Shown here: positions 1 through 64,000 of the stretch, in pieces | How positions within the stretch are numbered: the first letter of the stretch is position 1 | Layout of the letters: each line of letters begins with the position of its first letter | Assembly: GCA_964633125.1 (NCBI GenBank) | Contig: CAZWDN010000002.1 | Coordinates: forward strand, 2,104-66,103 | DNA from: an uncultured Pirellula sp. | GTDB lineage: Bacteria; Planctomycetota; Planctomycetia; Pirellulales; PNKZ01 | Direction of reading: 5' to 3' | DNA: 64,000 bases | Notes under the pieces: model-generated | What the model was told of the DNA's origin: nothing | Databases searched by the model: none | Seen by the model: the letters and a program-made list of their open reading frames with translations, nothing else | Position numbers and translations under genes: made by a program

Positions 1-1
1 G

Positions 2-1600
2 TCGGATTTCGCCGAGCGGATCATTGACGCCGGGTTCCGCTCTTTGCCAGGTCGGAATGCGCTCGATCTCGGGGCGCTGAAGCTGCGCTATGCCGCGGTC
101 AAGTGGCTTCGGCCGATCGCGTATTTCGAGTCACTAGAGGTCCGTAAGATTCCGGCTGCCGTCGACCTGTTTTTGGAGGATCGCCGCGACGGCGAATATG
201 CAGCCCTGTGGCGAGCGATGGCCGAGCGCTTCGGATTTCGGCTCCGGACTCGCGTCGCTCCGAGCCCACGGCAGTCGACGCCTGCCGAGGGCGGCCGCCT
301 GAAATTAATCGCTCGAAGACTTGTCGGCCGCGCATTGGCGAGCTACGTGAGGATGCGCGTCGCAACACGCGGCCCATCGCGACGCGGCCCGCATGTAGTG
401 CTTTGCGGCAATCCGCGAATTCTCAATCCGGTCTGCGACGCGCTATTGGAACAAGGCGCTCGCGTGTCATGGCTTGTAGATCGCTTTCCGATTCGGCATG
501 GCTGGGCTCGCCGCAATGATTCGATTGGTTGGATCGTGTGTGATCGTATGGAGTCGCGGCAGTTTCCGACGTCGATCGCTTTGCCGCCGCTATGCCACGG
601 CGGCGTCGACTTAAGCAGGGTTGTCGAGTCCTGGCTTGCCGCTCAGGAGGAAACGCAGACCGCCGAAGTGGCTCGGTGCGCATCGGGGATGCGCGCCCAA
701 CTGCGACGCGACCCGCCGTCGCACGTCATCGTTGATGAGGATGCCACGCCGCTGAAGCGTTTGGTCATTCGTGAATCTCGTAGTCTTGGCGCGTCATCGC
801 AAGTCGTGCAGCATGGAGTATGCGGAATCCGCTTCGGTTTCACGCCGCTGCTTGCCGACCGCATCTTGGCGTGGGACGACGGCTCGCGACGGCAACTCGA
901 GTCTTGGGGAGTCGGTTCCGAGCAAATTTCCGTCGTCGGCCCGATTGCACGAGAGTCGTTCACGAGCGAAGTGCTGCGACATCGCGCAGAACGCGCGTCC
1001 GACGACTCGCGACGCGTGTTGCTGCTGCTGACGACGCCGCCTCGCGACGATCGGCCGGACGCCGTGGAGTTCCACTTCACGTCCGCATCCCACGCCGCGA
1101 TGCTGAGGTTCGTAGCGAAAGAGGTCGCACGCCTGGAAGGCGTCGAGTTCATCGTCAAGCGACATCCTCGATCCTCAGCGGATGCGGCGCTCGAAACGGC
1201 GCTGCGGTCCGAGCCGTCGCTCTCCGCGAAGATCGTATCGCACGGTTCGCTCGCCCAGTGGATCGGCGCGTCCGATTGCGTTCTGAGCTGCGGCTCAAGT
1301 GCGGGCCTTGAAGCTGCGTCGGCCGGTGCCCCGGTCGTACAGGTTCTTCCCCCCGGCTCCGGCAACATCGTGCCGGCCGCATGGTACGGCATGTTGGGAA
1401 CCGCGCGCACGGGGAGGGAACTACGATCGTTGCTTGCTACGGCGTTGTCGCGAGGGTTTTGCGCGGAGGGATTTTCCAACGGTTTTCCGTCGCAATTCTC
1501 CCCTGCGCAAAGAATCGCCGCGCAAGTGCTCGCAGCAGATCGTCCGCAGAATCTGCGTCGGCGCCAGATCTTGCTCCCATCGTCCGCCGGAGCGCATTAG
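2..1600 (+). CDS. Putative GT-B-fold transferase of the glycopolymer locus (5' end outside window)
   Basis: The frame is open from the window edge, with no stop between nt 2 and the TTG at 44, so the gene is 5'-partial. The C-terminal half has a GT-B/Rossmann-like pattern (RRVLLLLTTPPRDD ... FIVKRHPRSS ... ASDCVLSCGSSAGLEAASAGAPVV) that resembles TagF/KpsS-type or other GT-B transferases. The family cannot be resolved by eye. Confidence 0.5.
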   Translation, partial: SDFAERIIDAGFRSLPGRNALDLGALKLRYAAVKWLRPIAYFESLEVRKIPAAVDLFLEDRRDGEYAALWRAMAERFGFRLRTRVAPSPRQSTPAEGGRLKLIARRLVGRALASYVRMRVATRGPSRRGPHVVLCGNPRILNPVCDALLEQGARVSWLVDRFPIRHGWARRNDSIGWIVCDRMESRQFPTSIALPPLCHGGVDLSRVVESWLAAQEETQTAEVARCASGMRAQLRRDPPSHVIVDEDATPLKRLVIRESRSLGASSQVVQHGVCGIRFGFTPLLADRILAWDDGSRRQLESWGVGSEQISVVGPIARESFTSEVLRHRAERASDDSRRVLLLLTTPPRDDRPDAVEFHFTSASHAAMLRFVAKEVARLEGVEFIVKRHPRSSADAALETALRSEPSLSAKIVSHGSLAQWIGASDCVLSCGSSAGLEAASAGAPVVQVLPPGSGNIVPAAWYGMLGTARTGRELRSLLATALSRGFCAEGFSNGFPSQFSPAQRIAAQVLAADRPQNLRRRQILLPSSAGAH

Positions 1601-1601
1601 G

Positions 1602-2558
1602 ATGACCTCGCAAGCAAAGCCAGAATTTGATTGGGGAGCGTTTGCGGCACGTTGCCTCAAGCCTGATCCGCATCGGCTCGGTACTTGGACCGCTCGTCGC
1701 TGGGGCCGTCCGCTGGCCCTGCGCGTAACGCGCGTCGTTGCTCCTTGGGGCTTCTCGGCGAACTCGGCGACGATCGCGGCTTGCCTGGTCGCTTTCTTGG
1801 CCTGCATCGCATTTTGCATGGGCGAACTATCGGGGCTGACCGTCGGTTGCATGTTGCTGCATGTTTGGTATTTGCTTGACCATGTCGACGGCCAACTCGC
1901 CCGCCTTCAGGGAACGGCATCGCTCGACGGTACGGCCCTCGATTATCTGATGCATCACGGCGTGCAGTTGTTCGTGCCGCAAGCCGTCTGCTTCGGGCTC
2001 TTTTGCAACACTGCGGCAACCGTCTGGTTGTTTGCGGGCGCGGCTTGGGGGGGCGGGGCTTTGATGCTGGGCCTGCGCCACGACGTACGCTACAAGGCCT
2101 TTATTCAACGGCTAAAACTGCTTCATGGAGAACTGCGTCTTGTGGGCGGCGGCGGCGGGCGTCCGGAACCTGCCAAGCTCCCTGGTCGCGCATGGCTGCA
2201 AGTATTCCGCTGGTGCTTGATGAAGTGTTACGAAACGCACATCGTTTTGATGTCGCTTTCCGTCATAGTTGCCGCCGCTTGGGCGATGGACGGGGCATGG
2301 GCGCCCGCCTTGTCTGCATACGTCGCGGCAATGGCACTGCCGGCACCTTGCGTCGCTCTTTATCTCGTTGCTCGAACGATTCGGCAAGGAGACGCGGAAC
2401 GCGAGTTCGCCGCCTGGTTTCGCGTGCCGGACGACTCGGCGTTGGAGCTACGCGACGGCTGGTGGTATGTCGCTCCGATCGAGGACGCGATTCAGCGGCC
2501 GCATCGGACGAACATCGGTTTGCCGGCATCTCCGGCAAGCTGCGACGGCTTGTCTTGA
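1602..2558 (+). CDS. CDP-alcohol phosphotransferase family membrane protein
   Basis: The ATG at 1602 lies 1 nt after the upstream stop; the ORF-track start at 1299 overlaps the upstream gene. The protein is multi-TM and carries the signature DHVDGQLAR-x8-G-x3-D (nt 1878-1955), but the last motif position is His instead of Asp. Confidence 0.8.
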   Translation: MTSQAKPEFDWGAFAARCLKPDPHRLGTWTARRWGRPLALRVTRVVAPWGFSANSATIAACLVAFLACIAFCMGELSGLTVGCMLLHVWYLLDHVDGQLARLQGTASLDGTALDYLMHHGVQLFVPQAVCFGLFCNTAATVWLFAGAAWGGGALMLGLRHDVRYKAFIQRLKLLHGELRLVGGGGGRPEPAKLPGRAWLQVFRWCLMKCYETHIVLMSLSVIVAAAWAMDGAWAPALSAYVAAMALPAPCVALYLVARTIRQGDAEREFAAWFRVPDDSALELRDGWWYVAPIEDAIQRPHRTNIGLPASPASCDGLS

Positions 2559-2626
2559 CCGTCGCATATCGGAAGCCGTAGATTGCCTCTCCGCAAGCTC
2601 AGGGAAGAGTCTGCGCCGGGGGGAGC

Positions 2627-4336
2627 ATGGAAGCGGTCGACGTCGATATCCTCGTGCTGAACCATAATGGTCGAGCCCTCTTGGCGGAGTGCCTGCCGTC
2701 GGTGGTGTGCGCCGCGGCAAACTCGCGATATGCCTGTCGCGTGACGCTCGTCGATAACGCCTCGACCGATGATTCTTGCGACTTCGTCGCGCGCGAGTTC
2801 ACTTCCGTCTTACTGGTATCGATGCCCAACCTCGGGCTTTGTTCGTTTAACAAAGCCGTCGCAGCGTGTACGGGGCGCGTCGTTCTTTTGCTCAATAACG
2901 ACATTCGCCTGGCTGATGACGCGATTGATCCGTTGGTCGATCCGCTCATCAGCACGGTCGTAACCGATGAACCGGTGTTTCTCACCGCCCCGCAATGCGT
3001 GTTGTTCGACGGCGTAACGCACGAGGGCTTTCAAGCCGCCGTCGGTTGGCGGTTTGGACTCGTGCAGGCGACCTCGCTGTTTCCCGGCGCCGAATCCGTC
3101 GCTGATCGTCTCGGGCCGACCGCTTCTGCCGGGGCCGCAATTGCCGTCGATCGCAGGGCCTTTCTGGAACTCGGGGGCTTCGATCCGCTTTACCTGCCCG
3201 GCCGAATTGAAGATCTGGATTTCTGCTTCCGCGGATTCCTGGCCGGATATCGCGCGCTCTACATACCGTCGGCGAGAGCCTGGCATCGAGGCGCCGCATC
3301 GTTCGGCCCGGCATTCGGACGGCAGGGGTGCCTCGGTCTAGCGACTCGCAACACGCTCCTCTTTCAATGGAAGAATCTGCAAACGTTCCGACATCGCCTC
3401 CGCGGCGTCGCATCGCTACCGCTGCGATTCGCGTGGGACGCGATTCGCAGCGTCGGACGCGTGCAAGCCGAGCGATTTCCATTCCGGCGGGCCTATCGCG
3501 AGGCGCGACGGATTTGGCGGACGCAGCCGCGCAGCCCCGCTTTTGCCCGACCGCAGGGGGCGTCGTATGACCTGCGCGAGCGAGAGTTCTTCGCTCGACA
3601 TACCGCCGCTCGACTCCGTTCGAAGCCGATCGAAAACCTCGAAGTGTGGCGCGGGGAAGAATCCCGGCGCGCGGCGCGGTATCCCGTCGCACGATGGTAT
3701 TTGCGGCCGTTGTGTGAATGGGCCGCGTTCGCCCTGCGATATACCCCCGTCGCTCCTTGGCAGATCACATGCGCCGGTTCGGTATTCGCCGTCACGGCGG
3801 CGGTAAAGATGCTCGTCGACGGTGCGGCGGGACCGGCGGCCGCCCTGTTGATACTCGTCGCCTACTTCTTCGATCGACTCGACGGTCCCCTGGCGCGATT
3901 GAAGAAGTGCACAACGCCGCTTGGCGCGTGGCTCGACGCCAATGTGGATGAAGCCGTCGATCTCGGCTTGCATGCCTGTACGGCGGCCGTGGCCTCGCGG
4001 CAGTGGAACTCGTCGTGGCCCTGGATGTTCCTTGTCGGGTTTCTGGTCGGCAAGTATTTGTTGATGTACGGACTCCATGCGCAAGGCGACGTTACGGCGC
4101 TTGATGCGCAGTCCAAGAGTCAAAACGGGCGATCCGCCGGATGGTTGCGTAGGCTTTACCACTTGCCGGCAAATTCCGACGTACGCATGCATCTCTTGAT
4201 CGTCGCGACGGCGACGGGATTGCTCGTCGAAGAATTGGCCGCGGTCGCTTGTTACTACAATTTGCGCTGGCCGTTGCGATACGTTTTGGTTGCGAAACGA
4301 ATGTCGGGCGCAGTCGCCGTGCGAGGCGCCGCATGA
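2627..4336 (+). CDS. Fusion protein: family-2 glycosyltransferase (N-terminal) + CDP-alcohol phosphotransferase (C-terminal)
   Basis: The N-terminus has GT2 motifs (VDILVLNHNGRALL, LVDNASTDDS, EDLDFCFR). The C-terminal TM domain carries a complete D-x2-DG-x2-AR-x8-G-x3-D-x3-D motif (DRLDGPLARLKKCTTPLGAWLDANVD, nt 3872-3949). It is one uninterrupted 569-codon frame. Confidence 0.8.
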   Translation: MEAVDVDILVLNHNGRALLAECLPSVVCAAANSRYACRVTLVDNASTDDSCDFVAREFTSVLLVSMPNLGLCSFNKAVAACTGRVVLLLNNDIRLADDAIDPLVDPLISTVVTDEPVFLTAPQCVLFDGVTHEGFQAAVGWRFGLVQATSLFPGAESVADRLGPTASAGAAIAVDRRAFLELGGFDPLYLPGRIEDLDFCFRGFLAGYRALYIPSARAWHRGAASFGPAFGRQGCLGLATRNTLLFQWKNLQTFRHRLRGVASLPLRFAWDAIRSVGRVQAERFPFRRAYREARRIWRTQPRSPAFARPQGASYDLREREFFARHTAARLRSKPIENLEVWRGEESRRAARYPVARWYLRPLCEWAAFALRYTPVAPWQITCAGSVFAVTAAVKMLVDGAAGPAAALLILVAYFFDRLDGPLARLKKCTTPLGAWLDANVDEAVDLGLHACTAAVASRQWNSSWPWMFLVGFLVGKYLLMYGLHAQGDVTALDAQSKSQNGRSAGWLRRLYHLPANSDVRMHLLIVATATGLLVEELAAVACYYNLRWPLRYVLVAKRMSGAVAVRGAA

Positions 4337-5160
4337 CGTCGCCGCGCATCACCGCAATCGTGCTTGTACTCAATGAGGCGGACAACCTACGGGCGTTGCT
4401 GCCGCAGCTTAGTTGGGCCGATGAGACGCTCGTGATCGACGGCGGTTCCACCGACGAATCGGTCGCAATCGCCCAATCGCTCGGCGCGCGAACGATCCGT
4501 CGGCCGTTCGATGATTTCGCATCACAACGCAATGCGGCATTGGCCGAGGCAAGAGGCGAATGGGCGCTCTATATCGACGCCGACGAGCGCCCTTCGTCGC
4601 GATTGGCGGACGAGATTCGGCTGCGCATCGGCGCCGGCGGCCGCCAAGGGTACCGCGTGCCGATTCGCAGCACGATCTTCGGTCGCAGGTTTCGCTTCTC
4701 CGGTACGCAAGACGATGCGCCGTTGCGTCTTGTCGCCCGGCGCGCGGGTTCCTGGAGCGGGGCGGTCCATGAACGGTTTAGCGCCGAGGGAGCCGTCGGT
4801 TTACTGGATTCGCACTTGGAACATTTCACGCTGCCGACAGTGCCGGCCTTTCTCGGCAAGATGCAGCGTTACACGACGTTAGCCGCCGAGGCACGCGTTC
4901 GCGACGGCAGCATTCCGCGCGCCGCCGACGCATGGCTCCGACCCTTGCTGGAGCTGTTTCGCCGGCTTATCTGGAAACATGGTTGGCTCGACGGGCCGCA
5001 AGGCTGGGCGTTTTGCGGCCTCAGCGCCCTCTCCGAATGGTCGTTGGCGAACAAGCATCGCCGACGATGGCGCGCCGCGTCGTCCACGGCCTCGACCGGC
5101 AACCTCAAAAGAGGCGAACTCCGTCCGGCGCTCGCTCTCACGGAGGGGGGCGTATCATGA
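4333..5160 (+). CDS. Family-2 glycosyltransferase
   Basis: There is an ATGA start/stop overlap with the upstream gene at 4333-4336. The N-terminus reads ITAIVLVLNEADNL...VIDGGSTDES, followed by IDADERP (DxD-like). Confidence 0.85.
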   Translation: MTSPRITAIVLVLNEADNLRALLPQLSWADETLVIDGGSTDESVAIAQSLGARTIRRPFDDFASQRNAALAEARGEWALYIDADERPSSRLADEIRLRIGAGGRQGYRVPIRSTIFGRRFRFSGTQDDAPLRLVARRAGSWSGAVHERFSAEGAVGLLDSHLEHFTLPTVPAFLGKMQRYTTLAAEARVRDGSIPRAADAWLRPLLELFRRLIWKHGWLDGPQGWAFCGLSALSEWSLANKHRRRWRAASSTASTGNLKRGELRPALALTEGGVS

Positions 5161-6617
5161 TCGGACAATCGCCGCCGCTATTGCCCGTCGCAGATGCCGG
5201 GTTATCAGCCCCTTGGGTGCGGATGCTCTCACAAGAAGGGGTGCCGACGGTGCCTCACCGCACCGATACCGCCGTCGCCGCATTTGTGCTTTATGATGCA
5301 AGGTTGACGCCATCCCCGCGACTTTGTTCGCCCGAACAGCGGGCGATCGACGTTTCGCTCTTCGAGTTCGATGTGATCGCCGTCGATGTCTCCGCGCTTG
5401 CCGCACCGAAAACGGCGCGCACGTTTTGGCAAGTGGGACGGCATCAAGTGTCCGAAATTACGGCGGCCGCCGACCATCGCGCCGTTCGTCAACGATTGAT
5501 GGCGAGACTGCGACAAGCAATTGAGGAGTTGGGAGGAGTCTGGATCGTCACATCTCCCTTTCCGTGGCCCTTTCGCACGGCGGCGAACTTCCGTTTCGAT
5601 CACGATCGTTACGTCGCGGAGGATTTTGCCGGCGTCCTCGACGCAATCCGCGGCCATGAAGAAATGACGACTCATTTCGTCTGCGCCGCCACGCACGCTG
5701 CACACCCTGAAGCCTTGGCGGCTTTGCGCGACCTTGACGTCGGTTCGCACGGCTACCACCATCACACATATCTGACTTTGGCCGAAAACCTCAACGGCAT
5801 CAGTCGCTGCGTCGACTTTCTGCACAACTGCGGAATTGAGCCCGGCGGGTTCGCGGCGCCTCTCGGACGCTACAATCCCGGCTTGGCCGCGGCGATTACT
5901 TCGCTCGGTATCTCCTACAGCTCGGAATTCGCCGCCGCGTACGATGATCTACCGTTCGCGCCTACCGGAACGGATACTCTTCAAATCCCAATCCATCCCG
6001 TTTGCCTCGGAGCGGCTTTCGACGCCGCGGAGTCTAAAGCGTTCATCGCGCGAGAGAACGTGGCGGACGCGATGGGCGATTACTTTGCCGCCGCCGTCGC
6101 CGAAAGGCATGCCGCCGGCGAGCCCGTCTTCTTCTACGGCCATCCCGACGGCCGTGTCGGTCGTTATCCGCAGGTCTTGCGGCGATTCTTCGACGCCATC
6201 GATCAGCATGGCGATATTTGGCTTACGACGCTCGGCGAGTTCGCTCGTTGGTGGCGTGCTCGCAGCACGGTGCGCTGGAGCGTGCACGGTTCGGCGGTAG
6301 CTCCGGTTCTTCGAGTCGAAGCACTTCCCAATGGTTTTCCTTGCGCAATTCAGTGGGCACGCGGCGAGTTGCGCGCGACCGCATCCCTGGAGCTAGGAGA
6401 ACATCGTCTCGAACCGCCGGCCTTGCGGTTTGAGGCTTTCGGTGAGTTGGCGCTCACACGCCCGGTGCGTAGCGAACCGTTATGCGGCCTTCGCACTCGG
6501 TTGCATCAGATGTTCGATTGGGAATATGAGACGCCCGTTGCGGAGATTGATGCACGACGTTGGCGCGGGTGGATCAAGCGCTCTATCCGCATGGTGAAGG
6601 GGCGATCGCAATGCTAG
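5157..6617 (+). CDS. Polysaccharide deacetylase (NodB-homology domain) with ~200-aa N-terminal extension
   Basis: There is an ATGA overlap at 5157-5160. NodB-like motifs are present: FRFDHDRY, VGSHGYHHH, LGRYNPG. Confidence 0.7.
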   Translation: MIGQSPPLLPVADAGLSAPWVRMLSQEGVPTVPHRTDTAVAAFVLYDARLTPSPRLCSPEQRAIDVSLFEFDVIAVDVSALAAPKTARTFWQVGRHQVSEITAAADHRAVRQRLMARLRQAIEELGGVWIVTSPFPWPFRTAANFRFDHDRYVAEDFAGVLDAIRGHEEMTTHFVCAATHAAHPEALAALRDLDVGSHGYHHHTYLTLAENLNGISRCVDFLHNCGIEPGGFAAPLGRYNPGLAAAITSLGISYSSEFAAAYDDLPFAPTGTDTLQIPIHPVCLGAAFDAAESKAFIARENVADAMGDYFAAAVAERHAAGEPVFFYGHPDGRVGRYPQVLRRFFDAIDQHGDIWLTTLGEFARWWRARSTVRWSVHGSAVAPVLRVEALPNGFPCAIQWARGELRATASLELGEHRLEPPALRFEAFGELALTRPVRSEPLCGLRTRLHQMFDWEYETPVAEIDARRWRGWIKRSIRMVKGRSQC

Positions 6618-7726
6618 ACGCCCCAATCACCTCAACGGTCCGTCACAACGTATTCACTACGTCGGAAGCCGCTGCGACTCCGCGAGCCCGACTTCGTATT
6701 CGCACTGCGGCCCGACTGGACGCGTGGTCGGCCGGAGGCGGCGGTGAAGTGCAGATGGCGGCCACGACGCGCGAACTGCACCGCTTGGGCATCGACGCCC
6801 GTCCGTGGCGTCCTTGGGACGCCGACGAACTGCAAGCCGGCGACGTGGTGCATTTCTTCGGCAGTCGCCCCGAGTTTGTCGAGCCCGCGGAAGCGTTGAA
6901 AAGGCGCGACGTCCGGGTCGTCGTTTCGACGATCGCTTGGTTCGACTGGCGCAATACGCTGCGTGAGCCGACGTCTCTGGTCCGCAGAAGCTGCGACCTC
7001 GCTCGCTATGCGATGCGGGCCGCGTTCCCGCGGCTGCCGTCGTGGCGCCGCCGCTTGTATCAAGCCGCGGATCTGTTGTTGCCGAATTCACTGTCCGAGG
7101 CGGAGCAGCTCATCCGGCTCTTTCAGATGCCGCGGGCGAAAGTTCGCATCGTTCCCAACGGCGTCGATCCACGATTTGCGGCCGCCGATGCTCGGCAATT
7201 TCAGTCATGTTACGGTCACGACCCCTTCGTGCTTTGCCCAGGTCGAATCGAACCTCGGAAAAACCAGTTGGCTCTCATTCGCGCCTTGCATGGCAAGGGG
7301 ATTCGACTGGTTCTGCTTGGCGACGTCGTGACCGGCCACGAACGCTACGCTGCCGCTTGCCGCGCCGCAGCAGACGACTTGGTGCTTTTTATCGGCGGCG
7401 TTCGTCACGACGACCCGTTGCTCGCGTCGGCGTACGCAGCTTGTCGTTGCATTGCGCTGACGAGCTGGTATGAAACGCCGAGCTTGGCGGCGCTAGAGGC
7501 GGCGCTATGCGGAACGCCGCTCGTACTTCCCTCCGGCGGCAGCGCTCGGGAGTATTTTGGTCCGCTCGCACGCTATGTGGCGCCGCATGATTTGGCGGAG
7601 ATTCACGCCGCGGTATCGGCCGCCGCCGCCGAATCGCGTTCGAGTCGCTTGGCAAATCTGGTGAGCGGGCAATTCACTTGGCAACACGTGGCCGAAGCCA
7701 CCTGGGCGGCGTATGACGCTCTTTAG
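6611..7726 (+). CDS. Glycosyltransferase, GT-B group 1 (GT4-like)
   Basis: The start overlaps the upstream stop (ATGCTAG at 6611-6617). The C-terminal half is typical of GT4: PNGVD...GRIEPRKNQ...LVLLGD...SWYETPSLAALEA...GTP. Confidence 0.85.
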   Translation: MLDAPITSTVRHNVFTTSEAAATPRARLRIRTAARLDAWSAGGGGEVQMAATTRELHRLGIDARPWRPWDADELQAGDVVHFFGSRPEFVEPAEALKRRDVRVVVSTIAWFDWRNTLREPTSLVRRSCDLARYAMRAAFPRLPSWRRRLYQAADLLLPNSLSEAEQLIRLFQMPRAKVRIVPNGVDPRFAAADARQFQSCYGHDPFVLCPGRIEPRKNQLALIRALHGKGIRLVLLGDVVTGHERYAAACRAAADDLVLFIGGVRHDDPLLASAYAACRCIALTSWYETPSLAALEAALCGTPLVLPSGGSAREYFGPLARYVAPHDLAEIHAAVSAAAAESRSSRLANLVSGQFTWQHVAEATWAAYDAL

Positions 7727-8963
7727 CAATCTCTCACAACGCTATCGCTTCGTCCGCCGAAGCCGCAGTTTGCTGATGGCGACGATTGACGCCGTCGGTT
7801 GGGCGTTGTTGCGTCTGCTTCGTCGTGATCAGCGTGACGCGGCCCCTCCCTCGCCTCAATCTGTGAAACGGATTTTGCTGATTCAGCTCGACCACTTCGG
7901 GGATGCGGTCCTCACTACATCGATCTTGCCGACGCTGCGACGTCGTTTTCCCGAAGCCGCCGTCGACGTGCTGGCGGCGCCGTGGAATTGGGAAGTGTTT
8001 GCCGCTTCGCAAATCGTAGCGCGTATTCATATTTCCCGCCGCAATCGATTTCATCGGGGCGCCTCATGGCTTTGGCCGCTGGGGTTTTTGTATTGGGCGT
8101 GGAAACTGCGCAGCACGGGATATGATTTGGCCGTCGATGTGCGGGGCGACTTTGTCAATGCCGTCTTAATGTGGGCGGCCGGCATTCCTTCTCGACTCGG
8201 TTGGGATTGCGCCGGCGGCGGTTTCTTGCTAACGCATAGCGCACCGTTTCAGCCGGGGCGCCACGAAGTGCATTCGCGGCACGCGTTGCTGACGACCATC
8301 GGAGCCCGCCCGACGTCGGGCGATGTGCCGAACGTTGTGCCGACCCCCGATGCGGAACAGTTTGTCTCGTACCTCCTGGGCGACTTTCGCAGCGGTGGGC
8401 GTCCGTTACTTGTGCTTCATGTCGGGGCGGGTACGCCGGCCAAAACTTGGCCCGCGCGACATTGGCGAGAACTTCTCGGCCGTTTGGCCCTAGAGCAAGA
8501 CGCCCGGGTGATTCTTGTCGGCTCCGCGGCCGACCGCCAAACGGCGGAAGAAATTACGCAAGGCATGTTCTGGCCCGGCGTAATGGATTGGACCGGACGA
8601 CTCAACGTCGCCCAACTCGCGGCCCTAACGCGACGCTGCTCGCTGTTCATCGGCGGCGATAGCGGACCGGCGCATTTAGCGGCCGCCGCCGGAGCGAAAG
8701 TGCTTTCGATCTTCAGCGGCACGAACTCCGCCGAACAGTGGCGGCCGTGGGGGGAGCGAGTCACCGTGATATCACAGCCGGTTGCGTGTTCGCCATGCTA
8801 TTCAAATCAATGTCGTCTGCGTGAACATCTTTGTATGCAAGAGGTGCTTCCGGCGCGCGTGGCCGAAGTGATCGACACGGCGCTCCATGGCCGATCGATG
8901 CCTGCCGCTCCGTACTTTCTCAAGTTCCCCATTCGGAGCGAGCGGCGGGGTGACCAAACATGA
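7713..8963 (+). CDS. Family-9 glycosyltransferase (heptosyltransferase-like)
   Basis: It overlaps the upstream gene by 14 nt. GT9 hallmarks are present: ILLIQLDHFGDAVLTTSILPTLRRRFPEA ... LFIGGDSGPAHLAAAAG. Confidence 0.85.
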   Translation: MTLFSNLSQRYRFVRRSRSLLMATIDAVGWALLRLLRRDQRDAAPPSPQSVKRILLIQLDHFGDAVLTTSILPTLRRRFPEAAVDVLAAPWNWEVFAASQIVARIHISRRNRFHRGASWLWPLGFLYWAWKLRSTGYDLAVDVRGDFVNAVLMWAAGIPSRLGWDCAGGGFLLTHSAPFQPGRHEVHSRHALLTTIGARPTSGDVPNVVPTPDAEQFVSYLLGDFRSGGRPLLVLHVGAGTPAKTWPARHWRELLGRLALEQDARVILVGSAADRQTAEEITQGMFWPGVMDWTGRLNVAQLAALTRRCSLFIGGDSGPAHLAAAAGAKVLSIFSGTNSAEQWRPWGERVTVISQPVACSPCYSNQCRLREHLCMQEVLPARVAEVIDTALHGRSMPAAPYFLKFPIRSERRGDQT

Positions 8964-9190
8964 TCGCTCCCATTCGGCCGACCAATTACAGAGCCTCCCC
9001 GCCGCCGCGCGGTACGAGTATGCGCAAGGCCCGGCGCTGGATTGTGCAGAGCCTGTTTTCGCGCCGCGACGATAACGGCTCGGATGAGATTCGCATCTCC
9101 TCGCGCGCGGCTTGGCTCGCCGCAGCATGGATGCTGCTGGTTTCCGGCGCGTTTGTCGTATTTACCGCGCTGGCGCGCTTCGGTACGTAG
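8960..9190 (+). CDS. Small hypothetical peptide with C-terminal TM helix, or detached N-terminus of the next gene
   Basis: An ATGA overlap with the GT9 stop (8960-8963) suggests translation initiates here. There is one hydrophobic helix (AAWLAAAWMLLVSGAFVVFTALA). The ORF is in the same reading frame as the 9209 ORF, separated only by a TAG at 9188-9190. Confidence 0.3.
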   Translation: MIAPIRPTNYRASPPPRGTSMRKARRWIVQSLFSRRDDNGSDEIRISSRAAWLAAAWMLLVSGAFVVFTALARFGT

Positions 9191-9208
9191 TGTGTACTTT
9201 GTGAAAAC

Positions 9209-11164
9209 ATGGCCATCTTGCTTCAACTACGCTCTGTTGTCGCTTGCGCCGCGATTCTAGTCGTAGCGCACGCGGTAGGGCGCATCGCGGCTCGATGTTT
9301 GCGATTTACGGCCGAAGATCACGCTGCGGCCGTCGTTTGGAACACGGCTTTAGGTTTCGTCCTCTGCGGTAGCCTTTTCACGGCGTTAGGGCTCACGGGC
9401 TCGCTTTACGGCCACCTGATCTTCGCACTAACGACGGTCGGCGTCGTTGCCGAGGGTGTGTATCAAGTCCGGCGTCGATCAAAGCGAGCAAGCTGCGCAT
9501 GGATGAATTATGCGGCGATGCCGCTTGAACCGCCGCGATACTTGGAGTTGCCGAATTGGCTGTACCGATTGCTGCTCGTCGGCGTATCGACGGCCGCCGC
9601 GGCAGCATTGCTTAGTGCGTTGGCGCCTCCAATCGCCGGCGACGCGTTGTGTTATCACCTCGAACTCCCGAAGCGATACTTGCAAGCACACGCCCTCACG
9701 CATCTTCCCTACAGCGACAACTCAACCTATCCGTTGTTGGCCGAAATGTGGTTTCTTTGGGGCCTCGCGCTCGACGGCCCGATTGCGGCGCAACTCATCC
9801 ACTGGTCGTGCGGCTTGTTGCTTGCCGGTGGAGCGTACGTCGTCGGCCTCCCGATAGTCGGCCGCCGCGCTGCGGTCGTCGCGGCGTGTCTGACGTTGCT
9901 CACGCCGGGCGTCAATAATCAAATGACGGCCCCGCTTAACGACGTCGCGCTGGCGGCGTTTACCACATTGGCCTTCGCCGCGACCTGTCGTGCCGTTCGA
10001 CAGGGTGAAACGACGGCGTTTGTCGTCGCCGGTCTGATGCTTGGTGGTGCTCTGGCGGTAAAGTTCACGGCACTTGTGTTCGTCGTCGCAGGCTTGGCGG
10101 CAATCGTCGTCGCCGCGCTGGGCAATCATCGCGAGATTTCGTTCATCGCTCGCGGCGTCGGCGTCGCTGCCGTCATGGCATCGATCTTGGCCGGCCCTTG
10201 GTATGCCCGCGCATGGTACTATCAAGGCGACCCTCTGTACCCTTTCCTCTCCTCGCAATCGCATTCGCGATCGACTTTGGAACCATCAGGTTCGTCGCTC
10301 TCGCAAACTCCCTTGAAGCAGGCTTCGGCGTTTCCGACTTCGAAAACACCGCTTGGCCGCGGGCCGACGGCTTGGCTGGAAGCCCCTTGGCTCATGACGA
10401 TGCAGCCGGAGCGTTTCGGCGGTCGCGGCCATCAACTCGGCCCGTTCTGGCTGATGTCGCTGCCGCTGGTGGGGCTCGTTCCAGCGGCGCTTCGCTTTCG
10501 ACTCGCTCCACTATTCTTGGTTGTATTGCCGTATGCCGGGGCTTGTTTGCTGCTCCGACAGAACGTACGGTTCCTCCTGCCGTTGGTGCCGTTTGGGGCG
10601 GTGGTCGTCGTGTGCGTTTGGTCGACATTTCTCGGCTGGCCCCGCGCCCCGCGCGTCGTCGGTTGGTTCGCGGTGGCCGGCGTCTTGCTGTTGCTGACGC
10701 TCATTCCCGTCGGCCGTGCGCGGCATCACGTCGGCGTCGCCGTCGGACTGGAAAGCCGCGCGGAATACCTTTCGCGATGCGAGCCGACCTTTGCCGCCGC
10801 ATGCTGGGCAAATGCCCATCTGCCCCCCGGCGCGCACCTGCTCAGCCAGGAGCATCGAGCCTACTGGTTCCAATCGACGCTGACTCGCGATAACATCTTC
10901 CGGCGGTCGCACGACTATTCTGCGGCGTTGACCGCCGAGGCGGCGACGCTTAGCCCGACGTTGCGATCGCACGGTTTTACCCATCTGTTGTTGGCGGAAG
11001 CCGAGGGTTCCGATACGCCGGCATATGAGGCGACGTTGTCCCAAGCCTTTGAGCAAGAATTGCGGAAGGCGGGGCCGGAAAGTGCGCCGAAGGTTGTTGC
11101 CGAGTTTCGTGCCGCGGTGCCGGAAGCCGGTCCACGGCGCTATCGCATCGTCGAACTTCGCTGA
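9209..11164 (+). CDS. Polytopic membrane protein, GT-C (ArnT/PMT-like) glycosyltransferase candidate
   Basis: There are roughly a dozen hydrophobic segments across the first ~480 aa, then a ~170-aa soluble C-terminal domain. An acidic first-loop motif ([16 protein letters not shown]) fits GT-C architecture. Confidence 0.65.
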
Positions 11165-11202
11165 TTTTCATATCATCCGAAAAACGAAACGATCCAATCT
11201 CG

Positions 11203-12399
11203 ATGCAAACTTCCGACGTAGTCGTAATCGGTGGCGGCATTGTCGGTCTCGCAGCAGCCTACCAACTCACGAAGCTTCGCCCCGGTGTGAGCGTCGTCGT
11301 CTTGGAGAAGGAAGACGGCCCGGCCCGTCATCAAACGGGACACAATTCCGGCGTGCTTCATTCCGGCATTTACTACAAGCCCGGGTCGCTGCGCGCTCTG
11401 AACTGTCGAAGCGGCAAGCGATTGATGGAGGAGTTTTGCCGCACGGAGTCGATTCCGTTTGAAGTCTGCGGCAAAGTTATCGTGGCCTGCGGCGAGAATG
11501 AGTTGCCCGGTCTCAAACGCATCTACGAGCGCGGTAAGGCCAACGGCGTCGATTGCGCGATGATCGATCAAGCACGGCTCCGCGAACTCGAACCGCATAC
11601 GGCGGGTATTGCGGCGATTCATGTGCCTGAAGCCGGCATCGTCAACTACGGCGCCGTCTGCCGCCGCTTGGTCGAACTGGTTGAACAAGCAGGCGGGAAG
11701 TTTGTAGCGCAAGCCGCCGTGACGGCGATACGGCAAGAGGTGGATGTCGTAACGCTCGAGAGCCGAGCCGGGCAGTTTCGAGCCCGCTGGGTCGTCAACT
11801 GCACCGGCCTGCAATCCGATCGAACGACCCGGCTCAGCGGTCGCGAGCCGGAAGTGAAGATCGTGCCGTTTCGCGGCGAGTACTTCGAACTTCACGATGC
11901 GGCCAAGCGGCTGTGCCGTAACCTGATCTATCCGGTCCCTGATCCGAGCTTTCCGTTCTTGGGGGTCCACTTCACGCGGATGATTAACGGCAGCGTGGAG
12001 TGCGGCCCCAATGCCGTATTGGCATTTGCCCGCGAAGGGTATCGTAAGCGCGATGTCAACTTACGCGACCTTGCCGAGACGTTAGCTTACGCCGGCTTCC
12101 TGCGAATGGCGGCCAAGCATTGGCGCACCGGTTGCGGCGAGATGTGGCGATCGTTCAGTAAGGCGGCTTTCGTTACGGCACTTCAGCATCTGGTACCGGA
12201 TATTCGCAGCGAAGACCTCGACGCCGCTCCCGCCGGCGTCCGTGCCATGGCTTTGGCGCGCGACGGTTCCATCGTCGACGACTTCGTTATCGAGGAGCAC
12301 TTGCGGGTAGTAAACGTCTGCAATGCCCCCTCCCCTGCGGCGACATCGTCCCTTCAGATCGGACTTTCGATCGTCGAACGGTTCGTGGGGCGACTCTAA
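11203..12399 (+). CDS. lhgO: L-2-hydroxyglutarate oxidase-like FAD-dependent oxidoreductase
   Basis: It has an N-terminal FAD fold ([16 protein letters not shown]) and [21 protein letters not shown], which is typical of the LhgO family. Confidence 0.85.
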
Positions 12400-12558
12400 T
12401 CGCCGCGTGTCTGCGAGTGATGTCGGAGCGCACAAAACGCCCTCTGCCGGCAATGCTTCAACGTGCGAATCAGGGCGGCTCTCGGTTGGTCTTGGTGGCG
12501 TCGCCGGCATCGGCTATCAAAGTGTGCCCCGCGACCGTATTAAAACCGAGTTTTTGCC

Positions 12559-13500
12559 ATGGATGGCTTAGCCCCGGCCCTGCCGACGCTTGCAACTGAG
12601 CGAACACAGGCGTCCCCGCGCGCCTGCGACGTCACGATTCTGCTCCCCGCCTACAACGAAGAGCGGGCAATCACGCACGTGTTGCACGAGATCGTCGCCG
12701 CGTTGGAGGATGAGCCTCTCCGGTTCGAGATCCTTATCGTCGACGACGCATCCACGGACCGTACGGTAGATTACGCCGAGCGATTCGCGGAGCAATGCCT
12801 GCGTTGTCCGGTGCGCGTGATCCGTCGCCCTGAAAATCGCGGTGCCGGCGCCGCCCGTAAGATCGGCGTCCGCGAGGCGCATGGCGACATCATCGTCATG
12901 CTCGACGCCGACGGCAGCTATCCTGCTTACGCCATTCGCGACTTGCTCCGCCATTTCCCTGCTTACGATCAGGTCAACGGGGCGCGAACTTCCGAGCAAG
13001 GCACGATGCCGCTCTTGCGCAAGCCGGCAAAGTGGGCCATTCGCAAGCTCGCCTGCTATCTCACCGGCCGCGATATCCCCGACCTAAACACCGGCCTCAA
13101 GGCCTTCAAACGCGACGCAATGCTGCCCTGGCTCTGGTCTGTGCCCGACGGCTTTAGCTGCGTTACGACGATGACGCTCGCCTTTCTCACCAACGGCTAT
13201 GCCGTAAAGTACGTGCCGACGGAGTACCGGCGGCGCATCGGTAAAAGCAAGTTCCATCCGATCAAAGATACGCTCGCCTACCTTAACACGGTGGTGCGAA
13301 TCGTTTCCTACTTCCGCCCGCTCCGCGTCTTCTTTCCGGCGGCCGCCGCGGTCGTCGGCCTTGGGATTGCAAAAAGCATCCACAGTTGGTCGACGACCGG
13401 CAGTATGCAAGAGTCCGATATCGTCGTTCTGACGGCGGGCTTTCTTACAATGATGTTCGGTCTCCTGGCCGAAATCGTCGTCGCCCATCATCGCCGCTAA
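12559..13500 (+). CDS. Family-2 glycosyltransferase of polyprenyl-phosphate-sugar synthase type (Dpm1/GtrB-like)
   Basis: Motifs VTILLPAYNEE, IVDDASTDRT and MLDADGS are followed by two C-terminal TM helices, as in GtrB/ArnC/Dpm1-type enzymes. Confidence 0.85.
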   Translation: MDGLAPALPTLATERTQASPRACDVTILLPAYNEERAITHVLHEIVAALEDEPLRFEILIVDDASTDRTVDYAERFAEQCLRCPVRVIRRPENRGAGAARKIGVREAHGDIIVMLDADGSYPAYAIRDLLRHFPAYDQVNGARTSEQGTMPLLRKPAKWAIRKLACYLTGRDIPDLNTGLKAFKRDAMLPWLWSVPDGFSCVTTMTLAFLTNGYAVKYVPTEYRRRIGKSKFHPIKDTLAYLNTVVRIVSYFRPLRVFFPAAAAVVGLGIAKSIHSWSTTGSMQESDIVVLTAGFLTMMFGLLAEIVVAHHRR

Positions 13501-13511
13501 CGAGGTTGCAC

Positions 13512-15251
13512 ATGTCGGTCGAAACGTGTGCATGGAGTTCGGCCGTCGCGGACCGCGCTTGTCGGCAATCTCGCGATTTGACGCTTCGCGAACGGTATCT
13601 CGATGCCGCGTTACCGGCAATTCCGCGTATTCTTGCGGCCGTCGATCGCAACCCGTTCGGACCTTCCTACGGCTGTTGCGATCGTGAGTATTGGCATTAC
13701 CGCACGGCGGCTTTTCCTTCGGAGATGTACCAAGAGGCCGCCTTGTCGTTGGCCTTGGTTTATCGACATGCCTTGCCCCGCGGCGACTGGCAAGGCGACG
13801 CGCGCCTCGCGGAAGCCGCCGCGGCGATCCTGCGGTTTTCGGCTCGTAGCGCACATGCCGACGGCTCGGGCGACGACTACTATCCCCAAGAGCGAGCCCT
13901 CGGCGCAACCGTTTTCTCGCTGCAAGCCGCCGTGGAAGCGTATCGCCTACTGGAACTCGACGACCGCGAACTGCGTGAGTTCTTGCTTCGCCGCGCTCGC
14001 TGGGTCGCCGACCACGATGAATCGGGCCGATTGACGAATCATCATGCGTTGGCGGCCTTGGCCTTATGGCGCACCGGACAATTGTTCGACGATCCGCGAC
14101 TCCGCGAAGCGGCTCGCGCTCGCGTGCGTCGCGTCGTCGCTTGGCAATCGAGTGAAGGATGGTGGCCGGAGTACGAGGGCGCCGATCCCGGGTATCAGAC
14201 CGTCACCATCGATTGTTTGGCGAAGCTGCAGCGGGAAGCGGAGTTCGAAGGGCTCGAAGCTTCGCTACGGCTTGGTGTGGAGTTCTGCCGGCCGTTTCAA
14301 CATCTCGACGGCGGCTACGGCGGTGAATACGGCAGCCGGGGTACGCGGCACTTCTATCCCCACGGTATGGAATTGCTCGCCGAGAAGATTCCCTCCGCCG
14401 CGAAATTGGCCGACGGCTATCTCCGCGCATTGCCGACGGATGCGTCGGCCCGCTGGGACGACGACCGCATGTACGTCCATCGCGTCGCGAACTTGCTGGA
14501 GGCATATCTCGACTTCGCTCCGCGCCGAGCGGTTTGCGAAGTTGCGGACGAAAGCGAGTCGAACAACGATTGTCATTTTCCCGCTGCGGGCATCTATGTG
14601 ATTCGCGCAGGTCGGGAACAACTCATCACGTCGACCGCGCGCGGCGGCAACTTCTACTATTGCCGCCGCGGCACGGAAGGTTGCGAATCCGTGAACGATT
14701 CAGGCCTCGTCGTTGAGTTTAACGACGGTCGCCTCGCCGTCTCGCAAACGCACGGAGAGTCCCGCAATGTTCAGGTCGTGCACGATCCGGCCGATGGTCG
14801 ACTGACGAACCTTGTCGTTTCGGGCTCGTTGCATTTCGTGCGCTTCGAACGAGCGACGCCGGCGAAGCAAGCCGTGCTTCATTTCTTGGCCGGATCACTC
14901 GGCGCGGCCGGACGTACCATACTCCGCAAACTGCTGCAACGCCGCGTCATCGCCGCCCGGCGGCCGGCGCCGATTCGGCTGACGCGAACTTTCATACGCG
15001 GCGCAACGTGGAAAGTTCATGACGTCGTCGAATTGACGCACCCCCGCGTTCGTGTTTCGCGGCTGGCCTTTTCGTCCGATCTGCAAGCCGCCTACACCGC
15101 CGCCGCCAACGTCTTTCACGGCGGGCTCCGGCAGCCGTGGCGCGACCTCGGCGAGTATGTCGAGCTTCTCAATCGTGAGCGGCGGATCGAGATCACTTGC
15201 GATCTCGCTGCGTCGGCATTGCGGGCGGCCGCCCCGGCAAGCGAGGCCTAA
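13512..15251 (+). CDS. Hypothetical protein (largely alpha-helical; family not recognised)
   Basis: A long ORF in coding-like composition; the ATG at 13512 sits just after the upstream stop. Repeated W/Y-rich helical segments hint at an alpha/alpha-toroid fold, but this is a guess. Confidence 0.55.
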   Translation: MSVETCAWSSAVADRACRQSRDLTLRERYLDAALPAIPRILAAVDRNPFGPSYGCCDREYWHYRTAAFPSEMYQEAALSLALVYRHALPRGDWQGDARLAEAAAAILRFSARSAHADGSGDDYYPQERALGATVFSLQAAVEAYRLLELDDRELREFLLRRARWVADHDESGRLTNHHALAALALWRTGQLFDDPRLREAARARVRRVVAWQSSEGWWPEYEGADPGYQTVTIDCLAKLQREAEFEGLEASLRLGVEFCRPFQHLDGGYGGEYGSRGTRHFYPHGMELLAEKIPSAAKLADGYLRALPTDASARWDDDRMYVHRVANLLEAYLDFAPRRAVCEVADESESNNDCHFPAAGIYVIRAGREQLITSTARGGNFYYCRRGTEGCESVNDSGLVVEFNDGRLAVSQTHGESRNVQVVHDPADGRLTNLVVSGSLHFVRFERATPAKQAVLHFLAGSLGAAGRTILRKLLQRRVIAARRPAPIRLTRTFIRGATWKVHDVVELTHPRVRVSRLAFSSDLQAAYTAAANVFHGGLRQPWRDLGEYVELLNRERRIEITCDLAASALRAAAPASEA

Positions 15252-15254
15252 CCG

Positions 15255-16202
15255 GTGCGACGACGCCTCGTATTCACCGCGAAGGTGCTGGTCACCGTCG
15301 TTCTCTGCGCGGCGCTGGTGCGCGCCGCCGACTGGCGCTTGGTCGCTCGACATGCGGCGGAGATGCAATTGCCGCCGCTCGCCTGGGCCCTCTTGCTCTT
15401 TATTCCGCAGACGCTCGTTTCCGCGTGGCGCTGGAAGCTGCTTGTTCGGCCGCTCGCGCCGATCGCGTTCGTCGAGTCGTTGCGCGAGGTCCTCGCCGCG
15501 TCGGCGCTCAATCTCGTCGTTCCGGCCAAGCTTGGTGATTTCTCGAAGGCGGCCATGTTGCCGAACGTTCCGCCGCCGCGACGCAAGGAAGCCGGACTGC
15601 GCGCCGTCGTCGAAAAGCTCAGCGACGTCGGTATGTTGCTGGTCGCAATTGCATTCGGCTCCGTCGCGGCTCGCAGCGTCGCGGAGGCGGCCTGTGCGGC
15701 GGTCGGCATCCTCCTGATCGCCTTCGGCACGCATGTTTGGTACGTCGTGCGACGCGGAAGTTGCGTACTCCTGCCGTTCACGCTGACGACGGTTCTGCTT
15801 TGGTTGCTGCACTTCGCGCAATTCCATCTCTTCCTCCTCTGCTGCGAAGTCGACGTCTCCTGGGCTCTCACGCTGCAGCGTATCCCTTTGGCGATCTTCG
15901 CGGGACTTGTGCCTGCGGCGTTTTGCGGCATCGGCACGCGCGACGCCGCTTTGATCTATCTATTCGCCGATTCGGCCGATGCATCGCGGCTCGCCGTCGT
16001 CGGCCTGCTTACCGCTTTGCGTTACTTGATCCCCGGCGCGGTCGGCATTCCTATTCTTTGGACTTTGCGACGGCGACTTCCCGAGAATGCTCGCGAATCA
16101 CCTCCGCTCGATCGCTTGTCGACGCCGAGTTCGATTCCAAGCTCAGCAGTTGCCAATCGCTCCCCGCTTGTACGACCGGCAAGTCGGACAATACGGCGTT
16201 AG
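15255..16202 (+). CDS. UPF0104-type (lysyl-PG-synthase TM-region-like, 'flippase-like') membrane protein
   Basis: The GTG start lies 3 nt after the upstream stop. There are about 8 hydrophobic helices, and the basic N-terminus plus first helix (RRRLVFTAKVLVTVVLCAALV) is typical of UPF0104. The last ~50 codons overlap the convergent gene. Confidence 0.65.
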   Translation: MRRRLVFTAKVLVTVVLCAALVRAADWRLVARHAAEMQLPPLAWALLLFIPQTLVSAWRWKLLVRPLAPIAFVESLREVLAASALNLVVPAKLGDFSKAAMLPNVPPPRRKEAGLRAVVEKLSDVGMLLVAIAFGSVAARSVAEAACAAVGILLIAFGTHVWYVVRRGSCVLLPFTLTTVLLWLLHFAQFHLFLLCCEVDVSWALTLQRIPLAIFAGLVPAAFCGIGTRDAALIYLFADSADASRLAVVGLLTALRYLIPGAVGIPILWTLRRRLPENARESPPLDRLSTPSSIPSSAVANRSPLVRPASRTIRR

Positions 16203-17622
16203 TTTCCCGTCGCCTTCTCGCCGCGGCTAAGTCCGCCACGATCAAATAGCGCGCGCCGCGCGCCGCGGCTTCAGTCACCTTTGCGGCGAACTCCGGATCG
16301 GCGGCATTCAGCGCCCATCCTCGGCGATCGCAATAGTACAACAGGTCGACGGACGAGCCGTGCAACGTCGCGATCGGTTGCCCAGTGGGTATCGCGGCTC
16401 GTGCGGCGGCGGCGGCAACCTCCACGGCCTCGTCTCCCGGCGGCGTCGCGAAGGCCGGGCCGATCGCCAACCGCAACGCCGCAAATAGTCCTACGCACGC
16501 AATACCGGCTCGCATCCAAGGCTTCGATAGATGACGCTGCAACTCGGCCCAGGCCGCGCCCGTCGCCAGGGCAACGCCGGGGAGCAGCACGACGTAGTAA
16601 TAGTTGGCGGCAAAAAACTTCAGCGGCAGCGCGATCAGCAAGCTGCCGAGCGCCGCGAGCAGCGTGATCAGCGGCAATTGTCCCCGCCGCCGGAAGGCTG
16701 CAATTCCGCCGAGCAATACACATGCTCCAATCGGCGTCAGCACATGCGTGGCGAAGTCCGTCGCCAGTCGCACATAGTAGCTTGCGGAGAAGAGCAGGGG
16801 ATGCGGAATGGCGTGGATCGTCGATCGTCCTAGCGGGTGATGCTCAAACGCCGGGCCGGTCGTCGATGGAATTTGCATCACCTTGGCATACCACCACGCC
16901 GTCGGGAGCAGAGCGACGACAAAGAGCGTAATTGCCGCCGCCGCAAGCCGGTTTTTCGCGCGAACCAACGACAGCCCGAGCGGTAGCAAAAGTACGAGCA
17001 TGTAAATCTTCGTAACCACGAGCACCGAGAACGCACATGCCGCCACGGCAACCCAGCCGAGCCGACGTTCGTCAAAGCCGACCTCCAACGCGTAAAGCGT
17101 GAGCAGCGTGAACATCGCCACCGACGCCTCCAGCATAAACGTCTGACCGTAGACAATGCTCACCGGCGAAAACGCCATGACGGCGCCGGCCGCAATTGCC
17201 GCGGTGCGGCCGAGCAGGCGTCGCCCCAGCAGCATCGTGAGCCACACGGCGCCGGCGGAGCAGGCAATCGAGACGCCGCGGCCCCAAGCGTCTAACGAAC
17301 CGCCGCAAAGTTTCCACCCTTGCCCGGCGACAAACGCCGCAGCCGGCCATTCCATGAGGTGCCAAGCCCGTTCGTCGCCGGCGGTGAGGTCGATCGTCGG
17401 GCACCAGATCGGCGCGCGATCGAGGGCCCAATTCCGCGCGATCATCGCATACACGGCGCTCTTCGTTGCGAAGTTTCCCACCAGCGGGCGATCGATGCCC
17501 GGCATGCGCACGGCGATGGTCGCTAGCACCAGCGCCGCTATCGCCCAACGGAACCGACGTTCGTCGCCAAGCGAGGCGGCTTGCGTGGTTTGCGCGGCGG
17601 CGACTTGAGCTGCTGCGGGCAT
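16051..17622 (-). CDS. GT-C family membrane glycosyltransferase (ArnT/PMT_2-like)
   Basis: The protein is polytopic over ~400 aa and then has a soluble C-terminal domain. The early segment (RMPGIDRPLVGNFATKSAVYAMIARNW) resembles GT39/83-type enzymes. I chose the start at the ATG complementary to 17620-17622; the ORF extends to 17736. Confidence 0.7.
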   Translation of the reverse strand: MPAAAQVAAAQTTQAASLGDERRFRWAIAALVLATIAVRMPGIDRPLVGNFATKSAVYAMIARNWALDRAPIWCPTIDLTAGDERAWHLMEWPAAAFVAGQGWKLCGGSLDAWGRGVSIACSAGAVWLTMLLGRRLLGRTAAIAAGAVMAFSPVSIVYGQTFMLEASVAMFTLLTLYALEVGFDERRLGWVAVAACAFSVLVVTKIYMLVLLLPLGLSLVRAKNRLAAAAITLFVVALLPTAWWYAKVMQIPSTTGPAFEHHPLGRSTIHAIPHPLLFSASYYVRLATDFATHVLTPIGACVLLGGIAAFRRRGQLPLITLLAALGSLLIALPLKFFAANYYYVVLLPGVALATGAAWAELQRHLSKPWMRAGIACVGLFAALRLAIGPAFATPPGDEAVEVAAAAARAAIPTGQPIATLHGSSVDLLYYCDRRGWALNAADPEFAAKVTEAAARGARYLIVADLAAARRRRETNAVLSDLPVVQAGSDWQLLSLESNSASTSDRAEVIREHSREVAVAKSKE

Positions 17623-17777
17623 GATTCCGAGAAATCGCCGGTGACGATGTAAAAAAGTGCGGGTTATGCCGGTTATCCGGCCGATCATAACGCTACGGAA
17701 TTTTTCGTCCCAGAGCGCTTCGTGCCGGCGTTGCATCGGCAGGCGACGAGCGTGACGTTGCCCGGAGACTGATTGTC

Positions 17778-18113
17778 ATGAAGAAGTTAATTGCTCTGCT
17801 CTCGATTGCGGCGACGACGTTCGGCCTTAGCGGTTGTCGGATGTGCTGCCCGTCGTACGACTACAGCAGCCCGACCGATCCGGGCAGTTGCAATGACGAG
17901 TACTGCGGTAACGAGCGACGCGGTTCGATCTTCTCCGGCTACACGAGCGGCGCCGTCGCGAGCGACGAAGTGATCTACGAAGAGGGCGAAGTGATCGAAG
18001 AAGCGGCGCCGTCGCCTCCAGCGACTCCGAAGCCCGCTCCGCCGACGGCCAAGCCGATGAGCTACGGCACCGGCACCGAAGCTCGCGCGGTAAGCACGCG
18101 TCGCGCACGCTAA
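17778..18113 (+). CDS. Small secreted lipoprotein, Cys-rich N-terminus and Pro-rich tail
   Basis: It has a signal peptide with a lipobox (MKKLIALLSIAATTFGLSG|C), followed by CRMCC...C...C and then PSPPATPKPAPPTAKP. Confidence 0.65.
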   Translation: MKKLIALLSIAATTFGLSGCRMCCPSYDYSSPTDPGSCNDEYCGNERRGSIFSGYTSGAVASDEVIYEEGEVIEEAAPSPPATPKPAPPTAKPMSYGTGTEARAVSTRRAR

Positions 18114-18136
18114 ATCGCGTTACCGTTGCACGCCTA

Positions 18137-18460
18137 AAATCGACGTAAGTCCCAAAACTTTCGGGCGACTTACGTCGATTCCGTTTTTCCCCCTGCGCAC
18201 ATAACTCGAGTTATGTGCGCACCCCTTGTGGGTTTTGGGGTTGTGCGCACATAACCGAAGTTATGTGCGCAGGGCTCAGGATGCCGTCGACGTAAGTGCC
18301 CATCGCGAAGAGCGACTTACGTAGGGTGGGTCGAGCAAAGCGAGGCCCACCCTACTGAAGCGAGCGGCACACGGAGTGCGCCTGCAACTTTGAATTGCCA
18401 AAGACCATCTCGCAAAGTAGCGAAATGGTCCGGCAATCTCCAGGCAAGTTTTGGCCGGCC
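18137..18460. repeat. Composite palindromic intergenic element, copy 1 (four-hairpin 187-nt block + variable hairpins + 68-nt tail module)
   Basis: Hairpin A, 18140-18178: TCGACGTAAGTC / GACTTACGTCGA. Hairpin B, 18195-18220: GCGCACATAAC-TCGA-GTTATGTGCGC. A conserved 24-nt spacer follows. Hairpin C, 18245-18270: GCGCACATAAC-CGAA-GTTATGTGCGC. Hairpin D, 18290-18322: ACGTAAGT / ACTTACGT. A GTAGGGTGGG...CCCACCCTAC hairpin lies at 18321-18355 and the tail module at 18393-18460. A second copy lies at 62902-63265. Confidence 0.9.
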
Positions 18461-18544
18461 ATTTTTTTCCTTTACATGGTCGGCGTCGCCGGGTGTAATC
18501 ACCACCTGCCTTCTTTGCATCGCCGCCGCCCCGTTAGAACCTCC

Positions 18545-20035
18545 ATGAGCGCTCCGAATCCTAAGCCCCCCTCTGCGCCCGCGTCGTCGCCGGACACGTT
18601 CGATATCACGAACCCGCCGACGACGTTCTTCGGCATCATGCGCCGCCTCGGACCGGGCCTGATCATCGCGGCATCGATCGTCGGCTCGGGCGAACTGATC
18701 GGCACGACCAAGACCGGCGCCGACGCCGGCTATTCGCTGTTGTGGCTGATCTTGATCGGCTGCGTGATCAAGGTGTTCGTGCAGATTGAGTTTGGTCGCT
18801 ATGCCGTGGCCGAAGGGGTGTCGACCATCGACGGCTTGAATCGCGTGCCGGGCCCGCGCTTCGGCGTCAATTGGCTCGTCTGGGCCTGGTTCGCCATGTT
18901 CCTCACCAGCGCGGTCGGCCAACTCGGCGGCATCTTGGGGGGCGTCGGACAACTATTGGCGATGCAGTTTCCCATTACGGGCGACTTCGTCGAGCACCTC
19001 GATCGCATTGCCGAGTATCGTGCCGCCGGCCGCATGGCCGAACTTCCGCAGGTGCGGACCTACGACGACGTCTACTACTGCGTGGGCACGGCGATCATTA
19101 CGTCGATTCTCCTGGTCGTCGGGCACTACGGCGTGGTGCAGCACGTCTCGACGTTCCTCGTTGCCGGCTTTACGGCGGTTACCGTCTTCAACGTGTTCGC
19201 CTTGCCGTACTTCGGCAACTCGCAAACCGGCTGGCAGTACATTCGCCAAGGGCTTGTATTCGCGCTGCCGGACAAGCCCGGCGCTTTGGCGACGGCGCTG
19301 GCGACGTTCGGCATCATCGGCGTCGGTGCATCGGAGCTGATTGCCTATCCGTATTGGTGCCTCGAACGCGGCTACGCGCGTTTCACCGGAAAGCGGGACG
19401 GCTCACCGCAATGGGCGGAACGGGCCCGCGGTTGGATGCGCGTCATGCATTACGACGCGTGGTTCTCGATGATTATCTACACGTTCGCCACCGTGGCGTT
19501 CTATATCCTCGGCGCCGCGATTCTGCATCCGACGGGCCAATCGCCGGAAAAGGAAGGGATGATTCGCACGCTGGCGGGGCTCTATTCCGACGTATTTGCT
19601 CCCTGGGGAGACGAAATCTTCCTGTTCGGTGCGTTTGCCGTGTTGTATTCCACGCTGTTTGTCGCGACGGCCGGAAATTCACGCGTGGCCGCCGATGCGC
19701 TCGGTGTATTCGGCTTCATCGAGAAAAGTGAAGCGCAGCGCAAGCGATGGATCACGATCTTTTGCGGCGGATTTCCTTTCCTGCAGTTGGCGATCTACTG
19801 GTGGTCGAAAGATCCCGTAGCGCTGGTGATCATCGCGGGCTTGGCCCAATCGATGCTATTGCCGCTGTTGGGCGTCGCGGCGCTGTATTATCGCTACCGT
19901 TGCTGCGATCCGCGCATCATGCCGGGGCGCACCTGGGACGTCTTTCTCTGGCTCTCAGTGTTCGGCTTGGCAATTGCCGGCACTTGGAGCGCCTATTCCG
20001 AATTCGCAAAGATCGTCAAGGCGTTCGCCTCATAA
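18545..20035 (+). CDS. mntH: Nramp-family divalent metal (Mn2+/Fe2+) transporter
   Basis: GPGLIIAASIVGSGELIGTTKTGADAGYSLLWLILIGCVIKVFVQIEFGRYAV and the multi-TM layout are typical of Nramp/MntH. The start is set at the ATG at 18545, downstream of the repeat element. Confidence 0.88.
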   Translation: MSAPNPKPPSAPASSPDTFDITNPPTTFFGIMRRLGPGLIIAASIVGSGELIGTTKTGADAGYSLLWLILIGCVIKVFVQIEFGRYAVAEGVSTIDGLNRVPGPRFGVNWLVWAWFAMFLTSAVGQLGGILGGVGQLLAMQFPITGDFVEHLDRIAEYRAAGRMAELPQVRTYDDVYYCVGTAIITSILLVVGHYGVVQHVSTFLVAGFTAVTVFNVFALPYFGNSQTGWQYIRQGLVFALPDKPGALATALATFGIIGVGASELIAYPYWCLERGYARFTGKRDGSPQWAERARGWMRVMHYDAWFSMIIYTFATVAFYILGAAILHPTGQSPEKEGMIRTLAGLYSDVFAPWGDEIFLFGAFAVLYSTLFVATAGNSRVAADALGVFGFIEKSEAQRKRWITIFCGGFPFLQLAIYWWSKDPVALVIIAGLAQSMLLPLLGVAALYYRYRCCDPRIMPGRTWDVFLWLSVFGLAIAGTWSAYSEFAKIVKAFAS

Positions 20036-20102
20036 GATTCGGCGAGATATAATCTGGGCAAGGCTCGAATTTGCGCCGGAGTCTTCTTGTCGAGCAACAC
20101 GC

Positions 20103-21077
20103 GTGAATCATTCGCGACTTGCCGTCGTCGTGCTTGGGCCGCTGCCGATCGTGGCCGCGTCGCTCGTGATCACGAATTGGTGGCGCCCCGGCGGTCGGGC
20201 CGTGGTGAGCGGCAATCACGTATTGCATGCCGACGAACCGCGAACCTCGCCCGGTTCGCCGATCGCGGCGGGCGATTTGGCCGGCGATCTTCGCAACCGC
20301 TTGGAATCGCAGTGCGCGCAGCAAGCGGCGGCGCTGCGCCCGCGGCTTGGCGCCGAGTGCGGCGTGTTGGTTCGCTCGCCGTTTGTAATTGCCGGCGATC
20401 TCACGGAGCGGCAGTTGCTCGAGTGGTACGAACGCACCATCGCTCCGGCGTCCCGCGCCTTGGGGCGCGCTTACTTCGATAAGTCTCCCGGCGCGCCGAT
20501 TACCATACTCTTGTTCTCCGGCGAGCAGAGCTACAACCGCTTCGCCAAGCATCTCTTCGGCGAAGAGGGAATCAGCGTCTACGGCTATTACAAAAGCGAT
20601 CAGCGCACGCTGGTGATGAATATCGAAACCGGCGGCGGTACGCTCGTGCATGAGCTCACGCACGCGCTGGTTGATTTCGATTTTCCGCAAGTGCCCGACT
20701 GGTTCAACGAAGGGTTGGCGTCGCTTTACGAACAGTGTCGCTTCCTGCCCGACGACGCCGGTTTGGAAGGCTTGCCGAATTGGCGACTTCCCGGGCTACA
20801 AGAAGCGATCCGACAGAAGCGACTTCGCTCGCTCGCTCAATTGATCGTCGACGACGAGTTCCGCGGCCAAGACGTGGCGATCAATTACGCTCAGGCTCGA
20901 TATTTTTGCTTGTACTTGCAAGAGCGCAAGTTGCTGGAGGAGTTCTACCGTCGCTTTCGGGCGGCGCACTCGGACGACCCTCGCGGCTTACAAACGGCAC
21001 TGGACCTGTTTGCGCCGAAGTCCTGGGACGAGATCGACCGTGAGTACCAGGAGTGGGTGCTGACGTTACGGCGTTAG
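20103..21077 (+). CDS. Putative secreted zinc metallopeptidase-like protein (HExxH; DUF1570-like)
   Basis: After a GTG start there is an N-terminal hydrophobic segment (LAVVVLGPLPIVAASLVI). The motif LVHELTHALVDFDFPQVPDWFNEGLASLYE is also present. The start codon is uncertain; the ORF track begins at 19974, overlapping the upstream gene. Confidence 0.6.
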   Translation: MNHSRLAVVVLGPLPIVAASLVITNWWRPGGRAVVSGNHVLHADEPRTSPGSPIAAGDLAGDLRNRLESQCAQQAAALRPRLGAECGVLVRSPFVIAGDLTERQLLEWYERTIAPASRALGRAYFDKSPGAPITILLFSGEQSYNRFAKHLFGEEGISVYGYYKSDQRTLVMNIETGGGTLVHELTHALVDFDFPQVPDWFNEGLASLYEQCRFLPDDAGLEGLPNWRLPGLQEAIRQKRLRSLAQLIVDDEFRGQDVAINYAQARYFCLYLQERKLLEEFYRRFRAAHSDDPRGLQTALDLFAPKSWDEIDREYQEWVLTLRR

Positions 21078-21089
21078 GGATGCTGCCGA

Positions 21090-21518
21090 CTAACGAGCAA
21101 TGGGCAACCGCCGCGTCGATAGGCCGTAGGCGAGCGTTCCCAACGTGGCGCCAACGACGTCGGCCACATAGTCTGGTAGGTTGCAATCGCGACCGGTCCA
21201 GGGCTGTGTTCGCTCGTCGATAATGCCGTAAGCCGCGAGAAAGGCGATCACGCCGAGTAATCCGACAATCCGAGTTCGCGGCCGTGCCCCGGGACGTAAT
21301 TGCCTGCGCTCATCGAATGCCCAGCAGAGCAGCGCGGCGAAGAGCCCGTAGGCGCCTACGTGTGTGAGTTTGTCCGCGTCGGCAAACGTTGCATCGAGAT
21401 ATTTCTGCTCCCGTTTCAGCGGAACGTGCATGATCAATAACAGGACCAGCCAATAGATGCCGGCCGACCAAGCGGCGATGCGTCGAATCGGGAATTTGTC
21501 GGCGTACGGGACGGGCAT
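21090..21518 (-). CDS. VanZ-like membrane protein
   Basis: It has four TM helices with DKLTHVGAYGLFAALL and IIDERTQ motifs, as in the VanZ family. Confidence 0.7.
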   Translation of the reverse strand: MPVPYADKFPIRRIAAWSAGIYWLVLLLIMHVPLKREQKYLDATFADADKLTHVGAYGLFAALLCWAFDERRQLRPGARPRTRIVGLLGVIAFLAAYGIIDERTQPWTGRDCNLPDYVADVVGATLGTLAYGLSTRRLPIAR

Positions 21519-21732
21519 CGCGCTGCTTCGTGGAGACTTGGAGGGACGTGCCGGCAGTGATGGTCGTCGGCCGGCGCAGTTTCCACGGTGTAGCCGATTT
21601 GGGCCGTTTCGGAAAGTGCCGTCGGTATGCGCTTCGCCGTTGACCCCGCTTCGGAATCTGGGCTAAGTTACTTGCACTTGGGAGGCTCCGCTGCGCCGGC
21701 TCATAGCCGTCGGCCTGCCTCCGCACAACGGC

Positions 21733-22902
21733 ATGGATGCTGTTTCAATGGTTCATTCTTTGGCGTCGGCCTTCGCGGGCCGGACCATTTTCGTTACCGG
21801 GCACACCGGCTTTAAGGGCTCTTGGCTGTCGGTCTGGTTGGCCAGATTGGGAGCTCGCGTCGTCGGTTATGCATTGCCGGCTCCCGCCGAGCCGAGCTTG
21901 TTTCGCGCGGCAGGGGTGCGCGAGCTGTTGGCCGTACACCATGAGGCGGATATACGCGACCGTGCGACCTTGCAGGCCGCGTTGCACGCCGCCAAACCCG
22001 ACGTCGTGCTGCATTTGGCCGCGCAACCCTTCGTGCGTACCGCTTACGCGGAGCCGCAGGAGACGTTCGACGTCAACGTCACGGGCACGGTCAACCTGTT
22101 GGAAAGCTTACGCACGCTCGGACGCCCGACGAGCGTCGTCGTCGTAACGACGGATAAATGCTATGAGAATCGCGAGCAAGTGTGGGGGTATCGCGAGACC
22201 GACGCCCTCGGCGGCCACGATCCCTACAGCGCGAGCAAGGCGGCCGCCGAAATTGCGACGGCTTCGTATCGACGATCGTTCTTCTCGCCTGAGAAGTTGG
22301 GCGAACACGGCATTGCCGTCGCCACGGCCCGGGCCGGCAACGTGATCGGCGGCGGTGATTGGGCCGCGGATCGGATTGTGACCGAACTCGTGCGCGCGGC
22401 GGCCGCCGGCGATGCCGCGCTGCTACGTAATCCGCGGGCCGTACGCCCGTGGCAGCATGTGCTGGAACCGCTGAGCGGCTATTTGGCGCTCGCGGCGCGG
22501 ATGATCGCCGAGCCGAAAGCCGCCTGGTGCGACGCTTGGAACTTCGGTCCGCAGGCGGGCGACGAATTGGCCGTCGGTGAGTTGGCCGAGCGATTCTTCT
22601 CGGCTTGGGGCAGCGGGCGCTGGATCGATGCGAGCAGGTCCGACCAGCCGCATGAAGCGTCCATATTGCGGCTTTGCATCGACAAGGCGATTTGGCAGCT
22701 TTCGTGGCGGCCGCAATGGAGCGTTGACGAAACCATCCAACGCACGGCGCGCTGGTACCGCGGCTACTACGCGAACCGAACGACGGCGGCCGCCGAATGC
22801 GTGCGTGATATTGTCGACTTCGAACGTTGCTTGGCGGAGTCGTCGCGCAATCGTTTCTCCGCCGCCGCGGCGAACGGCTCTTCGCAGCGCCTCGCGGCCT
22901 AA
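21733..22902 (+). CDS. rfbG: CDP-glucose 4,6-dehydratase
   Basis: FAGRTIFVTGHTGFKGSWLSVWLARLGARVVGYAL, a YSASK catalytic motif and overall collinearity with RfbG/DdhB-type enzymes. Confidence 0.9.
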   Translation: MDAVSMVHSLASAFAGRTIFVTGHTGFKGSWLSVWLARLGARVVGYALPAPAEPSLFRAAGVRELLAVHHEADIRDRATLQAALHAAKPDVVLHLAAQPFVRTAYAEPQETFDVNVTGTVNLLESLRTLGRPTSVVVVTTDKCYENREQVWGYRETDALGGHDPYSASKAAAEIATASYRRSFFSPEKLGEHGIAVATARAGNVIGGGDWAADRIVTELVRAAAAGDAALLRNPRAVRPWQHVLEPLSGYLALAARMIAEPKAAWCDAWNFGPQAGDELAVGELAERFFSAWGSGRWIDASRSDQPHEASILRLCIDKAIWQLSWRPQWSVDETIQRTARWYRGYYANRTTAAAECVRDIVDFERCLAESSRNRFSAAAANGSSQRLAA

Positions 22903-22920
22903 CGGCGGAAAGCGACTTCT

Positions 22921-23850
22921 ATGCGAGTACTACTCACCGGCGCCGGCGGATTCGTAGGTTCCTACGCGGCGCGCCGACTCTTGGCCGACGGCCATGAGCT
23001 GGCGTTATTGTTGCGACCGCGCTGCGACACCTGGCGCATTCGCGATCTTTTGCTGCGCACGCAGGTCGTTGCCGGCGATATGCAACGGTTGTCGAGCGTG
23101 CGGCGCGATATAGAAGAGTTTCGCCCCGAGGCGGTCGTGCATTGCGCCTGGCGGGGAGTCGGCAACGGGACTCGCAACGACGTAGCGCAGGAAGCGAATA
23201 TCGCGGCCTCGCTGGAGCTTGTGAATATTGCGGCCCGCGCCGGGGCGCGGAATTGGATCGGCGTCGGTTCGCAGGCGGAGTACGGTCCGTGCTCGCAACG
23301 GATCACGGAAGATTTTCCGACGCGACCGGCCACGCGTTACGGTCAGGCCAAGTTGGCGACCTGTCGCGAGGCCGGCAAACTGTGCGCGGAACTCGGCGTA
23401 CGCTTTGCTTGGCTCCGACTATTCTCCACCTACGGTCCCGGCGACGATCCGACGTATCTTATCCCGTATCTCGCGGGGCTCCTCTTGCGCGGTGAACGCC
23501 CCGTGGTCACCGCGGGCGAGCAGCTTTGGGATTACATCTATATTAGCGACGTCGCCGCGGCCATTGCGCGCGTGGTGGAGCATGACGATGCGCGCGGCAT
23601 CATGAATCTCGGCTCGGGGACCACGGCGACGATTCGTTCCATCATCGAACAGGTGCGGGCGCTGGTCGACCCGCGACTGCCGATCGGCTTCGGCGAGGCT
23701 CCGTATCGCCCCGATCAAGTCATGCATCTCGAGGCCGATATCTCGCGACTTACGGCCTTGGGCTGGCGACCGCAAGTCGAACTTCACCAGGGGCTTGCAA
23801 AGGCCGTGGCCTGGTATCGCCTACAAGCTTCGCAGTCGCTCGCGGCTTAA
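22921..23850 (+). CDS. NAD(P)-dependent epimerase/dehydratase (extended SDR; probable CDP-4-keto-6-deoxyhexose reductase/epimerase)
   Basis: MRVLLTGAGGFVGS (GxxGxxG) and a YGQAK (YxxxK) catalytic motif. It sits directly downstream of rfbG. Confidence 0.85.
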   Translation: MRVLLTGAGGFVGSYAARRLLADGHELALLLRPRCDTWRIRDLLLRTQVVAGDMQRLSSVRRDIEEFRPEAVVHCAWRGVGNGTRNDVAQEANIAASLELVNIAARAGARNWIGVGSQAEYGPCSQRITEDFPTRPATRYGQAKLATCREAGKLCAELGVRFAWLRLFSTYGPGDDPTYLIPYLAGLLLRGERPVVTAGEQLWDYIYISDVAAAIARVVEHDDARGIMNLGSGTTATIRSIIEQVRALVDPRLPIGFGEAPYRPDQVMHLEADISRLTALGWRPQVELHQGLAKAVAWYRLQASQSLAA

Positions 23851-23890
23851 CGACATCCTACACGACTTCCCGCGCGCAATCGGACGTTTC

Positions 23891-24934
23891 ATGCAAGGCA
23901 TGCCCCGTAAACTCATCAGCATCGTTACGGCCTGCTTCAATGAAGAGCCGAATCTCATCGATTGCCGCGACGCCGTCCGTCGGTTGTTTGCCGAGCAATT
24001 GACCGACTACGACTTCGAACATGTTTTCTGCGACAACTGTTCCACCGACAAGAGCCCGGCGATTCTCCGGCAGATGGCCAAAGAAGACCGGCGAATCAAA
24101 GTGATCTTCAACGCGCGCAATTTCGGCCCGTTTCGCTCGAATTTCAACGGCGTGCTGAACACGTCGGGCGATGCGGTCGTCGTACTCTTGGCGGCCGACT
24201 TGCAAGACCCCGCGGAGGTGATCGTCGATTTCGTGCGGAAATGGGAGGAGGGCTACGAGGTCGTGCACGGCATTCGGGCCAACCGCCAGGAAAGCTTCGT
24301 CATGTGCACCGTGCGGCGCGCGTACTATCGACTGGTGAGCCGGTTTGCGAATATCGAGATTCCCAACGACGTCGGCGAGTTCCAACTCATCGATCGGGCC
24401 GTCGTCGATGCGTTGCGGCAATTCGACGATCATTACCCCTATATTCGCGGCATGATCGCTTGCTGCGGCTACCGCACGACCGGTGTGCCGTTTACTTGGG
24501 TCACGCGCAAGAAGGGGTTCTCCAAGAACCGACTCTACCACCTCATCGACCAGGGGCTCAACGGCCTGATCTCGTTTACGAATCTGCCGATGCGGCTTTG
24601 CCTGCTGCTCGGGACGGGGCTGTCGTTGATCAGCATCGGCTATGCGATTTTTACGGCCGTCGTGCATCTGGTGTTTTACCGTCAACTTGCTCCGCCGGGC
24701 ATCGCGACGATCATCACGGCGATCTTCTTTTTCTCGGGCGTGATCTTGTTCTTTCTGGGCGTGATGGGGGAGTATATCAGTGCGATACACTTTCAAGTGC
24801 GGAAGCGCCCGCTCGTCACGGAGCGAGGGCGTTTGAACTTCGAGAATGCCCGGCCGCGTCGATTGGCGGCCGCGTCGGTCGCCGGCGATGCCGGCTTGTC
24901 GGTTCCTCCCTTGAAGCAGAAGGCCGCCGCCTGA
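23891..24934 (+). CDS. Family-2 glycosyltransferase, polyprenyl-phosphate glycosyltransferase type (ArnC/GtrB-like)
   Basis: ISIVTACFNEEPNL, FCDNCSTDKS and LAADLQDP are followed by two C-terminal TM helices. The start is set at the ATG at 23891. Confidence 0.85.
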   Translation: MQGMPRKLISIVTACFNEEPNLIDCRDAVRRLFAEQLTDYDFEHVFCDNCSTDKSPAILRQMAKEDRRIKVIFNARNFGPFRSNFNGVLNTSGDAVVVLLAADLQDPAEVIVDFVRKWEEGYEVVHGIRANRQESFVMCTVRRAYYRLVSRFANIEIPNDVGEFQLIDRAVVDALRQFDDHYPYIRGMIACCGYRTTGVPFTWVTRKKGFSKNRLYHLIDQGLNGLISFTNLPMRLCLLLGTGLSLISIGYAIFTAVVHLVFYRQLAPPGIATIITAIFFFSGVILFFLGVMGEYISAIHFQVRKRPLVTERGRLNFENARPRRLAAASVAGDAGLSVPPLKQKAAA

Positions 24935-25005
24935 TATAACCCGCCGCTTCTGACGGATCGAGTTTTTTGCACGCAGCCAATCGCACGCAGGCCGAAGGAG
25001 TCGGG

Positions 25006-25815
25006 ATGCAAGCAGTCATACTTTGCGGCGGACAAGGAACACGCATTCGCGATGTGACGGAAGACATTCCGAAGCCGATGATCCCGGTCGGCGGCCGGCC
25101 GATCTTATGGCACGTGATGAAGAGTTATGCTCGGTACGGCATCAAGGATTTCGTGCTTTGCCTCGGCTACAAAAGCTGGACGATCAAACGCTTCTTCCTC
25201 GACTACCATCTGGCCGGCAGCGACTTCACGCTGAGCTTGGGGGAAGACGGTCCGCTCGACATCCACGGCGGCTCGTCCGACTGCGAGGATTGGCGAATCA
25301 CGCTGGCGGAAACCGGCGAGGACGCAATGACCGGTTGCCGACTCAAACGCGTGGAAAAGTATCTGCACGGCGACCGCTTCATGCTCACGTATGCCGACGG
25401 CGTTTCCGACGTCGACATCGGCAAGCTCTTACGCTTCCACGAGTCCGGCGGGAAGATCGGCACGGTTACGGCCGTGCAACCGCCGGGACGGTTCGGCGAA
25501 TTGGAGATCTCCGCCGACGCCGCAGTGCATGAATTTGCCGAAAAGCCGGCCTTGTCGAAAGGCTTCATTAGCGGCGGATACTTCGTCTTCGAGCGACGGT
25601 TTTTGGGGCGCTTGGTCAACGACCCGACGCTCGTCTTGGAACAAGGGCCGCTGATGCGCCTGGCTCGCGACGGCGAACTCAACGCCTTCCAACACGAAGG
25701 TTTCTGGCACCCGATGGACAGCAGCCGCGACTACAAGTATCTCAACGATTTGTGGTCGTCGAACCAAGCGCCCTGGAAGACTTGGGGGACGCCGCGATTG
25801 CGTGCCGCCGCCTAA
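25006..25815 (+). CDS. rfbF: Glucose-1-phosphate cytidylyltransferase
   Basis: MQAVILCGGQGTRIRDVTEDIPKPMIPVGGRPILWHVMKSYARYGIKDFVLCLGYK is a near-textbook RfbF N-terminus. A GGAG lies 7 nt upstream of the ATG. Confidence 0.92.
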   Translation: MQAVILCGGQGTRIRDVTEDIPKPMIPVGGRPILWHVMKSYARYGIKDFVLCLGYKSWTIKRFFLDYHLAGSDFTLSLGEDGPLDIHGGSSDCEDWRITLAETGEDAMTGCRLKRVEKYLHGDRFMLTYADGVSDVDIGKLLRFHESGGKIGTVTAVQPPGRFGELEISADAAVHEFAEKPALSKGFISGGYFVFERRFLGRLVNDPTLVLEQGPLMRLARDGELNAFQHEGFWHPMDSSRDYKYLNDLWSSNQAPWKTWGTPRLRAAA

Positions 25816-25854
25816 TTACGGAACCAGACGCGGGAACACGACGTCCGCTTGAAA

Positions 25855-26412
25855 TCAGCCGCCGAACTTCGGCAGCAACTCTAGCGGAATCTCGCGCAAG
25901 AGCGGCAACCGAGCATCCTTCGCGCTCAGCAGCGGTTGCGGCGCGTTCCAGGCGACGGCGAGTTGCGGATCGTCCCAGCGCACGCCGCGGTCGTATTGCG
26001 GCAGATAGTAGTCGGTGCATTTATAGGCGAAGAGCGCCGTTTCCGAGAGCACGACGAAGCCGTGGGCGAAGCCCGGCGGAACGTAAACTTGGCGTTTGTT
26101 CGCCGCTGAGACTTCGAATACCGCGGATTGGCCGAAGGTCGGCGAGCCGACTCGAATGTCGACGGCGACGTCGAGCACCGCACCGTCGAGCACAAACACC
26201 AACTTTCCCTGCGGACGGGGCCATTGATAGTGCAAGCCGCGCAGGACGCCGCGGGCCGAACGTGAGAGATTGTCTTGTACGAACGGGCCGGGAATGCCGA
26301 GCGCCGCGTAGCGCTCGGCCTGCCACGATTCGAAAAAGAAGCCGCGCGGATCGCCGAACACTTTTGGTTCGATGATGAGCACTTCGGCGATCTCGCTCGG
26401 AAAAACTTGCAT
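25855..26412 (-). CDS. rfbC: NDP-4-dehydro-6-deoxyhexose 3,5-epimerase (RmlC/RfbC cupin family)
   Basis: IIEPKVFGDPRGFFFESW ... RGLHYQ ... KLV.V..G.V.DV.VD.R..SPTFG pattern. Confidence 0.9.
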   Translation of the reverse strand: MQVFPSEIAEVLIIEPKVFGDPRGFFFESWQAERYAALGIPGPFVQDNLSRSARGVLRGLHYQWPRPQGKLVFVLDGAVLDVAVDIRVGSPTFGQSAVFEVSAANKRQVYVPPGFAHGFVVLSETALFAYKCTDYYLPQYDRGVRWDDPQLAVAWNAPQPLLSAKDARLPLLREIPLELLPKFGG

Positions 26413-26550
26413 GGCGTGAATTCAGCTAAACTCGGAATCTTCGGATTCTACCGGCCGGTATCGCCGCCCATCGTATCGCAATCGGCGTGTCGCTAGAAGG
26501 TCGGCCGTATCGAGCCTCATTCCCGCCGGAGTCGCGTGAGGCTAGTCGGT

Positions 26551-28269
26551 CTACTTGCCGAGCAACCGTCGCACTTCCTTCCACGATCGCGTGTTGACGA
26601 CGTCCTCCTTGGTGAGGCCGGCACGGCGCGCTTGCAGGACGCCGTAACGCATCTTGTCGAGGTCGCCGGTGCTGTGGGCGTCGGTGGAAATGACGATCGG
26701 AATGCCGTGCCGCTTGGCGGCGGCGCACGCGACGTCGTCGAGATCGAGCCGCCACGGGTTGGCGTTGAGTTCCAAAAACTTCCGTTCCGTCTTCGCAACG
26801 GCGAACACCTCATCGAGGTCGACATCGTACGCCATGCGACGATTAATGAGCCTGCCGGTCGGGTGGGCGATTGCCGAAACATTCGGGTTTCGCAACGCGT
26901 CGACGATCCGCTTCGTAATCTGCTCGCGCGGCTGGTTCTGTCCGTAATGCACGCTCGCGACGACCCAATCCGCTTCGGCCAGCACGTCGTCCGGGAGGTC
27001 CATCCCTCCTTTTTCCAGAATGTCGCACTCGATGCCCTTGAGGACTTGGAACCCCTTCAGCTTCGCGTTCAAGCGATCGATTGCTTCCCACTGTCGGCGG
27101 GCTCGCTCGCCGTCGAGTCCGTTGGCCATCGAAACGCGTTGCGAGTGATCGGTGATGGCGATGTACTTCAAACCTCGGGCTTGGGCGGCGGCGACCATTT
27201 CTTCGAGCGTCGCAGTGCCGTCGGTGGCGTCGGTGTGCATATGCAGATCACCGATCAGGTCGCCGATCTCGATCAGTCGCGGCAACTTCCCCGCGGCCGC
27301 CAGGTCAAACTCGCCGCGAGCCTCACGCATCTCCGGCGGGAAGCAGGGAAGGTCGAGGGCGGCGTAAACGTCGGCTTCGGTGCGGCCCGCTATGTATTCT
27401 TCGCCGCGAAAGACGCCGTATTCGTTGAGCTTCAGTCCCCTGTCCTTGGCGAGCCCGCGAACGATGACGTTGTGCTCTTTCGAACCGGTGAAGTACTGCA
27501 GCGCCGCGCCGAACGATTCCGGCGGCACCACGCGCAGGTCGACCTGCATGCCCGAGCGCAGTCGCACCGACATTTTTGTTTCGCCGCGGGCGATCACTTG
27601 TTCAACGCCGCCGAACGCGGCAAGACGGTCCATGACGTCGGCGCCGTAAGCGGCGGTGACGAGAAAGTCCAAGTCGCCCACGGTTTCCTTGCCGCGTCGA
27701 TACGAACCGGCCGCTTCGAGTTGCTTGATTCCGGGCAGTTCCAGAAGGTGCGCGCGAATGGCGACGACCAATTCGTCGGCTTCGGCCCAAAGCATGCGTT
27801 CATGGGCCGTCGCGGCGAGATCGAGCCCGGCGAGAATCGTCGCCTCGGTCTTGGCGCCGAAGCCCTTCAGAGCTTGCACCTTGTGAGCGAGGCACGCTTG
27901 CCGCAATTCGTCGAGGGAGTTGATGCCCAGCTCTTTATGGAGCGTCGCCGCCTTTTTCGGCCCTAGCCCGGCGACTCGTAACAAGGCGAGCACCGATTGC
28001 GGAATCTGCGCCTGCAATTCCACGAGCATCGGCAGCGAGCCGGTGTCGATCAATGTCGTGATCTTGCCGGCCAAGTCGTCGCCGATTCCTTCGATATCCG
28101 TGAGCTTGCGCGCCGAATCGGCGGCGATGGCGGTGAGCGGTTCGCTGAAACCGCCGATCGTGCGCGCGGCGTTGCGATAGGCTCGCACGCGAAAGGCGTT
28201 GGCGTTCTGGAATTCGAGCAGATCGGCGACTTGATCGAACGCGTCGGCGATTTCAGCGTTGGTGGGCAT
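26551..28269 (-). CDS. polX: Family-X DNA polymerase with C-terminal PHP phosphoesterase domain
   Basis: The N-terminus NAEIADAFDQVADLLEFQNANAFRVRAYRNAARTI and GIG...HhH motifs are present. So are GSYRRGKETVGDLDFLV and a C-terminal PHP domain (DLHMHTDATDG ... ISTDAHS). Confidence 0.9.
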   Translation of the reverse strand: MPTNAEIADAFDQVADLLEFQNANAFRVRAYRNAARTIGGFSEPLTAIAADSARKLTDIEGIGDDLAGKITTLIDTGSLPMLVELQAQIPQSVLALLRVAGLGPKKAATLHKELGINSLDELRQACLAHKVQALKGFGAKTEATILAGLDLAATAHERMLWAEADELVVAIRAHLLELPGIKQLEAAGSYRRGKETVGDLDFLVTAAYGADVMDRLAAFGGVEQVIARGETKMSVRLRSGMQVDLRVVPPESFGAALQYFTGSKEHNVIVRGLAKDRGLKLNEYGVFRGEEYIAGRTEADVYAALDLPCFPPEMREARGEFDLAAAGKLPRLIEIGDLIGDLHMHTDATDGTATLEEMVAAAQARGLKYIAITDHSQRVSMANGLDGERARRQWEAIDRLNAKLKGFQVLKGIECDILEKGGMDLPDDVLAEADWVVASVHYGQNQPREQITKRIVDALRNPNVSAIAHPTGRLINRRMAYDVDLDEVFAVAKTERKFLELNANPWRLDLDDVACAAAKRHGIPIVISTDAHSTGDLDKMRYGVLQARRAGLTKEDVVNTRSWKEVRRLLGK

Positions 28270-28280
28270 ACGGCGCGAAC

Positions 28281-30002
28281 CTATTTCGCGGCGGCGCCGG
28301 CCTTCGGCGGCGGAGTAAGTCCGTCGATCTTGAGCGTGCCGACGCGGTTCTCGTTCTTGAGATCGATCGTTCGAATCAGGTGATTGTTCGTATCGGCGAC
28401 ATATAGAACGTCGCCTCCGATCGAAATCCCCGCCGGTTCGTCAAACTGCGCCGGCGCGTCGGCGCTGCCGGGTTCGCGGGTTCCGACGACGGTCTTACAG
28501 GTAAACTTTGCGAGGTCGATCACCTTGATCTTGTTATTGTACGTGTCGGCGACATACAGCAGACCGTCGCGATAGGCGACGCCTAGCGGATGTTGCAGCA
28601 TGGCGACCGACTGCGGGCCGTCGCGATCGCCGAATTCAAATAAGCGATTGTTCGGCAGATGGGCGGTGCCGAGAGGAGTCTCAACTTGTTGTTTCACGTC
28701 GAACGGTACCGCGCGGATGGAGCTGCCTTCGCTATCGGCCACGAAGAGGCGCTTACCGTCGCTTGCCAAACCGCTCGGTTGCGCGAAGGAGCAAAAGCCT
28801 TCGACATACGGCTCATGCGGCAGCAAGCGACCGTCGACAATGTCTTCGCGACCGTTGCCGGCGTAGACCCCGATCTCAGTTTCGGTCAGCGGCATACGCC
28901 AAATCTGGTGTGGGCCGGCCATTGCGATATAGAGATCCTGCTCATGGACGAGAAGGTCCCAAGGGCTGTTGAGTTCCGTAAGGCGAGGTTTGCCGAAGAA
29001 CTTGCGCGGCATGCCGGTCGGCCAAGAGCGCGCCTGAACGCCGGTGCCGGCTACGATGCCCACCTGCTTCTTTTTCAAATCGACTTTGCGCAACATGTGG
29101 TTCTCGGTGTCGGCGACGTAGAGTACGTCGCCGACGAGCGCCATCCCTTGCGGATGGTTGAACGTAGTTTTGTTGTAATCGCCGCTGACTACGCCGATGG
29201 CACCGGTGCCGATGACCTCCTGTAGTTTGCCGGCGAGATCCGTGACGACGATGCGATTGTGATTGCTGTCGGCAATGAAAAGGCGATTGCCGGCGGCATC
29301 GGCCAAAACCTTGCCCGGAAAACGCAGCGGCGTGTCCTGAACCTTGGAATCTTCACGCACGAAGTCGAGCGGCTTCGGGTCGATCTTGCCCGCCGCTTTG
29401 TAGTAGGCGACCGCTTTCGACATCAACGGATTGAGTTGCTCAAACGTGAACTCCCCGCTGTGCTTGCCGACGATTCGGCCGTCGGGATCAATGAGCACGA
29501 GCGACGGCCAACTATTGATGAAGAACTCGTTCCAAATCGCCATTTTGTCGTCGTTGGCGACCGGATGTTCGATTTCGTAGCGGAGAATCGCTTCGGTGAT
29601 GTTCTTGGTGTCGCGCTCGTTATCGAATTTCGCCGAGTGTACGCCGATGACCACCAGTTCGTTCGGGTAGGCATGTTCGAGCTTTTTGAGTTCCGGAAGA
29701 ATGTGCATGCAGTTGATGCAGCAGTAGGTCCAGAAGTCTAAAAGTACAAACTTGCCGCGTAGTTGTTCCGGTTCAATCGGGCGGCCGGTGTTAAGCCATT
29801 GAATTTCCACGCCCGGCGTCGTCTGAAAGGCGGTGAGCACCTTGTTCTTGGAAATATCGCCGAAGGGATTTGTCGCGGCGGCTGCGGTTTTGGCCGCGGG
29901 CGCTTGTGCAGCCGCCATTCCCGTCGGCGAAACGATTCCGCAAACGAGCGCAATAAGTCCGACCGTAAAGCTCCCAGTCCGACGACGGCGACGACCCATC
30001 AT
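28281..30002 (-). CDS. Secreted thioredoxin-like domain + NHL-repeat beta-propeller protein
   Basis: It has a signal peptide (MMGRRRRRTGSFTVGLIALVCGIV), a redox motif FWTYCCINCMH, then repeated NHL-like units (LYVADTxNHxIR / LFIADSNHNRI). The start is set at the ATG complementary to 30000-30002. Confidence 0.8.
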   Translation of the reverse strand: MMGRRRRRTGSFTVGLIALVCGIVSPTGMAAAQAPAAKTAAAATNPFGDISKNKVLTAFQTTPGVEIQWLNTGRPIEPEQLRGKFVLLDFWTYCCINCMHILPELKKLEHAYPNELVVIGVHSAKFDNERDTKNITEAILRYEIEHPVANDDKMAIWNEFFINSWPSLVLIDPDGRIVGKHSGEFTFEQLNPLMSKAVAYYKAAGKIDPKPLDFVREDSKVQDTPLRFPGKVLADAAGNRLFIADSNHNRIVVTDLAGKLQEVIGTGAIGVVSGDYNKTTFNHPQGMALVGDVLYVADTENHMLRKVDLKKKQVGIVAGTGVQARSWPTGMPRKFFGKPRLTELNSPWDLLVHEQDLYIAMAGPHQIWRMPLTETEIGVYAGNGREDIVDGRLLPHEPYVEGFCSFAQPSGLASDGKRLFVADSEGSSIRAVPFDVKQQVETPLGTAHLPNNRLFEFGDRDGPQSVAMLQHPLGVAYRDGLLYVADTYNNKIKVIDLAKFTCKTVVGTREPGSADAPAQFDEPAGISIGGDVLYVADTNNHLIRTIDLKNENRVGTLKIDGLTPPPKAGAAAK

Positions 30003-30421
30003 GAAAGTGTCCTCCACGGCTATTGATGCCTGATGAACCAATATGGTAACGAATTTGGCAGCGCAAAAAAACGTCGCGGATGTCACAGCTTCGCTATCCT
30101 TCCTATTTGCGCAGCTGCATATTTGCGAGGCGCATGCGACCTTAACGACGGCGAAAGCATCGCGGATGAGGTGAACATGCGCGGCGGTGCGGGTCAAATT
30201 CGCTTTGTCGTTTTGGGCTGAAATCGCGATAATAGATAACGTGCGTGGAAATCCGCCGATTCAACGGCGACTACATTCGCACAGAATTTGCTCCGAAGAA
30301 AAGGGAAGGAAACGCGGCTGATCGGTGCGTAGGAACATTTCCGGCGTCGAGCCTGGGCTCGCCTTGGAAAAGCTTTGAACATCGACGGCGCCTCCACCCG
30401 TGGACGGCACCCGGGACATTG

Positions 30422-31519
30422 ATGCAGGCAGGACGCCTGAAGGATCGCCTTTACGCGACTGCTGTTCTTGTCCCTTTGATTCAGTGGGAGGTTTCCGTGT
30501 TTCGCAATCTTGCGATCGCTCTTTGTTGCGCGGCATCATTCAGCGCGCCGTTTGCCGCTTCGGCGCAGGCCGAAGATTGGGCTGCGAACATGTTCGACGA
30601 AGTCCGTCACGACTTCGGCAAAGTGGCCCGCGGCGGCAAGGCGGAGTTCTACTTTAAGTTTCGCAATCCGTATGTGGAAGACGTGCACGTGGCGTCGATC
30701 CGCTCGAGTTGCGGCTGCACGACTCCGCGGACCACGCAGGAGACGTTGAAGACCTACGAAGAAGCGGCGATCGTCGCTCATTTTAATACGGATACGTTTC
30801 TCGGCCAGCGTAGCGCCACGCTGACCGTGACGTTTGATAAGCCGTTCTACGCCGAAGTGCAGCTCCACGTGTCGGGCTATATTCGCAGCGATATCGTGCT
30901 CAACCCCGCGTCGGTGGATTTTGGAACGCTCGACGTCGGACAAACGGTGGAACGCACGATCGACCTGAGTTATGCGGGGCGAAGCGATTGGCAGATCACG
31001 GGAGTAAAAAGCGGTAGTTCGTTCGTCGAAGGGGATGTCGTCGAAACCGGCCGCTCCGGCAACCAAGTGAAGTACCAACTCAACGTGCGTCTCAAGCCGG
31101 GTGCGCCGACCGGGTTCTTGCGGGAGCAAGTGCTGTTGCAAACGACGGATGCTCGGGCGCCGGAACTACCGATTGACGTGGAAGGAAAAATTTCCGCCCC
31201 CCTGGCGGTGAGCCCAAGTTCGCTGTTCCTCGGCATCTTGCAGCCGGGGCAGAAGGTAACCAAGCAAATTGTCGTGCAGGGAAAGACGCCGTTTAAGATT
31301 ACGGGCGTCACGGCCTCGGAAAAATGCTTCGAGTTTAAAACCGGCGACACGGCGAAGACCGTGCATATCGTGCCGGTGGTTTTCACGGCCGGCCAACAAG
31401 GGGGTAACGTTAACTTTCGCATTCAGATCGAAACCGATCTCGGCGCGGAAGTGATGACGGAGATCTCGGCGTACGCCCAGATCAATCCGGCGACGACGGC
31501 TCAGTTGAATAGCCAATGA
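30422..31519 (+). CDS. DUF1573-domain secreted protein
   Basis: HDFGKVARGGKAEFYFKFRNPYVEDVHVASIRSSCGCTTP is the DUF1573 signature, preceded by a signal peptide (LAIALCCAASFSAPFAASAQA). An alternative GTG start at 30497 is preceded by GGGAGG. Confidence 0.75.
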   Translation: MQAGRLKDRLYATAVLVPLIQWEVSVFRNLAIALCCAASFSAPFAASAQAEDWAANMFDEVRHDFGKVARGGKAEFYFKFRNPYVEDVHVASIRSSCGCTTPRTTQETLKTYEEAAIVAHFNTDTFLGQRSATLTVTFDKPFYAEVQLHVSGYIRSDIVLNPASVDFGTLDVGQTVERTIDLSYAGRSDWQITGVKSGSSFVEGDVVETGRSGNQVKYQLNVRLKPGAPTGFLREQVLLQTTDARAPELPIDVEGKISAPLAVSPSSLFLGILQPGQKVTKQIVVQGKTPFKITGVTASEKCFEFKTGDTAKTVHIVPVVFTAGQQGGNVNFRIQIETDLGAEVMTEISAYAQINPATTAQLNSQ

Positions 31520-31554
31520 GCGATTGCGGTCGTCAGACAAGAACAGTGTAAGCG

Positions 31555-31589
31555 AGCGGCGGGCCTAAAGCCCGCCGCTTGTTTTTTTT
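31555..31589 (+). terminator. Rho-independent terminator downstream of the DUF1573 gene
   Basis: A perfect 10-bp GC-rich stem (AGCGGCGGGC-CTAAA-GCCCGCCGCT) is followed by TGTTTTTTTT. The hairpin also contains the last codons and the stop of the convergent minus-strand ORF. Confidence 0.75.
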
Positions 31590-31807
31590 CCCGACGACCC
31601 GGCGGCCGGAGCGGGCATTTGAAGGTCGATGACGACCGGTTGTCCGGTCGACGCCGAACCGCACGAGCCGCAATTGCCGCAGGCGTTTTGCTTTCCGGAA
31701 GCGCCGCCGCGCAGCACGCCGACGAGTCGCCATAGGCCGCGCAAGACATAGGTCGACGCCGCGGCGATGAGCAGATAGACGACGAGATTCTGCCAGTCGA
31801 AGTTCAT
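31565..31807 (-). CDS. FeoB-associated Cys-rich small membrane protein
   Basis: One N-terminal TM helix (NLVVYLLIAAASTYVL) is followed by CGNCGSCGS. It lies 19 nt downstream of feoB on the same strand. Confidence 0.6.
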   Translation of the reverse strand: MNFDWQNLVVYLLIAAASTYVLRGLWRLVGVLRGGASGKQNACGNCGSCGSASTGQPVVIDLQMPAPAAGSSGKKTSGGL

Positions 31808-31826
31808 AGTGGGCCTCGCGCGTATT

Positions 31827-34058
31827 CTACCCGACGAGTCGCGAAGCGACCTGAAATGTAACCAGGGCCGCGGCATAAGCGAGGCCGGTCATATAGGTGA
31901 ATGTGAAGAGCGGCCAGCGCCAGGTGTTGGTTTCGCGCTTGATCACGGCCAGCGTCGCCGCACATTGGGCGCACAGCGCGAAGAAGACCATGAGCGATAG
32001 AGCGGTCGGGATGCCGAACACGGGCCGATCGGTGCCGGCCCACCGTGCCGACTCCAAGGCTTGCTGCAACCGCGTCCGTCCGGCTTCTTCTTCCGTGTCG
32101 ACTTCACCGACGTCGTATAGGATGCCGAGCGTCGCCACGACCACCTCGCGCGCCGGGAACGAAGCGATGGCGGCCGCCCCGACGCGCCAATCCCAGCCGA
32201 GCGGACGGACGATCGGCTCGACGGCGTGTCCCATTCGACCGAGATAGCTTTGTCGCTGATATTCCCCTTCGATGTGAGCGTCGAGCGCGGCGAGTTGTTC
32301 CTCGGCCGCGGTTTTGGTTTCCGAACCGGGCGGCGCCGCTTCGAGCTGGTTCTCCAGCGCGGTCCGTTGCGCGGCATAGGGCGCTTCGACCACGGCGGCA
32401 TCATGCGGGTAGTACAGCGCCGCCCAGACGATGATCGACACGGCGACGATGAGCGTTCCGGCGTTCTTCACGAAGGCCCAACCGCGATCGAGCATGCGAT
32501 AGACGACCGTTCGCGGCGACGGCATTTTGTAGCTGGGGAGTTCGAGCACGAACGGCGGCGTCGGTCCGCGCAATAGCGTACGCTTCAGAGTGAACGCCAC
32601 GACCACGGCCGCCAGAATGCCGACGAGGTACATGCTGAACATCACGAAACCTTGCAGACTCACGACGCCGAGCAATTTACGCTGCGGGATAAACGCGGCA
32701 ATCATCAGCGTATAGACGGGCAATCTCGCGCTGCAACTCATCAGCGGCGCGATGAGCATCGTCGTCAGCCGGTCGCGGCGGTTCTCAATGACGCGCGTCG
32801 CCATGACTCCCGGAATCGCGCAGGCGAACGACGACAGCAACGGGATGAACGATTTGCCGCTTAGCCCGACGCGCACCATCAACTTATCCATCAGGTACGC
32901 GGCGCGGGCCATGTAGCCGCAATCTTCGAGAATTCCGATAAAGAGAAAGAGGATGAGCACCTGCGGCAGGAAAACAATGACGCCGCCGACGCCGCCGATC
33001 ACGCCGTCGACGAGTAGGCTTCGCAGTGCCCCGTCGGCCATGTGCGACGATACGAACTCCGCAACAACGCCGACTCCGGAATCGATCGCATCCATGACGG
33101 GGCCGGCCCACGTAAACACGGCCTGAAATACGACGATCATCAGCGCCGTGAAGATCAAGGTTCCCCACACCCGGTGAGTGATCACCCGGTCGACGCGGTC
33201 GGTCGCCGTTTCGCGGCGGACTTCCGCGCGCCGCACGACGCCGTCGAGTAGTTTGCCGACCCAGCCGTAGCGGGCCATCGCTTCGACGGCGGGCACCGGC
33301 TGGCCGGCCTTCTTCAGTCGATCGCGGGCCGCTTGCAGTTTCTCGCGCAGCGAAACGTCGCCGGCGGGCAGCAGGCGCTCGGCGAGATAGCCCGAAGTGT
33401 CTAAGAGCAAGCGTTCGACGAGATAACGGGGCCGCGGCCGGCCGTCGACGTCGTTGCCCAGGGTCTGCTCCAAATCCGCGACTTCGGCCTGAAACGTCGC
33501 CGAAAAAGGACTCTCGCCGGCGGCCGGACGCAGCGTAGGCACGCCGGTCAGGGTTTTTCGGAGGCGGTCGAGGCCGATGCCGCGATGCGCCTGTACTTCG
33601 ACGACCGGCACGCCGAGCCGCTCGGCCAGCGCGGCGGAGTCGATGGTGATGCCGCGCGTCGCGGCGATGTCGACCATGTTGAGTGCGACGACCGTCGGCA
33701 GGCCCAACTCGAGTACTTGGCTGACGAGATAAAGGTTGCGCTCAAGGTTGCCTGCGTCGACGATGCAGAGCACGGCGTCGAGCCGATCGGCTTCCGCCTG
33801 CCTGCCGAGCAACAGGTCGACCGCCACCATTTCATCGGGCGATCGCGGCGCAAGGCTGTACGTGCCGGGCAGGTCGACGATCGCGAGCGCAGTCCCGTCG
33901 TGCGTGAAGCGGCCTACCTTCTTCTCGACCGTGACGCCCGGATAGTTGCCCACCTGCTGACGCACGCCCGCGAGCGCCGTGAATAGCGTCGACTTGCCGG
34001 TATTGGGATTTCCGACCAGGGCGATGGTTAAATGTTTGGCGGAGACCGGCGTCGTCAT
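31827..34058 (-). CDS. feoB: Ferrous iron transporter FeoB
   Basis: The N-terminal G-domain reads IALVGNPNTGKSTLFTALAG ... DLPGTYSL. A large polytopic membrane domain follows. Confidence 0.95.
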   Translation of the reverse strand: MTTPVSAKHLTIALVGNPNTGKSTLFTALAGVRQQVGNYPGVTVEKKVGRFTHDGTALAIVDLPGTYSLAPRSPDEMVAVDLLLGRQAEADRLDAVLCIVDAGNLERNLYLVSQVLELGLPTVVALNMVDIAATRGITIDSAALAERLGVPVVEVQAHRGIGLDRLRKTLTGVPTLRPAAGESPFSATFQAEVADLEQTLGNDVDGRPRPRYLVERLLLDTSGYLAERLLPAGDVSLREKLQAARDRLKKAGQPVPAVEAMARYGWVGKLLDGVVRRAEVRRETATDRVDRVITHRVWGTLIFTALMIVVFQAVFTWAGPVMDAIDSGVGVVAEFVSSHMADGALRSLLVDGVIGGVGGVIVFLPQVLILFLFIGILEDCGYMARAAYLMDKLMVRVGLSGKSFIPLLSSFACAIPGVMATRVIENRRDRLTTMLIAPLMSCSARLPVYTLMIAAFIPQRKLLGVVSLQGFVMFSMYLVGILAAVVVAFTLKRTLLRGPTPPFVLELPSYKMPSPRTVVYRMLDRGWAFVKNAGTLIVAVSIIVWAALYYPHDAAVVEAPYAAQRTALENQLEAAPPGSETKTAAEEQLAALDAHIEGEYQRQSYLGRMGHAVEPIVRPLGWDWRVGAAAIASFPAREVVVATLGILYDVGEVDTEEEAGRTRLQQALESARWAGTDRPVFGIPTALSLMVFFALCAQCAATLAVIKRETNTWRWPLFTFTYMTGLAYAAALVTFQVASRLVG

Positions 34059-34098
34059 GCGGCAAGGCTCGTGATGGTCGGTGGCGCTCGGCGAGCGG

Positions 34099-34326
34099 TC
34101 ATTGCGCGGAAATCGTGATGCGTTGCGCTTCGCTCTTGCGAATGCTTAGCCGGTAGCCGCGGAGCTCAAATTCCAACGGATCGCCGAGCGGCGCGGCGCC
34201 CAGCAGCCGCATCTCCACGCCCGGCGTGATGCCCATTTCCAAGAGGCGGACACACACGTCGTCGTCGCCGACGACTTCGGCAACCCGCGCCGACTGCCCG
34301 ACTTTCAGCGCCGCCAAAGTGCTCAT
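34099..34326 (-). CDS. feoA: FeoA-family protein (copy 2 in operon order)
   Basis: LAALKVGQSARVAEVVGDDDVCVRLLEMGITPGVEMRLLG has an SH3-like FeoA pattern. Confidence 0.9.
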   Translation of the reverse strand: MSTLAALKVGQSARVAEVVGDDDVCVRLLEMGITPGVEMRLLGAAPLGDPLEFELRGYRLSIRKSEAQRITISAQ

Positions 34327-34559
34327 GCGTTTTCCTCGGGGGCGACTAAGACGGAGAGCAGTTCATCGGCGCGAAAGCACAGCTTGTGGCCCCCCAGCCG
34401 AACGATGCAAGGAACGCCGCTCTGGACCATTTCGACGCTTGTGCCCTCGCGCAGGCCGAGCTCTTCCAACCGATGCACGGCCTCGGGCAGGCCGAGCACT
34501 GCGCCAATCGAACCGCGTCGACCGGTCGGGAGCTGCGACAGAGGGATTAAGTCGTGCAT
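34323..34559 (-). CDS. feoA: FeoA-family protein (copy 1 in operon order)
   Basis: LSQLPTGRRGSIGAVLGLPEAVHRLEELGLREGTSVEMV. There is an ATGA-type overlap with the downstream feoA. The start is set at the ATG complementary to 34557-34559. Confidence 0.85.
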   Translation of the reverse strand: MHDLIPLSQLPTGRRGSIGAVLGLPEAVHRLEELGLREGTSVEMVQSGVPCIVRLGGHKLCFRADELLSVLVAPEENA

Positions 34560-34579
34560 GATGGGGACGAAAGATGTTA

Positions 34580-34598
34580 TTTCGATTTCAGATCGGAA
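34580..34598 (-). promoter_or_regulatory. Candidate metalloregulator operator in the AT-rich patch upstream of the feo operon
   Basis: An imperfect inverted repeat (TTTCGAT-TTCAG-ATCGGAA) sits in an unusually AT-rich ~40-nt stretch, 20-40 nt upstream of the first feoA start. It does not match the E. coli Fur box closely. Confidence 0.2.
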
Positions 34599-34802
34599 TT
34601 TACTGAGACTTCGTCTCACGCAATATGTCGGCGTCGTTTCATCGTTTGCGAACAGGGGGACGCCGCCGCGTTTGCGGCGAGCGCGCGGGATGGCGAAAGA
34701 GTCGCCGGAGGAGTCGCCTCTATCTCCTAAGAGACTAACATTCGCCGCGGCAATCGGCAATCGCCCGGTCGCGGGCCCTGTGCGGAGCCGTAGCGCTTGT
34801 GG

Positions 34803-36410
34803 TCAACGGGGGCCGGTAGCGGGCGGGTAATCGTGCTCGTGTCGGAATCCGTCCTCCAAGACTTGCATGACTGCGAGGGTAGCGTCGTCGCGCCAAAGAC
34901 GTCCGGCGACTTGGACTCCGACCGGTAGGCCGATGCTGCCGTCGTCGATTCGGCGGGCCGTGGCGGCGACCAATTCCTTCGACAACGGCCGCTCCGTGTC
35001 TTCGCCAGGCCGCACGCGCGACGCCGCCACCGTGCCGCACGGGACTCCCAGCAAGCTCGGCACGAACGCATAAACATAGGACGGCAGAATTTCGTTCGAA
35101 GTACGATGGAGCAGGGCCGGCAGGCCGTTGACCGGGGCGAGCACGACGTCGATTCTCTCGCGATGCAATTGCGCCGTCGCTTCGCGAACGTAGTCTTTGC
35201 GCTTTTGGACCAGCCCCCAATACTCGGCCGCATTGCAGCCGCGACAATAGCGCAGGGCCTTCGCGCGCCAAGGCTGGCCGAGGCGTTCAAGTATTGCGCT
35301 GAAGAGTTTCCGTTGCCAGTCGGGCATGCCCCAGACTTGGATCGAGCGAGCGACGTTCGCGGTCGGGCGATCACCGTCGAGCGTGCGCCGCACGTTGGCC
35401 GCGCCGCTCGCGGAAATGAGCTGCAAGCAGAGGAGCCAGCCTTGCTCGCTGTCGTGCGGTTGAAACGAAACGACTTCGGCGCCGGCTCGCCGCATGATGT
35501 CGCCCGCTTGTCGGACGACGCGTCGAATGGCGGGCGACGGCGTAAACATCGGGTCGGTCTCCCAAAGACCGATACGCAGTCGCGAGACGTCGACTTGAGC
35601 CGGGTCGCGCCACGCGAACGGCACCGTGTAGGGGTCGTCGCCGTGGTGATAGACGTCGTGATGCGGAATGTCTCTGGCGTGCGCTAAAACCTCCATGAAC
35701 GCTCGGACATCGCACATGTGACGCGCCAGGGGGCCCGGCTGCGCCACGATGGCTTCCATTCCGCCGAGGCAGTTCCGAGCGCCGACCATGGAAAAACGCG
35801 GCATCGTCGGTTTGAAGCCGTGAATGCCGCAGGCATGCGCCGGTTGGCGAATGCTGCCGAGTAGGTCGCTCCCGAGGCCGATGGCCGACATGTGCGCCGC
35901 CACCGCCGCGGATTCACCACCGCTACTGCCGCCCGGGCCGCGATCGTCGCGCTCCGGATGCAGCGTCCGTCCGTAGACGAAGTTGTCGGTGTCGGAGCTA
36001 AGCATATATTGCGGCACGTTTGTCTTACCGACGATCACGGCGTCGGCCGCGCGCAACTGCCGCACGATCGGCCCTTCAGACGTCGCCCGATACGGATTGC
36101 GGGCCGCGATGCCGAGCGTCGTCGCCGTGCCGAGCACGTCGAACGATTCCTTGATCGTCAGGGGGACGCCGGCGAGCCGACCGAGCGGCTCGCCCCGGGA
36201 TCGGGCCTTATCAATCTTGCACGCCGTCGCGCGAGCTGCGTCGTAGAGCGGGGCGACGATTGCGTTGAGGTGCGGATTTCTTTCCGCTATGCGCCGGAGA
36301 TAGGCCTCGGTAACTTCGGCGGCGCTCCAGTGGCCCGATCGTACGGCATCGGCCAAGGCCACGGCGGAAAGCGACGTGATTTCGTCGCGCGAATTCGGGG
36401 CGATGCTCAT
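34803..36410 (-). CDS. Amidase-signature family amidohydrolase
   Basis: It has the GGSSGGESAAVAA signature, a K...S-cis-S...S catalytic context, and a length typical of GatA-like amidases. Confidence 0.85.
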   Translation of the reverse strand: MSIAPNSRDEITSLSAVALADAVRSGHWSAAEVTEAYLRRIAERNPHLNAIVAPLYDAARATACKIDKARSRGEPLGRLAGVPLTIKESFDVLGTATTLGIAARNPYRATSEGPIVRQLRAADAVIVGKTNVPQYMLSSDTDNFVYGRTLHPERDDRGPGGSSGGESAAVAAHMSAIGLGSDLLGSIRQPAHACGIHGFKPTMPRFSMVGARNCLGGMEAIVAQPGPLARHMCDVRAFMEVLAHARDIPHHDVYHHGDDPYTVPFAWRDPAQVDVSRLRIGLWETDPMFTPSPAIRRVVRQAGDIMRRAGAEVVSFQPHDSEQGWLLCLQLISASGAANVRRTLDGDRPTANVARSIQVWGMPDWQRKLFSAILERLGQPWRAKALRYCRGCNAAEYWGLVQKRKDYVREATAQLHRERIDVVLAPVNGLPALLHRTSNEILPSYVYAFVPSLLGVPCGTVAASRVRPGEDTERPLSKELVAATARRIDDGSIGLPVGVQVAGRLWRDDATLAVMQVLEDGFRHEHDYPPATGPR

Positions 36411-36558
36411 GGTCGTCGATGCGGCTCCTGGCTCGCGTTCCAGCGTAACATAGCCGTCGACAAATGTCGTCCGGTCCGTCTTTCAATCTGGACCAGTTGT
36501 AACGACTCGGCCCCGCTCTACTGTGCGACGCCGGGCCGGTTTGTTAGCATCGGGGGCT

Positions 36559-39171
<2,613 letters not shown>

Positions 39172-39205
39172 CGTCGTTGGCGCCGATTCCGAGAAACGGT
39201 CTCCG

Positions 39206-39976
39206 ATGAAATATGCGGATTGGATGGCGAGCATGACGACGTTGCTGCGGCGCGGAGTGCGGAACGTGGGAGACGTCGTCTTTCCCGCCGTCTGTGCCTA
39301 TTGCGATGCGGATATTGCCGTGGACGCGGATCCCGAGCGGCTTTGTCCCGTGTGCCTTTCGAAGTTGTTCGAGCCTCCGTCGCATCGCTGTCCCAAATGC
39401 GCCGCCCAGGTTGCCGAGACGTTTCAAGGGCCCGACTGTCCTTGGTGCCGCGAGCATGACTTACGCTTCGATCAGGCGTATACACTCGGACGATATTCCG
39501 ACGACTTGCGTGAGGCGGTGTTGCGACTGAAGCATGCCGGAGAAGAGTCGTTGGCGACCGGCCTCGCACGGCTGCTCGTCGAGCGGCATGCCTCGGCTTG
39601 GGAATCGGCGGAGATCGACGTCGTCGTCCCGATTCCGATGCATTGGTGGCGGCGGGCTTGGCAAGGCCACAACGGCCCCGATCTGACGGCAGCGCTGATT
39701 GCACGGAGATTAAAGGTTTACGACTACCCCCGACTATTGTGCCGCAATCGCCGGACGCGGCCGCAAGCCGGCCTTTCGCGTCCGGAGCGGCGGGATAATG
39801 TGCGTGGCTGTTTTTCATTGCGACGCGGCTACCACGTCGACGGGGCGAAGGTACTTCTAGTCGATGATATTCTCACGACCGGAGCCACATGTTCCGAGGC
39901 GGCCCGCACGCTGAAGCGTGCCGGTGCGGCGAGTGTTTCTGTTGCCGTGTTGGGACGGGCGCAAGGAGAGGTGTGA
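39206..39976 (+). CDS. comF: ComF-family phosphoribosyltransferase-domain protein
   Basis: It has N-terminal Cys pairs (CxxC...CPxC, CPKC...CPWC) and a C-terminal PRTase motif (VLLVDDILTTGAT). Confidence 0.85.
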   Translation: MKYADWMASMTTLLRRGVRNVGDVVFPAVCAYCDADIAVDADPERLCPVCLSKLFEPPSHRCPKCAAQVAETFQGPDCPWCREHDLRFDQAYTLGRYSDDLREAVLRLKHAGEESLATGLARLLVERHASAWESAEIDVVVPIPMHWWRRAWQGHNGPDLTAALIARRLKVYDYPRLLCRNRRTRPQAGLSRPERRDNVRGCFSLRRGYHVDGAKVLLVDDILTTGATCSEAARTLKRAGAASVSVAVLGRAQGEV

Positions 39977-40115
39977 CGCGCGGTGCTGCGTGGTTATATT
40001 GTAGAGCCGCCGTCGAAAACGCTGCGGCGATCTGGTCCCCTCGCTTGTGCGTCGGGACGAGTGTCGAAAGTTATGCATTCCGGCCCGAGCCCTGAACCCT
40101 GAACGTCGAACCGTT

Positions 40116-41063
40116 ATGCCGCAGCCCTTACGACTTGGTACCCGTGGAAGTCCGCTTGCCCGTTGGCAGGCCGAGTGGACCGCCGGAGAGTTGCGTAGGT
40201 TGGGGTTCGACGTAGAGTTGGTTCCGATCACCACGAGCGGCGATCGCCAGCAAACCGGCTCGATCGGCGCCATCGGCACCCAGGGCGTCTTCACGAAAGA
40301 ACTGCAACGGGCTTTGCTCGACGGCGCTATCGACTTCGCCGTACATAGCCTCAAAGATTTGCCGACGGAGCATGTCGAGCGGCTGACGCTGGCGGCGGTG
40401 CCGGCTCGCGGACCCGTGGGAGATTGCCTGGTGTCGACCCGTTATGCTTCGCTCGATGAATTGCCGCAGGGAGCAATCGTCGGTACGGGGAGCCATCGCC
40501 GCCGAGCCCAGTTATTGCATGCTCGTCCCGATTTGAAGATGGAAGACGTGCGCGGCAACGTCGACACGCGGTTGCGAAAACTAGCGGAAGGACAATATGC
40601 CGCCATCATTCTTGCCGAGGCGGGCTTAATCCGCTTGCAACTCGACGGCCACATTACGCAAGTGTTGCCCCGGGCGATGGTGCTTCCCGCCGTAGGGCAG
40701 GGGGCTTTGGGAATCGAGGCCCGTGCCGACGACGAAGCGACGTTGTCGGCACTGCGATTGCTCGACGACGACGGCACGCACGCGGCCGTAGTCGCCGAGC
40801 GGAGCATGCTTCATCATTTGCTAGGCGGGTGTTTGGCTCCCGTCGGCGGCTGGGCCCGCGTCGAAGACGACGGCACGTTGCATCTGAGCGGCGTCGTGCT
40901 CCGCGCCGACGGCGGTGAACGACTGTTCGTGCATCACATCGGCGATGTCGACGAGGCGGAGGAGTTGGGTCGTACGGCGGCCGAAGAACTTCTCAGCCTC
41001 GGTGCGGCCCGGCTCATCGCCGACTCGCGCGGCACGGGCGGCCACACGGCGCCGCAAGCCTAG
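40116..41063 (+). CDS. hemC: Hydroxymethylbilane synthase (porphobilinogen deaminase)
   Basis: LRLGTRGSPLARWQAEW ... HSLKDLP ... RGNVDTRLRKL ... AVGQGALGIE. Confidence 0.93.
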   Translation: MPQPLRLGTRGSPLARWQAEWTAGELRRLGFDVELVPITTSGDRQQTGSIGAIGTQGVFTKELQRALLDGAIDFAVHSLKDLPTEHVERLTLAAVPARGPVGDCLVSTRYASLDELPQGAIVGTGSHRRRAQLLHARPDLKMEDVRGNVDTRLRKLAEGQYAAIILAEAGLIRLQLDGHITQVLPRAMVLPAVGQGALGIEARADDEATLSALRLLDDDGTHAAVVAERSMLHHLLGGCLAPVGGWARVEDDGTLHLSGVVLRADGGERLFVHHIGDVDEAEELGRTAAEELLSLGAARLIADSRGTGGHTAPQA

Positions 41064-41261
41064 GAACGTGCAACCTCTCGCCGCAGCCGCATTTTCGCTT
41101 GCGGCCGATTCTGCGCGGTATCGGCAGACTTCGCGCTTGGCAACCGCAATGGGGCATTGCCGGCAGGCACGTGCTTCATCGACGAATCTCATGGCGTTTC
41201 CTCGCGTTCTCGCGGTGCAAACGCTGCCGGCAAGTTGGCCACGAGCATCCAGGAGGAGTTC

Positions 41262-41277
41262 CGGCACACCGGTTGCT
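41262..41277 (+). promoter_or_regulatory. Candidate sigma-54 (-24/-12) promoter for the flgF operon
   Basis: CGGCACACCGGTTGCT versus the consensus TGGCACG-N4-TTGCW. The GG (41263-64) and GC (41275-76) have exact 12-nt register. It lies 56 nt upstream of the flgF ATG, within a 269-nt intergenic region. Confidence 0.4.
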
Positions 41278-41332
41278 AATAGTGCTGCGTGTCGTGCAGG
41301 GGGGCCTGCCGACTCACTTGCTAGTTACGCAC

Positions 41333-42079
41333 ATGGCCTACGGAATGTACATCTCCGCCGAGGGAGCGCTGGCTCAGCAGCTCCGGCTGGAGACCATCTC
41401 GAATAACCTCGCGAACGTCGACACGACCGGATTTAAGCGCGATACGCCCCTCTTTCAGGCGCGATTCGCCGAAGCCGTCGACCGCGGCCTCGCCCAGCCG
41501 CAAGCCGGCACGATCAACGACGTCGGCGGCGGCGTCATGGTGCGCGAAACCGGAACCGACTTTTCCCCCGGCCCGCTCAAAAACACCGGCCAACCCACCG
41601 ATCTCGCGATCCGCGGCCGCGGCTTTTTCGTCGTCGATCGCGACGGCGAACAAATGCTGACCCGCGCCGGCAACTTCCAATTGACGGGCGACGGCGCGCT
41701 CGTCACCCCCGACGGATACCCCGTCATCAGCGAAGACGGCACGCCGATCATCGTCACTGAGCCGTGGCAATTTAGCGAAGACGGCACGATCACGACGCCC
41801 GACGGCATCGCCCGATTGGCCATCGCGGAACCGGCTTCCCTCGGCGACTTGGCCAAGGTCGGTGAAAACCTCTTCCGTCCGTTGGCTCCGACCGGCGCGC
41901 TGGCGCCGGAACTCCGCAGCGTGGCGCAAGGTATGGTCGAAGGTTCCGGCACGAACGCCGTGCGCGAGATGGTCGAGATGATCGAGACCACGCGTTCGTA
42001 TGAAGCCAACGTCAACATGATCCGCAATCACGATTCGATGTTCGGCACGCTGATCAGTCGCGTGCTTCGCGTCGGCTAA
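41333..42079 (+). CDS. flgF: Flagellar basal-body rod protein FlgF
   Basis: MAYGMYISAEGALAQQLRLETISNNLANVDTTGFKRD; the C-terminus EGSGTNAVREMVEMIETTRSYEAN is also present. The protein is 248 aa and sits upstream of flgG. Confidence 0.88.
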   Translation: MAYGMYISAEGALAQQLRLETISNNLANVDTTGFKRDTPLFQARFAEAVDRGLAQPQAGTINDVGGGVMVRETGTDFSPGPLKNTGQPTDLAIRGRGFFVVDRDGEQMLTRAGNFQLTGDGALVTPDGYPVISEDGTPIIVTEPWQFSEDGTITTPDGIARLAIAEPASLGDLAKVGENLFRPLAPTGALAPELRSVAQGMVEGSGTNAVREMVEMIETTRSYEANVNMIRNHDSMFGTLISRVLRVG

Positions 42080-42109
42080 TTTGTTTTCCCTATTCGGTAA
42101 GAGATAACC

Positions 42110-42916
42110 ATGAGCGTTCAATCGTTGTATACGGCCGCCACCGGCATGCAGGCCATGGAAACGAAGCTCGACGTGGTCGCCAATAATCTGGCGAACATCA
42201 ACACCACGGCGTACAAGAAAAGCCGCGCCAACTTCGAAGATTTGTTCTATCGCCAGATCAAGCTCCCCGGCGCACAAGACGCTCAAGGCAACTTTACGCC
42301 GACGGGCATTGCGGTCGGCCTGGGAACACGCGTTCAAAGCACGCAAACCGATTTCTCGCAAGGCGCTTTCGCCACGACGAACAATCCGCTCGACGTGGCC
42401 ATCGTCGGCCGCGGCTTCTTCATGGTGCAAGACCCCTCGAGCGGCCAAAACGTCTACACGCGTGAAGGGAACTTCTCGCTTAATTCGCAAGGAACGCTCG
42501 TCATCGGCTCGGCTCAAACCGGTCGCGTTTTGCAGCCGCAAATCAATATTCCGCAAGATGCCCTGGAAGTCGTCATTAGCTCCGACGGAAATGTTTCCTA
42601 CAACCAGGTCGGCAACCCGCAGTACCAACAGGCCGGTCAATTGCAGCTCGCGACCTTCATCAACCCGGAAGGTTTGCTCAAGCAAGGCGAAGGCATCTAC
42701 ACCGAAACGCAAGCTTCGGGCGCCGCCAACTTGGTGAATCCCGGCCAGCAAGGCGCCGGAACTCTCCAACAAAACGCGTTGGAGCAATCCAACGTCGAGC
42801 CGGTCCGCGAATTGATCGACTTGATCACGACGCAACGTTCCTTCGAATTGAATTCGCAGGCCGTACAGGCCGGCGATCAGGTGTTGCAGTTGGTTGCCAA
42901 CCTTCGCCGCTTCTAG
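42110..42916 (+). CDS. flgG: Flagellar distal rod protein FlgG
   Basis: LYTAATGMQAMETKLDVVANNLANINTTAYKKSRANFEDLFYRQIKLPG ... LEQSNVEPVRELIDLITTQRSFELNSQ is collinear with enteric FlgG. Confidence 0.95.
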   Translation: MSVQSLYTAATGMQAMETKLDVVANNLANINTTAYKKSRANFEDLFYRQIKLPGAQDAQGNFTPTGIAVGLGTRVQSTQTDFSQGAFATTNNPLDVAIVGRGFFMVQDPSSGQNVYTREGNFSLNSQGTLVIGSAQTGRVLQPQINIPQDALEVVISSDGNVSYNQVGNPQYQQAGQLQLATFINPEGLLKQGEGIYTETQASGAANLVNPGQQGAGTLQQNALEQSNVEPVRELIDLITTQRSFELNSQAVQAGDQVLQLVANLRRF

Positions 42917-42962
42917 CGGCTAACCGGCTCTATTCCGCTTGTTGACTTTGCTTGCAGAATCC

Positions 42963-44072
42963 ATGATCTCGATCAACACCAAAACTCGAATCGTCGCCTT
43001 GTCGCTCGCCTGCCTGCTCGGCGCATCGGCCGCACCGGCCGCCGAAGTGCGCATGAAGGCGCAAGCGCGTTGCCGTACGAGCGTCGTGTCGTTGGGCGAC
43101 GTGGCCGACGTGTTCGCCAACGACGAATTTCAACGCGATCAATTGGCCGGTATCGAGCTTGGCCCGGCGCCGCTGGCGGGCAACCGTAAGATTTTTCGCG
43201 TTCGCGAAGTGCAAGACGCACTGTGGATGCGCGGCATCAATCTCGCTCTGCACCAGTTCTCCGGCGTCGAACAGACGGAAGTCACTGCCGGAGGCGGCGA
43301 GGCCGTGCCGGTCGCTCCCGCAGCCTCGACGATCAATGCCAATCAACGCGAACGGGCCGAACGCTTTGTCGCGGAAGCCGTGGTGAAGACGCTTCAATCA
43401 GCGGCCGGCAATCGCGACCCGTTTCAGGTGCGCGTTTCGCTCTCTGATGTCCAATGCTCGACCGCATTGAGCTTGGGCGGTCGGATGTCGGCGCAAGGCG
43501 GCACGGCTCCATTCACCGGCAGCCAGACGCTTGCGCTATTCGATGATGCGGGCAAGAAGTTGTTTGATGTTAGCGCTGAAGCGGCCTTGCCGCCGAGCGT
43601 CGTCGTCGTGCAAAAGAATCTGCCGACGGGAACGATTATCCACGCCTCCGACGTCGCCCTCAAGCCGATCATGGCCGTCAATCCCGGCGTGCAACCGTTT
43701 CATTCGCTCGAGGAAGTGGTCGGCCGACAAACGACTTGGGCGATTCCCGCAGGTACCATTCTCAGCCGCACCGGCGTGCAGCGTCCGCAGGTCGTACGCC
43801 GCGGCGACGCCGTCACGCTTTACGCTCGCACCGCCGGAGTTCGCGTTCGTACGACGGTGCGGGCTCGCGAAGCGGGCGGACTTGGCGACCTGATCACCGT
43901 CGAATCGCTCACCGATCGAAGTCCTTTCTTTGCCCGCATCACCGGCGTGCAGGAAGCCGAAGTCTATGCCGATCCGGCAGTTTCGATCGCGCCCGTTCCG
44001 GCCACCGCCGCCGTGGCCCCCATCACGGCTTCCGGACCATTCAACTCCGCGGTAGGAGGCTTGCAACGATGA
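42963..44072 (+). CDS. flgA: Flagellar P-ring assembly chaperone FlgA (SAF domain)
   Basis: It has a signal peptide and a C-terminal SAF-like segment (IPAGTILSRTGVQRPQVVRRGDAVTLYARTAGVRVRTTVRAREAGGLGDLITV). It sits between flgG and flgH. At 369 aa it is longer than typical. Confidence 0.75.
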   Translation: MISINTKTRIVALSLACLLGASAAPAAEVRMKAQARCRTSVVSLGDVADVFANDEFQRDQLAGIELGPAPLAGNRKIFRVREVQDALWMRGINLALHQFSGVEQTEVTAGGGEAVPVAPAASTINANQRERAERFVAEAVVKTLQSAAGNRDPFQVRVSLSDVQCSTALSLGGRMSAQGGTAPFTGSQTLALFDDAGKKLFDVSAEAALPPSVVVVQKNLPTGTIIHASDVALKPIMAVNPGVQPFHSLEEVVGRQTTWAIPAGTILSRTGVQRPQVVRRGDAVTLYARTAGVRVRTTVRAREAGGLGDLITVESLTDRSPFFARITGVQEAEVYADPAVSIAPVPATAAVAPITASGPFNSAVGGLQR

Positions 44073-44740
44073 ACGTGCTAGCTCGCGCCTTGGTTCCCGC
44101 TTTACTCGTCGCTTGGGTCGGCGCCGCGGATAATGCGGTTGCGCAACGTTCCAGTTTGTACCAGCGTCAAACGGCGGTCGTGCCGCTATCGCTCGAAAAT
44201 AATTCCTGGCTCTACGTGCCGATGCCGCCGGTGCGTGAAGTTCAGGTCAACGATTTGGTTACGATTCTCGTCAAGCAAAAGCAGCAGTCGCAGAGCGAAG
44301 GGGAAATCAACCGCATCCAACAATCGAGCATCGACGCTCGTCTTCGCGACTGGGTCGAACTCGACGGCCTAAACATCAAGCTTGCTCCGCAGCGTCAAGG
44401 CGACCCGCGTGCCCGCGGTTCGCTCGACGGCACGCTGCGCACGAACGCCGAATTGGAATCGGCGTCGTTCGTGCAGTTCAACATCACCGCGACCGTGGTC
44501 GATATCCGCCCGAACGGCAACCTGGTGCTGGAAGCTCACAGCATGGTGAAAGACAATGACGAAGTCTGGGAGTCGTCGCTCTCGGGCATCGTACGGCGCG
44601 AAGATATCCAGCCGGACAATACCGTGTTCAGCGAAAAGATCGCCGAGCTCAGCATTCACAAGCGGGAAACCGGTCATATCAACGACGCCTATCGGCGCGG
44701 ATGGGCCTTGAAGTTCTACGACCAGTTTAAGCCGTTTTAA
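44069..44740 (+). CDS. flgH: Flagellar L-ring protein FlgH
   Basis: There is an ATGA overlap with flgA. SLYQ..., NDLVTILV, ITATVVDIRPNGNLVLEA and the C-terminus GWALKFYDQFKPF are collinear with FlgH. A signal peptide is present but there is no lipobox Cys. Confidence 0.88.
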   Translation: MNVLARALVPALLVAWVGAADNAVAQRSSLYQRQTAVVPLSLENNSWLYVPMPPVREVQVNDLVTILVKQKQQSQSEGEINRIQQSSIDARLRDWVELDGLNIKLAPQRQGDPRARGSLDGTLRTNAELESASFVQFNITATVVDIRPNGNLVLEAHSMVKDNDEVWESSLSGIVRREDIQPDNTVFSEKIAELSIHKRETGHINDAYRRGWALKFYDQFKPF

Positions 44741-44800
44741 TTGTGAGTTGAAAACGCTAGTTCGTCGATCCGCCGGTCATTGTTAGCCCGAGTCATTCGC

Positions 44801-45853
44801 ATGAAAAACCAACTTGCCACGTTTATTGCGGCCGTCGCCATCTTCGGGACGGTAGCGTCGACGCACGCGGCCGTGCGATTGAAGGATGTGGCCCGCGTCA
44901 AAGGCCAGGAAAGCAATTCGTTGCAAGGTTTGGGCTTGGTCGTCGGCTTGAAGGGCACGGGCGACGGCGGTAAGTATCTGCCGACGATTCGCAGTCTCGC
45001 CACGATGATGCAATACATGCGCAGCCCGGCTCTGGGGGGCGCGGCCGAATTAAAGGATGCGTCGAACGTCGCTCTGGTCATGGTTACCGCGACGGTTCCG
45101 CCGGGCGGCGCTCGCCAAGGTGATCAGATCGATTGCCAGGTTAGCTCGATCGGCGCCGCCAAGAGTTTAGCGGGCGGTCGATTGTTCCTCGCGGCTTTGC
45201 AAGGCCCGAACATCGATAATGCACAGGTCTTCGCCTTCGCTGAGGGCCTGCTGCACATCGACGATCCGTTGACCCCGACCGTCGGTAAGATTCACAACGG
45301 CTGCCGGATGGAAGAAGACTTCTTCAATCCGTTCATCGAAAACAACCAACTCACGCTCGTGCTCGATCGTAATCACGCCGACTTTGAAGTGGCCCAGGAA
45401 GTTGCGGAAGTCATTAACAGCCAATTGAGCATTCAGAGCGGCGAAGCCACGCCGGCCAAGGCCCTCAATTCGCAGAATATCGTCGTTAACGTACCGCAAC
45501 AGTATCGCGACGACTACGTGTTGTTCGTCAGCCAAATCATGTCGCTTTCCATGCCGGAACCGGCCGTGGAAGCACGCGTGGTGATTAACGAACGGGCCGG
45601 CAGCATCATCATCGGGTCCGACGTCGAGATCGGCGCCGTGGTGGTGAGCCACAAGAACATCGTGATCGAGACGGAGAACGCGTTGCCCGCAGATCGCTTT
45701 GTTCCGCTCGATCCGTCGGGCGCACAAGCCACAAAACTGAGGGCGCTCGTGTCGGCTTTGCAGGCAGTAAAGGTTCCGAACGCCGACATCATCGAAATCA
45801 TCAAAGGCTTGGAGCGCAACGGCAAGCTGCACGGCCGACTGATCATCGAATAG
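44801..45853 (+). CDS. flgI: Flagellar P-ring protein FlgI
   Basis: Signal peptide followed by RLKDVARVKGQESNSLQGLGLVVGLKGTGD and INERAGSIIIG. Confidence 0.93.
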   Translation: MKNQLATFIAAVAIFGTVASTHAAVRLKDVARVKGQESNSLQGLGLVVGLKGTGDGGKYLPTIRSLATMMQYMRSPALGGAAELKDASNVALVMVTATVPPGGARQGDQIDCQVSSIGAAKSLAGGRLFLAALQGPNIDNAQVFAFAEGLLHIDDPLTPTVGKIHNGCRMEEDFFNPFIENNQLTLVLDRNHADFEVAQEVAEVINSQLSIQSGEATPAKALNSQNIVVNVPQQYRDDYVLFVSQIMSLSMPEPAVEARVVINERAGSIIIGSDVEIGAVVVSHKNIVIETENALPADRFVPLDPSGAQATKLRALVSALQAVKVPNADIIEIIKGLERNGKLHGRLIIE

Positions 45854-45914
45854 GTTGGTCGCAGGTCGTCGGCATGCACGTGGGCACGTTCTGGATTAAT
45901 CAAAGAGATAAACA

Positions 45915-46253
45915 ATGAGCGGCATCGGATCGGTAAGCGGCGGGTTCTCGGCGATGGTAGGAAATGCATCGTCGGAGTTGGCGCAATCGCGAATCGACGC
46001 CAAGGCCGCGGCGACGGAAAAGGACACCGAACTACGGTCCGCTTTCGATAAGTTCGTCGGCGAAGTGTTCTTCGGCCAGATGATGGAAAGCATGCGGAAA
46101 ACCGTGGGAAAGCCGGCGTATATGCACGGCGGCCGGGGCGAAGAGGCCTTCCAGAAGCAGCTCGATCAAGTGCTTTCCGAAGAAATGACCAAAGCCTCGG
46201 CGTCGCAGTTCTCCGAACCGATGTTCGAGCTGTTTACCCTCAACCGTAGTTAG
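45915..46253 (+). CDS. flgJ: Rod-binding protein (FlgJ N-terminal domain only; no muramidase domain)
   Basis: FDKFVGEVFFGQMMESMRKT...GGRGEEAFQKQLDQVLSEEM matches the Rod_binding pattern. It is 112 aa and sits after flgI. Confidence 0.7.
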   Translation: MSGIGSVSGGFSAMVGNASSELAQSRIDAKAAATEKDTELRSAFDKFVGEVFFGQMMESMRKTVGKPAYMHGGRGEEAFQKQLDQVLSEEMTKASASQFSEPMFELFTLNRS

Positions 46254-46320
46254 AAGCCGGTACGCACGTCGTACGGTTGGATTTAGCACCGCGTACTCTT
46301 TGCGATCAGACGGAATTCCG

Positions 46321-46812
46321 ATGTCGACCGAAGCAGGGTGGGAAACAGAACTCGCGGATTACCTCAACGATCTCTCGTCGGCGCAAGACGAGCTACTCGA
46401 CGTGTTGCGCCGAAAGCTGCGCCTCTTGGCGACGGCCGATCGCGAAGGCTTGCACGCTATCGGAGAAGTCGAGCAATCGCTCGGCGAGCGCTTGCAGGGA
46501 TGCTATCAGCGTCGTTGCGAAATGCTCGAACGCGCACAGCGCGTCGGCTTGCCTTCCGATAGTCTGCAGGCACTCTCCGGAGCACTGCCGGGAAAGCAAC
46601 GCCGGCAACTCGAAGCGCGCGTTGCTGAAGCCGCCGGCAAAACACGGCTGTTGCAGCATCAAAGTCTAACCAATTGGGTGGTGACGCAGCGCTCATTGCT
46701 ACATCTCTCTCATTTGCTGGAGATTATCGCAACCGGCGGAAAACTCTGTCCGACATACGGAAGAGAGGAGTCGAGCCCGACGGGGGGCGCGTTGTTAGAT
46801 CGCGCCGTCTAG
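46321..46812 (+). CDS. flgN: FlgN-like flagellar export chaperone
   Basis: It is helical, with an FlgN-like N-terminal pattern (LADYLNDLSSAQDELLDVLRRKLRLLATADREGL). It sits immediately upstream of flgK-flgL. The assignment rests mainly on context. Confidence 0.55.
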   Translation: MSTEAGWETELADYLNDLSSAQDELLDVLRRKLRLLATADREGLHAIGEVEQSLGERLQGCYQRRCEMLERAQRVGLPSDSLQALSGALPGKQRRQLEARVAEAAGKTRLLQHQSLTNWVVTQRSLLHLSHLLEIIATGGKLCPTYGREESSPTGGALLDRAV

Positions 46813-46941
46813 GAAAACCGGGTCGGCTCCCGTCAAGCGAAGGACCGCTTGAGATTCGCGCCAAGTATTGCCGGCGGAGCCGGCGATCGGTGCGAGCCTT
46901 CGGCGGTCGCTGCGCGGACCTAGTCCCGGGTGATCCGCTCG

Positions 46942-48642
46942 ATGTCGCTCTTCAGCAGCTTACAACTGGCCACGAATGCGCTCCACTCGCAGTCGATCGG
47001 ACTGCAAGTGGTCGGCCAGAACATCGCGAACGTCAACACGCCCGGCTATAGCCGCGCGACGACGGTCTTCACCCCTGCCCCGACGCAACGCGTCGGCAAT
47101 TTGCTGCTGGGGCTCGGCGTCGAAGTCGACTCGATTAAGCAGATCATCGACGAGCATCTCAATTCCCGCTTGCGCGCCGCAACGGCTGATCGGGTCGGCG
47201 GCGAGGTGCAGGAGAACGCTTACGGCCAGCTCGAAGGGATCATCAACGAACTTCAGGACAACGACCTCAGCACGTCGCTGAACAACTTCCTCGGCGCGAT
47301 CTCGCAGGTACTGAACCAGCCGGAAAGCGTTTCGGTCCGCAACTTAGCGGTGTTGCAAGGAAAAACGCTCGCCGGCGACATTAATCGGCTGGCAAGTCGC
47401 GCCGGTGAAGTGCGGGACGATCTCAACTCGCAGATCGCCGACCTGGAGCCCGACGTCAACCGCCTGCTGCAGCGCATCGCGGAACTGAACGTCAAGATCG
47501 CGACGACCGAAGGGGGCGGTTCACTCGGTAGCGACGCGGTCGGCTTGCGAGATCAGCGCAGCGAAGCGTTGCAAAAGCTATCCGAACTCATTGATATCAA
47601 AACCCAAGAGCAAACAAGCGGCGCCGTCAATGTTTACGCCGGGGGCGACTTCCTGATTTTTGAAGGTACCTACCGACAGGTCGAAACGATTCATACCCAG
47701 GAAAACGGCCTTAACGTCGCGAAGCTGCAGATTCAAGAAACCGACGCTCCGCTAACTGCCTCCACCGGAAAGCTCGCCGGACTGATTGATGCGCGCGACA
47801 ATATCGTCGCCGGGTTTATGGAGAACCTCGACGGTTTCGCCAAGACGCTGTCTTTCGAATTCAACAAGGTGTTCTCGTCGGGACAGGGCCTGAGCGGCTA
47901 TACGTCGCTTACGGCCGAGAACGTTCCGAGCAACGCCGACGCGCCCTTAGATGCGGCGGGGCTGGCGAACATTCCCGTCAACGGCACGTTCAATATCGTC
48001 GTTCACAACAAGCAGACCGATCTGTCGAAGACGACGCAAATCCGCGTCGACCTCAACGGCCTCGACGGCGACGATTTGACGCTCAATAAGCTCGTCGCTC
48101 AACTGAATACGGTCGACGGCGTATCGGCATCGCTTGACTCTCGCGGCCGGTTGGTGCTTGCGAGTAGTTCGCCGAACTCCGAATTCGCCTTCGGTGACGA
48201 TACGTCGGGACTGCTGGCGTCGCTCGGCATCAATACGTTCTTTACGGGATCGACCGCGAGCGATTTGGGCGTGAGCCGCGTGATGACCGCCGACCCGTCG
48301 AAGTTTGCCGCCAGTCGATCCGGTATCGACGGTGATACGCAAAATGCCGTCGCGCTGGCGGGGTTCGCCAATCGCCTGCTCGATTCGGCAGACGGCAAGT
48401 CAATCTCCGACATCTACGATCAACTCGTCAGCGGCGTAACGCAAGGGTCGGCGGTTGCGAAATCCGTCGCCGAGGGGTTTCGCACCTTTGAGACGACGCT
48501 GAAAGGGCAGCAGCTCGCCGTTAGCGGCGTCAATCTGGACGAAGAAGCGGTTTCCATGATGAGTTATCAGCGCGCATTTCAAGCTTCCGCCAAATTCATT
48601 TCGACGATCAACGACCTACTCGAGTTGCTGACGCAGATCTAG
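46942..48642 (+). CDS. flgK: Flagellar hook-associated protein 1 FlgK
   Basis: MSLFSSLQLATNALHSQSIGLQVVGQNIANVNTPGYSR at the N-terminus and VNLDEEAVSMMSYQRAFQASAKFISTINDLLELL at the C-terminus. Confidence 0.9.
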   Translation: MSLFSSLQLATNALHSQSIGLQVVGQNIANVNTPGYSRATTVFTPAPTQRVGNLLLGLGVEVDSIKQIIDEHLNSRLRAATADRVGGEVQENAYGQLEGIINELQDNDLSTSLNNFLGAISQVLNQPESVSVRNLAVLQGKTLAGDINRLASRAGEVRDDLNSQIADLEPDVNRLLQRIAELNVKIATTEGGGSLGSDAVGLRDQRSEALQKLSELIDIKTQEQTSGAVNVYAGGDFLIFEGTYRQVETIHTQENGLNVAKLQIQETDAPLTASTGKLAGLIDARDNIVAGFMENLDGFAKTLSFEFNKVFSSGQGLSGYTSLTAENVPSNADAPLDAAGLANIPVNGTFNIVVHNKQTDLSKTTQIRVDLNGLDGDDLTLNKLVAQLNTVDGVSASLDSRGRLVLASSSPNSEFAFGDDTSGLLASLGINTFFTGSTASDLGVSRVMTADPSKFAASRSGIDGDTQNAVALAGFANRLLDSADGKSISDIYDQLVSGVTQGSAVAKSVAEGFRTFETTLKGQQLAVSGVNLDEEAVSMMSYQRAFQASAKFISTINDLLELLTQI

Positions 48643-48684
48643 TTCTTAGTTCCTTCGCCGCTCGGCAATTGCGGGACGCCCGAC

Positions 48685-51600
48685 ATGGCCATCAATTCAG
48701 TTCCGACGACGCGACTCAGCAGTCCGTTCGTCACTCAACAGATTCTGTCGCAGATGTCGACGAATCAAGCGAATCTGTTTCGCGTACAGAGTCAGTTGAG
48801 TTCGGGTCGCCGGGTATTGTCGCCGAGCGACGACGCTCCGGCCGCATCGCGCGCGATGGCGTTGCAGTCGTTGTTGGAACGAAAAGGCATCATTCAAGAG
48901 AGCTACGCGACCAATCAGACTTACCTGAATTCCTCGGAAGCGGCTATCGGAAGCGTGGCGACGATGCTCGCCGACGCACGAGCGACGGCAATCAGCATGG
49001 TCGGCGACAACGTTAGTCCCTCCGAGCGCTCCGCCGCCGTGGCCTCCATCGACCTCGCCATCCAACAGTTACTCGATACCAGCAATCAAAAGTTCCGCGA
49101 TCGCTATCTTTTCGCCGGTTCGAAAACGTTGTCGTCTCCTTACGTGAAAACTCAAGACGGCGTGGTCTTTCAAGGCAATGAAGGAGAACTCGTCGCCTTC
49201 TCCGATATCGATCGGCTCTTTCAATCAAACGTGTCGGGAAGTCAAGTCTTCGGCGGGTTCTCGCAGCCCTCGGGCATCGCGACGGATTTGAATCCGGTCT
49301 TAACATGGGATACGCGACTTTCCGACTTGCGCGGCGGCGAGGGGATTCGCACCGGCAGCATATCGGTGAGCGACGGTACGAACGCGCGGACCATCAGCAT
49401 CGCCGGCGCAGCGACGATCGGCGATATCGCACGCTTGCTGGAAGCCAATCCGCCGGGGAATCGGGTCGTCACGGCCCGCGTGACGAGCCGCGGCTTGGAA
49501 GTGTCGCTCGACGGGGGCAATTTGCTGATCGGCGAAGTCGCCGGCGGCACGACTGCGGCGGAACTGGGCATCAAACGCACGATTCCCGCCGGGCCGGGAC
49601 CGGTCGTCGGAGAGGATCTCAATCCGCAGTTGAAACTGACCACCAACTTGACCGACGTGTTCGGCGGTCGTTCACGTACATACGTCAACGCAGACGGTAG
49701 TCGCAACGATCTCATCATCGAGGCCGTAAACTCCGGCGCACAGTACAATGATGTCCAGATCAAGTACGTCGATGACGATTGGTTCCAGTCGACGCCGGGT
49801 CTGACGCAGGGAAACGAAACCGCTCAGTATCTTACGACTGCCGCGGCGGCCGTGTCGTTTCTGAAGTTCCCCGGCCGGCCGGGCCTCGATAACGCGATTC
49901 AACTCACGGCGAATACTCCCGGTGCCGCGTACAACAACGTGACTACGTCGCTCAATGTCCGCGCCGTCGATGGTCTCGGTCCGCAAGTGACGTTCAATGC
50001 GACGACGAATCTCTATTCCATCTCCGTGGAAACCGGCACGACCGTCGGTTCGTTACTGACCTCGATCAACGGCGGAGCGGGGGCATTTAGCGCTTCATTA
50101 ACGCCGACCGGGAACGGGGCGTACGTGCTTACCGCGGCCGACAACAACGTGGCGGCTGGAAACACTTACCTCACCGGTTCCGACGCCGGCACGCTCGTGG
50201 TCCACATCGACCCGACGCATTCGACGGCCAACGACGTCATTGCTGCGATTGCCGCTGAGGGGACGTTCTCGGCTTCGCTCGACCCGAGCGAAGAACAGAA
50301 CGACGGCAACGGTACGGTAAAAGACTCTTTCATCGACGCGTTAGCGGTGGGGACCACTTACGGCGGTGCCGGCGAAAACCTTGATCTCGCAAGCGGCCTC
50401 CAGATCGTCAACGGTTCGAAGACCGTGACGATCGACTTCACCGGTGCAAAGACCGTGGAGGACATGCTCAACGTGATCAACGGTGCCGGCGCCAATGTGC
50501 TCGCCTCGCTAAATGCCGCAGGTACGGGTATCGAGATTCGCTCGCGATTGAGCGGCGCGACGTTTTCCGTCGGCGAGAACGGCGGACGATTGGCCACGCA
50601 GCTCGGCATACGCACCACGACCGAGAATACGGTGCTTACCTCGCTCAACGGCGGGCAGGGAGTGCGCCTTTCAACGACCTCGGACGACTTTTCCGTCACC
50701 AGTCGAAACGGCACGACTTACAACGTCAATCTTTCCCAAGGAAACGCCGCATCGGTTCGTGTTGCGGGGGCGGGGGCGGACAGCGGGCTACTCATCAGCC
50801 GAGTAGATCGCGGAATCGCGGGAAACCAGTTTAGCGTGCAGATCGTCGACTCGGGACTTGGCGGTGGTGATTCCGTCGCACTGGTGGGCAACACGCTCAG
50901 ATTTACGGTCGACGTTGCGGCCGGCTTCACTGCGCAGGAAGCACGGCAGTTACTCGCCAACGATGTGACGCTCGCAGGCCAGTTCAACGCCGTGCTCGAT
51001 AAGTCCATCGACACGACCAATGCCGGCACGGGCAATTTGGCGGCGACGGGCGTTCTTTCCTTTACTAACGGCGCCGGACCGGCGCAAACGATCGGCGACG
51101 TACTGGCGTTGATCAACAACAATCCCGCAAATCTTGCCGGCGACTCCCCGGTGACGGCACGACTCGTGCAAACGGGCAACGGCATCGAATTGATCAATGA
51201 CGGTCCGCCGAGCAGCGGTAGCCTGAGCATAACGCGCATCGGTACGAGTTCGGCGGCCGAAGATCTAGGCCTAGTTAATTCTGCCGACAGTGCGAGCGGC
51301 GTCGTGGTGGTGGGAAATACTGCGAAGTCGACGCTGACGCTCGCCGGAGCGGACAACGACTTGGTGATTTCGGCCCGTGGCAGCGGTGCAACGCTAAACG
51401 GAGTAACGATTCACTTTGCCGACGACGGCGTGCCGGGCAACAACTCCGTGGCCTACAATACGACGACCAGAACGTTGACGTTCGACGTCGATCCTGCGAC
51501 GACCACGGCCCAGGATATCGTCGATCTACTTGCCGGCGACCCGCGATTCGTCGCCAGTCTCGCAAGTTCCGACGGCGGAGCGGCGAACAGCGGTGCCGGA

Positions 51601-52017
51601 TTCCTCGGAACGCTTCCGGCCGATTCGACGCTCGCAGACGGCACTTCCGACGTTCTCACCGGTCGGGATGCCAACCCCCAACAGGTCGACGGCATTTTCG
51701 GCACGCTGATCGCGATGCGCGCCGCGATTTCCGCCAACGATACGGCGGCCTTGCAAAAGGCCGTCGCATCCCTAGATGCTAATTCCACCACCTTGAGCTT
51801 TGCCCGCGCCGAGCTCGGCACTCGCCTGCAGGGGCTCGATGTGCTCCAGGATCGAATGAGCTCCGAGACGATCTCGTTGAAGGGATCGCTGTCCGGTGAA
51901 ATTGACGTGGACTTTGTTTCCGCAGTTTCCGAGATGTCGACGCGTCAGGCGTCATTCGACGCGGCGCTGAAAGTCTCGTCGTTGATCGCAAAAACGACGT
52001 TGCTCGACTATCTCTAG
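48685..52017 (+). CDS. flgL: Flagellar hook-associated protein 3 FlgL, giant form (1110 aa)
   Basis: The N-terminus is collinear with FlgL (LSSGRRVLSPSDDAPAASRAMAL; RDRYLFAGSKT). A flagellin-type C-terminal helix is present (RAELGTRLQGLDVLQDRMSSETISL...). It sits after flgK. About 850 aa of repeat-containing insert lie between the conserved termini. Confidence 0.8.
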   Translation: MAINSVPTTRLSSPFVTQQILSQMSTNQANLFRVQSQLSSGRRVLSPSDDAPAASRAMALQSLLERKGIIQESYATNQTYLNSSEAAIGSVATMLADARATAISMVGDNVSPSERSAAVASIDLAIQQLLDTSNQKFRDRYLFAGSKTLSSPYVKTQDGVVFQGNEGELVAFSDIDRLFQSNVSGSQVFGGFSQPSGIATDLNPVLTWDTRLSDLRGGEGIRTGSISVSDGTNARTISIAGAATIGDIARLLEANPPGNRVVTARVTSRGLEVSLDGGNLLIGEVAGGTTAAELGIKRTIPAGPGPVVGEDLNPQLKLTTNLTDVFGGRSRTYVNADGSRNDLIIEAVNSGAQYNDVQIKYVDDDWFQSTPGLTQGNETAQYLTTAAAAVSFLKFPGRPGLDNAIQLTANTPGAAYNNVTTSLNVRAVDGLGPQVTFNATTNLYSISVETGTTVGSLLTSINGGAGAFSASLTPTGNGAYVLTAADNNVAAGNTYLTGSDAGTLVVHIDPTHSTANDVIAAIAAEGTFSASLDPSEEQNDGNGTVKDSFIDALAVGTTYGGAGENLDLASGLQIVNGSKTVTIDFTGAKTVEDMLNVINGAGANVLASLNAAGTGIEIRSRLSGATFSVGENGGRLATQLGIRTTTENTVLTSLNGGQGVRLSTTSDDFSVTSRNGTTYNVNLSQGNAASVRVAGAGADSGLLISRVDRGIAGNQFSVQIVDSGLGGGDSVALVGNTLRFTVDVAAGFTAQEARQLLANDVTLAGQFNAVLDKSIDTTNAGTGNLAATGVLSFTNGAGPAQTIGDVLALINNNPANLAGDSPVTARLVQTGNGIELINDGPPSSGSLSITRIGTSSAAEDLGLVNSADSASGVVVVGNTAKSTLTLAGADNDLVISARGSGATLNGVTIHFADDGVPGNNSVAYNTTTRTLTFDVDPATTTAQDIVDLLAGDPRFVASLASSDGGAANSGAGFLGTLPADSTLADGTSDVLTGRDANPQQVDGIFGTLIAMRAAISANDTAALQKAVASLDANSTTLSFARAELGTRLQGLDVLQDRMSSETISLKGSLSGEIDVDFVSAVSEMSTRQASFDAALKVSSLIAKTTLLDYL

Positions 52018-52230
52018 TCGTAATCAATCTCCGCGCATGTTGCGCGGCAAGTTCTACGGCCTGGGGAATGCATGACGAACGCGCGGTGTGGGAAAGGGAT
52101 TCCTCGCGTTCTAGCAGCTGCGGCAGTTGCAACGGTATTACTATCGAGGCGCGGCCAAGTCGGCCGAAACTAAGTTTGTAGAGACGTCGGCTCCGACGGC
52201 TTGTCGGTCACGCTCAAAAGGGTGCGCACC

Positions 52231-52671
52231 ATGCAGATTCGCACGACGCGATTCGGAACGCTCACGGTGGAAACAGACGACTTGCTGTTGTTTCCCGCCG
52301 GTTTACTCGGGCTCGAAGACTGCCGCCAATGGGTCTTTTTGACGGATGAGGCGAACGATGCGTTGGGGTGGCTGCAAAGCACCGCTCGGCCGGAACTGGC
52401 GTTTGCGGTCGTCAGTCCGCGACGCTTTGTGCCTGACTATCGCTTTCGCACTTTTCGCGAAGAGTTGGCGCCGTTGGAGCTGAATGGACTGGAAGATGCG
52501 CAGGTGCTCGTCACCGTGGCTCGCCACGACGGCGCCTTGACGCTCAACCTTCGCGCTCCAATCCTGATTAACGCCGTCACGCGAATGGGGCGTCAGATCG
52601 CCACGAACGACGATCAGCCGCTGCAATTTGTAATCCCGTCAACGCCCGCGCGATTGAAGAAGATCGCATAA
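52231..52671 (+). CDS. fliW: Flagellar assembly factor FliW
   Basis: MQIRTTRFGTLTVETDDLLLFPAGLLGLEDCRQWVFL ... LNLRAPILIN is typical of FliW. It lies directly upstream of csrA. Confidence 0.9.
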   Translation: MQIRTTRFGTLTVETDDLLLFPAGLLGLEDCRQWVFLTDEANDALGWLQSTARPELAFAVVSPRRFVPDYRFRTFREELAPLELNGLEDAQVLVTVARHDGALTLNLRAPILINAVTRMGRQIATNDDQPLQFVIPSTPARLKKIA

Positions 52672-52811
52672 CCGCGCTTTGGTTCGGCAGGTTGAATTCT
52701 CGTTGAGGAAACTGCCGAACACGACTTGTGCCACGCTTGCGTCGCCGGCAAAGTCTGCCGCGAGGGGATCGCGGGGCGTTCACTGGTTCGCAGCTTTGGA
52801 AGGAGCCGACG

Positions 52812-53039
52812 ATGCTTGTATTGTCGAGGCAACGCGACGAAAGCATCATTATCGGTGATAACATTGTTATCACCATCGTCGATATTCGCGGAGATAAGGT
52901 ACGTCTCGGCATCAACGCCCCGACGGAAATCCCCGTGCATCGGCAAGAGGTGTACGAAGCCATCCAACGCGAAAACCTGCGCGCCGGGCGTCTCGAGCCG
53001 AAGGATGCTCGTAACGTGGGCCGCGGCGAAGTGAAATAG
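52812..53039 (+). CDS. csrA: Carbon storage regulator CsrA (long, FliW-partnered type)
   Basis: [51 protein letters not shown]. It is 75 aa with a C-terminal extension, and GGAAGGAG lies upstream of the ATG. Confidence 0.95.
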
Positions 53040-53097
53040 CGCCAATTCGAGCGCTTCGGCACATTCCGTCGAGCCGGCGGATCGTCCCGGCCGCCGT

Positions 53098-53120
53098 GCG
53101 ACACATATATATTGTGTCGC
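53098..53120. other. 23-nt AT-centred palindrome downstream of csrA
   Basis: GCGACACA-TATATAT-TGTGTCGC has perfect 8-bp arms. It stands out against the GC-rich background and has no downstream T-run. Confidence 0.5.
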
Positions 53121-53602
53121 CGCGGCAATTCGGTAGCGGTGAGTCTGATGCCGGCCGTTCCCGTCACATCGCCGTCGCTCTGTTCCCCCGCGGCTCGCAA
53201 GTTTCCCCGTGCGGCTACCCGCAACATTCCGTCGGCGCCGGTCTTTGCGCGCTTGGGGATCTCCGAAGTTGCGAAGTGCGTAGCTTCGCTTCCGCTCCGT
53301 TAGTCTGTCGTTTATTCCGGCTATGACGGATGGGCGACAAGGCGAAGAAAAAGAAAATTACGAGCGATTAAATAACGACCTATGGTATCAGTGACGTGCA
53401 AGTCCCGAGTTAGGTAATCGCCGCAAATTGCGGCAACCGCGCCGAAAGACGTGCTACGTTTGACGAGATTGATTCCGTAAGGTTTGCGGCTTTGAGAGGT
53501 CGAGGCCGCGAGACGAATAGCAAGCCGGTCCGGGGAGTCCTCCCTGCATCCAGACGGGCTTGGCAGCATAACCGAGTCCTATTTTTTTGAGGGGTGAGTT
53601 AG

Positions 53603-56600
53603 ATGACCCGTATTAACACGAATTTGAGTTCGCTCACCGCTCAACACAGCTTGAAGCGGTCGAACTCCTCTTTGGAAACGTCGCTGACGCGGCTTTCGAC
53701 CGGCTTGCGCATCAACACGGGTAAGGATGACCCGGCCGGTTTGATCGCGAGCGAACAGCTCCGATCGGAAATCGTTTCCATCGGCCAATCGATCAAGAAC
53801 AGCGAACGGGCCGGCAATATTATTGCCACGGCCGACGCCGCCCTCGGCGAAGTAAGCTCGCTGCTTAACGACGTTCGCAGCTTGGTTCAATCGTCGGCCA
53901 ATAAGGGAGCCGTCTCGGCTTCGGAAATCGCCGCTAACCAAGTTCAAGTCGACAACGCGCTCGACGCCATCACGCGTATCGCTCAAACCACGGTCTTCGC
54001 CGGGCAGAAACTGCTCAACGGCTCGAAGAGCTTCTCGGTTAGCGGTACGCTGGGCTCGTTCAACAGCCCGACCGACATCACGATCAATTCGTTTGATCCG
54101 TCGCTGCACACGGCCAGCGCCAATAACGACGTCAGCCTCAGCGTGACGCAAGAAGCCACGAAGAAGAGCGTCAGCTTCAAGGGCACCGACTTCAACACGA
54201 GCACGTCGAACAGCTTGCTCGACCTTTCGGTCGGCACCTCGACACGCACCAACTCGACCCTCATCACCAACGACTTCAGCGTCGCCAATGCAACGAGCAG
54301 CTTGGGTTCGCTTTCGACCGGGTCGACGCGTTATACCCGCGTGATCGAAGGTGGCGCGACGGGCTTGGCCGATTTGGCCGGTGCGGGCTCGGAAACCATC
54401 ACGCTCGACGTCACCGGCAACCTCGGCACGGAATCGATCACTGTGAACGTCGCCGCGTTCAAGGCCGATACGCAGGTGCTCACCGACGCGATCAATGCGA
54501 CGTCGGCGACGACCGGCGTGTTCGCTTCGGGTTCGGGTGCCGGCGGTGACCTGACCTTGACGTCGACTCTCGTCGGTACGTCGGGTACTACGGCCACGCT
54601 TAACGCCACCGCGGGTCAAGGTGCTCAAGAAACGGTTCGTACTCTAGATCCGGGCGCCGGTTCGAGCTATAGCTCGTTGGCTGCCGCCGGTGCCGGTCAC
54701 GTCATTACGTTTGACCTGACGGGCGCCTTGGGTACCGCGACGGGTCTTTCCGTCAACTTGCAAGCTTTGAAGGCCGACAGCGATGCTTTGGTCGACGTCA
54801 TTAACGCCGCCTCGGGTACCACGGGCATCACCGCCACGGGTAGCGGCGTCGACGGCACGATCACCTTGACCAACTCCACCGGAGGCACCGGCGCGATTAC
54901 CTTCGCGAACGTTGCGGGCGGCGGCGGTGCGGTCGCCGGCGACGTCACGTTGTTCAATGCAGCCATCACTGCAGGAACGCAAACCCTGGGCGATACCGAC
55001 GTCACCGAGTTCAACGCTGCGATTACCGGCTCGGCAGTCACCGCCGCGACCAACGGCGCCCTCGGCACGAAGACGACCGTGTTCACGATCACCGGTAACA
55101 AGGGCTCGGCCGATATCTCGACCGCCGCTCTCGCCGCCGGCGGCCTCACCGGTAACGACGTGATCATCAACAACGACTTCAGCACCAACACGGGCATCAC
55201 GGCTTTCGCCGCCTTGATCAACTCGCGTACCGACACCACCGGCGTCGTCGCGAGCATCAACGGCTCGGGCAACTTGGTGCTCACGTCGCAAGGCGTCGGC
55301 AGCACGTCGCTGGCCAACATCACGGTCGGCACCGCGGGTGCGGATCAAACGTTGATCAACTCGGCTTCGACGAAGACCACGACGACGGGAACCGACGGTA
55401 CGTCGAACACGACGACTCTCGAACTCATCGGCGATCTCGGACGCTCGGTGATCACCATCAACAACGATGCCGTCATCAACGACAGCACCGTCCTGCGGAA
55501 CGCGATCAACGCCGTCACGTCGCAAACCGGCATCACCGCCACCGGCGGCGGATTCGGAACCGACGTCAGCCTGAGTGCTTCGAAGTACGGGGCCGCGGGC
55601 GTCGTCACCGTCAACGCTCTCGCCGCTTCCAACTCCGCCGACATCACGCTGCTGAATGCGGCCGGCACGCGGGTTTCGGTCGACGGCCAGAATGCCACGG
55701 GAACGATTAGCCACGGCAACGGCAGCGGCAACTTCACGGCCGCCGGCGAACGACTGGCCTACACCGACTCGTCGATCAGCCTCGAAGCCACGATTGATCC
55801 CACGCTCACGCCGAGCGTTCGGGCGTCGCGGACCATTCAGGATACGACGGCCGGAGCGGGCGGTTTGGACAGCCTCACCGGCGCCGGAACCGATACCATC
55901 AGCTTCACGCTGACCGGCGTCGTCAACGGTGCTCAAGTTTCGACCTCGATCAGCAACGTCAACGTTGCCGCTCTCAAGTCGGACAGCCGCTACCTCGCCG
56001 ACCTCATCAACGCCACGAGCTCCAGCTCCGGCGTGCGAGCCTCGACGACGGGCGCCTCGGGCAACATCGTGCTGGAATCGACGACGAACGGTTCGGCCGG
56101 TCAAGTGGCGATTACCGCCACCGCCGCGACGCAAGCCGGCGACGTGGCGATCTTCAACAACGCCGACACGTTCACGAGCATCGTCGCGGGAGCCAACCCC
56201 GCCGTGTCGAACAACTTCGACGTCACCGGCGGCGCCTTGTTCCAAATCGGCCCCTCGGTGAACTACGCGAACCAGGTCAACATCAACATCACCTCGCTCG
56301 ACTTGTCGACGCTGGGTCGTGACTACACGACGACGGGAAACAAGGGCCTCTCCGCCTTGAAGACCGGCGGCAGCGACTCGCTCGACAAGGCCGACCTCAC
56401 CGATGCGGCGGCCATCATCGAGCAAGCGATCAGCCAGGTCGCTACCCTTCGCGGTAAGTTGGGCGCCATCCAGAAGAACGCCATCGAAAGCAATATCCGC
56501 AGCTTGCAAACGTCGCTCGAACAAGTGACGGCCGCGGAAAGCAGCATTCGTGACGCCGACTTCGCGGTGGAAACGGCCAACCTCACCCGCTCGCAGATTC

Positions 56601-56677
56601 TCGTGCAAGCCGGTACCAACGTCTTGGCCTTGGCCAACCAAGCTCCGCAGAACGTTCTGTCGCTGCTCGGTCGGTAA
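53603..56677 (+). CDS. fliC: Flagellin, giant form (1024 aa) with repeat-built central region
   Basis: The N-terminus reads MTRINTNLSSLTAQHSLKRSNSSLETSLTRLSTGLRINTGKDDPAGLIASEQL. The C-terminus reads LRGKLGAIQKNAIESNIRSLQTSLEQVTAAESSIRDADFAVETANLTRSQILVQAGTNVLALANQAPQNVLSLL. GAGGGG lies 8 nt upstream of the ATG, and a strong terminator follows the gene. Confidence 0.92.
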   Translation: MTRINTNLSSLTAQHSLKRSNSSLETSLTRLSTGLRINTGKDDPAGLIASEQLRSEIVSIGQSIKNSERAGNIIATADAALGEVSSLLNDVRSLVQSSANKGAVSASEIAANQVQVDNALDAITRIAQTTVFAGQKLLNGSKSFSVSGTLGSFNSPTDITINSFDPSLHTASANNDVSLSVTQEATKKSVSFKGTDFNTSTSNSLLDLSVGTSTRTNSTLITNDFSVANATSSLGSLSTGSTRYTRVIEGGATGLADLAGAGSETITLDVTGNLGTESITVNVAAFKADTQVLTDAINATSATTGVFASGSGAGGDLTLTSTLVGTSGTTATLNATAGQGAQETVRTLDPGAGSSYSSLAAAGAGHVITFDLTGALGTATGLSVNLQALKADSDALVDVINAASGTTGITATGSGVDGTITLTNSTGGTGAITFANVAGGGGAVAGDVTLFNAAITAGTQTLGDTDVTEFNAAITGSAVTAATNGALGTKTTVFTITGNKGSADISTAALAAGGLTGNDVIINNDFSTNTGITAFAALINSRTDTTGVVASINGSGNLVLTSQGVGSTSLANITVGTAGADQTLINSASTKTTTTGTDGTSNTTTLELIGDLGRSVITINNDAVINDSTVLRNAINAVTSQTGITATGGGFGTDVSLSASKYGAAGVVTVNALAASNSADITLLNAAGTRVSVDGQNATGTISHGNGSGNFTAAGERLAYTDSSISLEATIDPTLTPSVRASRTIQDTTAGAGGLDSLTGAGTDTISFTLTGVVNGAQVSTSISNVNVAALKSDSRYLADLINATSSSSGVRASTTGASGNIVLESTTNGSAGQVAITATAATQAGDVAIFNNADTFTSIVAGANPAVSNNFDVTGGALFQIGPSVNYANQVNINITSLDLSTLGRDYTTTGNKGLSALKTGGSDSLDKADLTDAAAIIEQAISQVATLRGKLGAIQKNAIESNIRSLQTSLEQVTAAESSIRDADFAVETANLTRSQILVQAGTNVLALANQAPQNVLSLLGR

Positions 56678-56708
56678 GCCTCGCAGGTTTGAATTCGTAT
56701 CTAACCAC

Positions 56709-56746
56709 GGTAGGCGAGGTACTCCACCTCGCCTACCGTTTTTTTA
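56709..56746 (+). terminator. Rho-independent terminator of fliC
   Basis: A perfect 12-bp stem (GGTAGGCGAGGT-ACTCC-ACCTCGCCTACC) is followed by G + T7 + A. Confidence 0.85.
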
Positions 56747-56766
56747 TCCCCCAGGCGACTCGGGAC

Positions 56767-56774
56767 GCCGATAA
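56767..56774 (+). promoter_or_regulatory. Exact sigma-28-type -10 box (GCCGATAA) upstream of fliD; no canonical -35
   Basis: An 8/8 match to the FliA -10 consensus sits between the fliC terminator and the fliD ATG, 107 nt upstream of the ATG. No TAAA lies at the canonical spacing. An isolated 8-mer match is expected about once or twice by chance in a window of this size. Confidence 0.2.
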
Positions 56775-56880
56775 CGGATAAGGAGACTTTGCCGTTCGGC
56801 TTGCCGGCCGGCAGTGCTTGCAGGCTTTCGGTCTGCGGGCGTTCGCTCTGTTCGTACTACGTGTTCGCGGAACCTTGCAT

Positions 56881-59610
56881 ATGGCGACCGTCGCCGCAGG
56901 CACCGGGCTTGTCTCGGGCCTTAATTATACGCAGATCGCCGACTCGCTCATCACGCTGGATAAGGCTCCGATCGATCAGCTCACGACTGATCTCAATAAT
57001 CGCAAAGGCGCTCAGGCCGCGTATACCGGCCTCTCCGCAACGCTGCTCTCGCTTTCGCTCTCCGTGTCGACGCTCGGTCGGTCCAGTACGCTCGATTCGC
57101 GCGTTGCCGGCAGTTCCAACGCTTCGCTCGTAAGCGCCAGGGCCGATACGACGGCAGTTCTCGGCTCCTACAATTTCCGGCCCGTTCGGTTGGCGCAAAC
57201 TCAACGCTTTACCTCCGCGGGCTTTGCGGATCTCGGCACGGCGAAGGTCGGCGCGGGAACCATCTCGATCAAGCGCGGCGGCTTTGTCGCCGCCGACACG
57301 TCGCTCGATGCGCTCAACGGCGGCGCCGGCGTCGCTCGCGGCAAGATTCGCATCACCGATCGCAGCGGCGTGGCGACCGTCGTCGATCTGAGCGGCACGC
57401 GCACCGTCGGCGACGTGCTCAAGACCATCAATGATAACGGCATCGCCGCCGTGACCGCCTCCGTCCGCGGTGACGCGATCGTCCTCACCGATCAATCGGG
57501 TTCGACCGCGAGCGAACTAAAGGTTCAAGAACTCGGCGGCGGCCGCACCGCCGCTGACCTCGGGATTCTGGGATCGGTTGCGGCGAATGAAAAAGTCGGT
57601 ACCGACGTCGTCAAGCTCGGAAGCGATTTGCGTCTCTCGCATCTGAACGACGGACTGGGCGTGCGCACCAACGGCACACAGGACGACCTTCGTATCACGC
57701 TCAAAGACGGCGGTACGATCGACGTCAAGCTTGCATCCGCGAAGACGATTCAAGACGTCGTAACGGCCATCAACGGCGACAGTGAAAATAGCAACCGAGT
57801 CACCGCTTCGATCTCCGGCGGCGGCGATGCGCTTGTACTTACGGATACCACGGGCGGCGGCGGAACGCTCGCGGTAGCGGCCCTCAACGGCAGCAAAGCG
57901 GCCGCGGATCTCGGCATTCTCGGTTCCGAGCAATCCGGCGGCGTGCTCACGGGCAAGCGAGTTCTGGCCGGGCTCAATTCCGTCCTTCTGAAGAATCTTA
58001 ACGGCGGCTCCGGCATCTCGATACCCGGCCAAGTACAACTCACCGATCGCAGCGGAGCCACCGCCGCGATCGACCTCTCCGGCGCCGGAAGCCTCGGCGA
58101 AGTGATCGACGCGATTAATGCCGCCGGACTCGGCATCAAAGCCGCTCTCAACGACCAAGGGCACGGCCTCACGCTCACCGACACGACCGGTTCGTCGGCC
58201 TCGAATCTCATCGTCGCCGACCTTTCGGGCGGCACGACCGCCGCGGATCTGAACATCGACGGGAGCGTGGCGGCGACGACGATCAAATCGGGCGATTTGC
58301 ACCGCGCCTACATCAACGAAAATACGTCGCTCGGCAGCCTCGGCAACGGGGCGGGCATTCGCGACGGGCAGATCAAGATCAAAGACAAAGCCGGCAATTC
58401 GACCGTGCTGATCATCAACGGCGACAACTACAAGACTCTCGGCGACTTGATCACCGGTATTAATGCGGGCAGTGCGCAAGTCACGGCATCAATCAATGCC
58501 ACGGGCGACGGCTTGCTGATTTCCGACATCTCCGGCGGAGCCGGCTCGTTGACGGTCGAAGACATCGGCTCAAGCAAGTCTGCCGCCGATCTACGCATCG
58601 CCGGAACCGGCTCCCCGACGATCGACGGCGCTTTCGTCGATCGCGTCGAAATCGATGCCGACGACACGCTTAACGACGTGATCGCGAAAATCGGCTCCAG
58701 CGGCGCTCCGATTAACGCGTCGTTTTTCAATGTCGGCGGCACCGACGGCTTCAAACTCCTGGTCAGTTCGAAAAAGGGGGGCGAAGTCGGTCGCCTACTC
58801 ATCGATTCCGGTACGACCGGTTTGAATCTTAATCAGTCCCAAGAAGGGCTCGACGCCGTCGTTCAACTCAGCGGTAACGGCTCCGCGCCCGTCGTGTTTG
58901 CCTCGGCGACTAACTCCTTCAGCTCCGTCGTCGCCGGATTGTCCGTCGATATCACCGGCGTTTCGGCGTCATCCGTAACGATTAACGTCGAACAAAGTTC
59001 CGATGCAATCGTCGATTCCGTGACTGCGTTCGTGAAGAGCTTCAACACCATCAGCGATTCGCTTGCCAAGCAGACGAAGTTCGACACGACCACCAACACC
59101 TCGGCAATTCTGCAAGGAGATCAAACGGCGATCGCCTTGCAAAGTGCGTTGCTGTCGTTCGTGTCCAAGCGGTACGGCAACGGCGGCAACGCATTTCGCA
59201 CGTTTAGCCAACTCGGCATCACGCTCTCCGGCGGTCAACTTACCGTCGATGAGAGCAAGCTTCGCGCGCAAGTTTCCGCCGATCCGGCCGCCGTCAAAGA
59301 CTTCTTCGGCGCGACGAATGTCGGCGCCTCGGCGCAAATCGGCAAAGTCATCAAAGGCTACACCGACGCCGCCGTGGGCACGCTCTTCAATAAGATCGAC
59401 TCGCTCGATAGACAACAAGAATCGCTCCAAGCTCGAATCGACAAGATCACCAAGTCCGTGGAAGCCAAACGCAATCGTATTCTCAACCAGTTTCTCGTGC
59501 TTGAGAAAACGCTGGCGACCTTGCAATCGCAACAAACGTCGCTCAACAGTCTTGCCTCTCTCGCCGCTTCGACGTCCTCGAGTTCCAGTTCGTCGAAATC
59601 CGGCAACTAA
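56881..59610 (+). CDS. fliD: Flagellar filament cap protein FliD (HAP2), enlarged (909 aa)
   Basis: The N-terminus reads MATVAAGTGLVSGLNYTQIADSLITLDKAPIDQLTTDL. A C-terminal FliD domain is present (FNTISDSLAKQTKFD...AILQGDQTAIALQS...LSQLGITLSGGQLTVDESKL...). Four tandem ~110-aa repeats lie in between, and the protein ends in a poly-Ser tail. Confidence 0.88.
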   Translation: MATVAAGTGLVSGLNYTQIADSLITLDKAPIDQLTTDLNNRKGAQAAYTGLSATLLSLSLSVSTLGRSSTLDSRVAGSSNASLVSARADTTAVLGSYNFRPVRLAQTQRFTSAGFADLGTAKVGAGTISIKRGGFVAADTSLDALNGGAGVARGKIRITDRSGVATVVDLSGTRTVGDVLKTINDNGIAAVTASVRGDAIVLTDQSGSTASELKVQELGGGRTAADLGILGSVAANEKVGTDVVKLGSDLRLSHLNDGLGVRTNGTQDDLRITLKDGGTIDVKLASAKTIQDVVTAINGDSENSNRVTASISGGGDALVLTDTTGGGGTLAVAALNGSKAAADLGILGSEQSGGVLTGKRVLAGLNSVLLKNLNGGSGISIPGQVQLTDRSGATAAIDLSGAGSLGEVIDAINAAGLGIKAALNDQGHGLTLTDTTGSSASNLIVADLSGGTTAADLNIDGSVAATTIKSGDLHRAYINENTSLGSLGNGAGIRDGQIKIKDKAGNSTVLIINGDNYKTLGDLITGINAGSAQVTASINATGDGLLISDISGGAGSLTVEDIGSSKSAADLRIAGTGSPTIDGAFVDRVEIDADDTLNDVIAKIGSSGAPINASFFNVGGTDGFKLLVSSKKGGEVGRLLIDSGTTGLNLNQSQEGLDAVVQLSGNGSAPVVFASATNSFSSVVAGLSVDITGVSASSVTINVEQSSDAIVDSVTAFVKSFNTISDSLAKQTKFDTTTNTSAILQGDQTAIALQSALLSFVSKRYGNGGNAFRTFSQLGITLSGGQLTVDESKLRAQVSADPAAVKDFFGATNVGASAQIGKVIKGYTDAAVGTLFNKIDSLDRQQESLQARIDKITKSVEAKRNRILNQFLVLEKTLATLQSQQTSLNSLASLAASTSSSSSSSKSGN

Positions 59611-59646
59611 CGCCCCCGCCACTCTTGATTAGGGTCGAATTCACGG

Positions 59647-60144
59647 ATGAACACCAATAACCAATACTTCGCCGATCAAGTTCTCACCGCCTCGCCGCAA
59701 CGCCTGCAACTGATGCTCATCGAAGCGGCGCTGCGTGCCGCGCGACGCGGCGAAGAACTCATTGCGTCCGGCTCTCCGGTTGCCGCAAGCGCCGAACTCG
59801 CCCAAGCCGAAGCGATCATGTCCGATCTCATCGGCTCGCTTCGTAAAGATCTTGCTCCCGAACTCGTGGCGCAAGTCGCCGTGGTCTACGGCTTCATTCT
59901 CAAGTCGATTACGGAAACGCACCTGTCCGACGATCTCGCGCCGCTTCGTGCCGCGATTCGCGTGTTGGAGATCGAGAATGAAACGTGGCGCCTCGTCTGC
60001 TCGCGCTCGTCATCGACAGATGCGGAAACCCCGGCGTCGTCGAACCCGCCTGCACCGCACTCCAACTACTCCGCCCCCGCGCCGCAAGCCGCCTTCGATA
60101 GCCTCTCCTCCGGCTACACGGGCGGCTTCACGTTTGAAGCATAG
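59647..60144 (+). CDS. fliS: Flagellar export chaperone FliS (with Pro-rich C-terminal extension)
   Basis: YFADQVLTASPQRLQLMLIEAALRAARRG ... VYGFILKSI. It sits after fliD. Confidence 0.9.
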   Translation: MNTNNQYFADQVLTASPQRLQLMLIEAALRAARRGEELIASGSPVAASAELAQAEAIMSDLIGSLRKDLAPELVAQVAVVYGFILKSITETHLSDDLAPLRAAIRVLEIENETWRLVCSRSSSTDAETPASSNPPAPHSNYSAPAPQAAFDSLSSGYTGGFTFEA

Positions 60145-60172
60145 CGCATGTCTCGTCACGACCGCTATCGGC

Positions 60173-60195
60173 CCTTCTCCCCTCGCGGGAGAAGG
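60173..60195. repeat. GC-rich hairpin between convergent fliS and mqn-like genes
   Basis: CCTTCTCCC-CTCGC-GGGAGAAGG is a 9-bp perfect stem. It belongs to a motif type (cccttctcccctcgcgggagaagg) that looks like a generic REP-like intergenic palindrome. There is no T-run. Confidence 0.4.
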
Positions 60196-60242
60196 TGCCC
60201 GAAGGGCGGCGGCGGGTGTTTGCGCATTCAGCCGGCCGAACG

Positions 60243-61106
60243 CTAGTCAATAAACTCCGGCTCGACCAAGTGCGGAATCACGCCGGCTTCATAGCCGCGG
60301 CGGAGCAACAATCGCACCGCCTCGCGTCCGCGCGTGCCCCAATCCACGGTCCAGTCGTTCACGTACATGCCGACAAACTTGTCGGCCTGCGCCCGATTCA
60401 AGTCGCGACCGTATTGCAAGGCGTGGTCGAGCGCGTCTTTGCGATGTTCCAATCCGTAGACGATGCTCTGCCGCAGCATCCGGTTGATCTCTTTCATCGC
60501 GGGCAGGCCCAGGTCTTTGCGAATGACGTTACCTCCCAGCGGCAGCGGCAGGCCCGTCGTTTGAAACCACCACTCGCCGAGGTCGACCGAAAGCTCGAGC
60601 TTGCGGTCGCCATACGTGAGTTGCCCTTCGTGGATGATCAGGCCCGCGTCGACTTTCTTCCCATCCCAGGTGCCTGCTTCGACCGCTTCAAAAATCCGGT
60701 CAAACGGCACGACTACGTGCGAGAAGTCGTTTCCCAGACAAAGCCGCAGCGCTAAGTAAGCCGTCGTCCGCGTGCCTGGCACGGCGATGGTCATCGTCCG
60801 CAATTCGTCGAGCGTGTATTTCTTCCGGCCGATCACCATCGGGCCGTAGCGATCTCCCATGCTCGCGCCGCACGGGCAGAGCGCGTATTTGTCGGTGAGG
60901 TATGCGTACCCGTGGATGCTCACCGCTGACACTTCCAACTCGCCGTGCATGGCCCGTTGGTTGAGTGTCTCGATGTCGACGAGTTCGTGCGTGAATTCGT
61001 ACGGTCCCGTGTCGATCTTGCCGTTGGCCAAGGCGTGAAACATGAAGGCATCGTCGGGATCGGGCGAGTGCCCGACGCGGATCAGCGTCTTTTCGGCGGT
61101 CGGCAT
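60243..61106 (-). CDS. Menaquinone (futalosine-pathway) biosynthesis family protein, MqnA/MqnD periplasmic-binding-like fold
   Basis: IRVGHSPDPDDAFMFHALANGKIDTG...ELVDIETLN... matches the pattern of the MqnA/MqnD (VitK2_biosynth) family. Which of the two activities it has cannot be decided by eye. Confidence 0.7.
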   Translation of the reverse strand: MPTAEKTLIRVGHSPDPDDAFMFHALANGKIDTGPYEFTHELVDIETLNQRAMHGELEVSAVSIHGYAYLTDKYALCPCGASMGDRYGPMVIGRKKYTLDELRTMTIAVPGTRTTAYLALRLCLGNDFSHVVVPFDRIFEAVEAGTWDGKKVDAGLIIHEGQLTYGDRKLELSVDLGEWWFQTTGLPLPLGGNVIRKDLGLPAMKEINRMLRQSIVYGLEHRKDALDHALQYGRDLNRAQADKFVGMYVNDWTVDWGTRGREAVRLLLRRGYEAGVIPHLVEPEFID

Positions 61107-61238
61107 AACGGCTCACATTCGGGTACGAAACAACGAAACTCGGCGGCCTTTCCGTGAGACCGCACGTGTGAATTTTACCGAAAACGGCCCCGTCGTCGAC
61201 CGACCACGGCTCCCTTGTCGAAATGCCGTCGGTTTCCG

Positions 61239-62414
61239 ATGATAGAAGAGTTGTATTCCCCACGGAGGCCGCTCATTTTGGCACTGCAGCGCAATCAGAC
61301 ACGAGCCGTCAAGGTCGGCACCTGCACCATCGGCGGCGGCCGCCCCATCGCCGTGCAGAGCATGACGGCCACGCACACTCAGGACATCGCCGCCACGGTC
61401 GGTCAGGCGAACGACCTCTTGGCCGCCGGAGCCGACGTCGTGCGGATCGCCGTCGATAGTTCCAAAGACGCCGCGGCTCTGGCCGAAATCCGGAAGCAGA
61501 CCAAGGCCAATCTCTCGGTCGATCTCCAAGAGAATTATCGCCTCTGTGTCGAAGTCGCCCCTAGCGTCGATAAGATCCGGTACAACCCCGGCCACTTGTA
61601 TCACCACGAGCGCACGAAGCCGTGGCAAGACAAGGTGAAGCTCATCGCCGACACCGCGGCCGCCCACGATTGCGCCTTGCGCGTCGGCGTCAATTGCGGC
61701 TCGGTCGATCCCGACAAGCTCGGCAAGTTCCCCGAGGACGACTCCATCTCGCCGATGCTCGCCAGCGCTTGGGAACATTGCGAACTGCTCGACTCGCTCG
61801 GCTTCACGCGCTATATCGTTTCGTTGAAAGATTCCGATCCGGCTAAAGTGATCGAGGTCAACAAACGTTTTGCCGAACAAAGGCCCGACGTGCCGCTGCA
61901 TCTCGGCGTGACGGAAGCCGGGCTTCCTCCCGACGGCATCATCAAAACGCGCATCGCCTTCGAGCAACTCATCAGCCGCGGCATCGGCGACACGATTCGC
62001 GTCTCGCTCACCGTTCCCAACTCGAAGAAGAGCGAAGAGATCGTCGCCGGTCGCGCGATTCTCGCCGACATCGCCGCCGGCCGCGTGCGCAGCGTCGTCG
62101 ATTTCGGCCTCGGCACCTTGAACATCATCAGTTGCCCGAGCTGCTCGCGCGTCGAGAACGAAGCGTTCATCGAGCTGGCCCAACAGGTCAAAATCATGAC
62201 GGAGTACGCCAAGGCGTACGACCTGACGATCGCCGTGATGGGCTGCCGGGTGAACGGTCCCGGCGAAACCGACGACGCCGATCTCGGTCTCTGGTGCGGC
62301 CCGACGCACGTGAACCTCAAAAAGGGAAGCGCCGAGCTAGGAGCCTACAAGTACGACGAAATTCTCCCGAAGCTCAAGGCCGAGCTTGATCAACTCATCG
62401 CCGCCAAGGCTTGA
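61239..62414 (+). CDS. ispG: 4-hydroxy-3-methylbut-2-en-1-yl diphosphate synthase IspG (GcpE)
   Basis: [38 protein letters not shown] and [10 protein letters not shown] motifs are present. Confidence 0.93.
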
Positions 62415-62424
62415 GCAACTGCTC

Positions 62425-62856
62425 ATGAGCGACGCCGACTCGCCAGACGATCTCCCCGATATTCGGCTCGGCATGGACGATTTCTGCCGCTTGGCCGGAA
62501 AAGTCGTCGACGCTCTGCCGCCGCAGTTTCAAGAGTGGATGGATAACGTCGTCGTAGACGTCCGCAACCGTCCGACGCGCCGGCAACTCGAAGGTCTCGG
62601 GCTCGATCCCGAACAAGACACGCTGCTCGGGCTGTTCGAGGGCGTACCCGTCACGCAGCAAGAATTCGACGAGGCGTATCCGAATCGCGTTTGGCTCTTC
62701 AAACGCTCGATCGAAGAAGTCTGCCGCTCGCGCGAGGAAGTTGCGTACGAAATCCGCCGGACGATCATTCACGAACTCGCGCACCATTTCGGCTGGAGCG
62801 AGGAAGACCTGGAAGCGTTCGAGTCGCAACCGAACCCCTTCGATGAGAATGATTAA
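62425..62856 (+). CDS. Small zincin-like metallopeptidase-family protein
   Basis: IIHELAHHFGWSEEDLEAFE (HExxH) sits in a ~140-aa acidic protein. This resembles the 'possible metallopeptidase' Zincin_1-type family. Confidence 0.7.
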   Translation: MSDADSPDDLPDIRLGMDDFCRLAGKVVDALPPQFQEWMDNVVVDVRNRPTRRQLEGLGLDPEQDTLLGLFEGVPVTQQEFDEAYPNRVWLFKRSIEEVCRSREEVAYEIRRTIIHELAHHFGWSEEDLEAFESQPNPFDEND

Positions 62857-62862
62857 CCGGCT

Positions 62863-63265
62863 GTAGGGAACGCCTCGGAGGGCGCTCCCTACGGAGCCTG
62901 CAAATCGACGTAAGTCCCCATTCGCGTGCGCGACTTACGTCGACTCTCATTTTCGCGCTGCGCACATAACTCGAGTTATGTGCGCACCCCTTGTGGGTTT
63001 TGGGGTTGTGCGTAGATAACCGAAGTTATGTGCGCAGGCCGTTTTCGACCGTCGACGTAAGTAGGGAACACGAAGAACTACTTACGTCCAAGTAGTCCGC
63101 TGCCGGAGCGGCGGAAATGCGCGTTCTCGGTCGATGTCGATAGCCGTCGCGCACGACGGCGGGTGCCGTTTTGCCGCTACGTAGCGGCGGCCTGCTCAAT
63201 TGCCAAAGATCATCCCGCAACGTAGCGAATCCGGCGGGCGATCTCCAGGCAACTTTTGGCCGGCC
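62863..63265. repeat. Composite palindromic intergenic element, copy 2
   Basis: A GTAGGGAACGCC...GGCGCTCCCTAC hairpin lies at 62863-62892. Hairpin A is at 62905-62943, B at 62960-62985, C at 63010-63035 (2 mismatches in the 5' arm) and D at 63054-63088. A variable hairpin-rich insert follows, then the tail module at 63198-63265. The 187-nt A-D block is collinear with 18137-18323 without indels. Confidence 0.9.
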
Positions 63266-63386
63266 TTGCCGCTCCCGCATCTTGATGGCCTTGAAATTTC
63301 TTGCACTACGGAGGCGCGCCGGATAGATTCGCCCTGAATACGCCGTTCTCTCTAGGTCGTTGAGCACGTCATTTTCGGTGGAAAAC

Positions 63387-63911
63387 ATGAGCAATCCCGA
63401 GTTCAAAATCAATACGGGCGAGTCGGGAAGCATCGCGGAGAAGTTGCAAAAGAAGTCGTTCGGCCAAGCGAAAGGGTTGTTGATCTTCGCCGGCATCACG
63501 TTGTTGGTCAGCGCCGGCATTACGTTGGCGACCGCCGAAAGTCAGAGCGTCGATGCGGCCCGTGCTCAAGCGGCGAATAAGGCCGAAGTCGAGCAACTCG
63601 CCAACCAAATCATGCTCGGCGTTTACATCATCGGCGGCGGGATCGGCGTTTGCGGGCTGGCTCTATTCATCCTCGGTTTCTTCGTCAAACGCGCTCCGGT
63701 CGGCGTCACGGCGGCCGGCCTGATGCTCTACCTGGGCGTTCATGGCGCTCTCGGCTTTCTCGATCCGACCAACATCGTCAGCGGCATCATCGTCAAGATT
63801 CTGATCGTCGTCGGCCTCATCGCCTCGCTCAAATCAGCGGTCGCTTATGAGGCGGCGCAGAAAAAGAAACGCTTCGATGAAGACGGCCTGGAAATCGTCG
63901 CCGCTAATTGA
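63387..63911 (+). CDS. Hypothetical membrane protein (about 4 TM helices)
   Basis: Hydrophobic segments include GLLIFAGITLLVSAGITLA, IMLGVYIIGGGIGVCGLALFILGFF, VTAAGLMLYLGVHGALGF and GIIVKILIVVGLIASL. No family was recognised. Confidence 0.55.
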   Translation: MSNPEFKINTGESGSIAEKLQKKSFGQAKGLLIFAGITLLVSAGITLATAESQSVDAARAQAANKAEVEQLANQIMLGVYIIGGGIGVCGLALFILGFFVKRAPVGVTAAGLMLYLGVHGALGFLDPTNIVSGIIVKILIVVGLIASLKSAVAYEAAQKKKRFDEDGLEIVAAN

Positions 63912-63917
63912 GTCGCG

Positions 63918-64000
63918 CTAGTCGACGATTTCCAACTTCATTTCATCCGAGTTGCCGCGGAGTTCCGGCGCGTACATCGCCGAGGCCCGCGTGGGCAGCG
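63918..64000 (-). CDS. 3' end of an unidentified minus-strand gene running off the window
   Basis: The open frame on the minus strand ends ...PELRGNSDEMKLEIVD-stop (the stop is the complement of 63918-63920). Only 26 codons are visible. Confidence 0.25.
   Translation of the reverse strand, partial: LPTRASAMYAPELRGNSDEMKLEIVD

Follow-up and report, generated by a model that had tools for sequence, protein, structure and literature searches.

A conserved operon of uncultured Planctomycetota, most likely for a lipid-linked cell-envelope sugar chain, with optional CDP-alcohol phosphotransferase-like enzymes

Results

The window, a stretch of 64,000 nucleotides from an uncultured Pirellula sp., holds nine ORFs, P1 to P9, packed on the plus strand between positions 2 and 11164. 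Their starts and stops overlap exactly as the initial annotation had described. Read from the sequence, the junctions are TAGgATG between P1 and P2 (1598-1604), ATGA between P3 and P4 (4333-4336), P4 and P5 (5157-5160) and P7 and P8 (8960-8963), ATGCTAG between P5 and P6 (6611-6617), and a 14-nt overlap, ATGACGCTCTTTAG, between P6 and P7 (7713-7726). Gaps of 68 nt (2558 to 2627) and 18 nt (9190 to 9209) separate P2 from P3 and P8 from P9, respectively. The tight junctions are kept in orthologous loci with 52-80% protein identity, which argues that the packing is not due to chance, and the proposal of one translationally coupled envelope-glycan operon stands. Compared with shuffled sequence, the region shows no excess of promoter-like or terminator-like sites, which fits a single transcript without proving it.

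The operon extends beyond the window's left edge. A contig 97.8% identical over 11.6 kb (L086) carries, directly 5' of P1, a NeuB-like gene followed by one for a HAD phosphatase, whose stop codon lies one base ahead of the P1 start. The nine ORFs make up most of an operon with 11 genes or more, ordered in this organism as NeuB-like, HAD, P1 to P9.

The block encodes four cytoplasmic glycosyltransferases (two GT2, one GT4 and one GT9), a TagB/KpsC-like GT-B protein, a NodB deacetylase, a small membrane protein and a GT-C enzyme; also encoded here are two membrane modules with the CDP-alcohol phosphotransferase (CDP-OH-PT) fold, whose presence varies between loci. The domains first assigned are all borne out, by Pfam searches and, for the GT-B fold of P1, through the model of an orthologue. 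Eight functions had been named for the nine ORFs, the one left out being P8.

P1 (2-1600, plus strand) is a soluble GT-B-fold protein cut by the window edge: about 56 N-terminal residues of its 588 aa lie beyond the window. It bears the conserved motifs DEDAT, QHG, HPR and SxxSSAGxEA. P1 itself has no Pfam match and only weak NCBIfam matches (TIGR04396 and TIGR04326). Its family profile matches KpsC (8fux, E=3e-4) across the 'KlHPR...SSaGvEA' stretch; among 30 orthologues, Epimerase_2 is weakly matched by 21 and PF05159 by 3. The AlphaFold (AF2) model of a 93%-identical full-length orthologue shows a GT-B fold (pLDDT 83.6, pTM 0.85), with UDP-GlcNAc 2-epimerases, MurG, MshA and a TagF-like capsule polymerase as top Foldseek matches. 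HHalign pairs P1 with a protein above the PF04464 and PF05159 thresholds (99.8% probability, E=5e-28). P1 is thus remotely related to the TagB/TagF (PF04464) and KpsC (PF05159) enzymes, and it is a candidate transferase using a cytidine-nucleotide-activated donor.

P2 (1602-2558, plus strand) is a stand-alone membrane protein with the CDP-OH-PT fold and a non-canonical signature, DxxDGxxAR-x8-G-x3-D-x3-H, in which His takes the place of the last Asp. It reaches 21.1 bits against PF01066, 0.9 bit below the cutoff of 22. Its match to the NCBIfam archaetidylinositol-phosphate synthase scores 42.5 bits (E=6e-11; cutoff 180), and in the PDB it matches AF2299 (4o6m, E=5e-6). The final His is present in 42 of 42 P2 orthologues and in 118 of the 127 motif-bearing matches from a search of 1.84 billion representatives, in which the subfamily proves to be wide. 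We take the last Asp of the signature to be the catalytic base proposed in structural papers on AF2299 and PIP synthases; a His at that position would fit a changed nucleophile or donor. Fusions of Wzx to P2, about 800 aa long, also occur and are equally compatible with a last-step decorator and with a primer.

P3 (2627-4336, plus strand; 569 residues) joins a GT-A/GT2 glycosyltransferase of WbbL/MftF-like type (P3N, residues ~1-340) to a CDP-OH-PT domain with the full canonical signature (P3C, residues ~345-569). It scores 33.4 bits against PF00535 and 40.4 bits against PF01066, well over the cutoff that P2 narrowly misses, so the initial assignment of two such domains survives the profile search. 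Invariant in 18 sequences are residues D416, D419, G420, A423, R424, G433, D437 and D441 of P3C and the GT2 motifs D43/N44, NND90-92 and E195/D196/D198 of P3N. The AF2 model of P3 (pLDDT 86) has GT-A enzymes and GlfT2 as top Foldseek matches. More than 90 clusters of full-length P3 fusions were found, and all organism-named matches are Planctomycetota.

P4 (4333-5160, plus strand) is a small soluble GT2 glycosyltransferase of 275 aa with a DAD motif (PF00535, 52.6 bits) and no detectable hydrophobic or transmembrane segment; 72 loci have an orthologue. P5 (5157-6617, plus strand) is a NodB-type (CE4) deacetylase with additional N- and C-terminal regions, which scores 25.4 bits against PF01522 (cutoff 23.1), keeps the metal motifs (Asp D148/D150 and His-His H198/H202) and, as a profile, matches the polysaccharide deacetylase 3rxz (E=9e-7). 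P6 (6611-7726, plus strand) is a GT4 enzyme of GT-B fold (PF00534, 51.4 bits; PF13439, 44 bits) whose best NCBIfam matches, all below cutoff, are the MSMEG_0565 family, PglJ and MshA. P7 (7713-8963, plus strand) belongs to GT9, the heptosyltransferase family, and has an N-terminal extension of about 50 aa; it scores 131.5 bits against PF01075 and 106 bits against heptosyltransferase II (TIGR02195), under the cutoff of 134.6.

P8 (8960-9190, plus strand), whose start overlaps the P7 stop, is a conserved single-pass membrane protein of 76 aa with an N-terminal 'MIAPIR' motif, a basic stretch and a C-terminal transmembrane helix. It matches no Pfam or NCBIfam family. In about 36 of 42 loci, P7 and P9 are separated by an ORF of this type (69-103 aa) that has the MIAP motif and a hydrophobic C-terminal segment. 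P8 may serve the GT-C or GT9 enzyme as a subunit or adaptor. One P8-type ORF carries a 123-aa upstream extension.

P9 (9209-11164, plus strand) is a polytopic membrane glycosyltransferase of GT-C fold (PMT_2 type) with about 10-12 hydrophobic segments and a C-terminal soluble domain. It scores 37.5 bits against PF13231 and 24.4 bits against PF02366, its profile finds no sequence match in the PDB, and residues G144-D145-A146, Y149 and H150 of its first loop are invariant. P9 is predicted to be a periplasmic final or extending transferase.

Downstream, L-2-hydroxyglutarate oxidase (LhgO; 11203-12399, plus strand; NF008726, 556 bits, cutoff 299) occupies the same place behind the GT-C gene in many relatives; it probably shares synteny with the operon without taking part in the pathway. 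By family matches, a second glycosylation module follows on mixed strands (12559-17736). It comprises a polyprenyl-phosphate hexose synthase-like GT2 (12559-13500, plus), kept downstream in relatives, a 579-aa uncharacterised protein (13512-15251, plus), an MprF-type flippase-like protein (15255-16202, plus) and a second GT-C of PMT_2/Agl23-like type (16051-17736, minus). The module is a likely source of lipid-phosphate sugar donors for the GT-C enzymes.

About 80 loci, with identities of 43-80%, share the gene order; all are labelled Planctomycetota except L052, which looks mis-binned. Their invariant core is GT2-GT2-NodB-GT4-GT9-(76 aa)-GT-C, and each locus holds zero to two CDP-OH-PT domains: both in about 40 loci, the fused one only in at least 11, the stand-alone one only in 2 and none in 12. 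Since these 12 loci have the full core and no CDP-OH-PT nearby, the core can work without one in cis. That the operon is built around CDP-alcohol phosphotransferase chemistry is not supported in that form: the two CDP-OH-PT-like membrane enzymes are accessories of a type not yet described, optional from locus to locus, and not the pathway's centre.

In most relatives, P2 sits within a module of KdsB-like cytidylyltransferase, HAD, P1, Wzx flippase and P2. About 27 loci have the order CT(PF02348)-HADb-P1-Wzx-P2-P3, and minimal versions are CT-Wzx-P2 (L041) and CT-HADb-Wzx-P2 (L040). In the lineage of this window, the Wzx and cytidylyltransferase genes are absent from the locus. The P2 subfamily recurs in distant lineages (GC 41-64%) beside Wzx, P1-like proteins, P3N-like GT2 and P9-like GT-C enzymes, often with nonulosonic-acid genes. 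There, Wzx adjoins in L089 and L091; L088 and L090 have P1-like proteins as well as a PseF/PF02348 cytidylyltransferase with NeuB; a P3N-like GT2 is found in L088 (282 bits) and, adjacent, in L092 (320 bits), and a P9-like GT-C in L088 and L091 (214 bits).

Phmmer searches with WecA and WcaJ, single-sequence searches of limited reach, gave no homologue of a WecA/WbaP-type primer at E<=0.01 in 1.48 Mb of loci and the window; the genome could carry a primer such as WecA at another site. The operon encodes no CDP-alcohol-forming enzyme, whether for CDP-glycerol, CDP-ribitol or another CDP-alcohol, and neither the locus nor the window yielded a synthase of TagD, TarI/IspD or IPCT type or one for inositol phosphate. 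The cytidylyltransferase of the relatives' module is KdsB/PF02348-like and grouped with NeuB and HAD genes; by family it is of CMP-ulosonic-acid type.

Discussion

The operon is real, tightly packed and present in many uncultured Planctomycetota, and its product is most likely a lipid-linked cell-envelope sugar chain. We tentatively prefer, with a probability of roughly 0.4, a pathway in which P2 and P3C form a lipid-linked unit from a cytidine-activated donor, glycosyltransferases elaborate it, and it is flipped and transferred by the GT-C enzyme. At the cytoplasmic face, P3C, fused to an early-acting WbbL-like GT2, and P2 would make the membrane-anchored starting unit and not a decoration, moving a group from the activated donor to a lipid, either polyprenyl phosphate or a phospholipid-type acceptor. 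This step would replace a WecA/WbaP-type primer. We purely infer such a priming role, and to our knowledge no PF01066-family enzyme uses polyprenyl phosphate or a CMP-sugar as substrate. P3N, P4, P6 and P7 would then add sugars and P5 would remove an N-acetyl group. Flipping would fall in most relatives to the Wzx beside P2, at times fused to it; the locus of this lineage lacks Wzx. In the periplasm P9, perhaps with P8, would transfer or extend the unit onto a putative acceptor: an LPS-core-like lipid, another lipid or a protein.

The main rival, which we consider only somewhat less likely, is an LPS-core-like cluster with phospho-decoration. On the cytoplasmic side, Kdo-lipid A itself would serve as acceptor for an inner-core-like oligosaccharide; in its assembly the GT9 would correspond to WaaC/WaaF, the small GT2 and the GT4 to WaaE/WaaG/WabH and the NodB protein to WabN. 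MsbA would flip the product, P9 would add a periplasmic sugar in ArnT/Rgt style, drawing on a polyprenyl-phosphate donor that the downstream GT2 makes, and phospho-substituents would come from P2 and P3C and an extra ulosonic acid from P1. WabH/WabN, RgtA-E and ArnT are precedents, and GT9, small GT2, GT4 and deacetylase make up the set of a classical LPS core cluster. No primer or flippase would be needed, matching the core-only loci and the absent PGT genes. The GT9 match of P7 (131.5 bits), with heptosyltransferase II as its top NCBIfam match, points the same way, as do the hexose synthase-like GT2, flippase-like protein and second GT-C directly downstream and a conservation resembling that of a housekeeping trait; FlgH and FlgI genes within the window imply an outer membrane. 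However, P7 falls under every heptosyltransferase equivalog cutoff, and neither the 64-kb window nor the inspected flanks yielded waaA, lpx or ADP-heptose genes. Phospho-substituents of LPS are known to be added by other enzyme families. Moreover, the set of P2-like, Wzx, P9-like and P3N-like proteins recurs in distant lineages without GT9, which argues that these parts belong to a separate, Wzx-dependent lipid-linked pathway.

The product first suggested, a teichoic-acid-like polymer or phospho-substituted glycolipid, is improbable in the form in which the CDP-OH-PT domains attach phosphodiester-linked alcohols, from CDP-glycerol, CDP-ribitol or CDP-inositol, to the glycan. Part of its basis stands: the PF01066 fold is present, the P3C motif is canonical and intact, among solved relatives AF2299 comes closest and PIP synthases next, P1 is remote kin of the TagB/TagF glycerophosphotransferases and the relatives' module includes a cytidylyltransferase. 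That enzyme, however, stands with the HAD phosphatase and NeuB in the order of a CMP-ulosonate route, CDP-alcohol and inositol-phosphate synthases are missing from locus and window, and 12 loci dispense with the CDP-OH-PT modules. Equivalents of TagO, TagA and TagGH were not seen among the annotated genes, and we know of no PF01066 enzyme that acts as a glycan decorator. That both genes encode ordinary PgsA, PssA or PI(P) synthases placed among glycosyltransferase genes is highly improbable: the top NCBIfam matches are archaetidylinositol-phosphate and PIP synthases and the nearby HAD phosphatase of relatives could be read as a PGP/PIP phosphatase, but P2 and P3 score 42-52 bits against equivalog cutoffs of 170-180, one domain is covalently joined to GT2 across the P3 clusters, P2 is coupled or fused to Wzx and lacks the last signature Asp, and the 12 loci without both domains are otherwise complete.

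On our preferred reading, then, the locus would build a lipid-linked envelope glycoconjugate in Planctomycetia. The donor route of the relatives, with KdsB-like cytidylyltransferase, NeuB and HAD phosphatase, would be of CMP-ulosonic-acid type, and P1 would be the matching TagB/KpsC/NulO-transferase-like enzyme. The HHalign partner of P1 weakly matches the BFO_1060 NulO-transferase family, and the P1 family has kin in Tannerella forsythia, the TagB-like NulO transferases with D/E-D/E-G and HP motifs (PMC5420450).

Architecture of the operon and its surroundings

Nine same-strand ORFs, P1-P9, occupy positions 2-11164 of the forward strand: P1 (2-1600), which runs off the left edge of the window, P2 (1602-2558), P3 (2627-4336), P4 (4333-5160), P5 (5157-6617), P6 (6611-7726), P7 (7713-8963), P8 (8960-9190) and P9 (9209-11164). 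The initial annotation had described them as most likely one tightly coupled operon, and every junction on which it relied is present: TAGgATG at 1598-1604, ATGA at 4333, 5157 and 8960, ATGCTAG at 6611-6617 and a 14-nt overlap at 7713-7726. The other two gaps measure 68 and 18 nt. These tight junctions are kept in orthologous loci with 52-80% protein identity, and promoter-like or terminator-like sites inside the region show no excess over shuffled expectation. Because the junctions are present and conserved and internal signals are not enriched, the prediction of a single operon is well supported by gene anatomy and conservation. An Rfam search of the window and of L086, a near-identical contig, returned zero RNA elements.

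L086, 97.8% identical to positions 1-11600 of the window, reveals that the operon continues upstream past the window edge. Ahead of P1 it carries, in order, a citrate-synthase-family gene and a PEP_mutase/ICL-family gene on the opposite strand; genes for a DUF6798 protein, a NUDIX protein and a HAD hydrolase; a divergent SDR; a NeuB-family synthase (319 bits, under the 399.65-bit NeuB cutoff); and a second HAD phosphatase, whose end lies one base ahead of the P1 start. The first two genes are read as methylcitrate synthase and methylisocitrate lyase (prpC/prpB-like), and a phosphonate link was rejected on this reading. A supply of dTDP-rhamnose through a divergent 'RmlD_sub_bind' gene was also considered and is not established (40 bits against the 224-bit rmlD cutoff).

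Directly after the GT-C gene P9 lies LhgO, an L-2-hydroxyglutarate oxidase (11203-12399; 556 bits). The same placement is found in L001, L003, L005, L007, L019 and L086, with no obvious tie to glycan synthesis. Right after LhgO, a second glycosylation module (12559-17736) comprises a GT2 that resembles polyprenyl-phosphate hexose synthases (12559-13500; AglJ/Dol-P-hexose/ArnC-like) and carries a TM segment at its C-terminus; a protein of 579 aa that matched no family; a flippase-like protein of the MprF type (PF03706); and, on the reverse strand, a second PMT_2/Agl23-like GT-C. The module looks like a polyprenyl-phosphate-sugar synthase/flippase/GT-C system; its GT2 is conserved 3' of the operon in relatives.

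Some 10 kb beyond the operon, a CDP-hexose pathway (21733-25815) combines two enzymes that exceed their equivalog cutoffs, CDP-glucose 4,6-dehydratase (454 bits) and glucose-1-phosphate cytidylyltransferase (321 bits), with an SDR epimerase/reductase and a 325-aa ORF without a family. It is the sole CDP-linked donor pathway found in the window. Two reverse-strand genes, for a PolX-type DNA polymerase with pol beta and PHP domains (26551-28269) and an NHL-repeat/thioredoxin-like protein (28281-30197), are unrelated to the operon. A flagellar block (41099-59610) holds FlgF/G, FlgA, FlgH, FlgI and FlgK along with unusually large filament-related proteins: a FlgL-like protein of 1110 aa, a flagellin of 1024 aa and a FliD of 930 aa.

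Glycosyltransferases, deacetylase and GT-C protein

Pfam and NCBIfam agree with the domain list of the initial annotation. P3N, the N-terminal half of the fusion protein P3, and P4 match PF00535 (33.4 and 52.6 bits, respectively), and their assignment to GT2, judged by profile, DXD-type motif and GT-A fold, holds: the motifs are conserved and, in Foldseek, an AF2 model of P3 matches GT-A enzymes. P5 is a NodB/CE4-type deacetylase (PF01522, 25.4 bits against a cutoff of 23.1) with nearly invariant metal-binding motifs D148/D150 and H198/H202, and its family profile matches 3rxz in the PDB at E=9e-7. Both Rossmann halves of P6 are matched (PF00534 at 51.4 bits and PF13439 at 44 bits), which makes it a GT4. 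P7 belongs to GT9 (PF01075, 131.5 bits) and scores under the equivalog cutoffs of TIGR02195 (106 against 134.6), TIGR02201 (101 against 170) and TIGR02193 (77 against 185).

P9 is a GT-C-fold protein of the PMT_2/PMT type (PF13231, 37.5 bits against a cutoff of 26.1), with more than ten hydrophobic segments and an invariant first-loop residue, D145; its profile retrieved no solved relative among PDB sequences. The ORF left unnamed by the initial annotation, P8, encodes 76 residues that begin with MIAPIR and continue with a basic stretch and a C-terminal TM helix. Its start overlaps the stop codon of the GT9 gene, and about 36 of 42 loci have an orthologue of 69-103 aa with the same N-terminus in this place, flanked by the GT9 and GT-C genes; no family match was found for the protein. 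We rejected P4-P5-P9 as a direct Arn/Lgm-like polyprenyl-P-aminosugar route, as P4 has no C-terminal TM segment and the ArnC/AglJ-like GT2 is the separate gene at 12559-13500.

P1, a candidate transferase for a cytidine-activated donor

P1 of the window matches no Pfam family, PF04464 and PF05159 included; weak PF05159 matches occur in 3 of 30 orthologues. The AlphaFold model of a full-length orthologue (93% identical; pLDDT 83.6, pTM 0.85) has a GT-B fold, whose best Foldseek matches are UDP-GlcNAc 2-epimerases, MurG, MshA and a TagF-like capsule polymerase. The P1 profile matches KpsC (8fux) at E=3e-4 over the stretch 'KLHPR...SSAGxEA'. By HHalign, the family is related with 99.8% probability to a 626-aa protein of the distant locus L088, which stands above the gathering scores of both PF04464 (TagB/TagF) and PF05159 (KpsC/S) and weakly matches the BFO_1060 family.

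BFO_1060/Tanf_01245 are TagB-like transferases with D/E-D/E-G and HP motifs that Tannerella forsythia needs to attach derivatives of pseudaminic or legionaminic acid (PMC5420450). P1 itself lies far under the cutoff of this family; its DED(A) and HPR motifs are invariant. The best reading of P1 is that of a candidate transferase whose donor is cytidine-activated and most likely an ulosonic acid. A true UDP-GlcNAc 2-epimerase (NeuC-like) would fit the top Foldseek matches and the weak PF02350 matches of 21 of 30 orthologues, but the profile search prefers KpsC, the HP and SSxG motifs fit transferases and a strong homologue passes PF04464 and PF05159, which leaves this role a minor possibility.

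Two CDP-alcohol phosphotransferase-fold modules

Both P2, a stand-alone protein, and P3C, the C-terminal half of P3, had been assigned to the CDP-alcohol phosphotransferases (CDP-OH-PT, PF01066), enzymes that move a substituted phosphate from a CDP-linked donor to an alcohol, with release of CMP. For P3C this is confirmed at the sequence level by a score of 40.4 bits, above the gathering score of 22, and by the complete signature D(x)2DG(x)2AR(x)8G(x)3D(x)3D, all of whose residues are invariant in 18 sequences. For P2 the fold stands and the canonical membership does not. It scores 21.1 bits, 0.9 bit under the cutoff, yet has matches to AF2299 among PDB entries (E=5e-6) and to the archaetidylinositol-phosphate synthase of NCBIfam (E=6e-11); distant P2-like proteins pass PF01066 with 32.7 bits.

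The signature of P2 reads DHVDGQLAR-x8-G-x3-D-x3-H and departs from the canonical one at its last aspartate, which is replaced by histidine in all 42 P2 orthologues. A HMMER search of 1.84 billion representatives returned 1426 P2 relatives (E<=1e-3); the motif is present in 127 hits of the P2 search, and in 118 of these it ends in histidine. Judged by sequence, P2 thus shares the fold but stands apart from its canonical members as a divergent subfamily. In the structural literature the last aspartate is the proposed base; given this role, its change to histidine would suit an altered nucleophile or donor in P2. Natural fusions of a Wzx-type flippase to a His-variant CDP-OH-PT, about 790-965 aa long, occur in P0243, P0245, P0254, P0267 and at L012:7327-9768, where the ORF spans 813 aa.

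Could P2 and P3C be ordinary phospholipid synthases? Their best scores against the PgsA, PssA and PIP synthase equivalogs are 42.5 bits for P2 and 52 bits for P3, against cutoffs of 170-180, and the pssA model gives 16-20 bits against a cutoff of 107. An inositol lipid (PIM/GPI-like) pathway was likewise rejected: no inositol-phosphate synthase is seen and PIP-synthase scores fall far under the cutoff, which leaves an analogy only.

A conserved core with accessory modules

Whether the gene order recurs in Planctomycetota, a point raised by the initial annotation, is answered by a scan of one genome per species, which returned 80 loci: nearly all come from Pirellulales, Thermoguttaceae or 'Planctomycetaceae' MAGs, with one complete genome besides. 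Mapping by tblastn and HMMs delineates an invariant core, P3N-P4-P5-P6-P7-(P8)-P9. More than 90 full-length relatives of the P3 fusion, 44-83% identical to it, were found, and all organism-named hits are Planctomycetota. One contig labelled as a 'Candidatus Nealsonbacteria' MAG (L052, JABMRB010001388.1) bears a typical planctomycete P2-P3-P4 locus with 48-58% identity and is probably mis-binned.

Around the core, the CDP-OH-PT content ranges from zero to two domains. About 40 loci have both P2 and P3C; at least 11, each with at least 8 kb of upstream sequence, have P3C without P2; two (L076, L077) have P2 only. In 12 loci, mostly from soil Pirellulales MAGs (L028, L029, L033, L038, L044, L048, L049, L053, L054, L056, L066 and L073), a P3N-type GT2 is present and no CDP-OH-PT-fold domain is found within the locus DNA, and most of these retain the rest of the core. 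With a content that varies in this way, the modules are accessory, and CDP-alcohol phosphotransferase chemistry is not the centre of the cluster that it had been proposed to be.

In about 27 loci with P2, the order is a 249-aa cytidylyltransferase (CT), a HAD phosphatase, P1, a Wzx-type flippase, P2 and P3. The CT passes PF02348 and has KdsB subfamilies as its best NCBIfam matches; the flippase matches PF13440/PF01943. Such a Wzx adjoins P2 in about 33 relatives, and none is found in the window. The module is reduced to CT-Wzx-P2 in L041 and CT-HAD-Wzx-P2 in L040. The window's own lineage has NeuB-HAD-P1-P2, with CT and Wzx absent from the locus.

We also compared distant P2-like genes (about 30% identity, GC 41-64%), matching their loci with HMMs made from the planctomycete proteins. 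L088 combines NeuB, a PseB/LegB-like dehydratase, an acetyltransferase, Wzx, an aminotransferase, a P1-like protein (153 bits), a PseF-like cytidylyltransferase and the P2-like protein with two PMT_2-like proteins, GT2s, a GT4 and an Epimerase_2; its P3N-like GT2 scores 282 bits. L090 has a GT9, two GT2s, a methyltransferase, NeuB, a PF02348 CT, a P1-like gene (117 bits) whose stop overlaps the P2-like start, oxidoreductases and an Epimerase_2. Wzx lies directly upstream of the P2-like gene in L089 and in L091, the latter labelled Omnitrophota. L092 holds two GT2s, the P2-like protein, a Wzy_C-like protein and an Epimerase_2, and its P3N-like GT2 (320 bits) adjoins the P2-like gene. P9-like GT-C proteins are found in L088 and L091 (214 bits each). 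The set of P2-type protein, Wzx, P3N-type GT2, P9-type GT-C, P1-type GT-B and CT/NeuB thus recurs across very different base compositions. To look for PGTs of the WecA/WcaJ type, the 1.48 Mb of loci and the window were searched by phmmer with two queries, E. coli WecA and the catalytic domain of WcaJ, and neither gave a homologue at E<=0.01.

Discussion

What is established directly is which genes are present, how they are coupled and conserved, and how the locus is modular. Lipid-linked envelope glycan assembly, in which the locus would take part, is itself a known kind of system. Tentatively, at roughly one chance in four, we propose that the His-variant P2 subfamily, and possibly P3C, form an unrecognised priming or lipid-loading class, which would transfer a cytidine-activated donor onto polyprenyl phosphate or another lipid, to yield a product flipped by a Wzx that is encoded next to it or fused to it and used by a dedicated GT-C of the P9 type. 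As donor, either a CDP-linked unit or a CMP-ulosonic or nonulosonic acid would serve, the latter produced by the KdsB/PseF-like enzyme encoded alongside. In the mechanism proposed for the operon, P2 and/or P3C would make the membrane-anchored unit from a cytidine-activated donor, in place of the absent WecA/WbaP-type primer; P1, P3N, P4, P6 and P7 would glycosylate it and P5 de-N-acetylate it; Wzx, encoded in relatives, would flip the lipid-linked unit; and P9, perhaps with P8, would transfer or extend it in the periplasm. Polyprenyl-phosphate sugars would come from the neighbouring GT2/flippase-like/GT-C module.

The main rival is an LPS-core-type cluster, composed of GT9, small GT2, GT4, deacetylase and an ArnT/Rgt-like GT-C, in which P2 and P3C act as decorators. 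It accounts for the core-only loci and for the lack of a primer, but leaves unexplained why the P2/Wzx/P3N/P9 set recurs without GT9. The teichoic-acid-like product suggested by the initial annotation finds some support in the PF01066 fold and in the remote TagB relation of P1, the sole pointer to wall teichoic acid. No CDP-alcohol synthase is found in the operon locus, however, and the accompanying CT/HAD/NeuB trio points to a CMP-ulosonate route; of the wall teichoic acid set (TagO/TagA, CDP-glycerol/CDP-ribitol synthase, TagF polymerase, TagGH exporter), none is among the annotated genes of the window and the relatives' loci. Ordinary phospholipid synthesis by P2 and P3C is very unlikely because of their GT2 and Wzx fusions, coupling, dispensability and low equivalog scores.

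Planctomycete envelopes are poorly understood, and this locus is among the most conserved glycan clusters of Pirellulales and Thermoguttaceae-type genomes. Database labels of its proteins are generic only. Our literature search found no described function for any of its components, no description of the locus, the GT2::CDP-OH-PT fusion or the His-variant subfamily, and no paper on CDP-OH-PT with Wzx or nonulosonic acid, nor on planctomycete heptosyltransferase clusters. Should CDP-OH-PT-fold proteins start or lipid-load a glycan, a phospholipid head-group family would gain a role in glycoconjugate initiation, which would explain the absence of canonical primers from clusters here and in other phyla. 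Such a class would be a cytidine-nucleotide counterpart of WecA/WbaP primers or of GT2/flippase/GT-C three-component systems, spread over several phyla, and the conserved Asp-to-His change offers a concrete handle for mutagenesis. If the LPS-core reading holds instead, the locus would define the core-oligosaccharide genes of this order.

Several known systems share parts of this logic. KpsS/KpsC (GT107) build the phosphatidylglycerol-anchored poly-Kdo linker of group 2 capsules from cytidine-activated CMP-Kdo. They are GT-B-like transferases with an HP motif, aligned by the P1 profile, and their glycolipid is built on a phospholipid from the CDP-OH-PT enzyme PgsA; a KdsB-like cytidylyltransferase and a HAD phosphatase occur in relatives of our locus. 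The P1-KpsC match is weak, though (E=3e-4), Kps export uses an ABC transporter rather than Wzx and GT-C, and a CDP-OH-PT gene of its own, a GT9, a GT2::CDP-OH-PT fusion and a deacetylase are all missing from Kps. The general protein O-glycosylation of T. forsythia similarly pairs TagB-like GT-B transferases (Tanf_01245/BFO_1060; PMC5420450) with CMP-nonulosonic acids; its locus has NeuB and a cytidylyltransferase, and Wzx flips the lipid-linked oligosaccharide, whereas a CDP-OH-PT-fold partner is not described there. With LPS core (waa) clusters and ArnT/Rgt modification, the locus shares GT9, small soluble GT2, GT4, deacetylase, GT-C and a polyprenyl-phosphate sugar synthase GT2. Unlike waa clusters, it has CDP-OH-PT-fold enzymes, and Wzx in relatives; waaA/lpx genes are absent nearby and P7 stays under the heptosyltransferase equivalog cutoffs.

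The mycobacterial PI-PIM-LM/LAM pathway (PgsA1, PimA/B GT4, polyprenyl-P-mannose synthase, GT-C mannosyltransferases) and eukaryotic GPI assembly follow the same logic of a CDP-OH-PT anchor, cytoplasmic GT4, flipping and GT-C extension with polyprenyl-P-sugars, GPI assembly also including a de-N-acetylation step. The best NCBIfam matches of P2 and P3C, (archae)phosphatidylinositol-phosphate synthases, are in keeping with it. This is a resemblance only: no inositol-phosphate synthase is found here, scores fall far under cutoffs, the deacetylase is of the NodB rather than the LmbE/PIG-L type, and the locus includes GT9 and a TagB-like protein. Among solved structures, P2 and P3C are closest in sequence to AF2299, of the archaeal AF2299/IPCT-DIPPS group (PDB 4o6m, 4mnd), in which the last aspartate is not replaced by histidine as in P2. 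The partner domain in this group is cytidylyltransferase-like, not GT2, and soluble inositol phosphates serve as substrates; fold and signature region are nevertheless common to all, and, like P3, these proteins fuse a cytoplasmic nucleotide-sugar-type domain to the TM domain.

Follow-up and report, generated by a model that had tools for sequence, protein, structure and literature searches.

A repeated composite palindromic element in the Pirellulales, with parts in common with the flanks of a terminase-like gene

The element and its copies in the window

The window, which is the whole 64,000-nt stretch of DNA analysed here, comes from an uncultured Pirellula sp. Between a lipoprotein-like gene and the Nramp gene that follows it lies a composite palindromic element, described in Table 1. 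The four hairpins, the 24-nt spacer, the REP hairpin and the 68-nt tail were each found where the first-pass annotation had placed them, and its description of a repeated composite palindromic element is borne out by further copies. The element was also held to be non-coding, and this stands. Two small open reading frames, one of 13 amino acids across the spacer and one of the MIFGN type at the tail, were considered and rejected, neither being conserved between copies.

Table 1. Features of the two copies of the element in the window, and of the flanking sequence to the right of copy 1.
Feature	Positions	Strand	Description
Composite element, copy 1	18137..18460	+	hairpin module, REP-filled gap and tail; 30 homologous copies elsewhere
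Hairpin A	18140..18178	+	12-bp stem TCGACGTAAGTC (18140-18151) / GACTTACGTCGA (18167-18178); loop variable
Hairpin B	18194..18221	+	26-nt perfect palindrome GCGCACATAAC-TCGA-GTTATGTGCGC at 18195-18220
Central spacer	18221..18244	+	24 nt, ACCCCTTGTGGGTTTTGGGGTTGT; near-invariant in the clade
Hairpin C	18245..18270	+	arms of B, CGAA loop
Hairpin D	18287..18322	+	8-bp stem ACGTAAGT (18290-18297) / ACTTACGT (18315-18322); loop variable
GTAG-type REP	18321..18355	+	GTAGGGTGGG...CCCACCCTAC; in the variable D-to-tail gap; a separate, known kind of repeat
Tail	18393..18460	+	68 nt, AATTGCCAAAGAyCA...GTAGCGAAAC...ATCTCCAGGCrAyTTTTGGCCGGCC; conserved in sequence, not in structure
Promoter-like boxes	18414..18442	-	TGGAGA (18442-18437), 17 nt, TACTTT (18419-18414)
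Ancestral T-run and Nramp promoter, outside the element	18461..18499	+	TTTACA (18471-18476), 17 nt, TGTAAT (18494-18499)
Element, copy 2	62902..63265	+	A 62905-62943, B 62960-62985, spacer 62986-63009, C 63010-63035
Element, copy 2, remainder		+	D 63052-63090, REPs, tail 63198-63265

The element consists of three parts: the A-B-C-D hairpin module, which forms a long imperfect palindrome around the asymmetric spacer, a variable gap, and the tail. The family alignment places its ends at (A)AATCGACGTAAGT on the left and TTTTGGCCGGCC on the right. In copy 1, hairpin A starts 24–27 nt 3' of the stop codon of the upstream lipoprotein-like gene. Hairpin B, taken together with the T and A that flank it, has a 28-bp layout of 11-6-11. 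The B/C pattern matches four times in the window (0.00 expected) and the A/D arm pattern seven times (0.93 expected), and the folding z-score is about -10 on either strand.

The second copy in the window is 88% identical to the first over the core and 85% over the tail, with an unrelated D-to-tail gap. A covariance model of B-spacer-C recovers exactly two cores in the window, scoring 108 and 105 bits. There are thus two copies per 64 kb and four B/C-type palindromes within 45 kb; neither the pattern searches nor the covariance-model searches found a solitary A/D or B/C hairpin in the window.

The D-to-tail gap ranges from about 20 to about 220 nt across the family. Its contents are GTAG-tagged REPs (GTAGGGTGGG..., and GTAGTCCGCCGC... 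with its inverted partner), which form an established class of repeat that has been reported in Planctomycetes too (PMC3733652). Similar GTAG REPs are often found directly to the left of hairpin A. The content of the gap differs even between orthologues (copy 1 against L020 and L047, copy 2 against L055; L numbers denote loci of relatives), and the gap is therefore best seen as a landing pad outside the conserved unit. A short variant of the module (L007, L010 and L016) has one A-type arm to the left of B and its partner to the right of C, giving a T-shaped fold.

The conserved parts change to different degrees. The arms of hairpin A are kept even in the diverged orthologues L039 and L042. The spacer is unchanged in copy 2, in L003 (retrieved via hairpin B) and in L050, has one or two changes in L054 and L052 (both retrieved via a protein), and is replaced in L039 and L042.

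One variable position in the stem of hairpin B pairs in 22 of the 23 copies (G-C in 13, C-G in nine, unpaired in one), and a second is U-A in two copies. At the same site, the window has CAC/GTG and L047 and L020 have CAG/CTG, which is a double, compensated change. Hairpin C is looser than B: the pair 178-194 is G-C in 13 copies, C-G in three and unpaired in nine, and nine copies carry a stable G.G mismatch in this hairpin that appears to be inherited. The aligned copies thereby show that the central palindromes evolve together with their pairing kept. Since template switching or gene conversion can also compensate changes in DNA palindromes, it is maintenance of the palindromes that is demonstrated, rather than selection on an RNA. 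The long hairpin formed by A/D and B/C is thermodynamically preferred, and is the sole pairing possible in the short variants; the covariation supports the local B hairpin better than long-range pairing of B to C. Counts of G-U against A-C pairs favour the plus strand in hairpin C and the minus strand in A and B, and strand assignment on this basis was dropped because the hairpins contradict each other.

Family, gain and loss, and neighbouring genes

The family comprises 31 copies in at least 19 flank groups, a rough count because REPs shared between flanks merge groups and incomplete contigs may split others. All copies are in Pirellulales metagenomes or metagenome-assembled genomes (MAGs). 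The total combines loci from a metagenome scan with loci reached via neighbouring proteins. The metagenome scan, which used the spacer, gave 33 loci, of which about 22 have the whole layout. A scan of species-representative genomes, which did not include the source genome, used the CAC form of the B palindrome and gave one true relative only, in Pirellula sp. MAG PB1.007 (L003), an undercount because most copies carry the CAG form. The pattern search proposed in the first-pass annotation therefore did find further copies, and these lie in many genomic contexts.

Searches beyond the family itself were negative. Rfam 15 gave no gathering-score match anywhere in the window, and a permissive scan of 18050-18600 gave matches at chance level only (E ≥2). 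Neither tRNA nor tmRNA genes are present in the window. Plasmids and phages gave no blastn match to the element core, and viral contigs matched neither the three DNA patterns nor the profile of the terminase-like protein discussed below. No copies beyond the targeted loci were found in about 185 kb of neighbouring sequence of relatives, and nhmmer found no solo tails in about 500 kb. A literature search on the tail sequence and on planctomycete repeats returned nothing beyond the paper on GTAG/CGTC REPs (PMC3733652). This is an element family of about 330–450 bp, non-coding, confined to one planctomycete group and not described before.

The site of copy 1 was compared between relatives on the basis of the Nramp gene. 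The site is filled in L047 and L048 (Nramp 95% identical in both) and in L020, and is empty in L045 (82%) and L046 (85%). The two empty sites contain the stop codon, an ordinary terminator hairpin, the T-run, and the same promoter, TTTACA-N17-TGTAAT. On this comparison the simplest history is a gain in the lineage of the window. The run AT7 after GGCCGGCC had been taken as the end of a terminator-like tail. Both the T-run and the Nramp -35 box are present in element-free genomes, and because the same T-run occurs in the empty sites of L045 and L046, the T7 belongs to the flank.

The site of copy 2 follows IspG and a Zincin_1 gene. It is filled in L055, which has a close copy (IspG 98% identical), and in L039 (92%) and L042 (93%), and is empty in L043 (88%) and in L046. 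L039 keeps A, D and the tail, and has the central arms GCGCACTAA/TTAGTGCGC and a different spacer; L042, which shares its contig with L045, retains A and the tail and has arms built on GTGCGTGCAAA. In both, the replaced central arms are again self-complementary. Copies within a genome are more alike than orthologous copies in sister species, and this points to replacement or gene conversion among copies. Central palindromes that are species-specific, and alike within one genome, are a known pattern in BIMEs. Comparison of filled with empty sites revealed no target-site duplication, and no direct repeat flanks the copies in the window or in the metagenomes. Taken together, these comparisons of loci show an element that is repeated in many contexts, is present or absent among relatives at orthologous sites, and hosts REPs.

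The neighbouring genes are unrelated across loci, and include Nramp, A2M-like proteins, peptidases and others. In about ten loci hairpin A lies 0–54 nt 3' of the stop codon of a co-oriented gene, and in L039 and L042 the TAA within the arm of hairpin A is itself the stop codon. In about five loci the left neighbour is divergent. The tail is often 3–40 nt away from where a convergent gene stops; at other loci it is upstream of a gene in the same orientation. Unrelated neighbours in every orientation rule out a dedicated leader or switch of the downstream gene. The structural switch suggested in the first-pass annotation, read as a cis-regulator of the downstream gene, therefore has to be given up: the flanking genes differ and occur in all orientations, and genomes with and without the element have the same Nramp promoter. 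A cis-regulator or riboswitch of Nramp in particular was rejected, as the element-free orthologues keep the same promoter and the other copies have unrelated neighbours.

The position of hairpin A suggests another role on the plus strand, in which the hairpins would be transcribed with the upstream gene as part of its 3' UTR and would either terminate transcription or stop 3' exonucleases, as has been proposed for REPs. The ten or so loci with hairpin A just past a co-oriented stop codon, the overlap with the stop codon in L039 and L042, and the replacement of an ordinary terminator hairpin at the copy-1 site all argue for it. Against it, the left neighbour is divergent in some five loci, the module is on the opposite strand relative to the gene at the terminase-like locus (see below), no hairpin is followed by a plus-strand T-run, and the tail is left unexplained. 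As the explanation of the element this is improbable. In a more limited form the idea is part of the explanation favoured below: since the hairpin module lies directly against the stop codon of the left gene, it probably doubles as the 3'-end hairpin of that gene.

The tail and the terminase-small-subunit-like gene

The first-pass annotation described the tail as terminator-like, on the basis of the T-run and of pairing between AAATGGTCCGGC and GCCGGCCATTT. This does not hold for the family. The T-run is in the flank, the pairing is specific to one locus, and the tails have no consensus fold (RNAalifold on 20 aligned tails gave no consensus pairs). What is conserved is the sequence of the tail, in which the opposite strand has promoter-like boxes.

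On the minus strand, 18 of the 21 tails read TGGnrA-N17/18-(T/G)AnnnT at the same offset from GGCCGGCC. In the second hexamer A2 and T6 are constant and positions 3–5 vary, as expected of a -10 hexamer. The hexamers seen are TACGTT, TAGCGT, TACTTT, TAACGT, TACCGT, GACAAT, GATAAT and GAGAAT, with TGGAGA or TGGAAA as the box on the -35 side. The diverged tails of L039 and L042, the sequences of which were read by eye, keep TGGAAT-N16-GAGAAT or GAAAAT. The -35 box is missing in two copies, L003 and L036. TGGAGA is a poor match to TTGACA, and a consensus scanner calls no promoter in the tail on either strand; by E. coli criteria the -35 box is therefore weak. The clade does have canonical promoters, those of argB and Nramp being examples.

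Two other promoter assignments were rejected. A plus-strand promoter, TTGCCA-N17-TAGCGA, has a T at -10 position 6 in no copy, and many of the downstream genes are convergent. A sigma-54 reading of the tail boxes fails because the spacing is unsuitable. At the other end of a minus-strand transcript, two to four T residues follow hairpin A and none follow the short module, and with so few the hairpin module is not a canonical intrinsic terminator.

At some loci the two parts of the element are separated by a gene. In L007 there is an open reading frame of 132/133 amino acids on the minus strand, between a short hairpin module and a variant of the tail. Its product matches PHROG 4102 (E = 3e-12) and the Pfam family Sf6_terminase (E = 9e-5, below the curated cut-off), and the best solved-structure matches to its predicted structure (mean pLDDT 66) are to the Sf6 small terminase gp1. 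The protein contains only a helix-turn-helix and a helical domain, and has no HUH/Y1 catalytic motifs. There are ten clusters of homologues among 5.8 billion proteins, all from the Pirellula group. The gene has housekeeping genes on either side, and neither a large terminase gene nor a capsid gene is nearby. The first-pass annotation had not anticipated a link to a terminase-like gene.

In L050, L052 and L054 the gene is at a syntenic, single-copy site, in the order M32 peptidase, terminase-like gene, argB. In all three, as in L007, both parts of the element flank it. Comparison of these loci thereby shows that both parts are common to the flanks of the terminase-like gene in related genomes. 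A strong intrinsic terminator closes the M32 peptidase gene. After it comes the tail in reverse complement, and about 85 nt upstream of the ATG of the terminase-like gene is TGGAAA-N18-GAGAAT. Given the peptidase terminator, and no canonical promoter before the gene, the promoter must be in the tail. The stop codon of the gene marks the start of the short hairpin module, and wherever the DNA of a locus was read, TCG ACG TAA of the outer arm encodes S-T-stop. Nine of the ten homologue clusters end in S-T-stop, including one that is only 51% identical; P0245 has a different C-terminus. A gene locus (L054) and a dispersed copy (L003) are found in the same MAG, and L016 is a gene-less copy of the short subtype. 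In L054 the motif beside the -35 box is a perfect palindrome, TTTTTGGCCGGCCAAAAA.

On the basis of these observations, we hypothesise that the element is a BIME/MITE-like, non-autonomous mosaic and works as a transcription unit on the minus strand, yielding a structured non-coding RNA. This is the explanation we favour, and we put it at a little less than an even chance. The tail would hold a sigma-70-like promoter firing on the minus strand, and the hairpin module would be the 3' end of the transcript. At a founder-like locus, the unit of tail and module would express the DNA-binding protein; the gene-less copies would give structured RNAs of about 280–400 nt, which in the window would be antisense to both neighbours. 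The copies may spread or be homogenised via gene conversion or mobilisation in trans. If the promoter reading is true, these genomes would have a series of structured non-coding RNAs that resemble one another and run antisense or convergent to neighbouring genes, and the promoter and 3' structure of a gene would be able to spread as a gene-less cassette.

The same loci suggest a role for the protein itself. Small terminases bind sites within or adjoining their own genes, and the terminase-like protein may similarly bind the palindromes, or the motif TTTTGGCCGGCCAAAA, both at its own locus and in the dispersed copies, forming an array of recognition sites for a regulator or a pac-like system. 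The gene is always flanked by both parts of the element and has its last codons in the outer arm, both the protein family, whose clusters all come from the Pirellula group, and the element have a narrow distribution, and the palindrome TTTTTGGCCGGCCAAAAA lies next to the -35 box in L054, all of which is consistent with this proposal. The central palindromes of L039 and L042 are however wholly different, the gene has housekeeping neighbours, with neither a large terminase nor a capsid gene close by, and neither gene nor element occurs in viral contigs. We consider such an array unlikely. More improbable again is a single system of protein and element, in which a domesticated small terminase from the founder copy would recognise dispersed cassettes of hairpin plus tail, and these would be pac-like points on the chromosome at which DNA enters packaging or transfer, or would form a structured-RNA regulon under its control. 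If true, this would be a protein-repeat partnership of a new kind, parallel to RAYT-REP. A functional link to the terminase-like protein would make the finding considerably more interesting.

Comparison with known repeats

The first-pass annotation had compared the layout to BIME/REP-type elements, and in its behaviour the element does resemble a mosaic of this type: it occurs in many contexts, is present or absent among relatives, has species-specific central palindromes at an orthologous site, and has GTAG REPs inside. As in the BIMEs and REPINs of enterobacteria and pseudomonads, extragenic inverted palindromic units surround a conserved non-palindromic motif, one long hairpin is possible, the element is often at the 3' end of a gene, and orthologous intergenic sites vary. 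It is nevertheless several times larger (about 330–450 bp), its units are untagged and, in the window, never alone, it adds the 68-nt tail with promoter-like boxes, and its copy number appears low. The only gene flanked by parts of the element is terminase-small-subunit-like, not a RAYT.

In its extragenic mosaic arrangement, with inverted units and conserved motifs between the units, the element agrees with REP/BIME. The individual hairpins are not tagged REPs: there is no GTAG in A-D, the only CGTC is a paired one within the A/D stems, and the A-D loops are 13–16 nt rather than 4–5. The GTAG REPs (18321-18355 and 62860-62893) are guests, distinct from the hairpins of the element itself. Nor do the features of PATEs, which derive from IS200/IS605, fit. 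A subterminal hairpin is present at the left end only (hairpin A), and the tail at the right end has no conserved structure. There is no conserved tetra- or pentanucleotide target, the left flanks sharing at most A or AA before TCGACG, and no full-length relative has a Y1 TnpA, the only gene-bearing relatives encoding the terminase-like protein. The terminal inverted repeats of a MITE are also absent, the ends AATCGACGTAAGT... and ...TTTTGGCCGGCC being unrelated. The possibility that the copies are remnants of a known IS or MITE, raised in the first-pass annotation, thus finds no support, as there are neither terminal inverted repeats nor a target-site duplication. The element is thus closest in behaviour to BIMEs, REPINs and transcribed MITE-like repeats, and lacks defining features of tagged REPs, PATEs and MITEs.

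These comparisons bear on the second most probable explanation, namely that the element acts at the DNA level, as a REP/BIME- or PATE-like element whose single-stranded hairpins are recognised by a trans-acting HUH enzyme (RAYT/TnpA-type) or some other structure-specific enzyme, which spreads and homogenises the copies, with any transcription being incidental. The mosaic layout, the extragenic position, and the gain and loss at orthologous sites would all be explained, as would the central palindromes, which are species-specific and are alike between B and C and between copies in one genome. Folding of a single strand favours one long REPIN-like hairpin, and these genomes have active GTAG REPs, which makes active RAYTs probable too. 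On the other hand, no Y1 or other transposase is in or beside any copy, A-D have no GTAG or CGTC tag, the B/C and A/D hairpins are never alone in the window, and there is neither a conserved target tetranucleotide in the left flank nor a conserved hairpin at the right end. The conserved 68-nt tail, and its fixed orientation to the terminase-like gene, would have no explanation. With no RAYT or IS200/IS605 transposase, terminal inverted repeat or target-site duplication found, recognition by a single-strand transposase is therefore hypothetical. We consider the DNA-level reading rather unlikely, and prefer that of a minus-strand transcription unit. It should be noted that the preferred and alternative readings are not fully exclusive of one another.

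Other known repeats share some of these properties. Correia/NEMIS in Neisseria, BOX and RUP in pneumococcus, and ERIC are intergenic, 100–400 bp long, and have long internal inverted repeats. They carry promoter or terminator signals, as is proposed for the element, and fold strongly once transcribed. The element differs from them in having no terminal inverted repeats or target-site duplication, and no insertion sequence is known to match it. The terminase-like locus can be compared to REPtrons and TIRtrons, in which a single-copy RAYT or TIRYT gene is flanked by repeats thought to be dispersed by it (PMC3733652). It resembles a REPtron in having a vertically inherited single-copy gene at a syntenic locus, with flanks that recur elsewhere without the gene. 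It differs in that the flanks are two different modules, a tail with a putative promoter and a hairpin module, rather than inverted copies, and in that the flanked protein has no HUH/Y1 catalytic motifs. The unusual part of the element is this terminase-like partner.

Several recombination sites have a similar shape. Hairpin B reads TGCGCACATAA-CTCGAG-TTATGTGCGCA, with an inner ATAA-N6-TTAT and an 11-6-11 layout, and this resembles E. coli dif, GGTGCGCATAA-TGTATA-TTATGTTAAAT; we regard the resemblance as a lead and not as a test. B and C could then be tyrosine recombinase sites of the Xer/dif type, or a single site of the integron attC type when folded together. The hallmark is present in the B hairpins of this clade, and is lost in L039 and L042, where the arms are CTAA-N9-TTAG or CAAA-N8-TTTG and the spacing is also lost. 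Unlike a single-copy dif, there are four such palindromes within 45 kb and several copies per genome, the loop of C varies in length, and no recombinase is linked. It may be added that no dif site has been predicted for Planctomycetes (PMC3025954), which would favour the proposal; we nevertheless consider it very improbable.

The remaining likenesses are of shape only. The short variant shares the topology of the AAV ITR, with an outer stem enclosing two small hairpins, and B and C folded together give two duplex arms around an unpaired centre, as in integron attC and CTX-phi attP. There is no sequence similarity to any of these and no linked Rep, Xer or IntI, and the element, in contrast to them, is chromosomal and dispersed.

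Apart from the GTAG REPs, the interspersed repeats of Planctomycetes have barely been charted. The family would add to them a composite element that is gained and lost among close relatives, and whose nested hairpins are kept by compensated and concerted change. Its third unusual property is that both of its parts are common to the flanks of a single-copy, phage-derived DNA-binding gene. There is also a practical effect. In the same organism, assemblies from short reads stop within hairpin C, which a repeat would be expected to cause; the element breaks short-read assemblies of these organisms.

REPs beside the A and D hairpins

The GTAG-tagged REPs at the two window copies of the element (see table) are of at least three sequence types, and are positioned immediately to the left of hairpin A and within the gap past hairpin D. 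Among close relatives the REP content of orthologous copies is not the same, which suggests that the REPs are in active turnover and land preferentially beside the A and D hairpins.

Features located in the window
Feature	Position	Strand	Remark
GTAG-tagged REPs	18321-18355; 62860-62893; 63093-63116; 63170-63195
Nramp promoter, TTTACA-N17-TGTAAT	18471-18499		Kept in relatives whether or not they carry the element
Membrane-protein-like ORF, 174-183 aa	63360-63911 (ATG at 63389)		Between copy-2 tail and convergent A2M-like gene
31-nt stretch similar to tail end (CAAGTTTTGGCCGGCG)	8419-8449	minus

Hairpin C

In four related loci (L006, L014, L026 and L027) hairpin C is directly followed by an extra half-site, TGCGCAGATAAC or TGCGTACATAAC, so that, judged from sequence, two different 5' arms could serve as pairing partner for the 3' arm of C. 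The local layout of C plus the extra half-site is in this respect like a switch. In two Logan assemblies of the same organism (L037 and L038) the contigs begin at about window position 18260, within hairpin C: short-read assemblies are broken by the element.

Surroundings of the element

The Nramp promoter is conserved, and the argB promoter in two of the loci with a terminase-like gene (L052 and L054) reads TTGACA-N16-TAAAAT, which together show canonical sigma-70 promoters to be in use in this clade.

The membrane-protein-like ORF beyond copy 2 has no Pfam match, and is missing from the corresponding place in three relatives carrying the element after IspG (L055, L039 and L042); in these the tail runs right up to the A2M stop codon. 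The remaining parts of the element are absent near the tail-like stretch, and its likeness to the tail end is probably due to chance.

An IS4/Tn5-like transposase ORF, recognised by eye (N-terminus MWAGKELFDAELGDERRVLRL...), lies on the reverse strand of L016, about 130 nt past the tail; it starts just outside this gene-less short-variant copy, and is probably an unrelated insertion in the neighbourhood.

Internal direct repeats occur at about 49.5-58.7 kb of the window. Upstream of IspG, L039, L042 and L055 (1-8300) carry very large flagellin-like genes (1024-1110 aa), which are adjoined by FliW, CsrA, FliD and FliS.

Follow-up and report, generated by a model that had tools for sequence, protein, structure and literature searches.

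Flagellin is among the costliest of bacterial proteins. Why do some lineages triple its size, and what fills the added length? The question is raised here by fliC (53603..56677, + strand, stop codon included), a single ORF that encodes a protein of 1024 aa within the window, as we call the whole 64-kb stretch of DNA that was analyzed. The source belongs to the Pirellulales (Planctomycetota) and is known solely through metagenome-assembled genomes. We think it likely that the gene encodes a filament flagellin of this planctomycete and that the outer part of the protein consists largely of five Flagellin_IN β-domains.

A giant flagellin gene and its neighbors

Both ends of the protein are those of a flagellin. 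Pfam places Flagellin_N (PF00669) on aa 4-142 (E = 2e-26; 93.1 bits; cutoff, 26.6) and Flagellin_C (PF00700) on aa 938-1022 (E = 9.5e-21), and also recognizes Flagellin_IN. Flagellins in the PDB match at both termini, with E-values down to 3.6e-35. The first-pass annotation had described the protein as a giant flagellin whose termini are of the ordinary D0/D1 type, and the presence of Flagellin_N and Flagellin_C on one ORF bears this out. NCBIfam flagellin models reach 175.8 bits (1e-51) on FliC, which falls under every one of their equivalog cutoffs, as expected of a divergent phylum.

The predicted polypeptide has a mass of ~100 kDa and is rich in Thr (14.7%), Ala (13.5%), Ser (11.8%) and Gly (11.0%). 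A composition count found neither Cys nor Trp among the 1024 residues. The first-pass annotation was correct on this point but overstated its interest, since flagellins, such as Salmonella FliC, normally lack both. It was also right to set the protein apart from enzymatic flagellins. With no HExxH motif, only four His residues and no peptidase match in Pfam, a reading of FliC as a flagellinolysin is ruled out.

The gene order is flgK-flgL-fliW-csrA-fliC-fliD-fliS, with flgL through fliS all on the + strand. Upstream of fliC are flgL (48685..52017), encoding a hook-filament junction protein of 1110 aa (TIGR02550, 180.7 bits against a cutoff of 127.2; Pfam Flagellin_N and Flagellin_IN), and the pair fliW (52201-52671; Pfam FliW, 9.6e-29) and csrA (52728-53039; Pfam CsrA, 3.9e-25), which together form a flagellin-sensing translational control pair. 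An intrinsic-terminator-like hairpin (56707..56739, + strand), with a 14-bp stem and then a T run, lies 30 nt past the fliC stop. It is followed by fliD (56818..59610), which encodes a filament cap protein of 930 aa (Pfam FliD_N, FliD_C and two Flagellin_IN), and fliS (59647..60144; Pfam FliS, 2.4e-18), which encodes the flagellin export chaperone. Scanning upstream of fliC yielded no sigma-70 promoter, and a weak sigma-28-like string can be seen there by eye. No convincing GGA-type CsrA sites were found at the Shine-Dalgarno sequence.

Could FliC be a hook-filament junction protein, or another hook-associated protein, instead of a filament subunit? The FlgL model TIGR02550 does match FliC weakly, and hook-associated proteins typically have IN motifs; however, the match, at 50.6 bits (1.8e-13), is far under the cutoff of that model and far under the best flagellin score. 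A separate, bona fide flgL lies upstream together with flgK, and fliC, which has its own terminator and is flanked by fliW-csrA and fliD-fliS, occupies the classic position of a flagellin gene. We regard a hook-associated role as highly improbable, and an FlgL-like identity is ruled out by the NCBIfam scores, the separate flgL and the position of the gene. As a filament flagellin, FliC could still be a minor component, since other, shorter flagellin genes are conceivable elsewhere in the genome.

Five copies of a known module

The first-pass annotation had reported five divergent units in the middle of the protein. All five proved real, although the boundaries given omitted the N-terminal strand of each; using a broader profile together with the model of the structure, we refined the unit to ~100 aa. 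The composition of FliC is strongly biased, and we considered whether the apparent repeats merely reflect low complexity in Thr/Ser/Ala/Gly and not domain duplication. BLASTP of FliC on itself, with composition correction on, returned the identity match only, a result that would suit a compositional origin. Repeat detection was switched from this self-comparison to shuffle-calibrated Smith-Waterman and HMM tests. With 500 shuffles, Smith-Waterman comparisons among R1, R2, R4 and R5 gave z = 7.3-16.7; pairs with R3 reached only 2.7-4.7, which would again be compatible with an artefact. In leave-one-out HMM tests, however, each of the five units scored above all 1000 shuffles of itself, with 72 bits for R1, 53 for R5 and 11.6 for R3, the weakest, for which the shuffle maximum was 5.4. 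Composition-preserving shuffles thus never equaled the observed scores. The unit HMM finds exactly five copies on FliC and no sixth. The independent, curated PF07196 matches five of the five units, secondary structure recurs unit by unit in a model with pLDDT ~90, and the units are positionally orthologous across relatives. We give a compositional origin almost no credence: the shuffles, the leave-one-out HMM, the PF07196 matches and the model refute it.

In the DNA, TRF found no ~300-nt period and a direct-repeat scan found no periodic array; the longest direct repeat spans 57 nt, its copies being 61-70% identical. The earlier view that the repeats are divergent at this level and reflect an old expansion therefore stands. 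What had been overlooked is that the unit is not anonymous. It is the known Flagellin_IN (PF07196) module. On whole FliC, PF07196 scores 33 bits against a gathering score of 22.7 and covers five stretches. When the units are scanned alone, R3 passes with 29.7 bits, whereas R1, R2 and R5 (19.7-21.4 bits) and R4 (15.0 bits) fall under the gathering score, with E-values of 2.9e-4 to 0.028. Each unit contains one Ile-Asn core (AINAT, VINAA, LINSR, AINAV and LINAT). The motif is common to FliC and to the adjoining giant FlgL and FliD, the latter having at least four IN-motif repeats with cores at aa 204, 318, 433 and 548. FliC is a real flagellin, and since its middle is five tandem copies of a catalogued domain, we place it with the known giant flagellins, among which it is large but not unusual. 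It represents no new kind of system: the IN module is already known, and so are giant flagellins and flagellins with repeats.

How are the units arranged within the 1024 aa? The N-terminal D0/D1 helices (aa 1-142, 53603..54028; all segments are on the + strand) coincide with Flagellin_N, are modelled as helices at aa 2-37, 44-99 and 106-129, and have a mean identity of 92% across 18 orthologs. They lead into a proximal β-rich segment (aa 143-240, 54029..54322) with five β strands in the model and no match to the repeat HMM. R1 (aa 241-340, 54323..54622; profile, 3.6e-36; PF07196 alone, E = 2.9e-4), with its Ile-Asn pair at aa 297-298, and R2 (aa 342-438, 54626..54916; profile, 1.9e-23; PF07196, E = 1e-3) are both Flagellin_IN modules. 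They are followed by a spacer (aa 439-466, 54917..55000; DNA repeat family D2) which, from the motif and the model helices, holds the first of two copies of the D-V-T-x-F-N-A-A linker helix motif. This motif is found at aa 447 and 466, where the model has helices (aa 445-457 and 466-475, respectively); its second copy (aa 466-473) begins on the last residue of the spacer and continues into R3. R3 (aa 467-579, 55001..55339; profile, 7.6e-15; PF07196, E = 7.6e-7) carries an insertion of ~15 aa and is the most diverged unit, yet it is the best Pfam IN match of the five.

R4 (aa 583-677, 55349..55633) is assigned by profile (4e-22), PF07196 (E = 0.028) and orthology. Between it and R5 lies a non-repeat, β-rich insert (aa 678-737, 55634..55813) that has five strands in the model, lacks any repeat match and varies among orthologs (mean identity 65%). 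R5 (aa 738-845, 55814..56137; profile, 1.8e-27; PF07196, E = 4.6e-4) is again a Flagellin_IN module. A proximal C-side β segment (aa 846-932, 56138..56398; model strands at aa 857-894) returns to the core and to the C-terminal D1/D0 helix (aa 933-1024, 56399..56674; model helix aa 933-1013), which contains Flagellin_C. The two proximal segments, aa 143-240 and aa 846-932, probably pair to form a base domain through which the chain goes out and comes back.

Fold of the unit and likeness to other flagellar proteins

Compared with PDB sequences, a profile of the five units gave a marginal match, to H. pylori FlaB 9yh1 (E = 0.32), so the fold could not be identified from sequence alone and a structure search was needed. 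In an AF2 model of whole FliC, pLDDT is ~90 in the outer region and the pattern of secondary structure recurs; R1 modelled alone reached a pLDDT of 82 and a pTM of 0.78. In the predicted unit, a strand and a hairpin precede three short helices, which carry the Ile-Asn pair, and three more strands follow. In Foldseek searches, the best matches to the single-unit model were the D2/D3 domains of FliD from E. coli (5h5v/5h5w), Salmonella (5h5t), Serratia (5xlj/5xlk) and Campylobacter (6sih). For these the probability was ~1 and TM 0.5-0.57, with modest E-values (4.6e-3 to 5e-2). Also among the best matches are D2 of S. maltophilia flagellin (9atl), P. aeruginosa FliC (4nx9) and, with a probability of 0.72-0.77, Sphingomonas p5 (2zbi, 3k8v); TM over the single-unit fold matches is 0.42-0.57. 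We have moderate confidence that the modelled unit shares its fold with the head domains D2/D3 of FliD and with D2 β-domains of several flagellins.

The relationship to FliD extends to this locus, whose own FliD carries IN repeats homologous to the FliC units, although the sequence identity between the FliC unit and FliD D2/D3 is only ~20%. In FliD, the domains form a pentameric or hexameric cap head, whereas in FliC several copies are built into the subunit of the filament. Among Flagellin_IN proteins, Sphingomonas A1 p5 and FlaA/FlaB of H. pylori and Campylobacter share this Pfam motif and its central Ile-Asn pair, likewise place a β-domain between the D1 helices, and match the FliC unit in fold; the weak sequence match to H. 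pylori FlaB 9yh1 falls on two IN motifs. FliC differs in that its units, at ~100 aa, have extra strands. Flagellins and hook-associated proteins have been reviewed as carrying one to five IN motifs each, which puts the five copies of FliC at the top of the reported range (PMC9751261).

The best fold match to the whole model is Geovibrio thiophilus flagellin 9au6 (792 residues in the PDB chain; E = 2.9e-15), at 17% sequence identity. Among the four β-rich outer domains of this flagellin, D4 is a relative of FliD D2, and D5 arose by duplication of D4 (Fields et al., 2024, PMC11532411). Its domains are heterogeneous, with D5 inserted in a loop of D4, whereas FliC has five homologous units in tandem. 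Thomson et al. (2018, PMC6248924) define giant flagellins as those of >1000 aa, and FliC, at 1024 aa with canonical termini, falls within this class. These proteins produce thick filaments, and the same paper names Planctomycetes (Blastopirellula marina) as one of the phyla with giant flagellins (PMC6248924). The DE flagellins of Oceanospirillales (Bermanella, Oleibacter) are likewise >1000 aa, have been shown to make thick filaments and, like FliC, owe their extra length to tandem duplication of an outer-domain unit (PMC6248924). However, they contain two DE copies and a DX insert where FliC has five IN units, and the likeness noted here is one of architecture. The only link between DE-region flagellins and FliC is the fold match to D2/D3 of P. 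aeruginosa FliC (4nx9, 8erm). We know of no flagellin structure from the Planctomycetota, and a literature search found no paper dedicated to a planctomycete flagellin or filament.

Possible roles of the outer domains and their variation among relatives

If FliC is a filament flagellin with five Flagellin_IN domains, how would the filament be built? As in all flagellins, the termini (aa 1-142 and 933-1024) would polymerize into the filament core. The chain would go out and return, with aa 143-240 and 846-932 as its proximal β-rich base and, between these segments, five autonomous domains of ~100 aa. Short D-V-T-x-F-N-A-A helices would connect most units, and the 60-aa β insert would separate R4 and R5. 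Arranged like beads, the domains would surround the core with a deep layer of protein, and the filament would be thick as a result. We infer the thickness of the filament, the packing of the domains and any mechanical or adhesive benefit. The module was probably multiplied long ago through whole-domain duplication, and relatives keep orthologous positions while differing by the gain or loss of whole units.

A different possibility is that the IN β-domains are adhesive or polysaccharide-binding modules with which the filament attaches swarmer cells to algal or particle surfaces. Sphingomonas A1 flagellin p5, which the unit matches in fold (2zbi and 3k8v), binds alginate and has a β-domain with one Flagellin_IN motif; however, the review that reports this regards the IN motif as of no relevance for folding and draws no connection between it and binding (PMC9751261). 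Mineral adhesion has been proposed for the Geovibrio outer domains (PMC11532411), and the outer region of FliC is net acidic (57 D+E versus 27 K+R). The presence of the module in FliD and FlgL as well suggests that it is a structural building block of general use, and we consider attachment of this kind quite unlikely.

It is also conceivable, though unlikely, that the main role of the outer domains is to carry heavy O- or N-glycosylation and that a glycan coat, and not the protein domains, sets the surface properties of the filament. Bacterial flagellins are commonly glycosylated, and the outer region of FliC is 17.7% Thr and 11% Ser, although richness in Ser, Thr, Ala and Gly is usual in flagellin outer domains. 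The first-pass annotation had found heavy glycosylation plausible from the density of both Ser/Thr and N-x-S/T triplets. The first of these holds but the second does not: the 20 N-x-S/T sequons observed compare with 19.8 +/- 3.7 in composition-preserving shuffles, and the single D/E-x-N-x-S/T site with 1.5 expected. With sequons at the level of chance, Ser/Thr richness is what is left of the case. A glycan-synthesis cluster (GT2, GT4, GT9, two PMT_2-type GT-C, RmlC and sugar epimerases) is present at 2.6-26 kb, but it lies at least 27 kb away and resembles envelope or LPS biosynthesis. Consistent with the earlier observation for adjacent genes, no Maf (PF01973) or pseudaminic/legionaminic acid genes were found in any large ORF among the ~55 scanned across the window. 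As judged from sequence, glycosylation of FliC is neither supported nor excluded.

All FliC relatives come from Pirellulales or other Planctomycetota; they are 564-1255 aa long and carry 2 to 6-7 positionally orthologous units. Length follows unit number, from 634 aa with 2 units to 1255 aa with 6, the 1255-aa relative giving 7 matched stretches in one scan. Locus L003, from a nanopore MAG, was left out of the copy-number comparison because frameshifts split its flagellin. R4 is kept in all 22 of the relatives typed, 2-unit forms included, and R2 is missing from the 4-unit relatives; orthologs with five units number 19. The array differs between relatives by whole units, which is mildly new. 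Where R2 is present, orthologs divide into two allele classes, with identities to this FliC of either 70-88% or 40-52%, between flanks that are mostly 70-96% identical. R2 (aa ~340-460) is a sharply bounded hypervariable slot, also mildly new; it evolves fast and is probably the most exposed unit.

More broadly, and only tentatively, Pirellulales may have expanded one small IN/FliD-D2-like module over the full set of their extracellular axial proteins (FlgL, 1110 aa; FliC, 1024 aa; FliD, 930 aa), producing an unusually thick, protein-sheathed filament whose outer layers are tuned by domain gain and loss and in which R2 is an exchangeable surface cassette. If so, the cassette would serve in antigenic, phage-receptor or grazing evasion, and the relatives would provide a modular "domain-number series" relating outer-domain mass to filament mechanics. 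In this clean natural series, a single autonomous domain is present 2 to 6-7 times, one copy being hypervariable, on a flagellin that is otherwise conserved. It could be used as a model of how the number of outer domains changes the diameter and stiffness of the filament, its recognition of surfaces and swimming through water that is viscous or rich in particles, in a phylum that is environmentally abundant and structurally unexplored.

A giant flagellin with five tandem Flagellin_IN domains

The single ORF at window positions 53603–56677 (+ strand), which encodes a 1024-aa protein (FliC), is a bona fide flagellin gene in its classic position. This assignment follows from Pfam matches to Flagellin_N (aa 4–142, E = 2e-26) and Flagellin_C (aa 938–1022, E = 9.5e-21), the matching of solved flagellins by both termini (best E = 3.6e-35), NCBIfam scores of up to 175.8 bits for flagellin models versus 50.6 bits for FlgL, a strong terminator-like hairpin 3′ of the gene (56707–56739), and placement in a late flagellar cluster ordered flgF, flgG, flgA, flgH, flgI, rod-binding protein, flgN, flgK, flgL, fliW, csrA, fliC, fliD, fliS. 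FliC lacks Cys and Trp, as flagellins normally do. It contains no HExxH motif, as had been noted in the first-pass annotation.

The non-coding stretch before fliC (53040–53602, ~560 nt) is unusually long. A terminator-like hairpin and T-run (53556–53579) directly precede the GAGGGG Shine-Dalgarno sequence, and no sigma-70 promoter was found upstream of fliC. This stretch may act as a regulatory leader, possibly as a target of CsrA or attenuation.

The same annotation described five old, divergent repeats in the outer region, an observation that is real and, apart from a claim about sequons discussed below, statistically sound; its interpretation is broadly right, though incomplete. The repeats are present at the residues that it gave. 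A broader profile extends them to ~100-aa units that span aa 241–340 (R1), 342–438 (R2), 467–579 (R3), 583–677 (R4) and 738–845 (R5); unit HMMs find these five copies and no more. Smith-Waterman comparison against 500 composition-preserving shuffles gave z = 7.3–16.7 for pairs within R1, R2, R4 and R5, and z = 2.7–4.7 for pairs involving R3. When, to avoid circularity, an HMM built from four units was used to score the fifth, all five (72, 49, 11.6, 36.5 and 53 bits for R1–R5) beat every one of 1000 shuffles of the unit being scored (maxima 5–10 bits). A search of the fliC DNA for a periodic array found none, and direct repeats reach at most 57 nt, with 61–70% identity; the duplication is therefore old, as the annotation had stated.

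What are these units? Scanned singly, all five match PF07196, the "Flagellin hook IN motif" (E = 2.9e-4, 1e-3, 7.6e-7, 0.028 and 4.6e-4 for R1–R5), with R3 passing the gathering score; a scan of whole FliC also yields five stretches, and the diagnostic Ile-Asn pair is present in every unit. In an AlphaFold2 model of FliC (58 homologs as input; mean pLDDT 83, ~90 over the outer region), each unit has the same order of elements: a strand, a beta-hairpin, three short helices and three strands. Since one unit modeled alone (aa 240–350) also folds (pLDDT 82, pTM 0.78), the units are predicted to be autonomous, continuous domains rather than interleaved halves. Foldseek matches of this single-unit model in the PDB are nearly all flagellar proteins (probability ~1 for the top matches, TM 0.5–0.57, E = 5e-3 to 0.3), including FliD D2-D3 head domains (5h5v, 5h5w, 5h5t, 5xlj, 6sih), D2 of an S. 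maltophilia flagellin (9atl), P. aeruginosa FliC (4nx9) and Sphingomonas p5 (2zbi, 3k8v). The whole model best matches a large flagellin from Geovibrio thiophilus (9au6; chain of 792 residues; E = 2.9e-15). FliC belongs to the giant flagellins of planctomycetes, and its outer region consists of five tandem Flagellin_IN/FliD-D2-like domains.

After most units comes a short second motif, D-[VI]-[TA]-x-[FL]-N-[AN]-A, which occurs four times (54941–54964, 54998–55021, 55640–55663 and 56141–56164) and is also detectable as a DNA repeat family (D2). It is predicted to be helical and apparently links adjacent domains.

These findings fit an established picture. Thomson et al. (2018; PMC6248924) defined giant flagellins as >1000 aa; that study demonstrated that they make thick filaments, placed Planctomycetes among the phyla that have them and described tandem outer-domain repeats. 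FliC likewise exceeds 1000 aa and has tandem units in its outer region. In the Geovibrio flagellin, which FliC resembles in its multiplied FliD-D2-like outer domain as well as in overall fold, this domain is duplicated, and outer domains were proposed to be recruited from other flagellar genes (Fields et al., 2024; PMC11532411). Our modest additions are a copy-number series of whole units, a single hypervariable slot and the parallel expansion of the module in two neighbors, FlgL and FliD.

Copy number and variation among relatives

Among 8000 candidates scored in the protein database, 1953 FliC homologs were found at E ≤ 1e-10; those that are named all belong to Pirellulales, Thermoguttaceae or other Planctomycetota, and the genome-collection loci with relatives are Planctomycetota MAGs. 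Protein length rises with unit number, from 634 aa (two units) through ~750 (three), ~900 (four) and ~1020 (five) to ~1255 aa (six, with seven matched stretches in an exhaustive profile scan). By best-match typing, units are positionally orthologous: two-unit forms are R1-R4, three-unit forms mostly R1-R3-R4 and four-unit forms mostly R1-R3-R4-R5, without R2, while six-unit forms carry extra R3-like copies. In one relative, the orthologous flagellin (10001–13069 of locus L003, from a nanopore-assembled Pirellulales MAG) is split over three frames (613 aa plus fragments), most likely through frameshift errors in the assembly and not because the gene is a pseudogene.

When 1.84 billion representatives were searched exhaustively with a profile, only 179 proteins scored at E ≤ 1e-3. 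As most of these have 2–7 stretches and several of 1000–1345 aa carry 4–6 Pfam IN repeats, five copies per protein is high but not exceptional. The repeats are strong in these longer proteins (P0123–P0130), in most of which neither Flagellin_N nor Flagellin_C was detectable, and a few proteins of 3–4.8 kaa have 16–28 partial matches; both groups are candidate FlgL- or FlgK-like, or non-flagellar, proteins.

Across 18 five-unit orthologs (74–91% identical overall), mean identity is 92% in the N-terminal D0/D1 and 89% in the C-terminal D1/D0 regions, 84% in R1 and R4, 81% in R3, 76% in R5, 65% in the 60-aa insert between R4 and R5 (aa 678–737) and 58% in R2. R2 is bimodal, with two allele types that are 70–88% or only 40–52% identical to that of the window. 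The variable region (54626–55000, the R2 slot and following spacer) is sharply bounded near aa 340 and 460, with flanks mostly at 85–95%; across it, identity falls to ~41% in orthologs that reach 84% over the whole protein. The hypervariable region thus amounts, in essence, to one repeat slot. The pattern suggests diversifying selection or cassette exchange, and R2 may be the most exposed unit.

Neighboring genes and glycosylation

The IN module also occurs in two unusually large neighbors: FlgL, the hook-filament junction protein (48685–52017; 1110 aa), and FliD, the filament cap (56818–59610; 930 aa), the latter with at least four clear cores (FliD aa 204, 318, 433 and 548). The module has thus expanded across the three distal axial proteins of this organism.

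Heavy glycosylation had been considered plausible from the density of Ser, Thr and N-x-S/T triplets. The outer region is indeed rich in Thr (17.7%) and Ser (11%), but the 20 N-x-S/T sequons are at chance level (19.8 ± 3.7 in shuffles), as is the bacterial extended sequon (one observed, 1.5 expected). None of ~55 ORFs scanned in the window is a Maf or nonulosonic-acid gene, in agreement with the earlier report of none adjacent. Glycosylation of FliC is neither supported nor excluded.

A large glycan/envelope cluster occupies ~1300–26400. Its genes, which at 2.6–26 kb include rhamnose-pathway genes, encode several GT2 enzymes, one GT4, a GT9 heptosyltransferase-like enzyme, a polysaccharide deacetylase, two PMT_2-type GT-C enzymes (9209–11164 and 16051–17736), CDP-alcohol phosphatidyltransferase domains, NDP-sugar dehydratases/epimerases, a nucleotidyltransferase and RmlC. 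The cluster is distant from fliC and looks like one for envelope biosynthesis. Finally, an NHL-repeat thioredoxin-like protein (28281–30197) adjoins an ORF with a DUF1573/HYDIN-VesB-like Ig domain (30245–31519); both are typical planctomycete surface proteins, unrelated to the flagellin.

Follow-up and report, generated by a model that had tools for sequence, protein, structure and literature searches.

Two copies of a hairpin-rich sequence lie in the same orientation in the window, that is, the 64,000-nucleotide stretch of Pirellula DNA analysed here, and this raises the question of what kind of element they represent. It might be a dispersed repeat, an RNA gene, an array of protein-binding sites or the trace of a local duplication. 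The analysis presented below makes it fairly probable that the element belongs to a family of non-coding, hairpin-rich composite repeats that lie between genes and are restricted to a narrow group of Pirellula-like planctomycetes.

Organization of the element

The repeat unit is defined as a non-coding stretch of 330-560 bp that contains four conserved palindromes, A to D, and a one-sided tail. Nearly all copies follow the same plan: hairpin A (AAATCGACGTAAGT..ACTTACGTCGA), a linker, hairpin B, the apex CCCCTTGTGGGTTTTGGGGTTG, hairpin C, a linker, hairpin D, a variable zone and the tail. The consensus of hairpin B is TGCGCAsATAAC-nnnn-GTTATsTGCGCA; hairpin C resembles B, and hairpin D resembles A. 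Together they form a near-palindromic core of ~190 nt, in which the centres of A, B, C and D are 48-50 bp apart around an asymmetric 22-nt apex. The offsets of the arms from the apex (-81/-54/+45/+72) are identical in ~14 copies despite differing loops and linkers, and the length of the variable zone ranges from 30 to 250 nt across copies. The features identified in the window are given in Table 1.

Table 1. Positions of the parts of copies 2 and 1 of the element, and of the adjacent NRAMP promoter, in the window.
Feature	Position	Strand	Description
REP1	62863..62892	+	GTAG-headed hairpin GTAGGGAACGCC TCGG AGGGCGCTCCCTAC (GTAGGGAACGCC..GGCGCTCCCTAC), 6 nt past the Zincin_1 stop codon
Hairpin A	62902..62943	+	AAA + TCGACGTAAGTC, 15-nt loop, GACTTACGTCGA; 12-bp stem
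A-B linker	62944..62958	+	Length kept, sequence varies; T-rich and A-rich subfamilies; 44% identity among copies
Hairpin B	62959..62986	+	TGCGCACATAAC TCGA GTTATGTGCGCA; perfect 28-nt palindrome
Apex/spacer	62987..63008	+	CCCCTTGTGGGTTTTGGGGTTG, asymmetric; CCCC/GGGG mini-hairpin of 4-5 bp possible
Hairpin C	63009..63036	+	TGCGTAGATAAC CGAA GTTATGTGCGCA; one T.G wobble and one G.G mismatch
C-D linker	63037..63051	+	GGCCGTTTTCGACCG; length kept; third half-hairpin of equal length instead in some copies
Hairpin D	63052..63090	+	TCGACGTAAGTAG, loop, CTACTTACGTCCA; 11-bp stem in copy 2
Variable zone	63091..63197	+	Decayed REP doublet (REPIN), GTAGTCCGCC family, including GCCGTCG-CGCA-CGACGGC and GCCGCTACGTAGCGGC
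Tail	63198..63265	+	AATTGCCAAAGA..CAyCCCGCA..TAGCGAA..ATCTCCAGGC..TTTTGGCCGGCC; non-palindromic right end, 68 nt
Core (A, B, apex, C, D) of copy 1	18137..18323	+	
REP2	18321..18355	+	GTAG-headed GTAGGGTGGGTCGAG..CCCACCCTAC (GTAGGGTGGG..CCCACCCTAC); in the variable zone of copy 1, overlapping the terminal bases of the D arm
Tail of copy 1	18393..18460	+	~97% identical to orthologues L020 and L039
Host NRAMP promoter	18471..18499	+	TTTACA, 17 nt, TGTAAT; 10 nt past the tail; outside the element

In agreement with an earlier note on this DNA, the A-D block of copy 2 (62902-63088) aligned without a gap to that of copy 1 (18137-18323), with 153 of the 187 positions identical, and the central 81 nt share 79 positions, both differences falling in hairpin C (GCGTAG versus GCGCAC). 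Of these two changes, which the note calls uncompensated, one gives a T.G wobble and the other a G.G mismatch. Recomputation of the tail alignment again gave 58/68 identical positions, the extended stem of hairpin D in copy 2 (GACGTAAGTAG/CTACTTACGTC) was found as described, and the zones between hairpin D and the tail are indeed unrelated, that of copy 2 being 109 nt long and that of copy 1 69 nt. The offset from copy 1 to copy 2 is 44,765 bp for the core, as had been reported, and 44,805 bp for the tail. Both copies are flanked by plus-strand genes, a lipoprotein gene and the NRAMP gene in the case of copy 1, and Zincin_1 and a gene for a small membrane protein in the case of copy 2. The same note had also described modules as shuffled, based on a GTAGGG...CCCTAC hairpin in each copy; these two hairpins belong to two different GTAG-headed REP families situated in permissive zones and do not represent one relocated module. 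Patterns for the arms and for hairpins B/C occurred within the window only in the two copies, with ~0-1 matches expected from shuffles. Copy 2 sits at a synteny breakpoint with respect to one relative.

The tail, which is present in at least 17 copies, displays conserved sequence blocks without covariation, and RNAalifold gave no indication that it is a structured RNA (-4.4 kcal/mol, zero covariation across copies). A minus-strand peptide (GRPK.AW..LWQ) looked conserved, but the copies of the tail differ by 1-nt indels and share no conserved start codon, which rules out coding. The tail was also rejected as a sigma-70, sigma-54 or ECF promoter because the hexamers and their spacing fail across copies; for sigma-70, the tail has TTGCCA, 17 nt and TAGCGA, which lacks the final T, and the spacing varies from 14 to 19 nt among copies.

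A family of related copies

Metagenome contigs contained approximately 25 further copies, and a Pirellula MAG contained one. The copy in the MAG (L003, Pirellula sp.) was the one true match of an exact search with hairpin B in one genome per species, and an exact search of metagenome contigs with 19 nt of the apex yielded 33 loci, 22 of which are true copies. Extra copies (L039, L040 and L044-L050) were fetched as orthologous loci via their neighbouring proteins. Because most copies were found by the exact apex 19-mer, the sampled diversity is biased to close relatives, and the invariance of the apex in the copies obtained in this way follows from its use as the search key; in two independently found copies (L046 and L048) it differs at 1-2 of the 19 positions.

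Several copies depart from the standard plan. Only the outer arms are present in L007, L010, L016 and L044-L048, only the inner arms in L023 and L036, and a third half-hairpin replaces the C-D linker at equal length in L006, L014, L026, L027 and L050. Within the 332 kb examined, no arms, hairpins B/C or tails were found outside the composite. Short-read contigs end inside the B-apex-C segment at eight loci (L017, L025, L027, L033, L037, L038, L049 and L050), as expected of a multi-copy repeat. Since the element breaks short-read assemblies in this manner, recognising it helps binning and assembly.

Searches for a known counterpart were negative. No Rfam family matched in the window at gathering thresholds, and at E<=10 the two copies produced only noise (11-16 bits versus thresholds of 34-99). 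Phage and plasmid collections and viral contigs contained nothing matching the element, and in the literature on planctomycete repeats we found no described repeat like it.

Conserved stems and spacing, divergent loops and linkers

Among 11 standard copies, pairwise identity is 93% for the A/D stems and 88% for the B/C stems, versus 44-64% for loops and linkers and 37% for the flanks; in hairpin A, the arms are 93% identical across copies and the loop 62%. The same split between stems and loops or linkers recurs between true orthologues at the site upstream of the NRAMP gene (the NRAMP site). Stems and spacing are thus conserved and loops and linkers divergent, as the comparison of the two window copies had suggested.

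Evidence bearing on pairing comes from hairpins B and C. In these hairpins 94% of the cells are paired, the covariation score observed was not reached in any of 500 shuffles (0/500), and slid controls collapsed. Each hairpin has two positions with compensated changes. In hairpin B these comprise an exchange of C:G and G:C (9 versus 13 copies) and one of C:G and U:A (2 copies), and its two arms agree in 22/23 cases even though CAC and CAG variants coexist within one element. Hairpin C has an uncompensated G.G mismatch in 8 copies, and its TAG/GTG form, as seen in copy 2, is present also in L011, L020, L029, L033 and L049. RNAalifold independently recovered hairpin B, a small apex hairpin and hairpin C; the folding z-scores of the core are -9.5 and -8.5 on the two strands, and its minimum-energy fold is a single rod with the apex as loop. 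For A and D, local hairpins fit as well as long-range pairing, in which the 5′ arm of A pairs with the 3′ arm of D and the 3′ arm of A with the 5′ arm of D; these arms are almost invariant and hence uninformative on pairing. The compensatory changes that the earlier note had proposed to look for are found in B and C and are almost absent from A and D. Together these results show that the covariation is real but modest. It fits equally well an RNA, a single-stranded DNA, or palindromic protein sites that are kept alike by conversion, and the tally of wobbles (~15 G.U versus ~10 A.C) indicates no transcribed strand.

Probable gain of the element at the NRAMP site

Presence/absence polymorphism between relatives, another check proposed for the two window sites, was found at the NRAMP site. 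Here the element is present in the window and in three close relatives (L020, L039 and L040, NRAMP at least 95% identical), and the site is empty in the more distant L043, L053, L042, L051 and L052 (NRAMP 85, 83, 82, 76 and 74% identical, respectively). All five empty sites keep an ordinary terminator hairpin, a T-run and a promoter (TTTACA-17 nt-TGTAAT), and at the filled site the right end of the element adjoins the T-run of the former terminator. The simplest history is a gain in the lineage of the window. No target-site duplication was visible in this filled/empty comparison, in which the exact junctions are blurred because the species with empty sites are at most 85% identical in NRAMP; the sequence GGCCGGCC may be part of the element or of the target. 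On this evidence, the repeat is dispersed and has been gained at particular sites.

Exchange between copies and accessory REP modules

Copy 1 differs from its own orthologues in its inner parts. The B/C type is CAC instead of CAG/TAG, the C-D linker and the D loop also differ, and the inner module is REP2 where L020 and L039 have the GTAGTCCGCC doublet, in contrast to the tail and downstream flank, which are ~97% identical to those of the orthologues. The site of copy 2 is also filled in L049 and L050 (downstream proteins 98% and 87% identical, respectively), and L050 has a different inner module there together with a TAC/GTA form of hairpin C. This TAC/GTA variant is present at four different loci (L006, L008, L046 and L050) that apparently belong to one lineage, so that a single lineage displays the same double change of B and C at 4/4 sampled loci. 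The different inner modules and B/C types at orthologous sites, and the double change shared within one lineage, show that copies exchange segments by gene conversion, of which the element supplies direct examples. Together with the compensatory changes in B and C, the differing inner modules at orthologous sites support the earlier proposal of selection and/or gene conversion rather than recent duplication alone.

REP and REPIN sequences of the families GTAGGGAACGCC.., GTAGGGTGGG.., GTAGTCCGCC.. and GTAGGCACAC.. are found in and beside the element, and the hairpins REP1 to REP4 carry an unpaired GTAG or CGTC head. REP1 accompanies the subfamily of the element to which copy 2 belongs: five non-orthologous copies have it 119-121 nt 5′ of the apex, and this constant offset indicates that whole composites were copied. 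A solitary REP1, 10 kb away from any element, was found in both L044 and L048. The GTAGTCCGCC doublet module of copy 2 is present also in L009, L012, L013, L020 and L039; elsewhere the variable zone contains other REPs or, in L007 and L044-L048, a gene. This zone is thus permissive and collects REP/REPIN hairpins of the GTAG type.

Position of the copies relative to genes

It had been suggested that copies might always lie between same-strand genes, which would speak for a role at the level of the transcript. This does not hold for the family, since every orientation was found among ~20 loci: convergent pairs are the commonest (six), co-directional pairs occur in either sense, and a divergent pair was seen once. 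The upstream gene has its 3′ end towards the element in 11/16 loci, and the downstream gene does so in 10/15. The stop codon is usually 5-40 nt away from the element; at L012 and at the HTH locus it is a TAA inside an arm, and several convergent pairs leave intergenic room for the element alone. A function as regulatory region of the downstream gene was rejected because, in many cases, what borders the copy is the 3′ end of a convergent gene. A scan for intrinsic terminators detected no conserved terminator in either window copy; T-runs begin ~5 nt beyond stems A and C, and this displacement led us to reject hairpins A and C as intrinsic terminators.

Since most copies adjoin 3′ ends of genes, sometimes including the stop codon, an effect like that of REP, BIME or ERIC sequences is the most likely one. 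By analogy with these, the element probably acts as a 3′-end structure when it is transcribed together with its neighbours. As part of a 3′ untranslated region, the repeat would form stable structures that halt 3′ exonucleases or end transcription. The constraint probably acts on the fold of one strand, either as separate hairpins or as a long rod with the apex as loop. The fold or the arm sequences may in addition serve an enzyme that copies the element; no transposase, RAYT or other candidate enzyme adjoins any copy. Due to its position on gene ends and beside promoters, the element may shape mRNA 3′ ends or influence how strongly adjacent genes, for example that of the NRAMP metal transporter, are expressed.

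Strongly conserved hairpins, covariation in B and C, and a conserved apex would also suit stand-alone structured small RNA genes that have their own promoter, for instance on the minus strand from the tail side as at the HTH locus, and that use the apex as recognition loop. At that locus the tail is upstream and the core downstream of a minus-strand gene, so that an ORF-less copy would be similar to a leader joined to a 3′ UTR, and an RNA of this kind would be new, given that no known Rfam family matches. We nevertheless regard this as an unlikely explanation: canonical sigma-70 promoters and intrinsic terminators are missing from both strands of the element, the tail does not covary, the counts of G.U and A.C favour neither strand, and the copies are packed against gene ends, or overlap them, in all orientations. 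Moreover, presence/absence turnover and co-carried REPs are typical of selfish repeats.

A TerS-like gene within the variable zone

At L007, L010 and the orthologous loci L044-L048, a gene for a protein of 132 aa is located exactly in the variable zone, on the minus strand of the element, with the tail upstream of the gene and the core directly downstream. The neighbours at this locus are a Peptidase_M32 gene and argB, and synteny is conserved. (L048 and L003 derive from the same MAG.) The 132-aa protein matches PHROG 4102 (E = 2e-12) and, weakly, the Pfam family Sf6_terminase, and the best PDB fold match of its structural model (pLDDT 70) is Sf6 gp1 (probability 0.99, TM-score 0.43). Judged by these sequence matches and by the model, the protein resembles terminase small subunits and is referred to as TerS-like. 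Its C-terminal 20 residues vary freely, with the exception of the final Ser-Thr and stop; these are specified by the arm TCGACGTAA and hence do not vary. The TerS-like superfamily contains 445 clusters at E<=1e-10, and the narrow ortholog group 3 clusters at E<=1e-30. Neither tblastn nor short blastn detected a remnant of the gene in ORF-less copies, and the idea that these are deletion derivatives of the copy with the gene was rejected on this ground. We regard the TerS-like gene as a lead and not as evidence of function; as such, it is a concrete lead to a partner protein.

The element could alternatively be an array of sites bound by protein as duplex DNA, on whose palindromes and tail a nucleoprotein complex would assemble, the stems being half-sites either for the TerS-like protein or for a tyrosine recombinase acting on dif-like hairpins B/C. 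The rigid spacing with free linker sequence, the A/D arms that are conserved in sequence with almost no covariation, and a tail that consists of conserved blocks without structure are in line with such an array. However, the agreement between the arms of hairpin B while CAC and CAG coexist favours pairing over identity of half-sites, and in the copies that have outer arms only or inner arms only, the arms remain complementary across B-C. Similarly, B and C changed alike at all four sampled loci of one lineage, and six contigs, representing at least four distinct genomes, carry the TerS-like gene between core and tail, but ORF-less copies have no TerS-like or recombinase gene nearby and no gene remnant inside, and the TerS-like superfamily is large and generic. 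With respect to a recombinase, the 11+6+11 layout of hairpin B is that of a Xer core site, and its arms match what we take to be the E. coli dif sequence at 8/11 and 6/11 positions. In contrast to the 28-bp dif site, which is present in single copy near the terminus, hairpin B occurs twice per element and in many elements. A dif site was not predictable for Planctomycetes (Kono et al., PMC3025954). On balance, a protein-binding array appears improbable to us.

A more specific proposal is that the four palindromes and the tail are the cognate sites of a lineage-specific TerS-like protein, ORF-less copies making up a recognition set across the chromosome. Co-evolution with the TerS-like protein would explain the same changes in the B/C arms at the four sampled loci of one lineage. 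If true, the copies would be pac-like sites that seed packaging or transfer of DNA, or sites for chromosome organisation, and the protein and its sites would co-evolve; we consider this proposal a long shot.

The last alternative, that the two direct copies 44.8 kb apart in one window result from a segmental duplication or an assembly artefact, or are the attL and attR sites of a 44.8-kb island, is hardly credible and is refuted by the family of homologous copies at ~20 unrelated loci in independent assemblies and by the empty sites; furthermore, the flanks of the two window copies are unrelated, and the interval contains core genes (NRAMP, rml genes, PolX, FeoB, MutS, flagellar genes and IspG) that are syntenic in relatives without the element at the NRAMP site. 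As direct repeats, the two copies are substrates for deletion or rearrangement.

Comparison with known repeats

To our knowledge, dispersed structured repeats have been described thoroughly for proteobacteria, firmicutes and cyanobacteria and scarcely for Planctomycetota. The element is best classified as a new structured repeat that is dispersed between genes, resembles BIME, ERIC or MITE sequences, is homogenised by conversion and is under selection for its hairpins and for the distances between them. It is unusually large and ordered, and the constraint on it is clearly split between stems and spacing on the one hand and loops and linkers on the other.

REP/REPIN-RAYT systems have reportedly been treated by Bertels and Rainey. 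The element shares with them conserved stems with looser loops, doublets, and dispersal within a lineage (PMC3733652). It differs from them in being an ordered composite of 330-560 bp instead of a unit of 20-40 nt, and in that its own arms have no GTAG head: neither the A/D arms (TCGACGTAAGT) nor the B/C arms (TGCGCAsATAAC) have an unpaired GTAG or CGTC head. No RAYT or Y1 transposase gene is present in the gene tables of the examined loci.

As far as we know them, BIME and RIP/RIB elements of enterobacteria, which are mosaics of inverted REP palindromes joined by fixed linkers, share with the element an intergenic mosaic of alternating palindromic units with linkers of conserved length, a conserved non-palindromic segment between two inverted hairpins, and a preference for the 3′ ends of genes. 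This likeness (mosaic, linkers and 3′ ends) is one of build only. Unlike the palindromes of BIMEs, those of the A/D and B/C type lack a GTAG or CGTC tag and were not encountered as free units in the 332 kb examined, and compared with both BIME and RIP/RIB the element is much longer, has a one-sided tail of 68 nt and keeps a rigid spacing. By inspection, neither strand of the apex CCCCTTGTGGGTTTTGGGGTTG matches an IHF site (WATCAANNNNTTR). Like BIMEs, the element is tied to REPs of the GTAG type (PMC3733652).

ERIC (IRU) and Correia (NEMIS) elements are long imperfect palindromes or MITEs that act within transcripts. The likeness to them, again as we know them, consists of a long imperfect core hairpin, internal insertions at fixed points, and placing in transcribed intergenic regions; the copies with outer arms only (L007 and L016) resemble a pair of inverted repeats around an inner segment. 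In contrast to these elements, no target-site duplication was seen, hairpins replace the single terminal repeats, an asymmetric tail extends beyond the palindrome, and there is no sequence similarity.

With PATEs, the non-autonomous derivatives of IS200/IS605, the element shares near-identical hairpins (A and D) near the ends of the core, a lack of terminal inverted repeats, and strand polarity (PMC6006769). The element differs from them in that no TnpA/TnpB partner and no conserved cleavage tetranucleotide at the boundaries were seen, and in that the tail lies beyond hairpin D.

As to classical MITEs, the left end AAATCGACGTAAGT and the right end TTTTGGCCGGCC do not form terminal inverted repeats, and the inverted arms bracket only the inner B-apex-C segment (L007 and L016); presence/absence polymorphism, a MITE trait, was found at the NRAMP site. 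Because the comparisons with REP/REPIN, classical MITEs and Rfam all came out negative, we class the element outside any named family.

BOX elements of Streptococcus pneumoniae have the structure boxA-boxB(n)-boxC. As we know them, they share with the element a set of modules in fixed order, of which the inner ones vary in number; they belong to another phylum, have no sequence relationship with it and are made of direct modules, as opposed to the palindromic build of the element.

Repeats and a gene associated with the element

At least four GTAG-headed families of short palindromic repeats and their doublets (REP/REPINs; GTAGGGAACGCC.., GTAGGGTGGG.., GTAGTCCGCC.. and GTAGGCACACTCCGTGTGCC) are present in the lineage of the element. 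Within the window they were found only at positions adjoining the element, and doublets of REP1, the GTAG-headed hairpin with which copy 2 begins, also occur far from any element at loci L044 and L048. The core and tail of one conserved copy flank a lineage-specific gene encoding a terminase-small-subunit-like HTH protein, and the gene order at this locus is Peptidase_M32, HTH gene, argB. An arm of the element contains the stop codon of the HTH gene, and the C-terminus of the encoded protein is variable except for an invariant Ser-Thr-stop.

Locations of the repeats, the gene and the hexamer
Feature	Location	Strand or position
GTAG-headed REP/REPIN families	window 62863-62892, 18321-18355, 63091-63197, 18362-18392; L044:472-545; L006, L050	
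Terminase-small-subunit-like HTH gene	L007:412-813	minus
Terminase-small-subunit-like HTH gene	L044:10001-10399	
Terminase-small-subunit-like HTH gene	L046:10001-10396	
Terminase-small-subunit-like HTH gene	L048:10001-10348	
TTGACA-like hexamer	window 63266-63300; L003, L007, L008, L009, L012, L013, L017, L023, L032	shortly after tail

Hairpin B and the hexamer after the tail

Hairpin B (window 62959-62986 and 18194-18221) is a perfect 28-bp palindrome with the 11+6+11 organization that Xer core sites have, and its arms are similar to those of E. coli dif. In Planctomycetes, Kono et al. could not predict a dif site (PMC3025954).

A TTGACA-like hexamer (TTGCAT, TTTACA, TGGACA or TTGACC), often preceded by CAAAAC, is located 10-12 nt 3' of GGCCGGCC at the tail end, even in copies that are followed by a convergent gene. 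At the NRAMP site this hexamer is the -35 of the host, which the empty sites carry as well.

Genomic context of the copies

In the relative GCA_049840675.1, a block of glycosyltransferase, LPG-synthase, PMT, lipoprotein and NRAMP genes directly follows the Zincin_1 gene, whereas Zincin_1 and NRAMP are 44 kb apart in the window (compared regions: window 62857-63386 and L043:4023-4163). This indicates that copy 2 is located at a synteny breakpoint. The two direct copies, separated by 44.8 kb, could in addition mediate a deletion.

In a relative that is more distant, the empty NRAMP site (L051:2700-2780) contains, twice, a different palindromic repeat, CCACTGGCGGC..GCCGCCAGTGG; different lineages therefore gather different repeats at this intergenic spot. 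Locus L016 (1-2594, element on the minus strand) has an outer-arms-only copy with a degenerate tail, directly followed by a 430-aa IS4/Tn5-like transposase ORF, recognized by visual inspection of its N-terminal motif; this is probably an unrelated IS insertion.

Large ORFs in the flagellar region (window 48685-59610; 1110 and 930 aa) contain imperfect internal repeats of 40-57 nt, families D1, D4 and D9. Two TCAACGTAAGT words, each the arm of outer hairpins A and D with one mismatch, are separated by 14 nt close to where the ffh (SRP54) gene starts (L044:18655-18679); the pair, which may reflect chance matches, is kept in three genomes (L044, L045 and L048).
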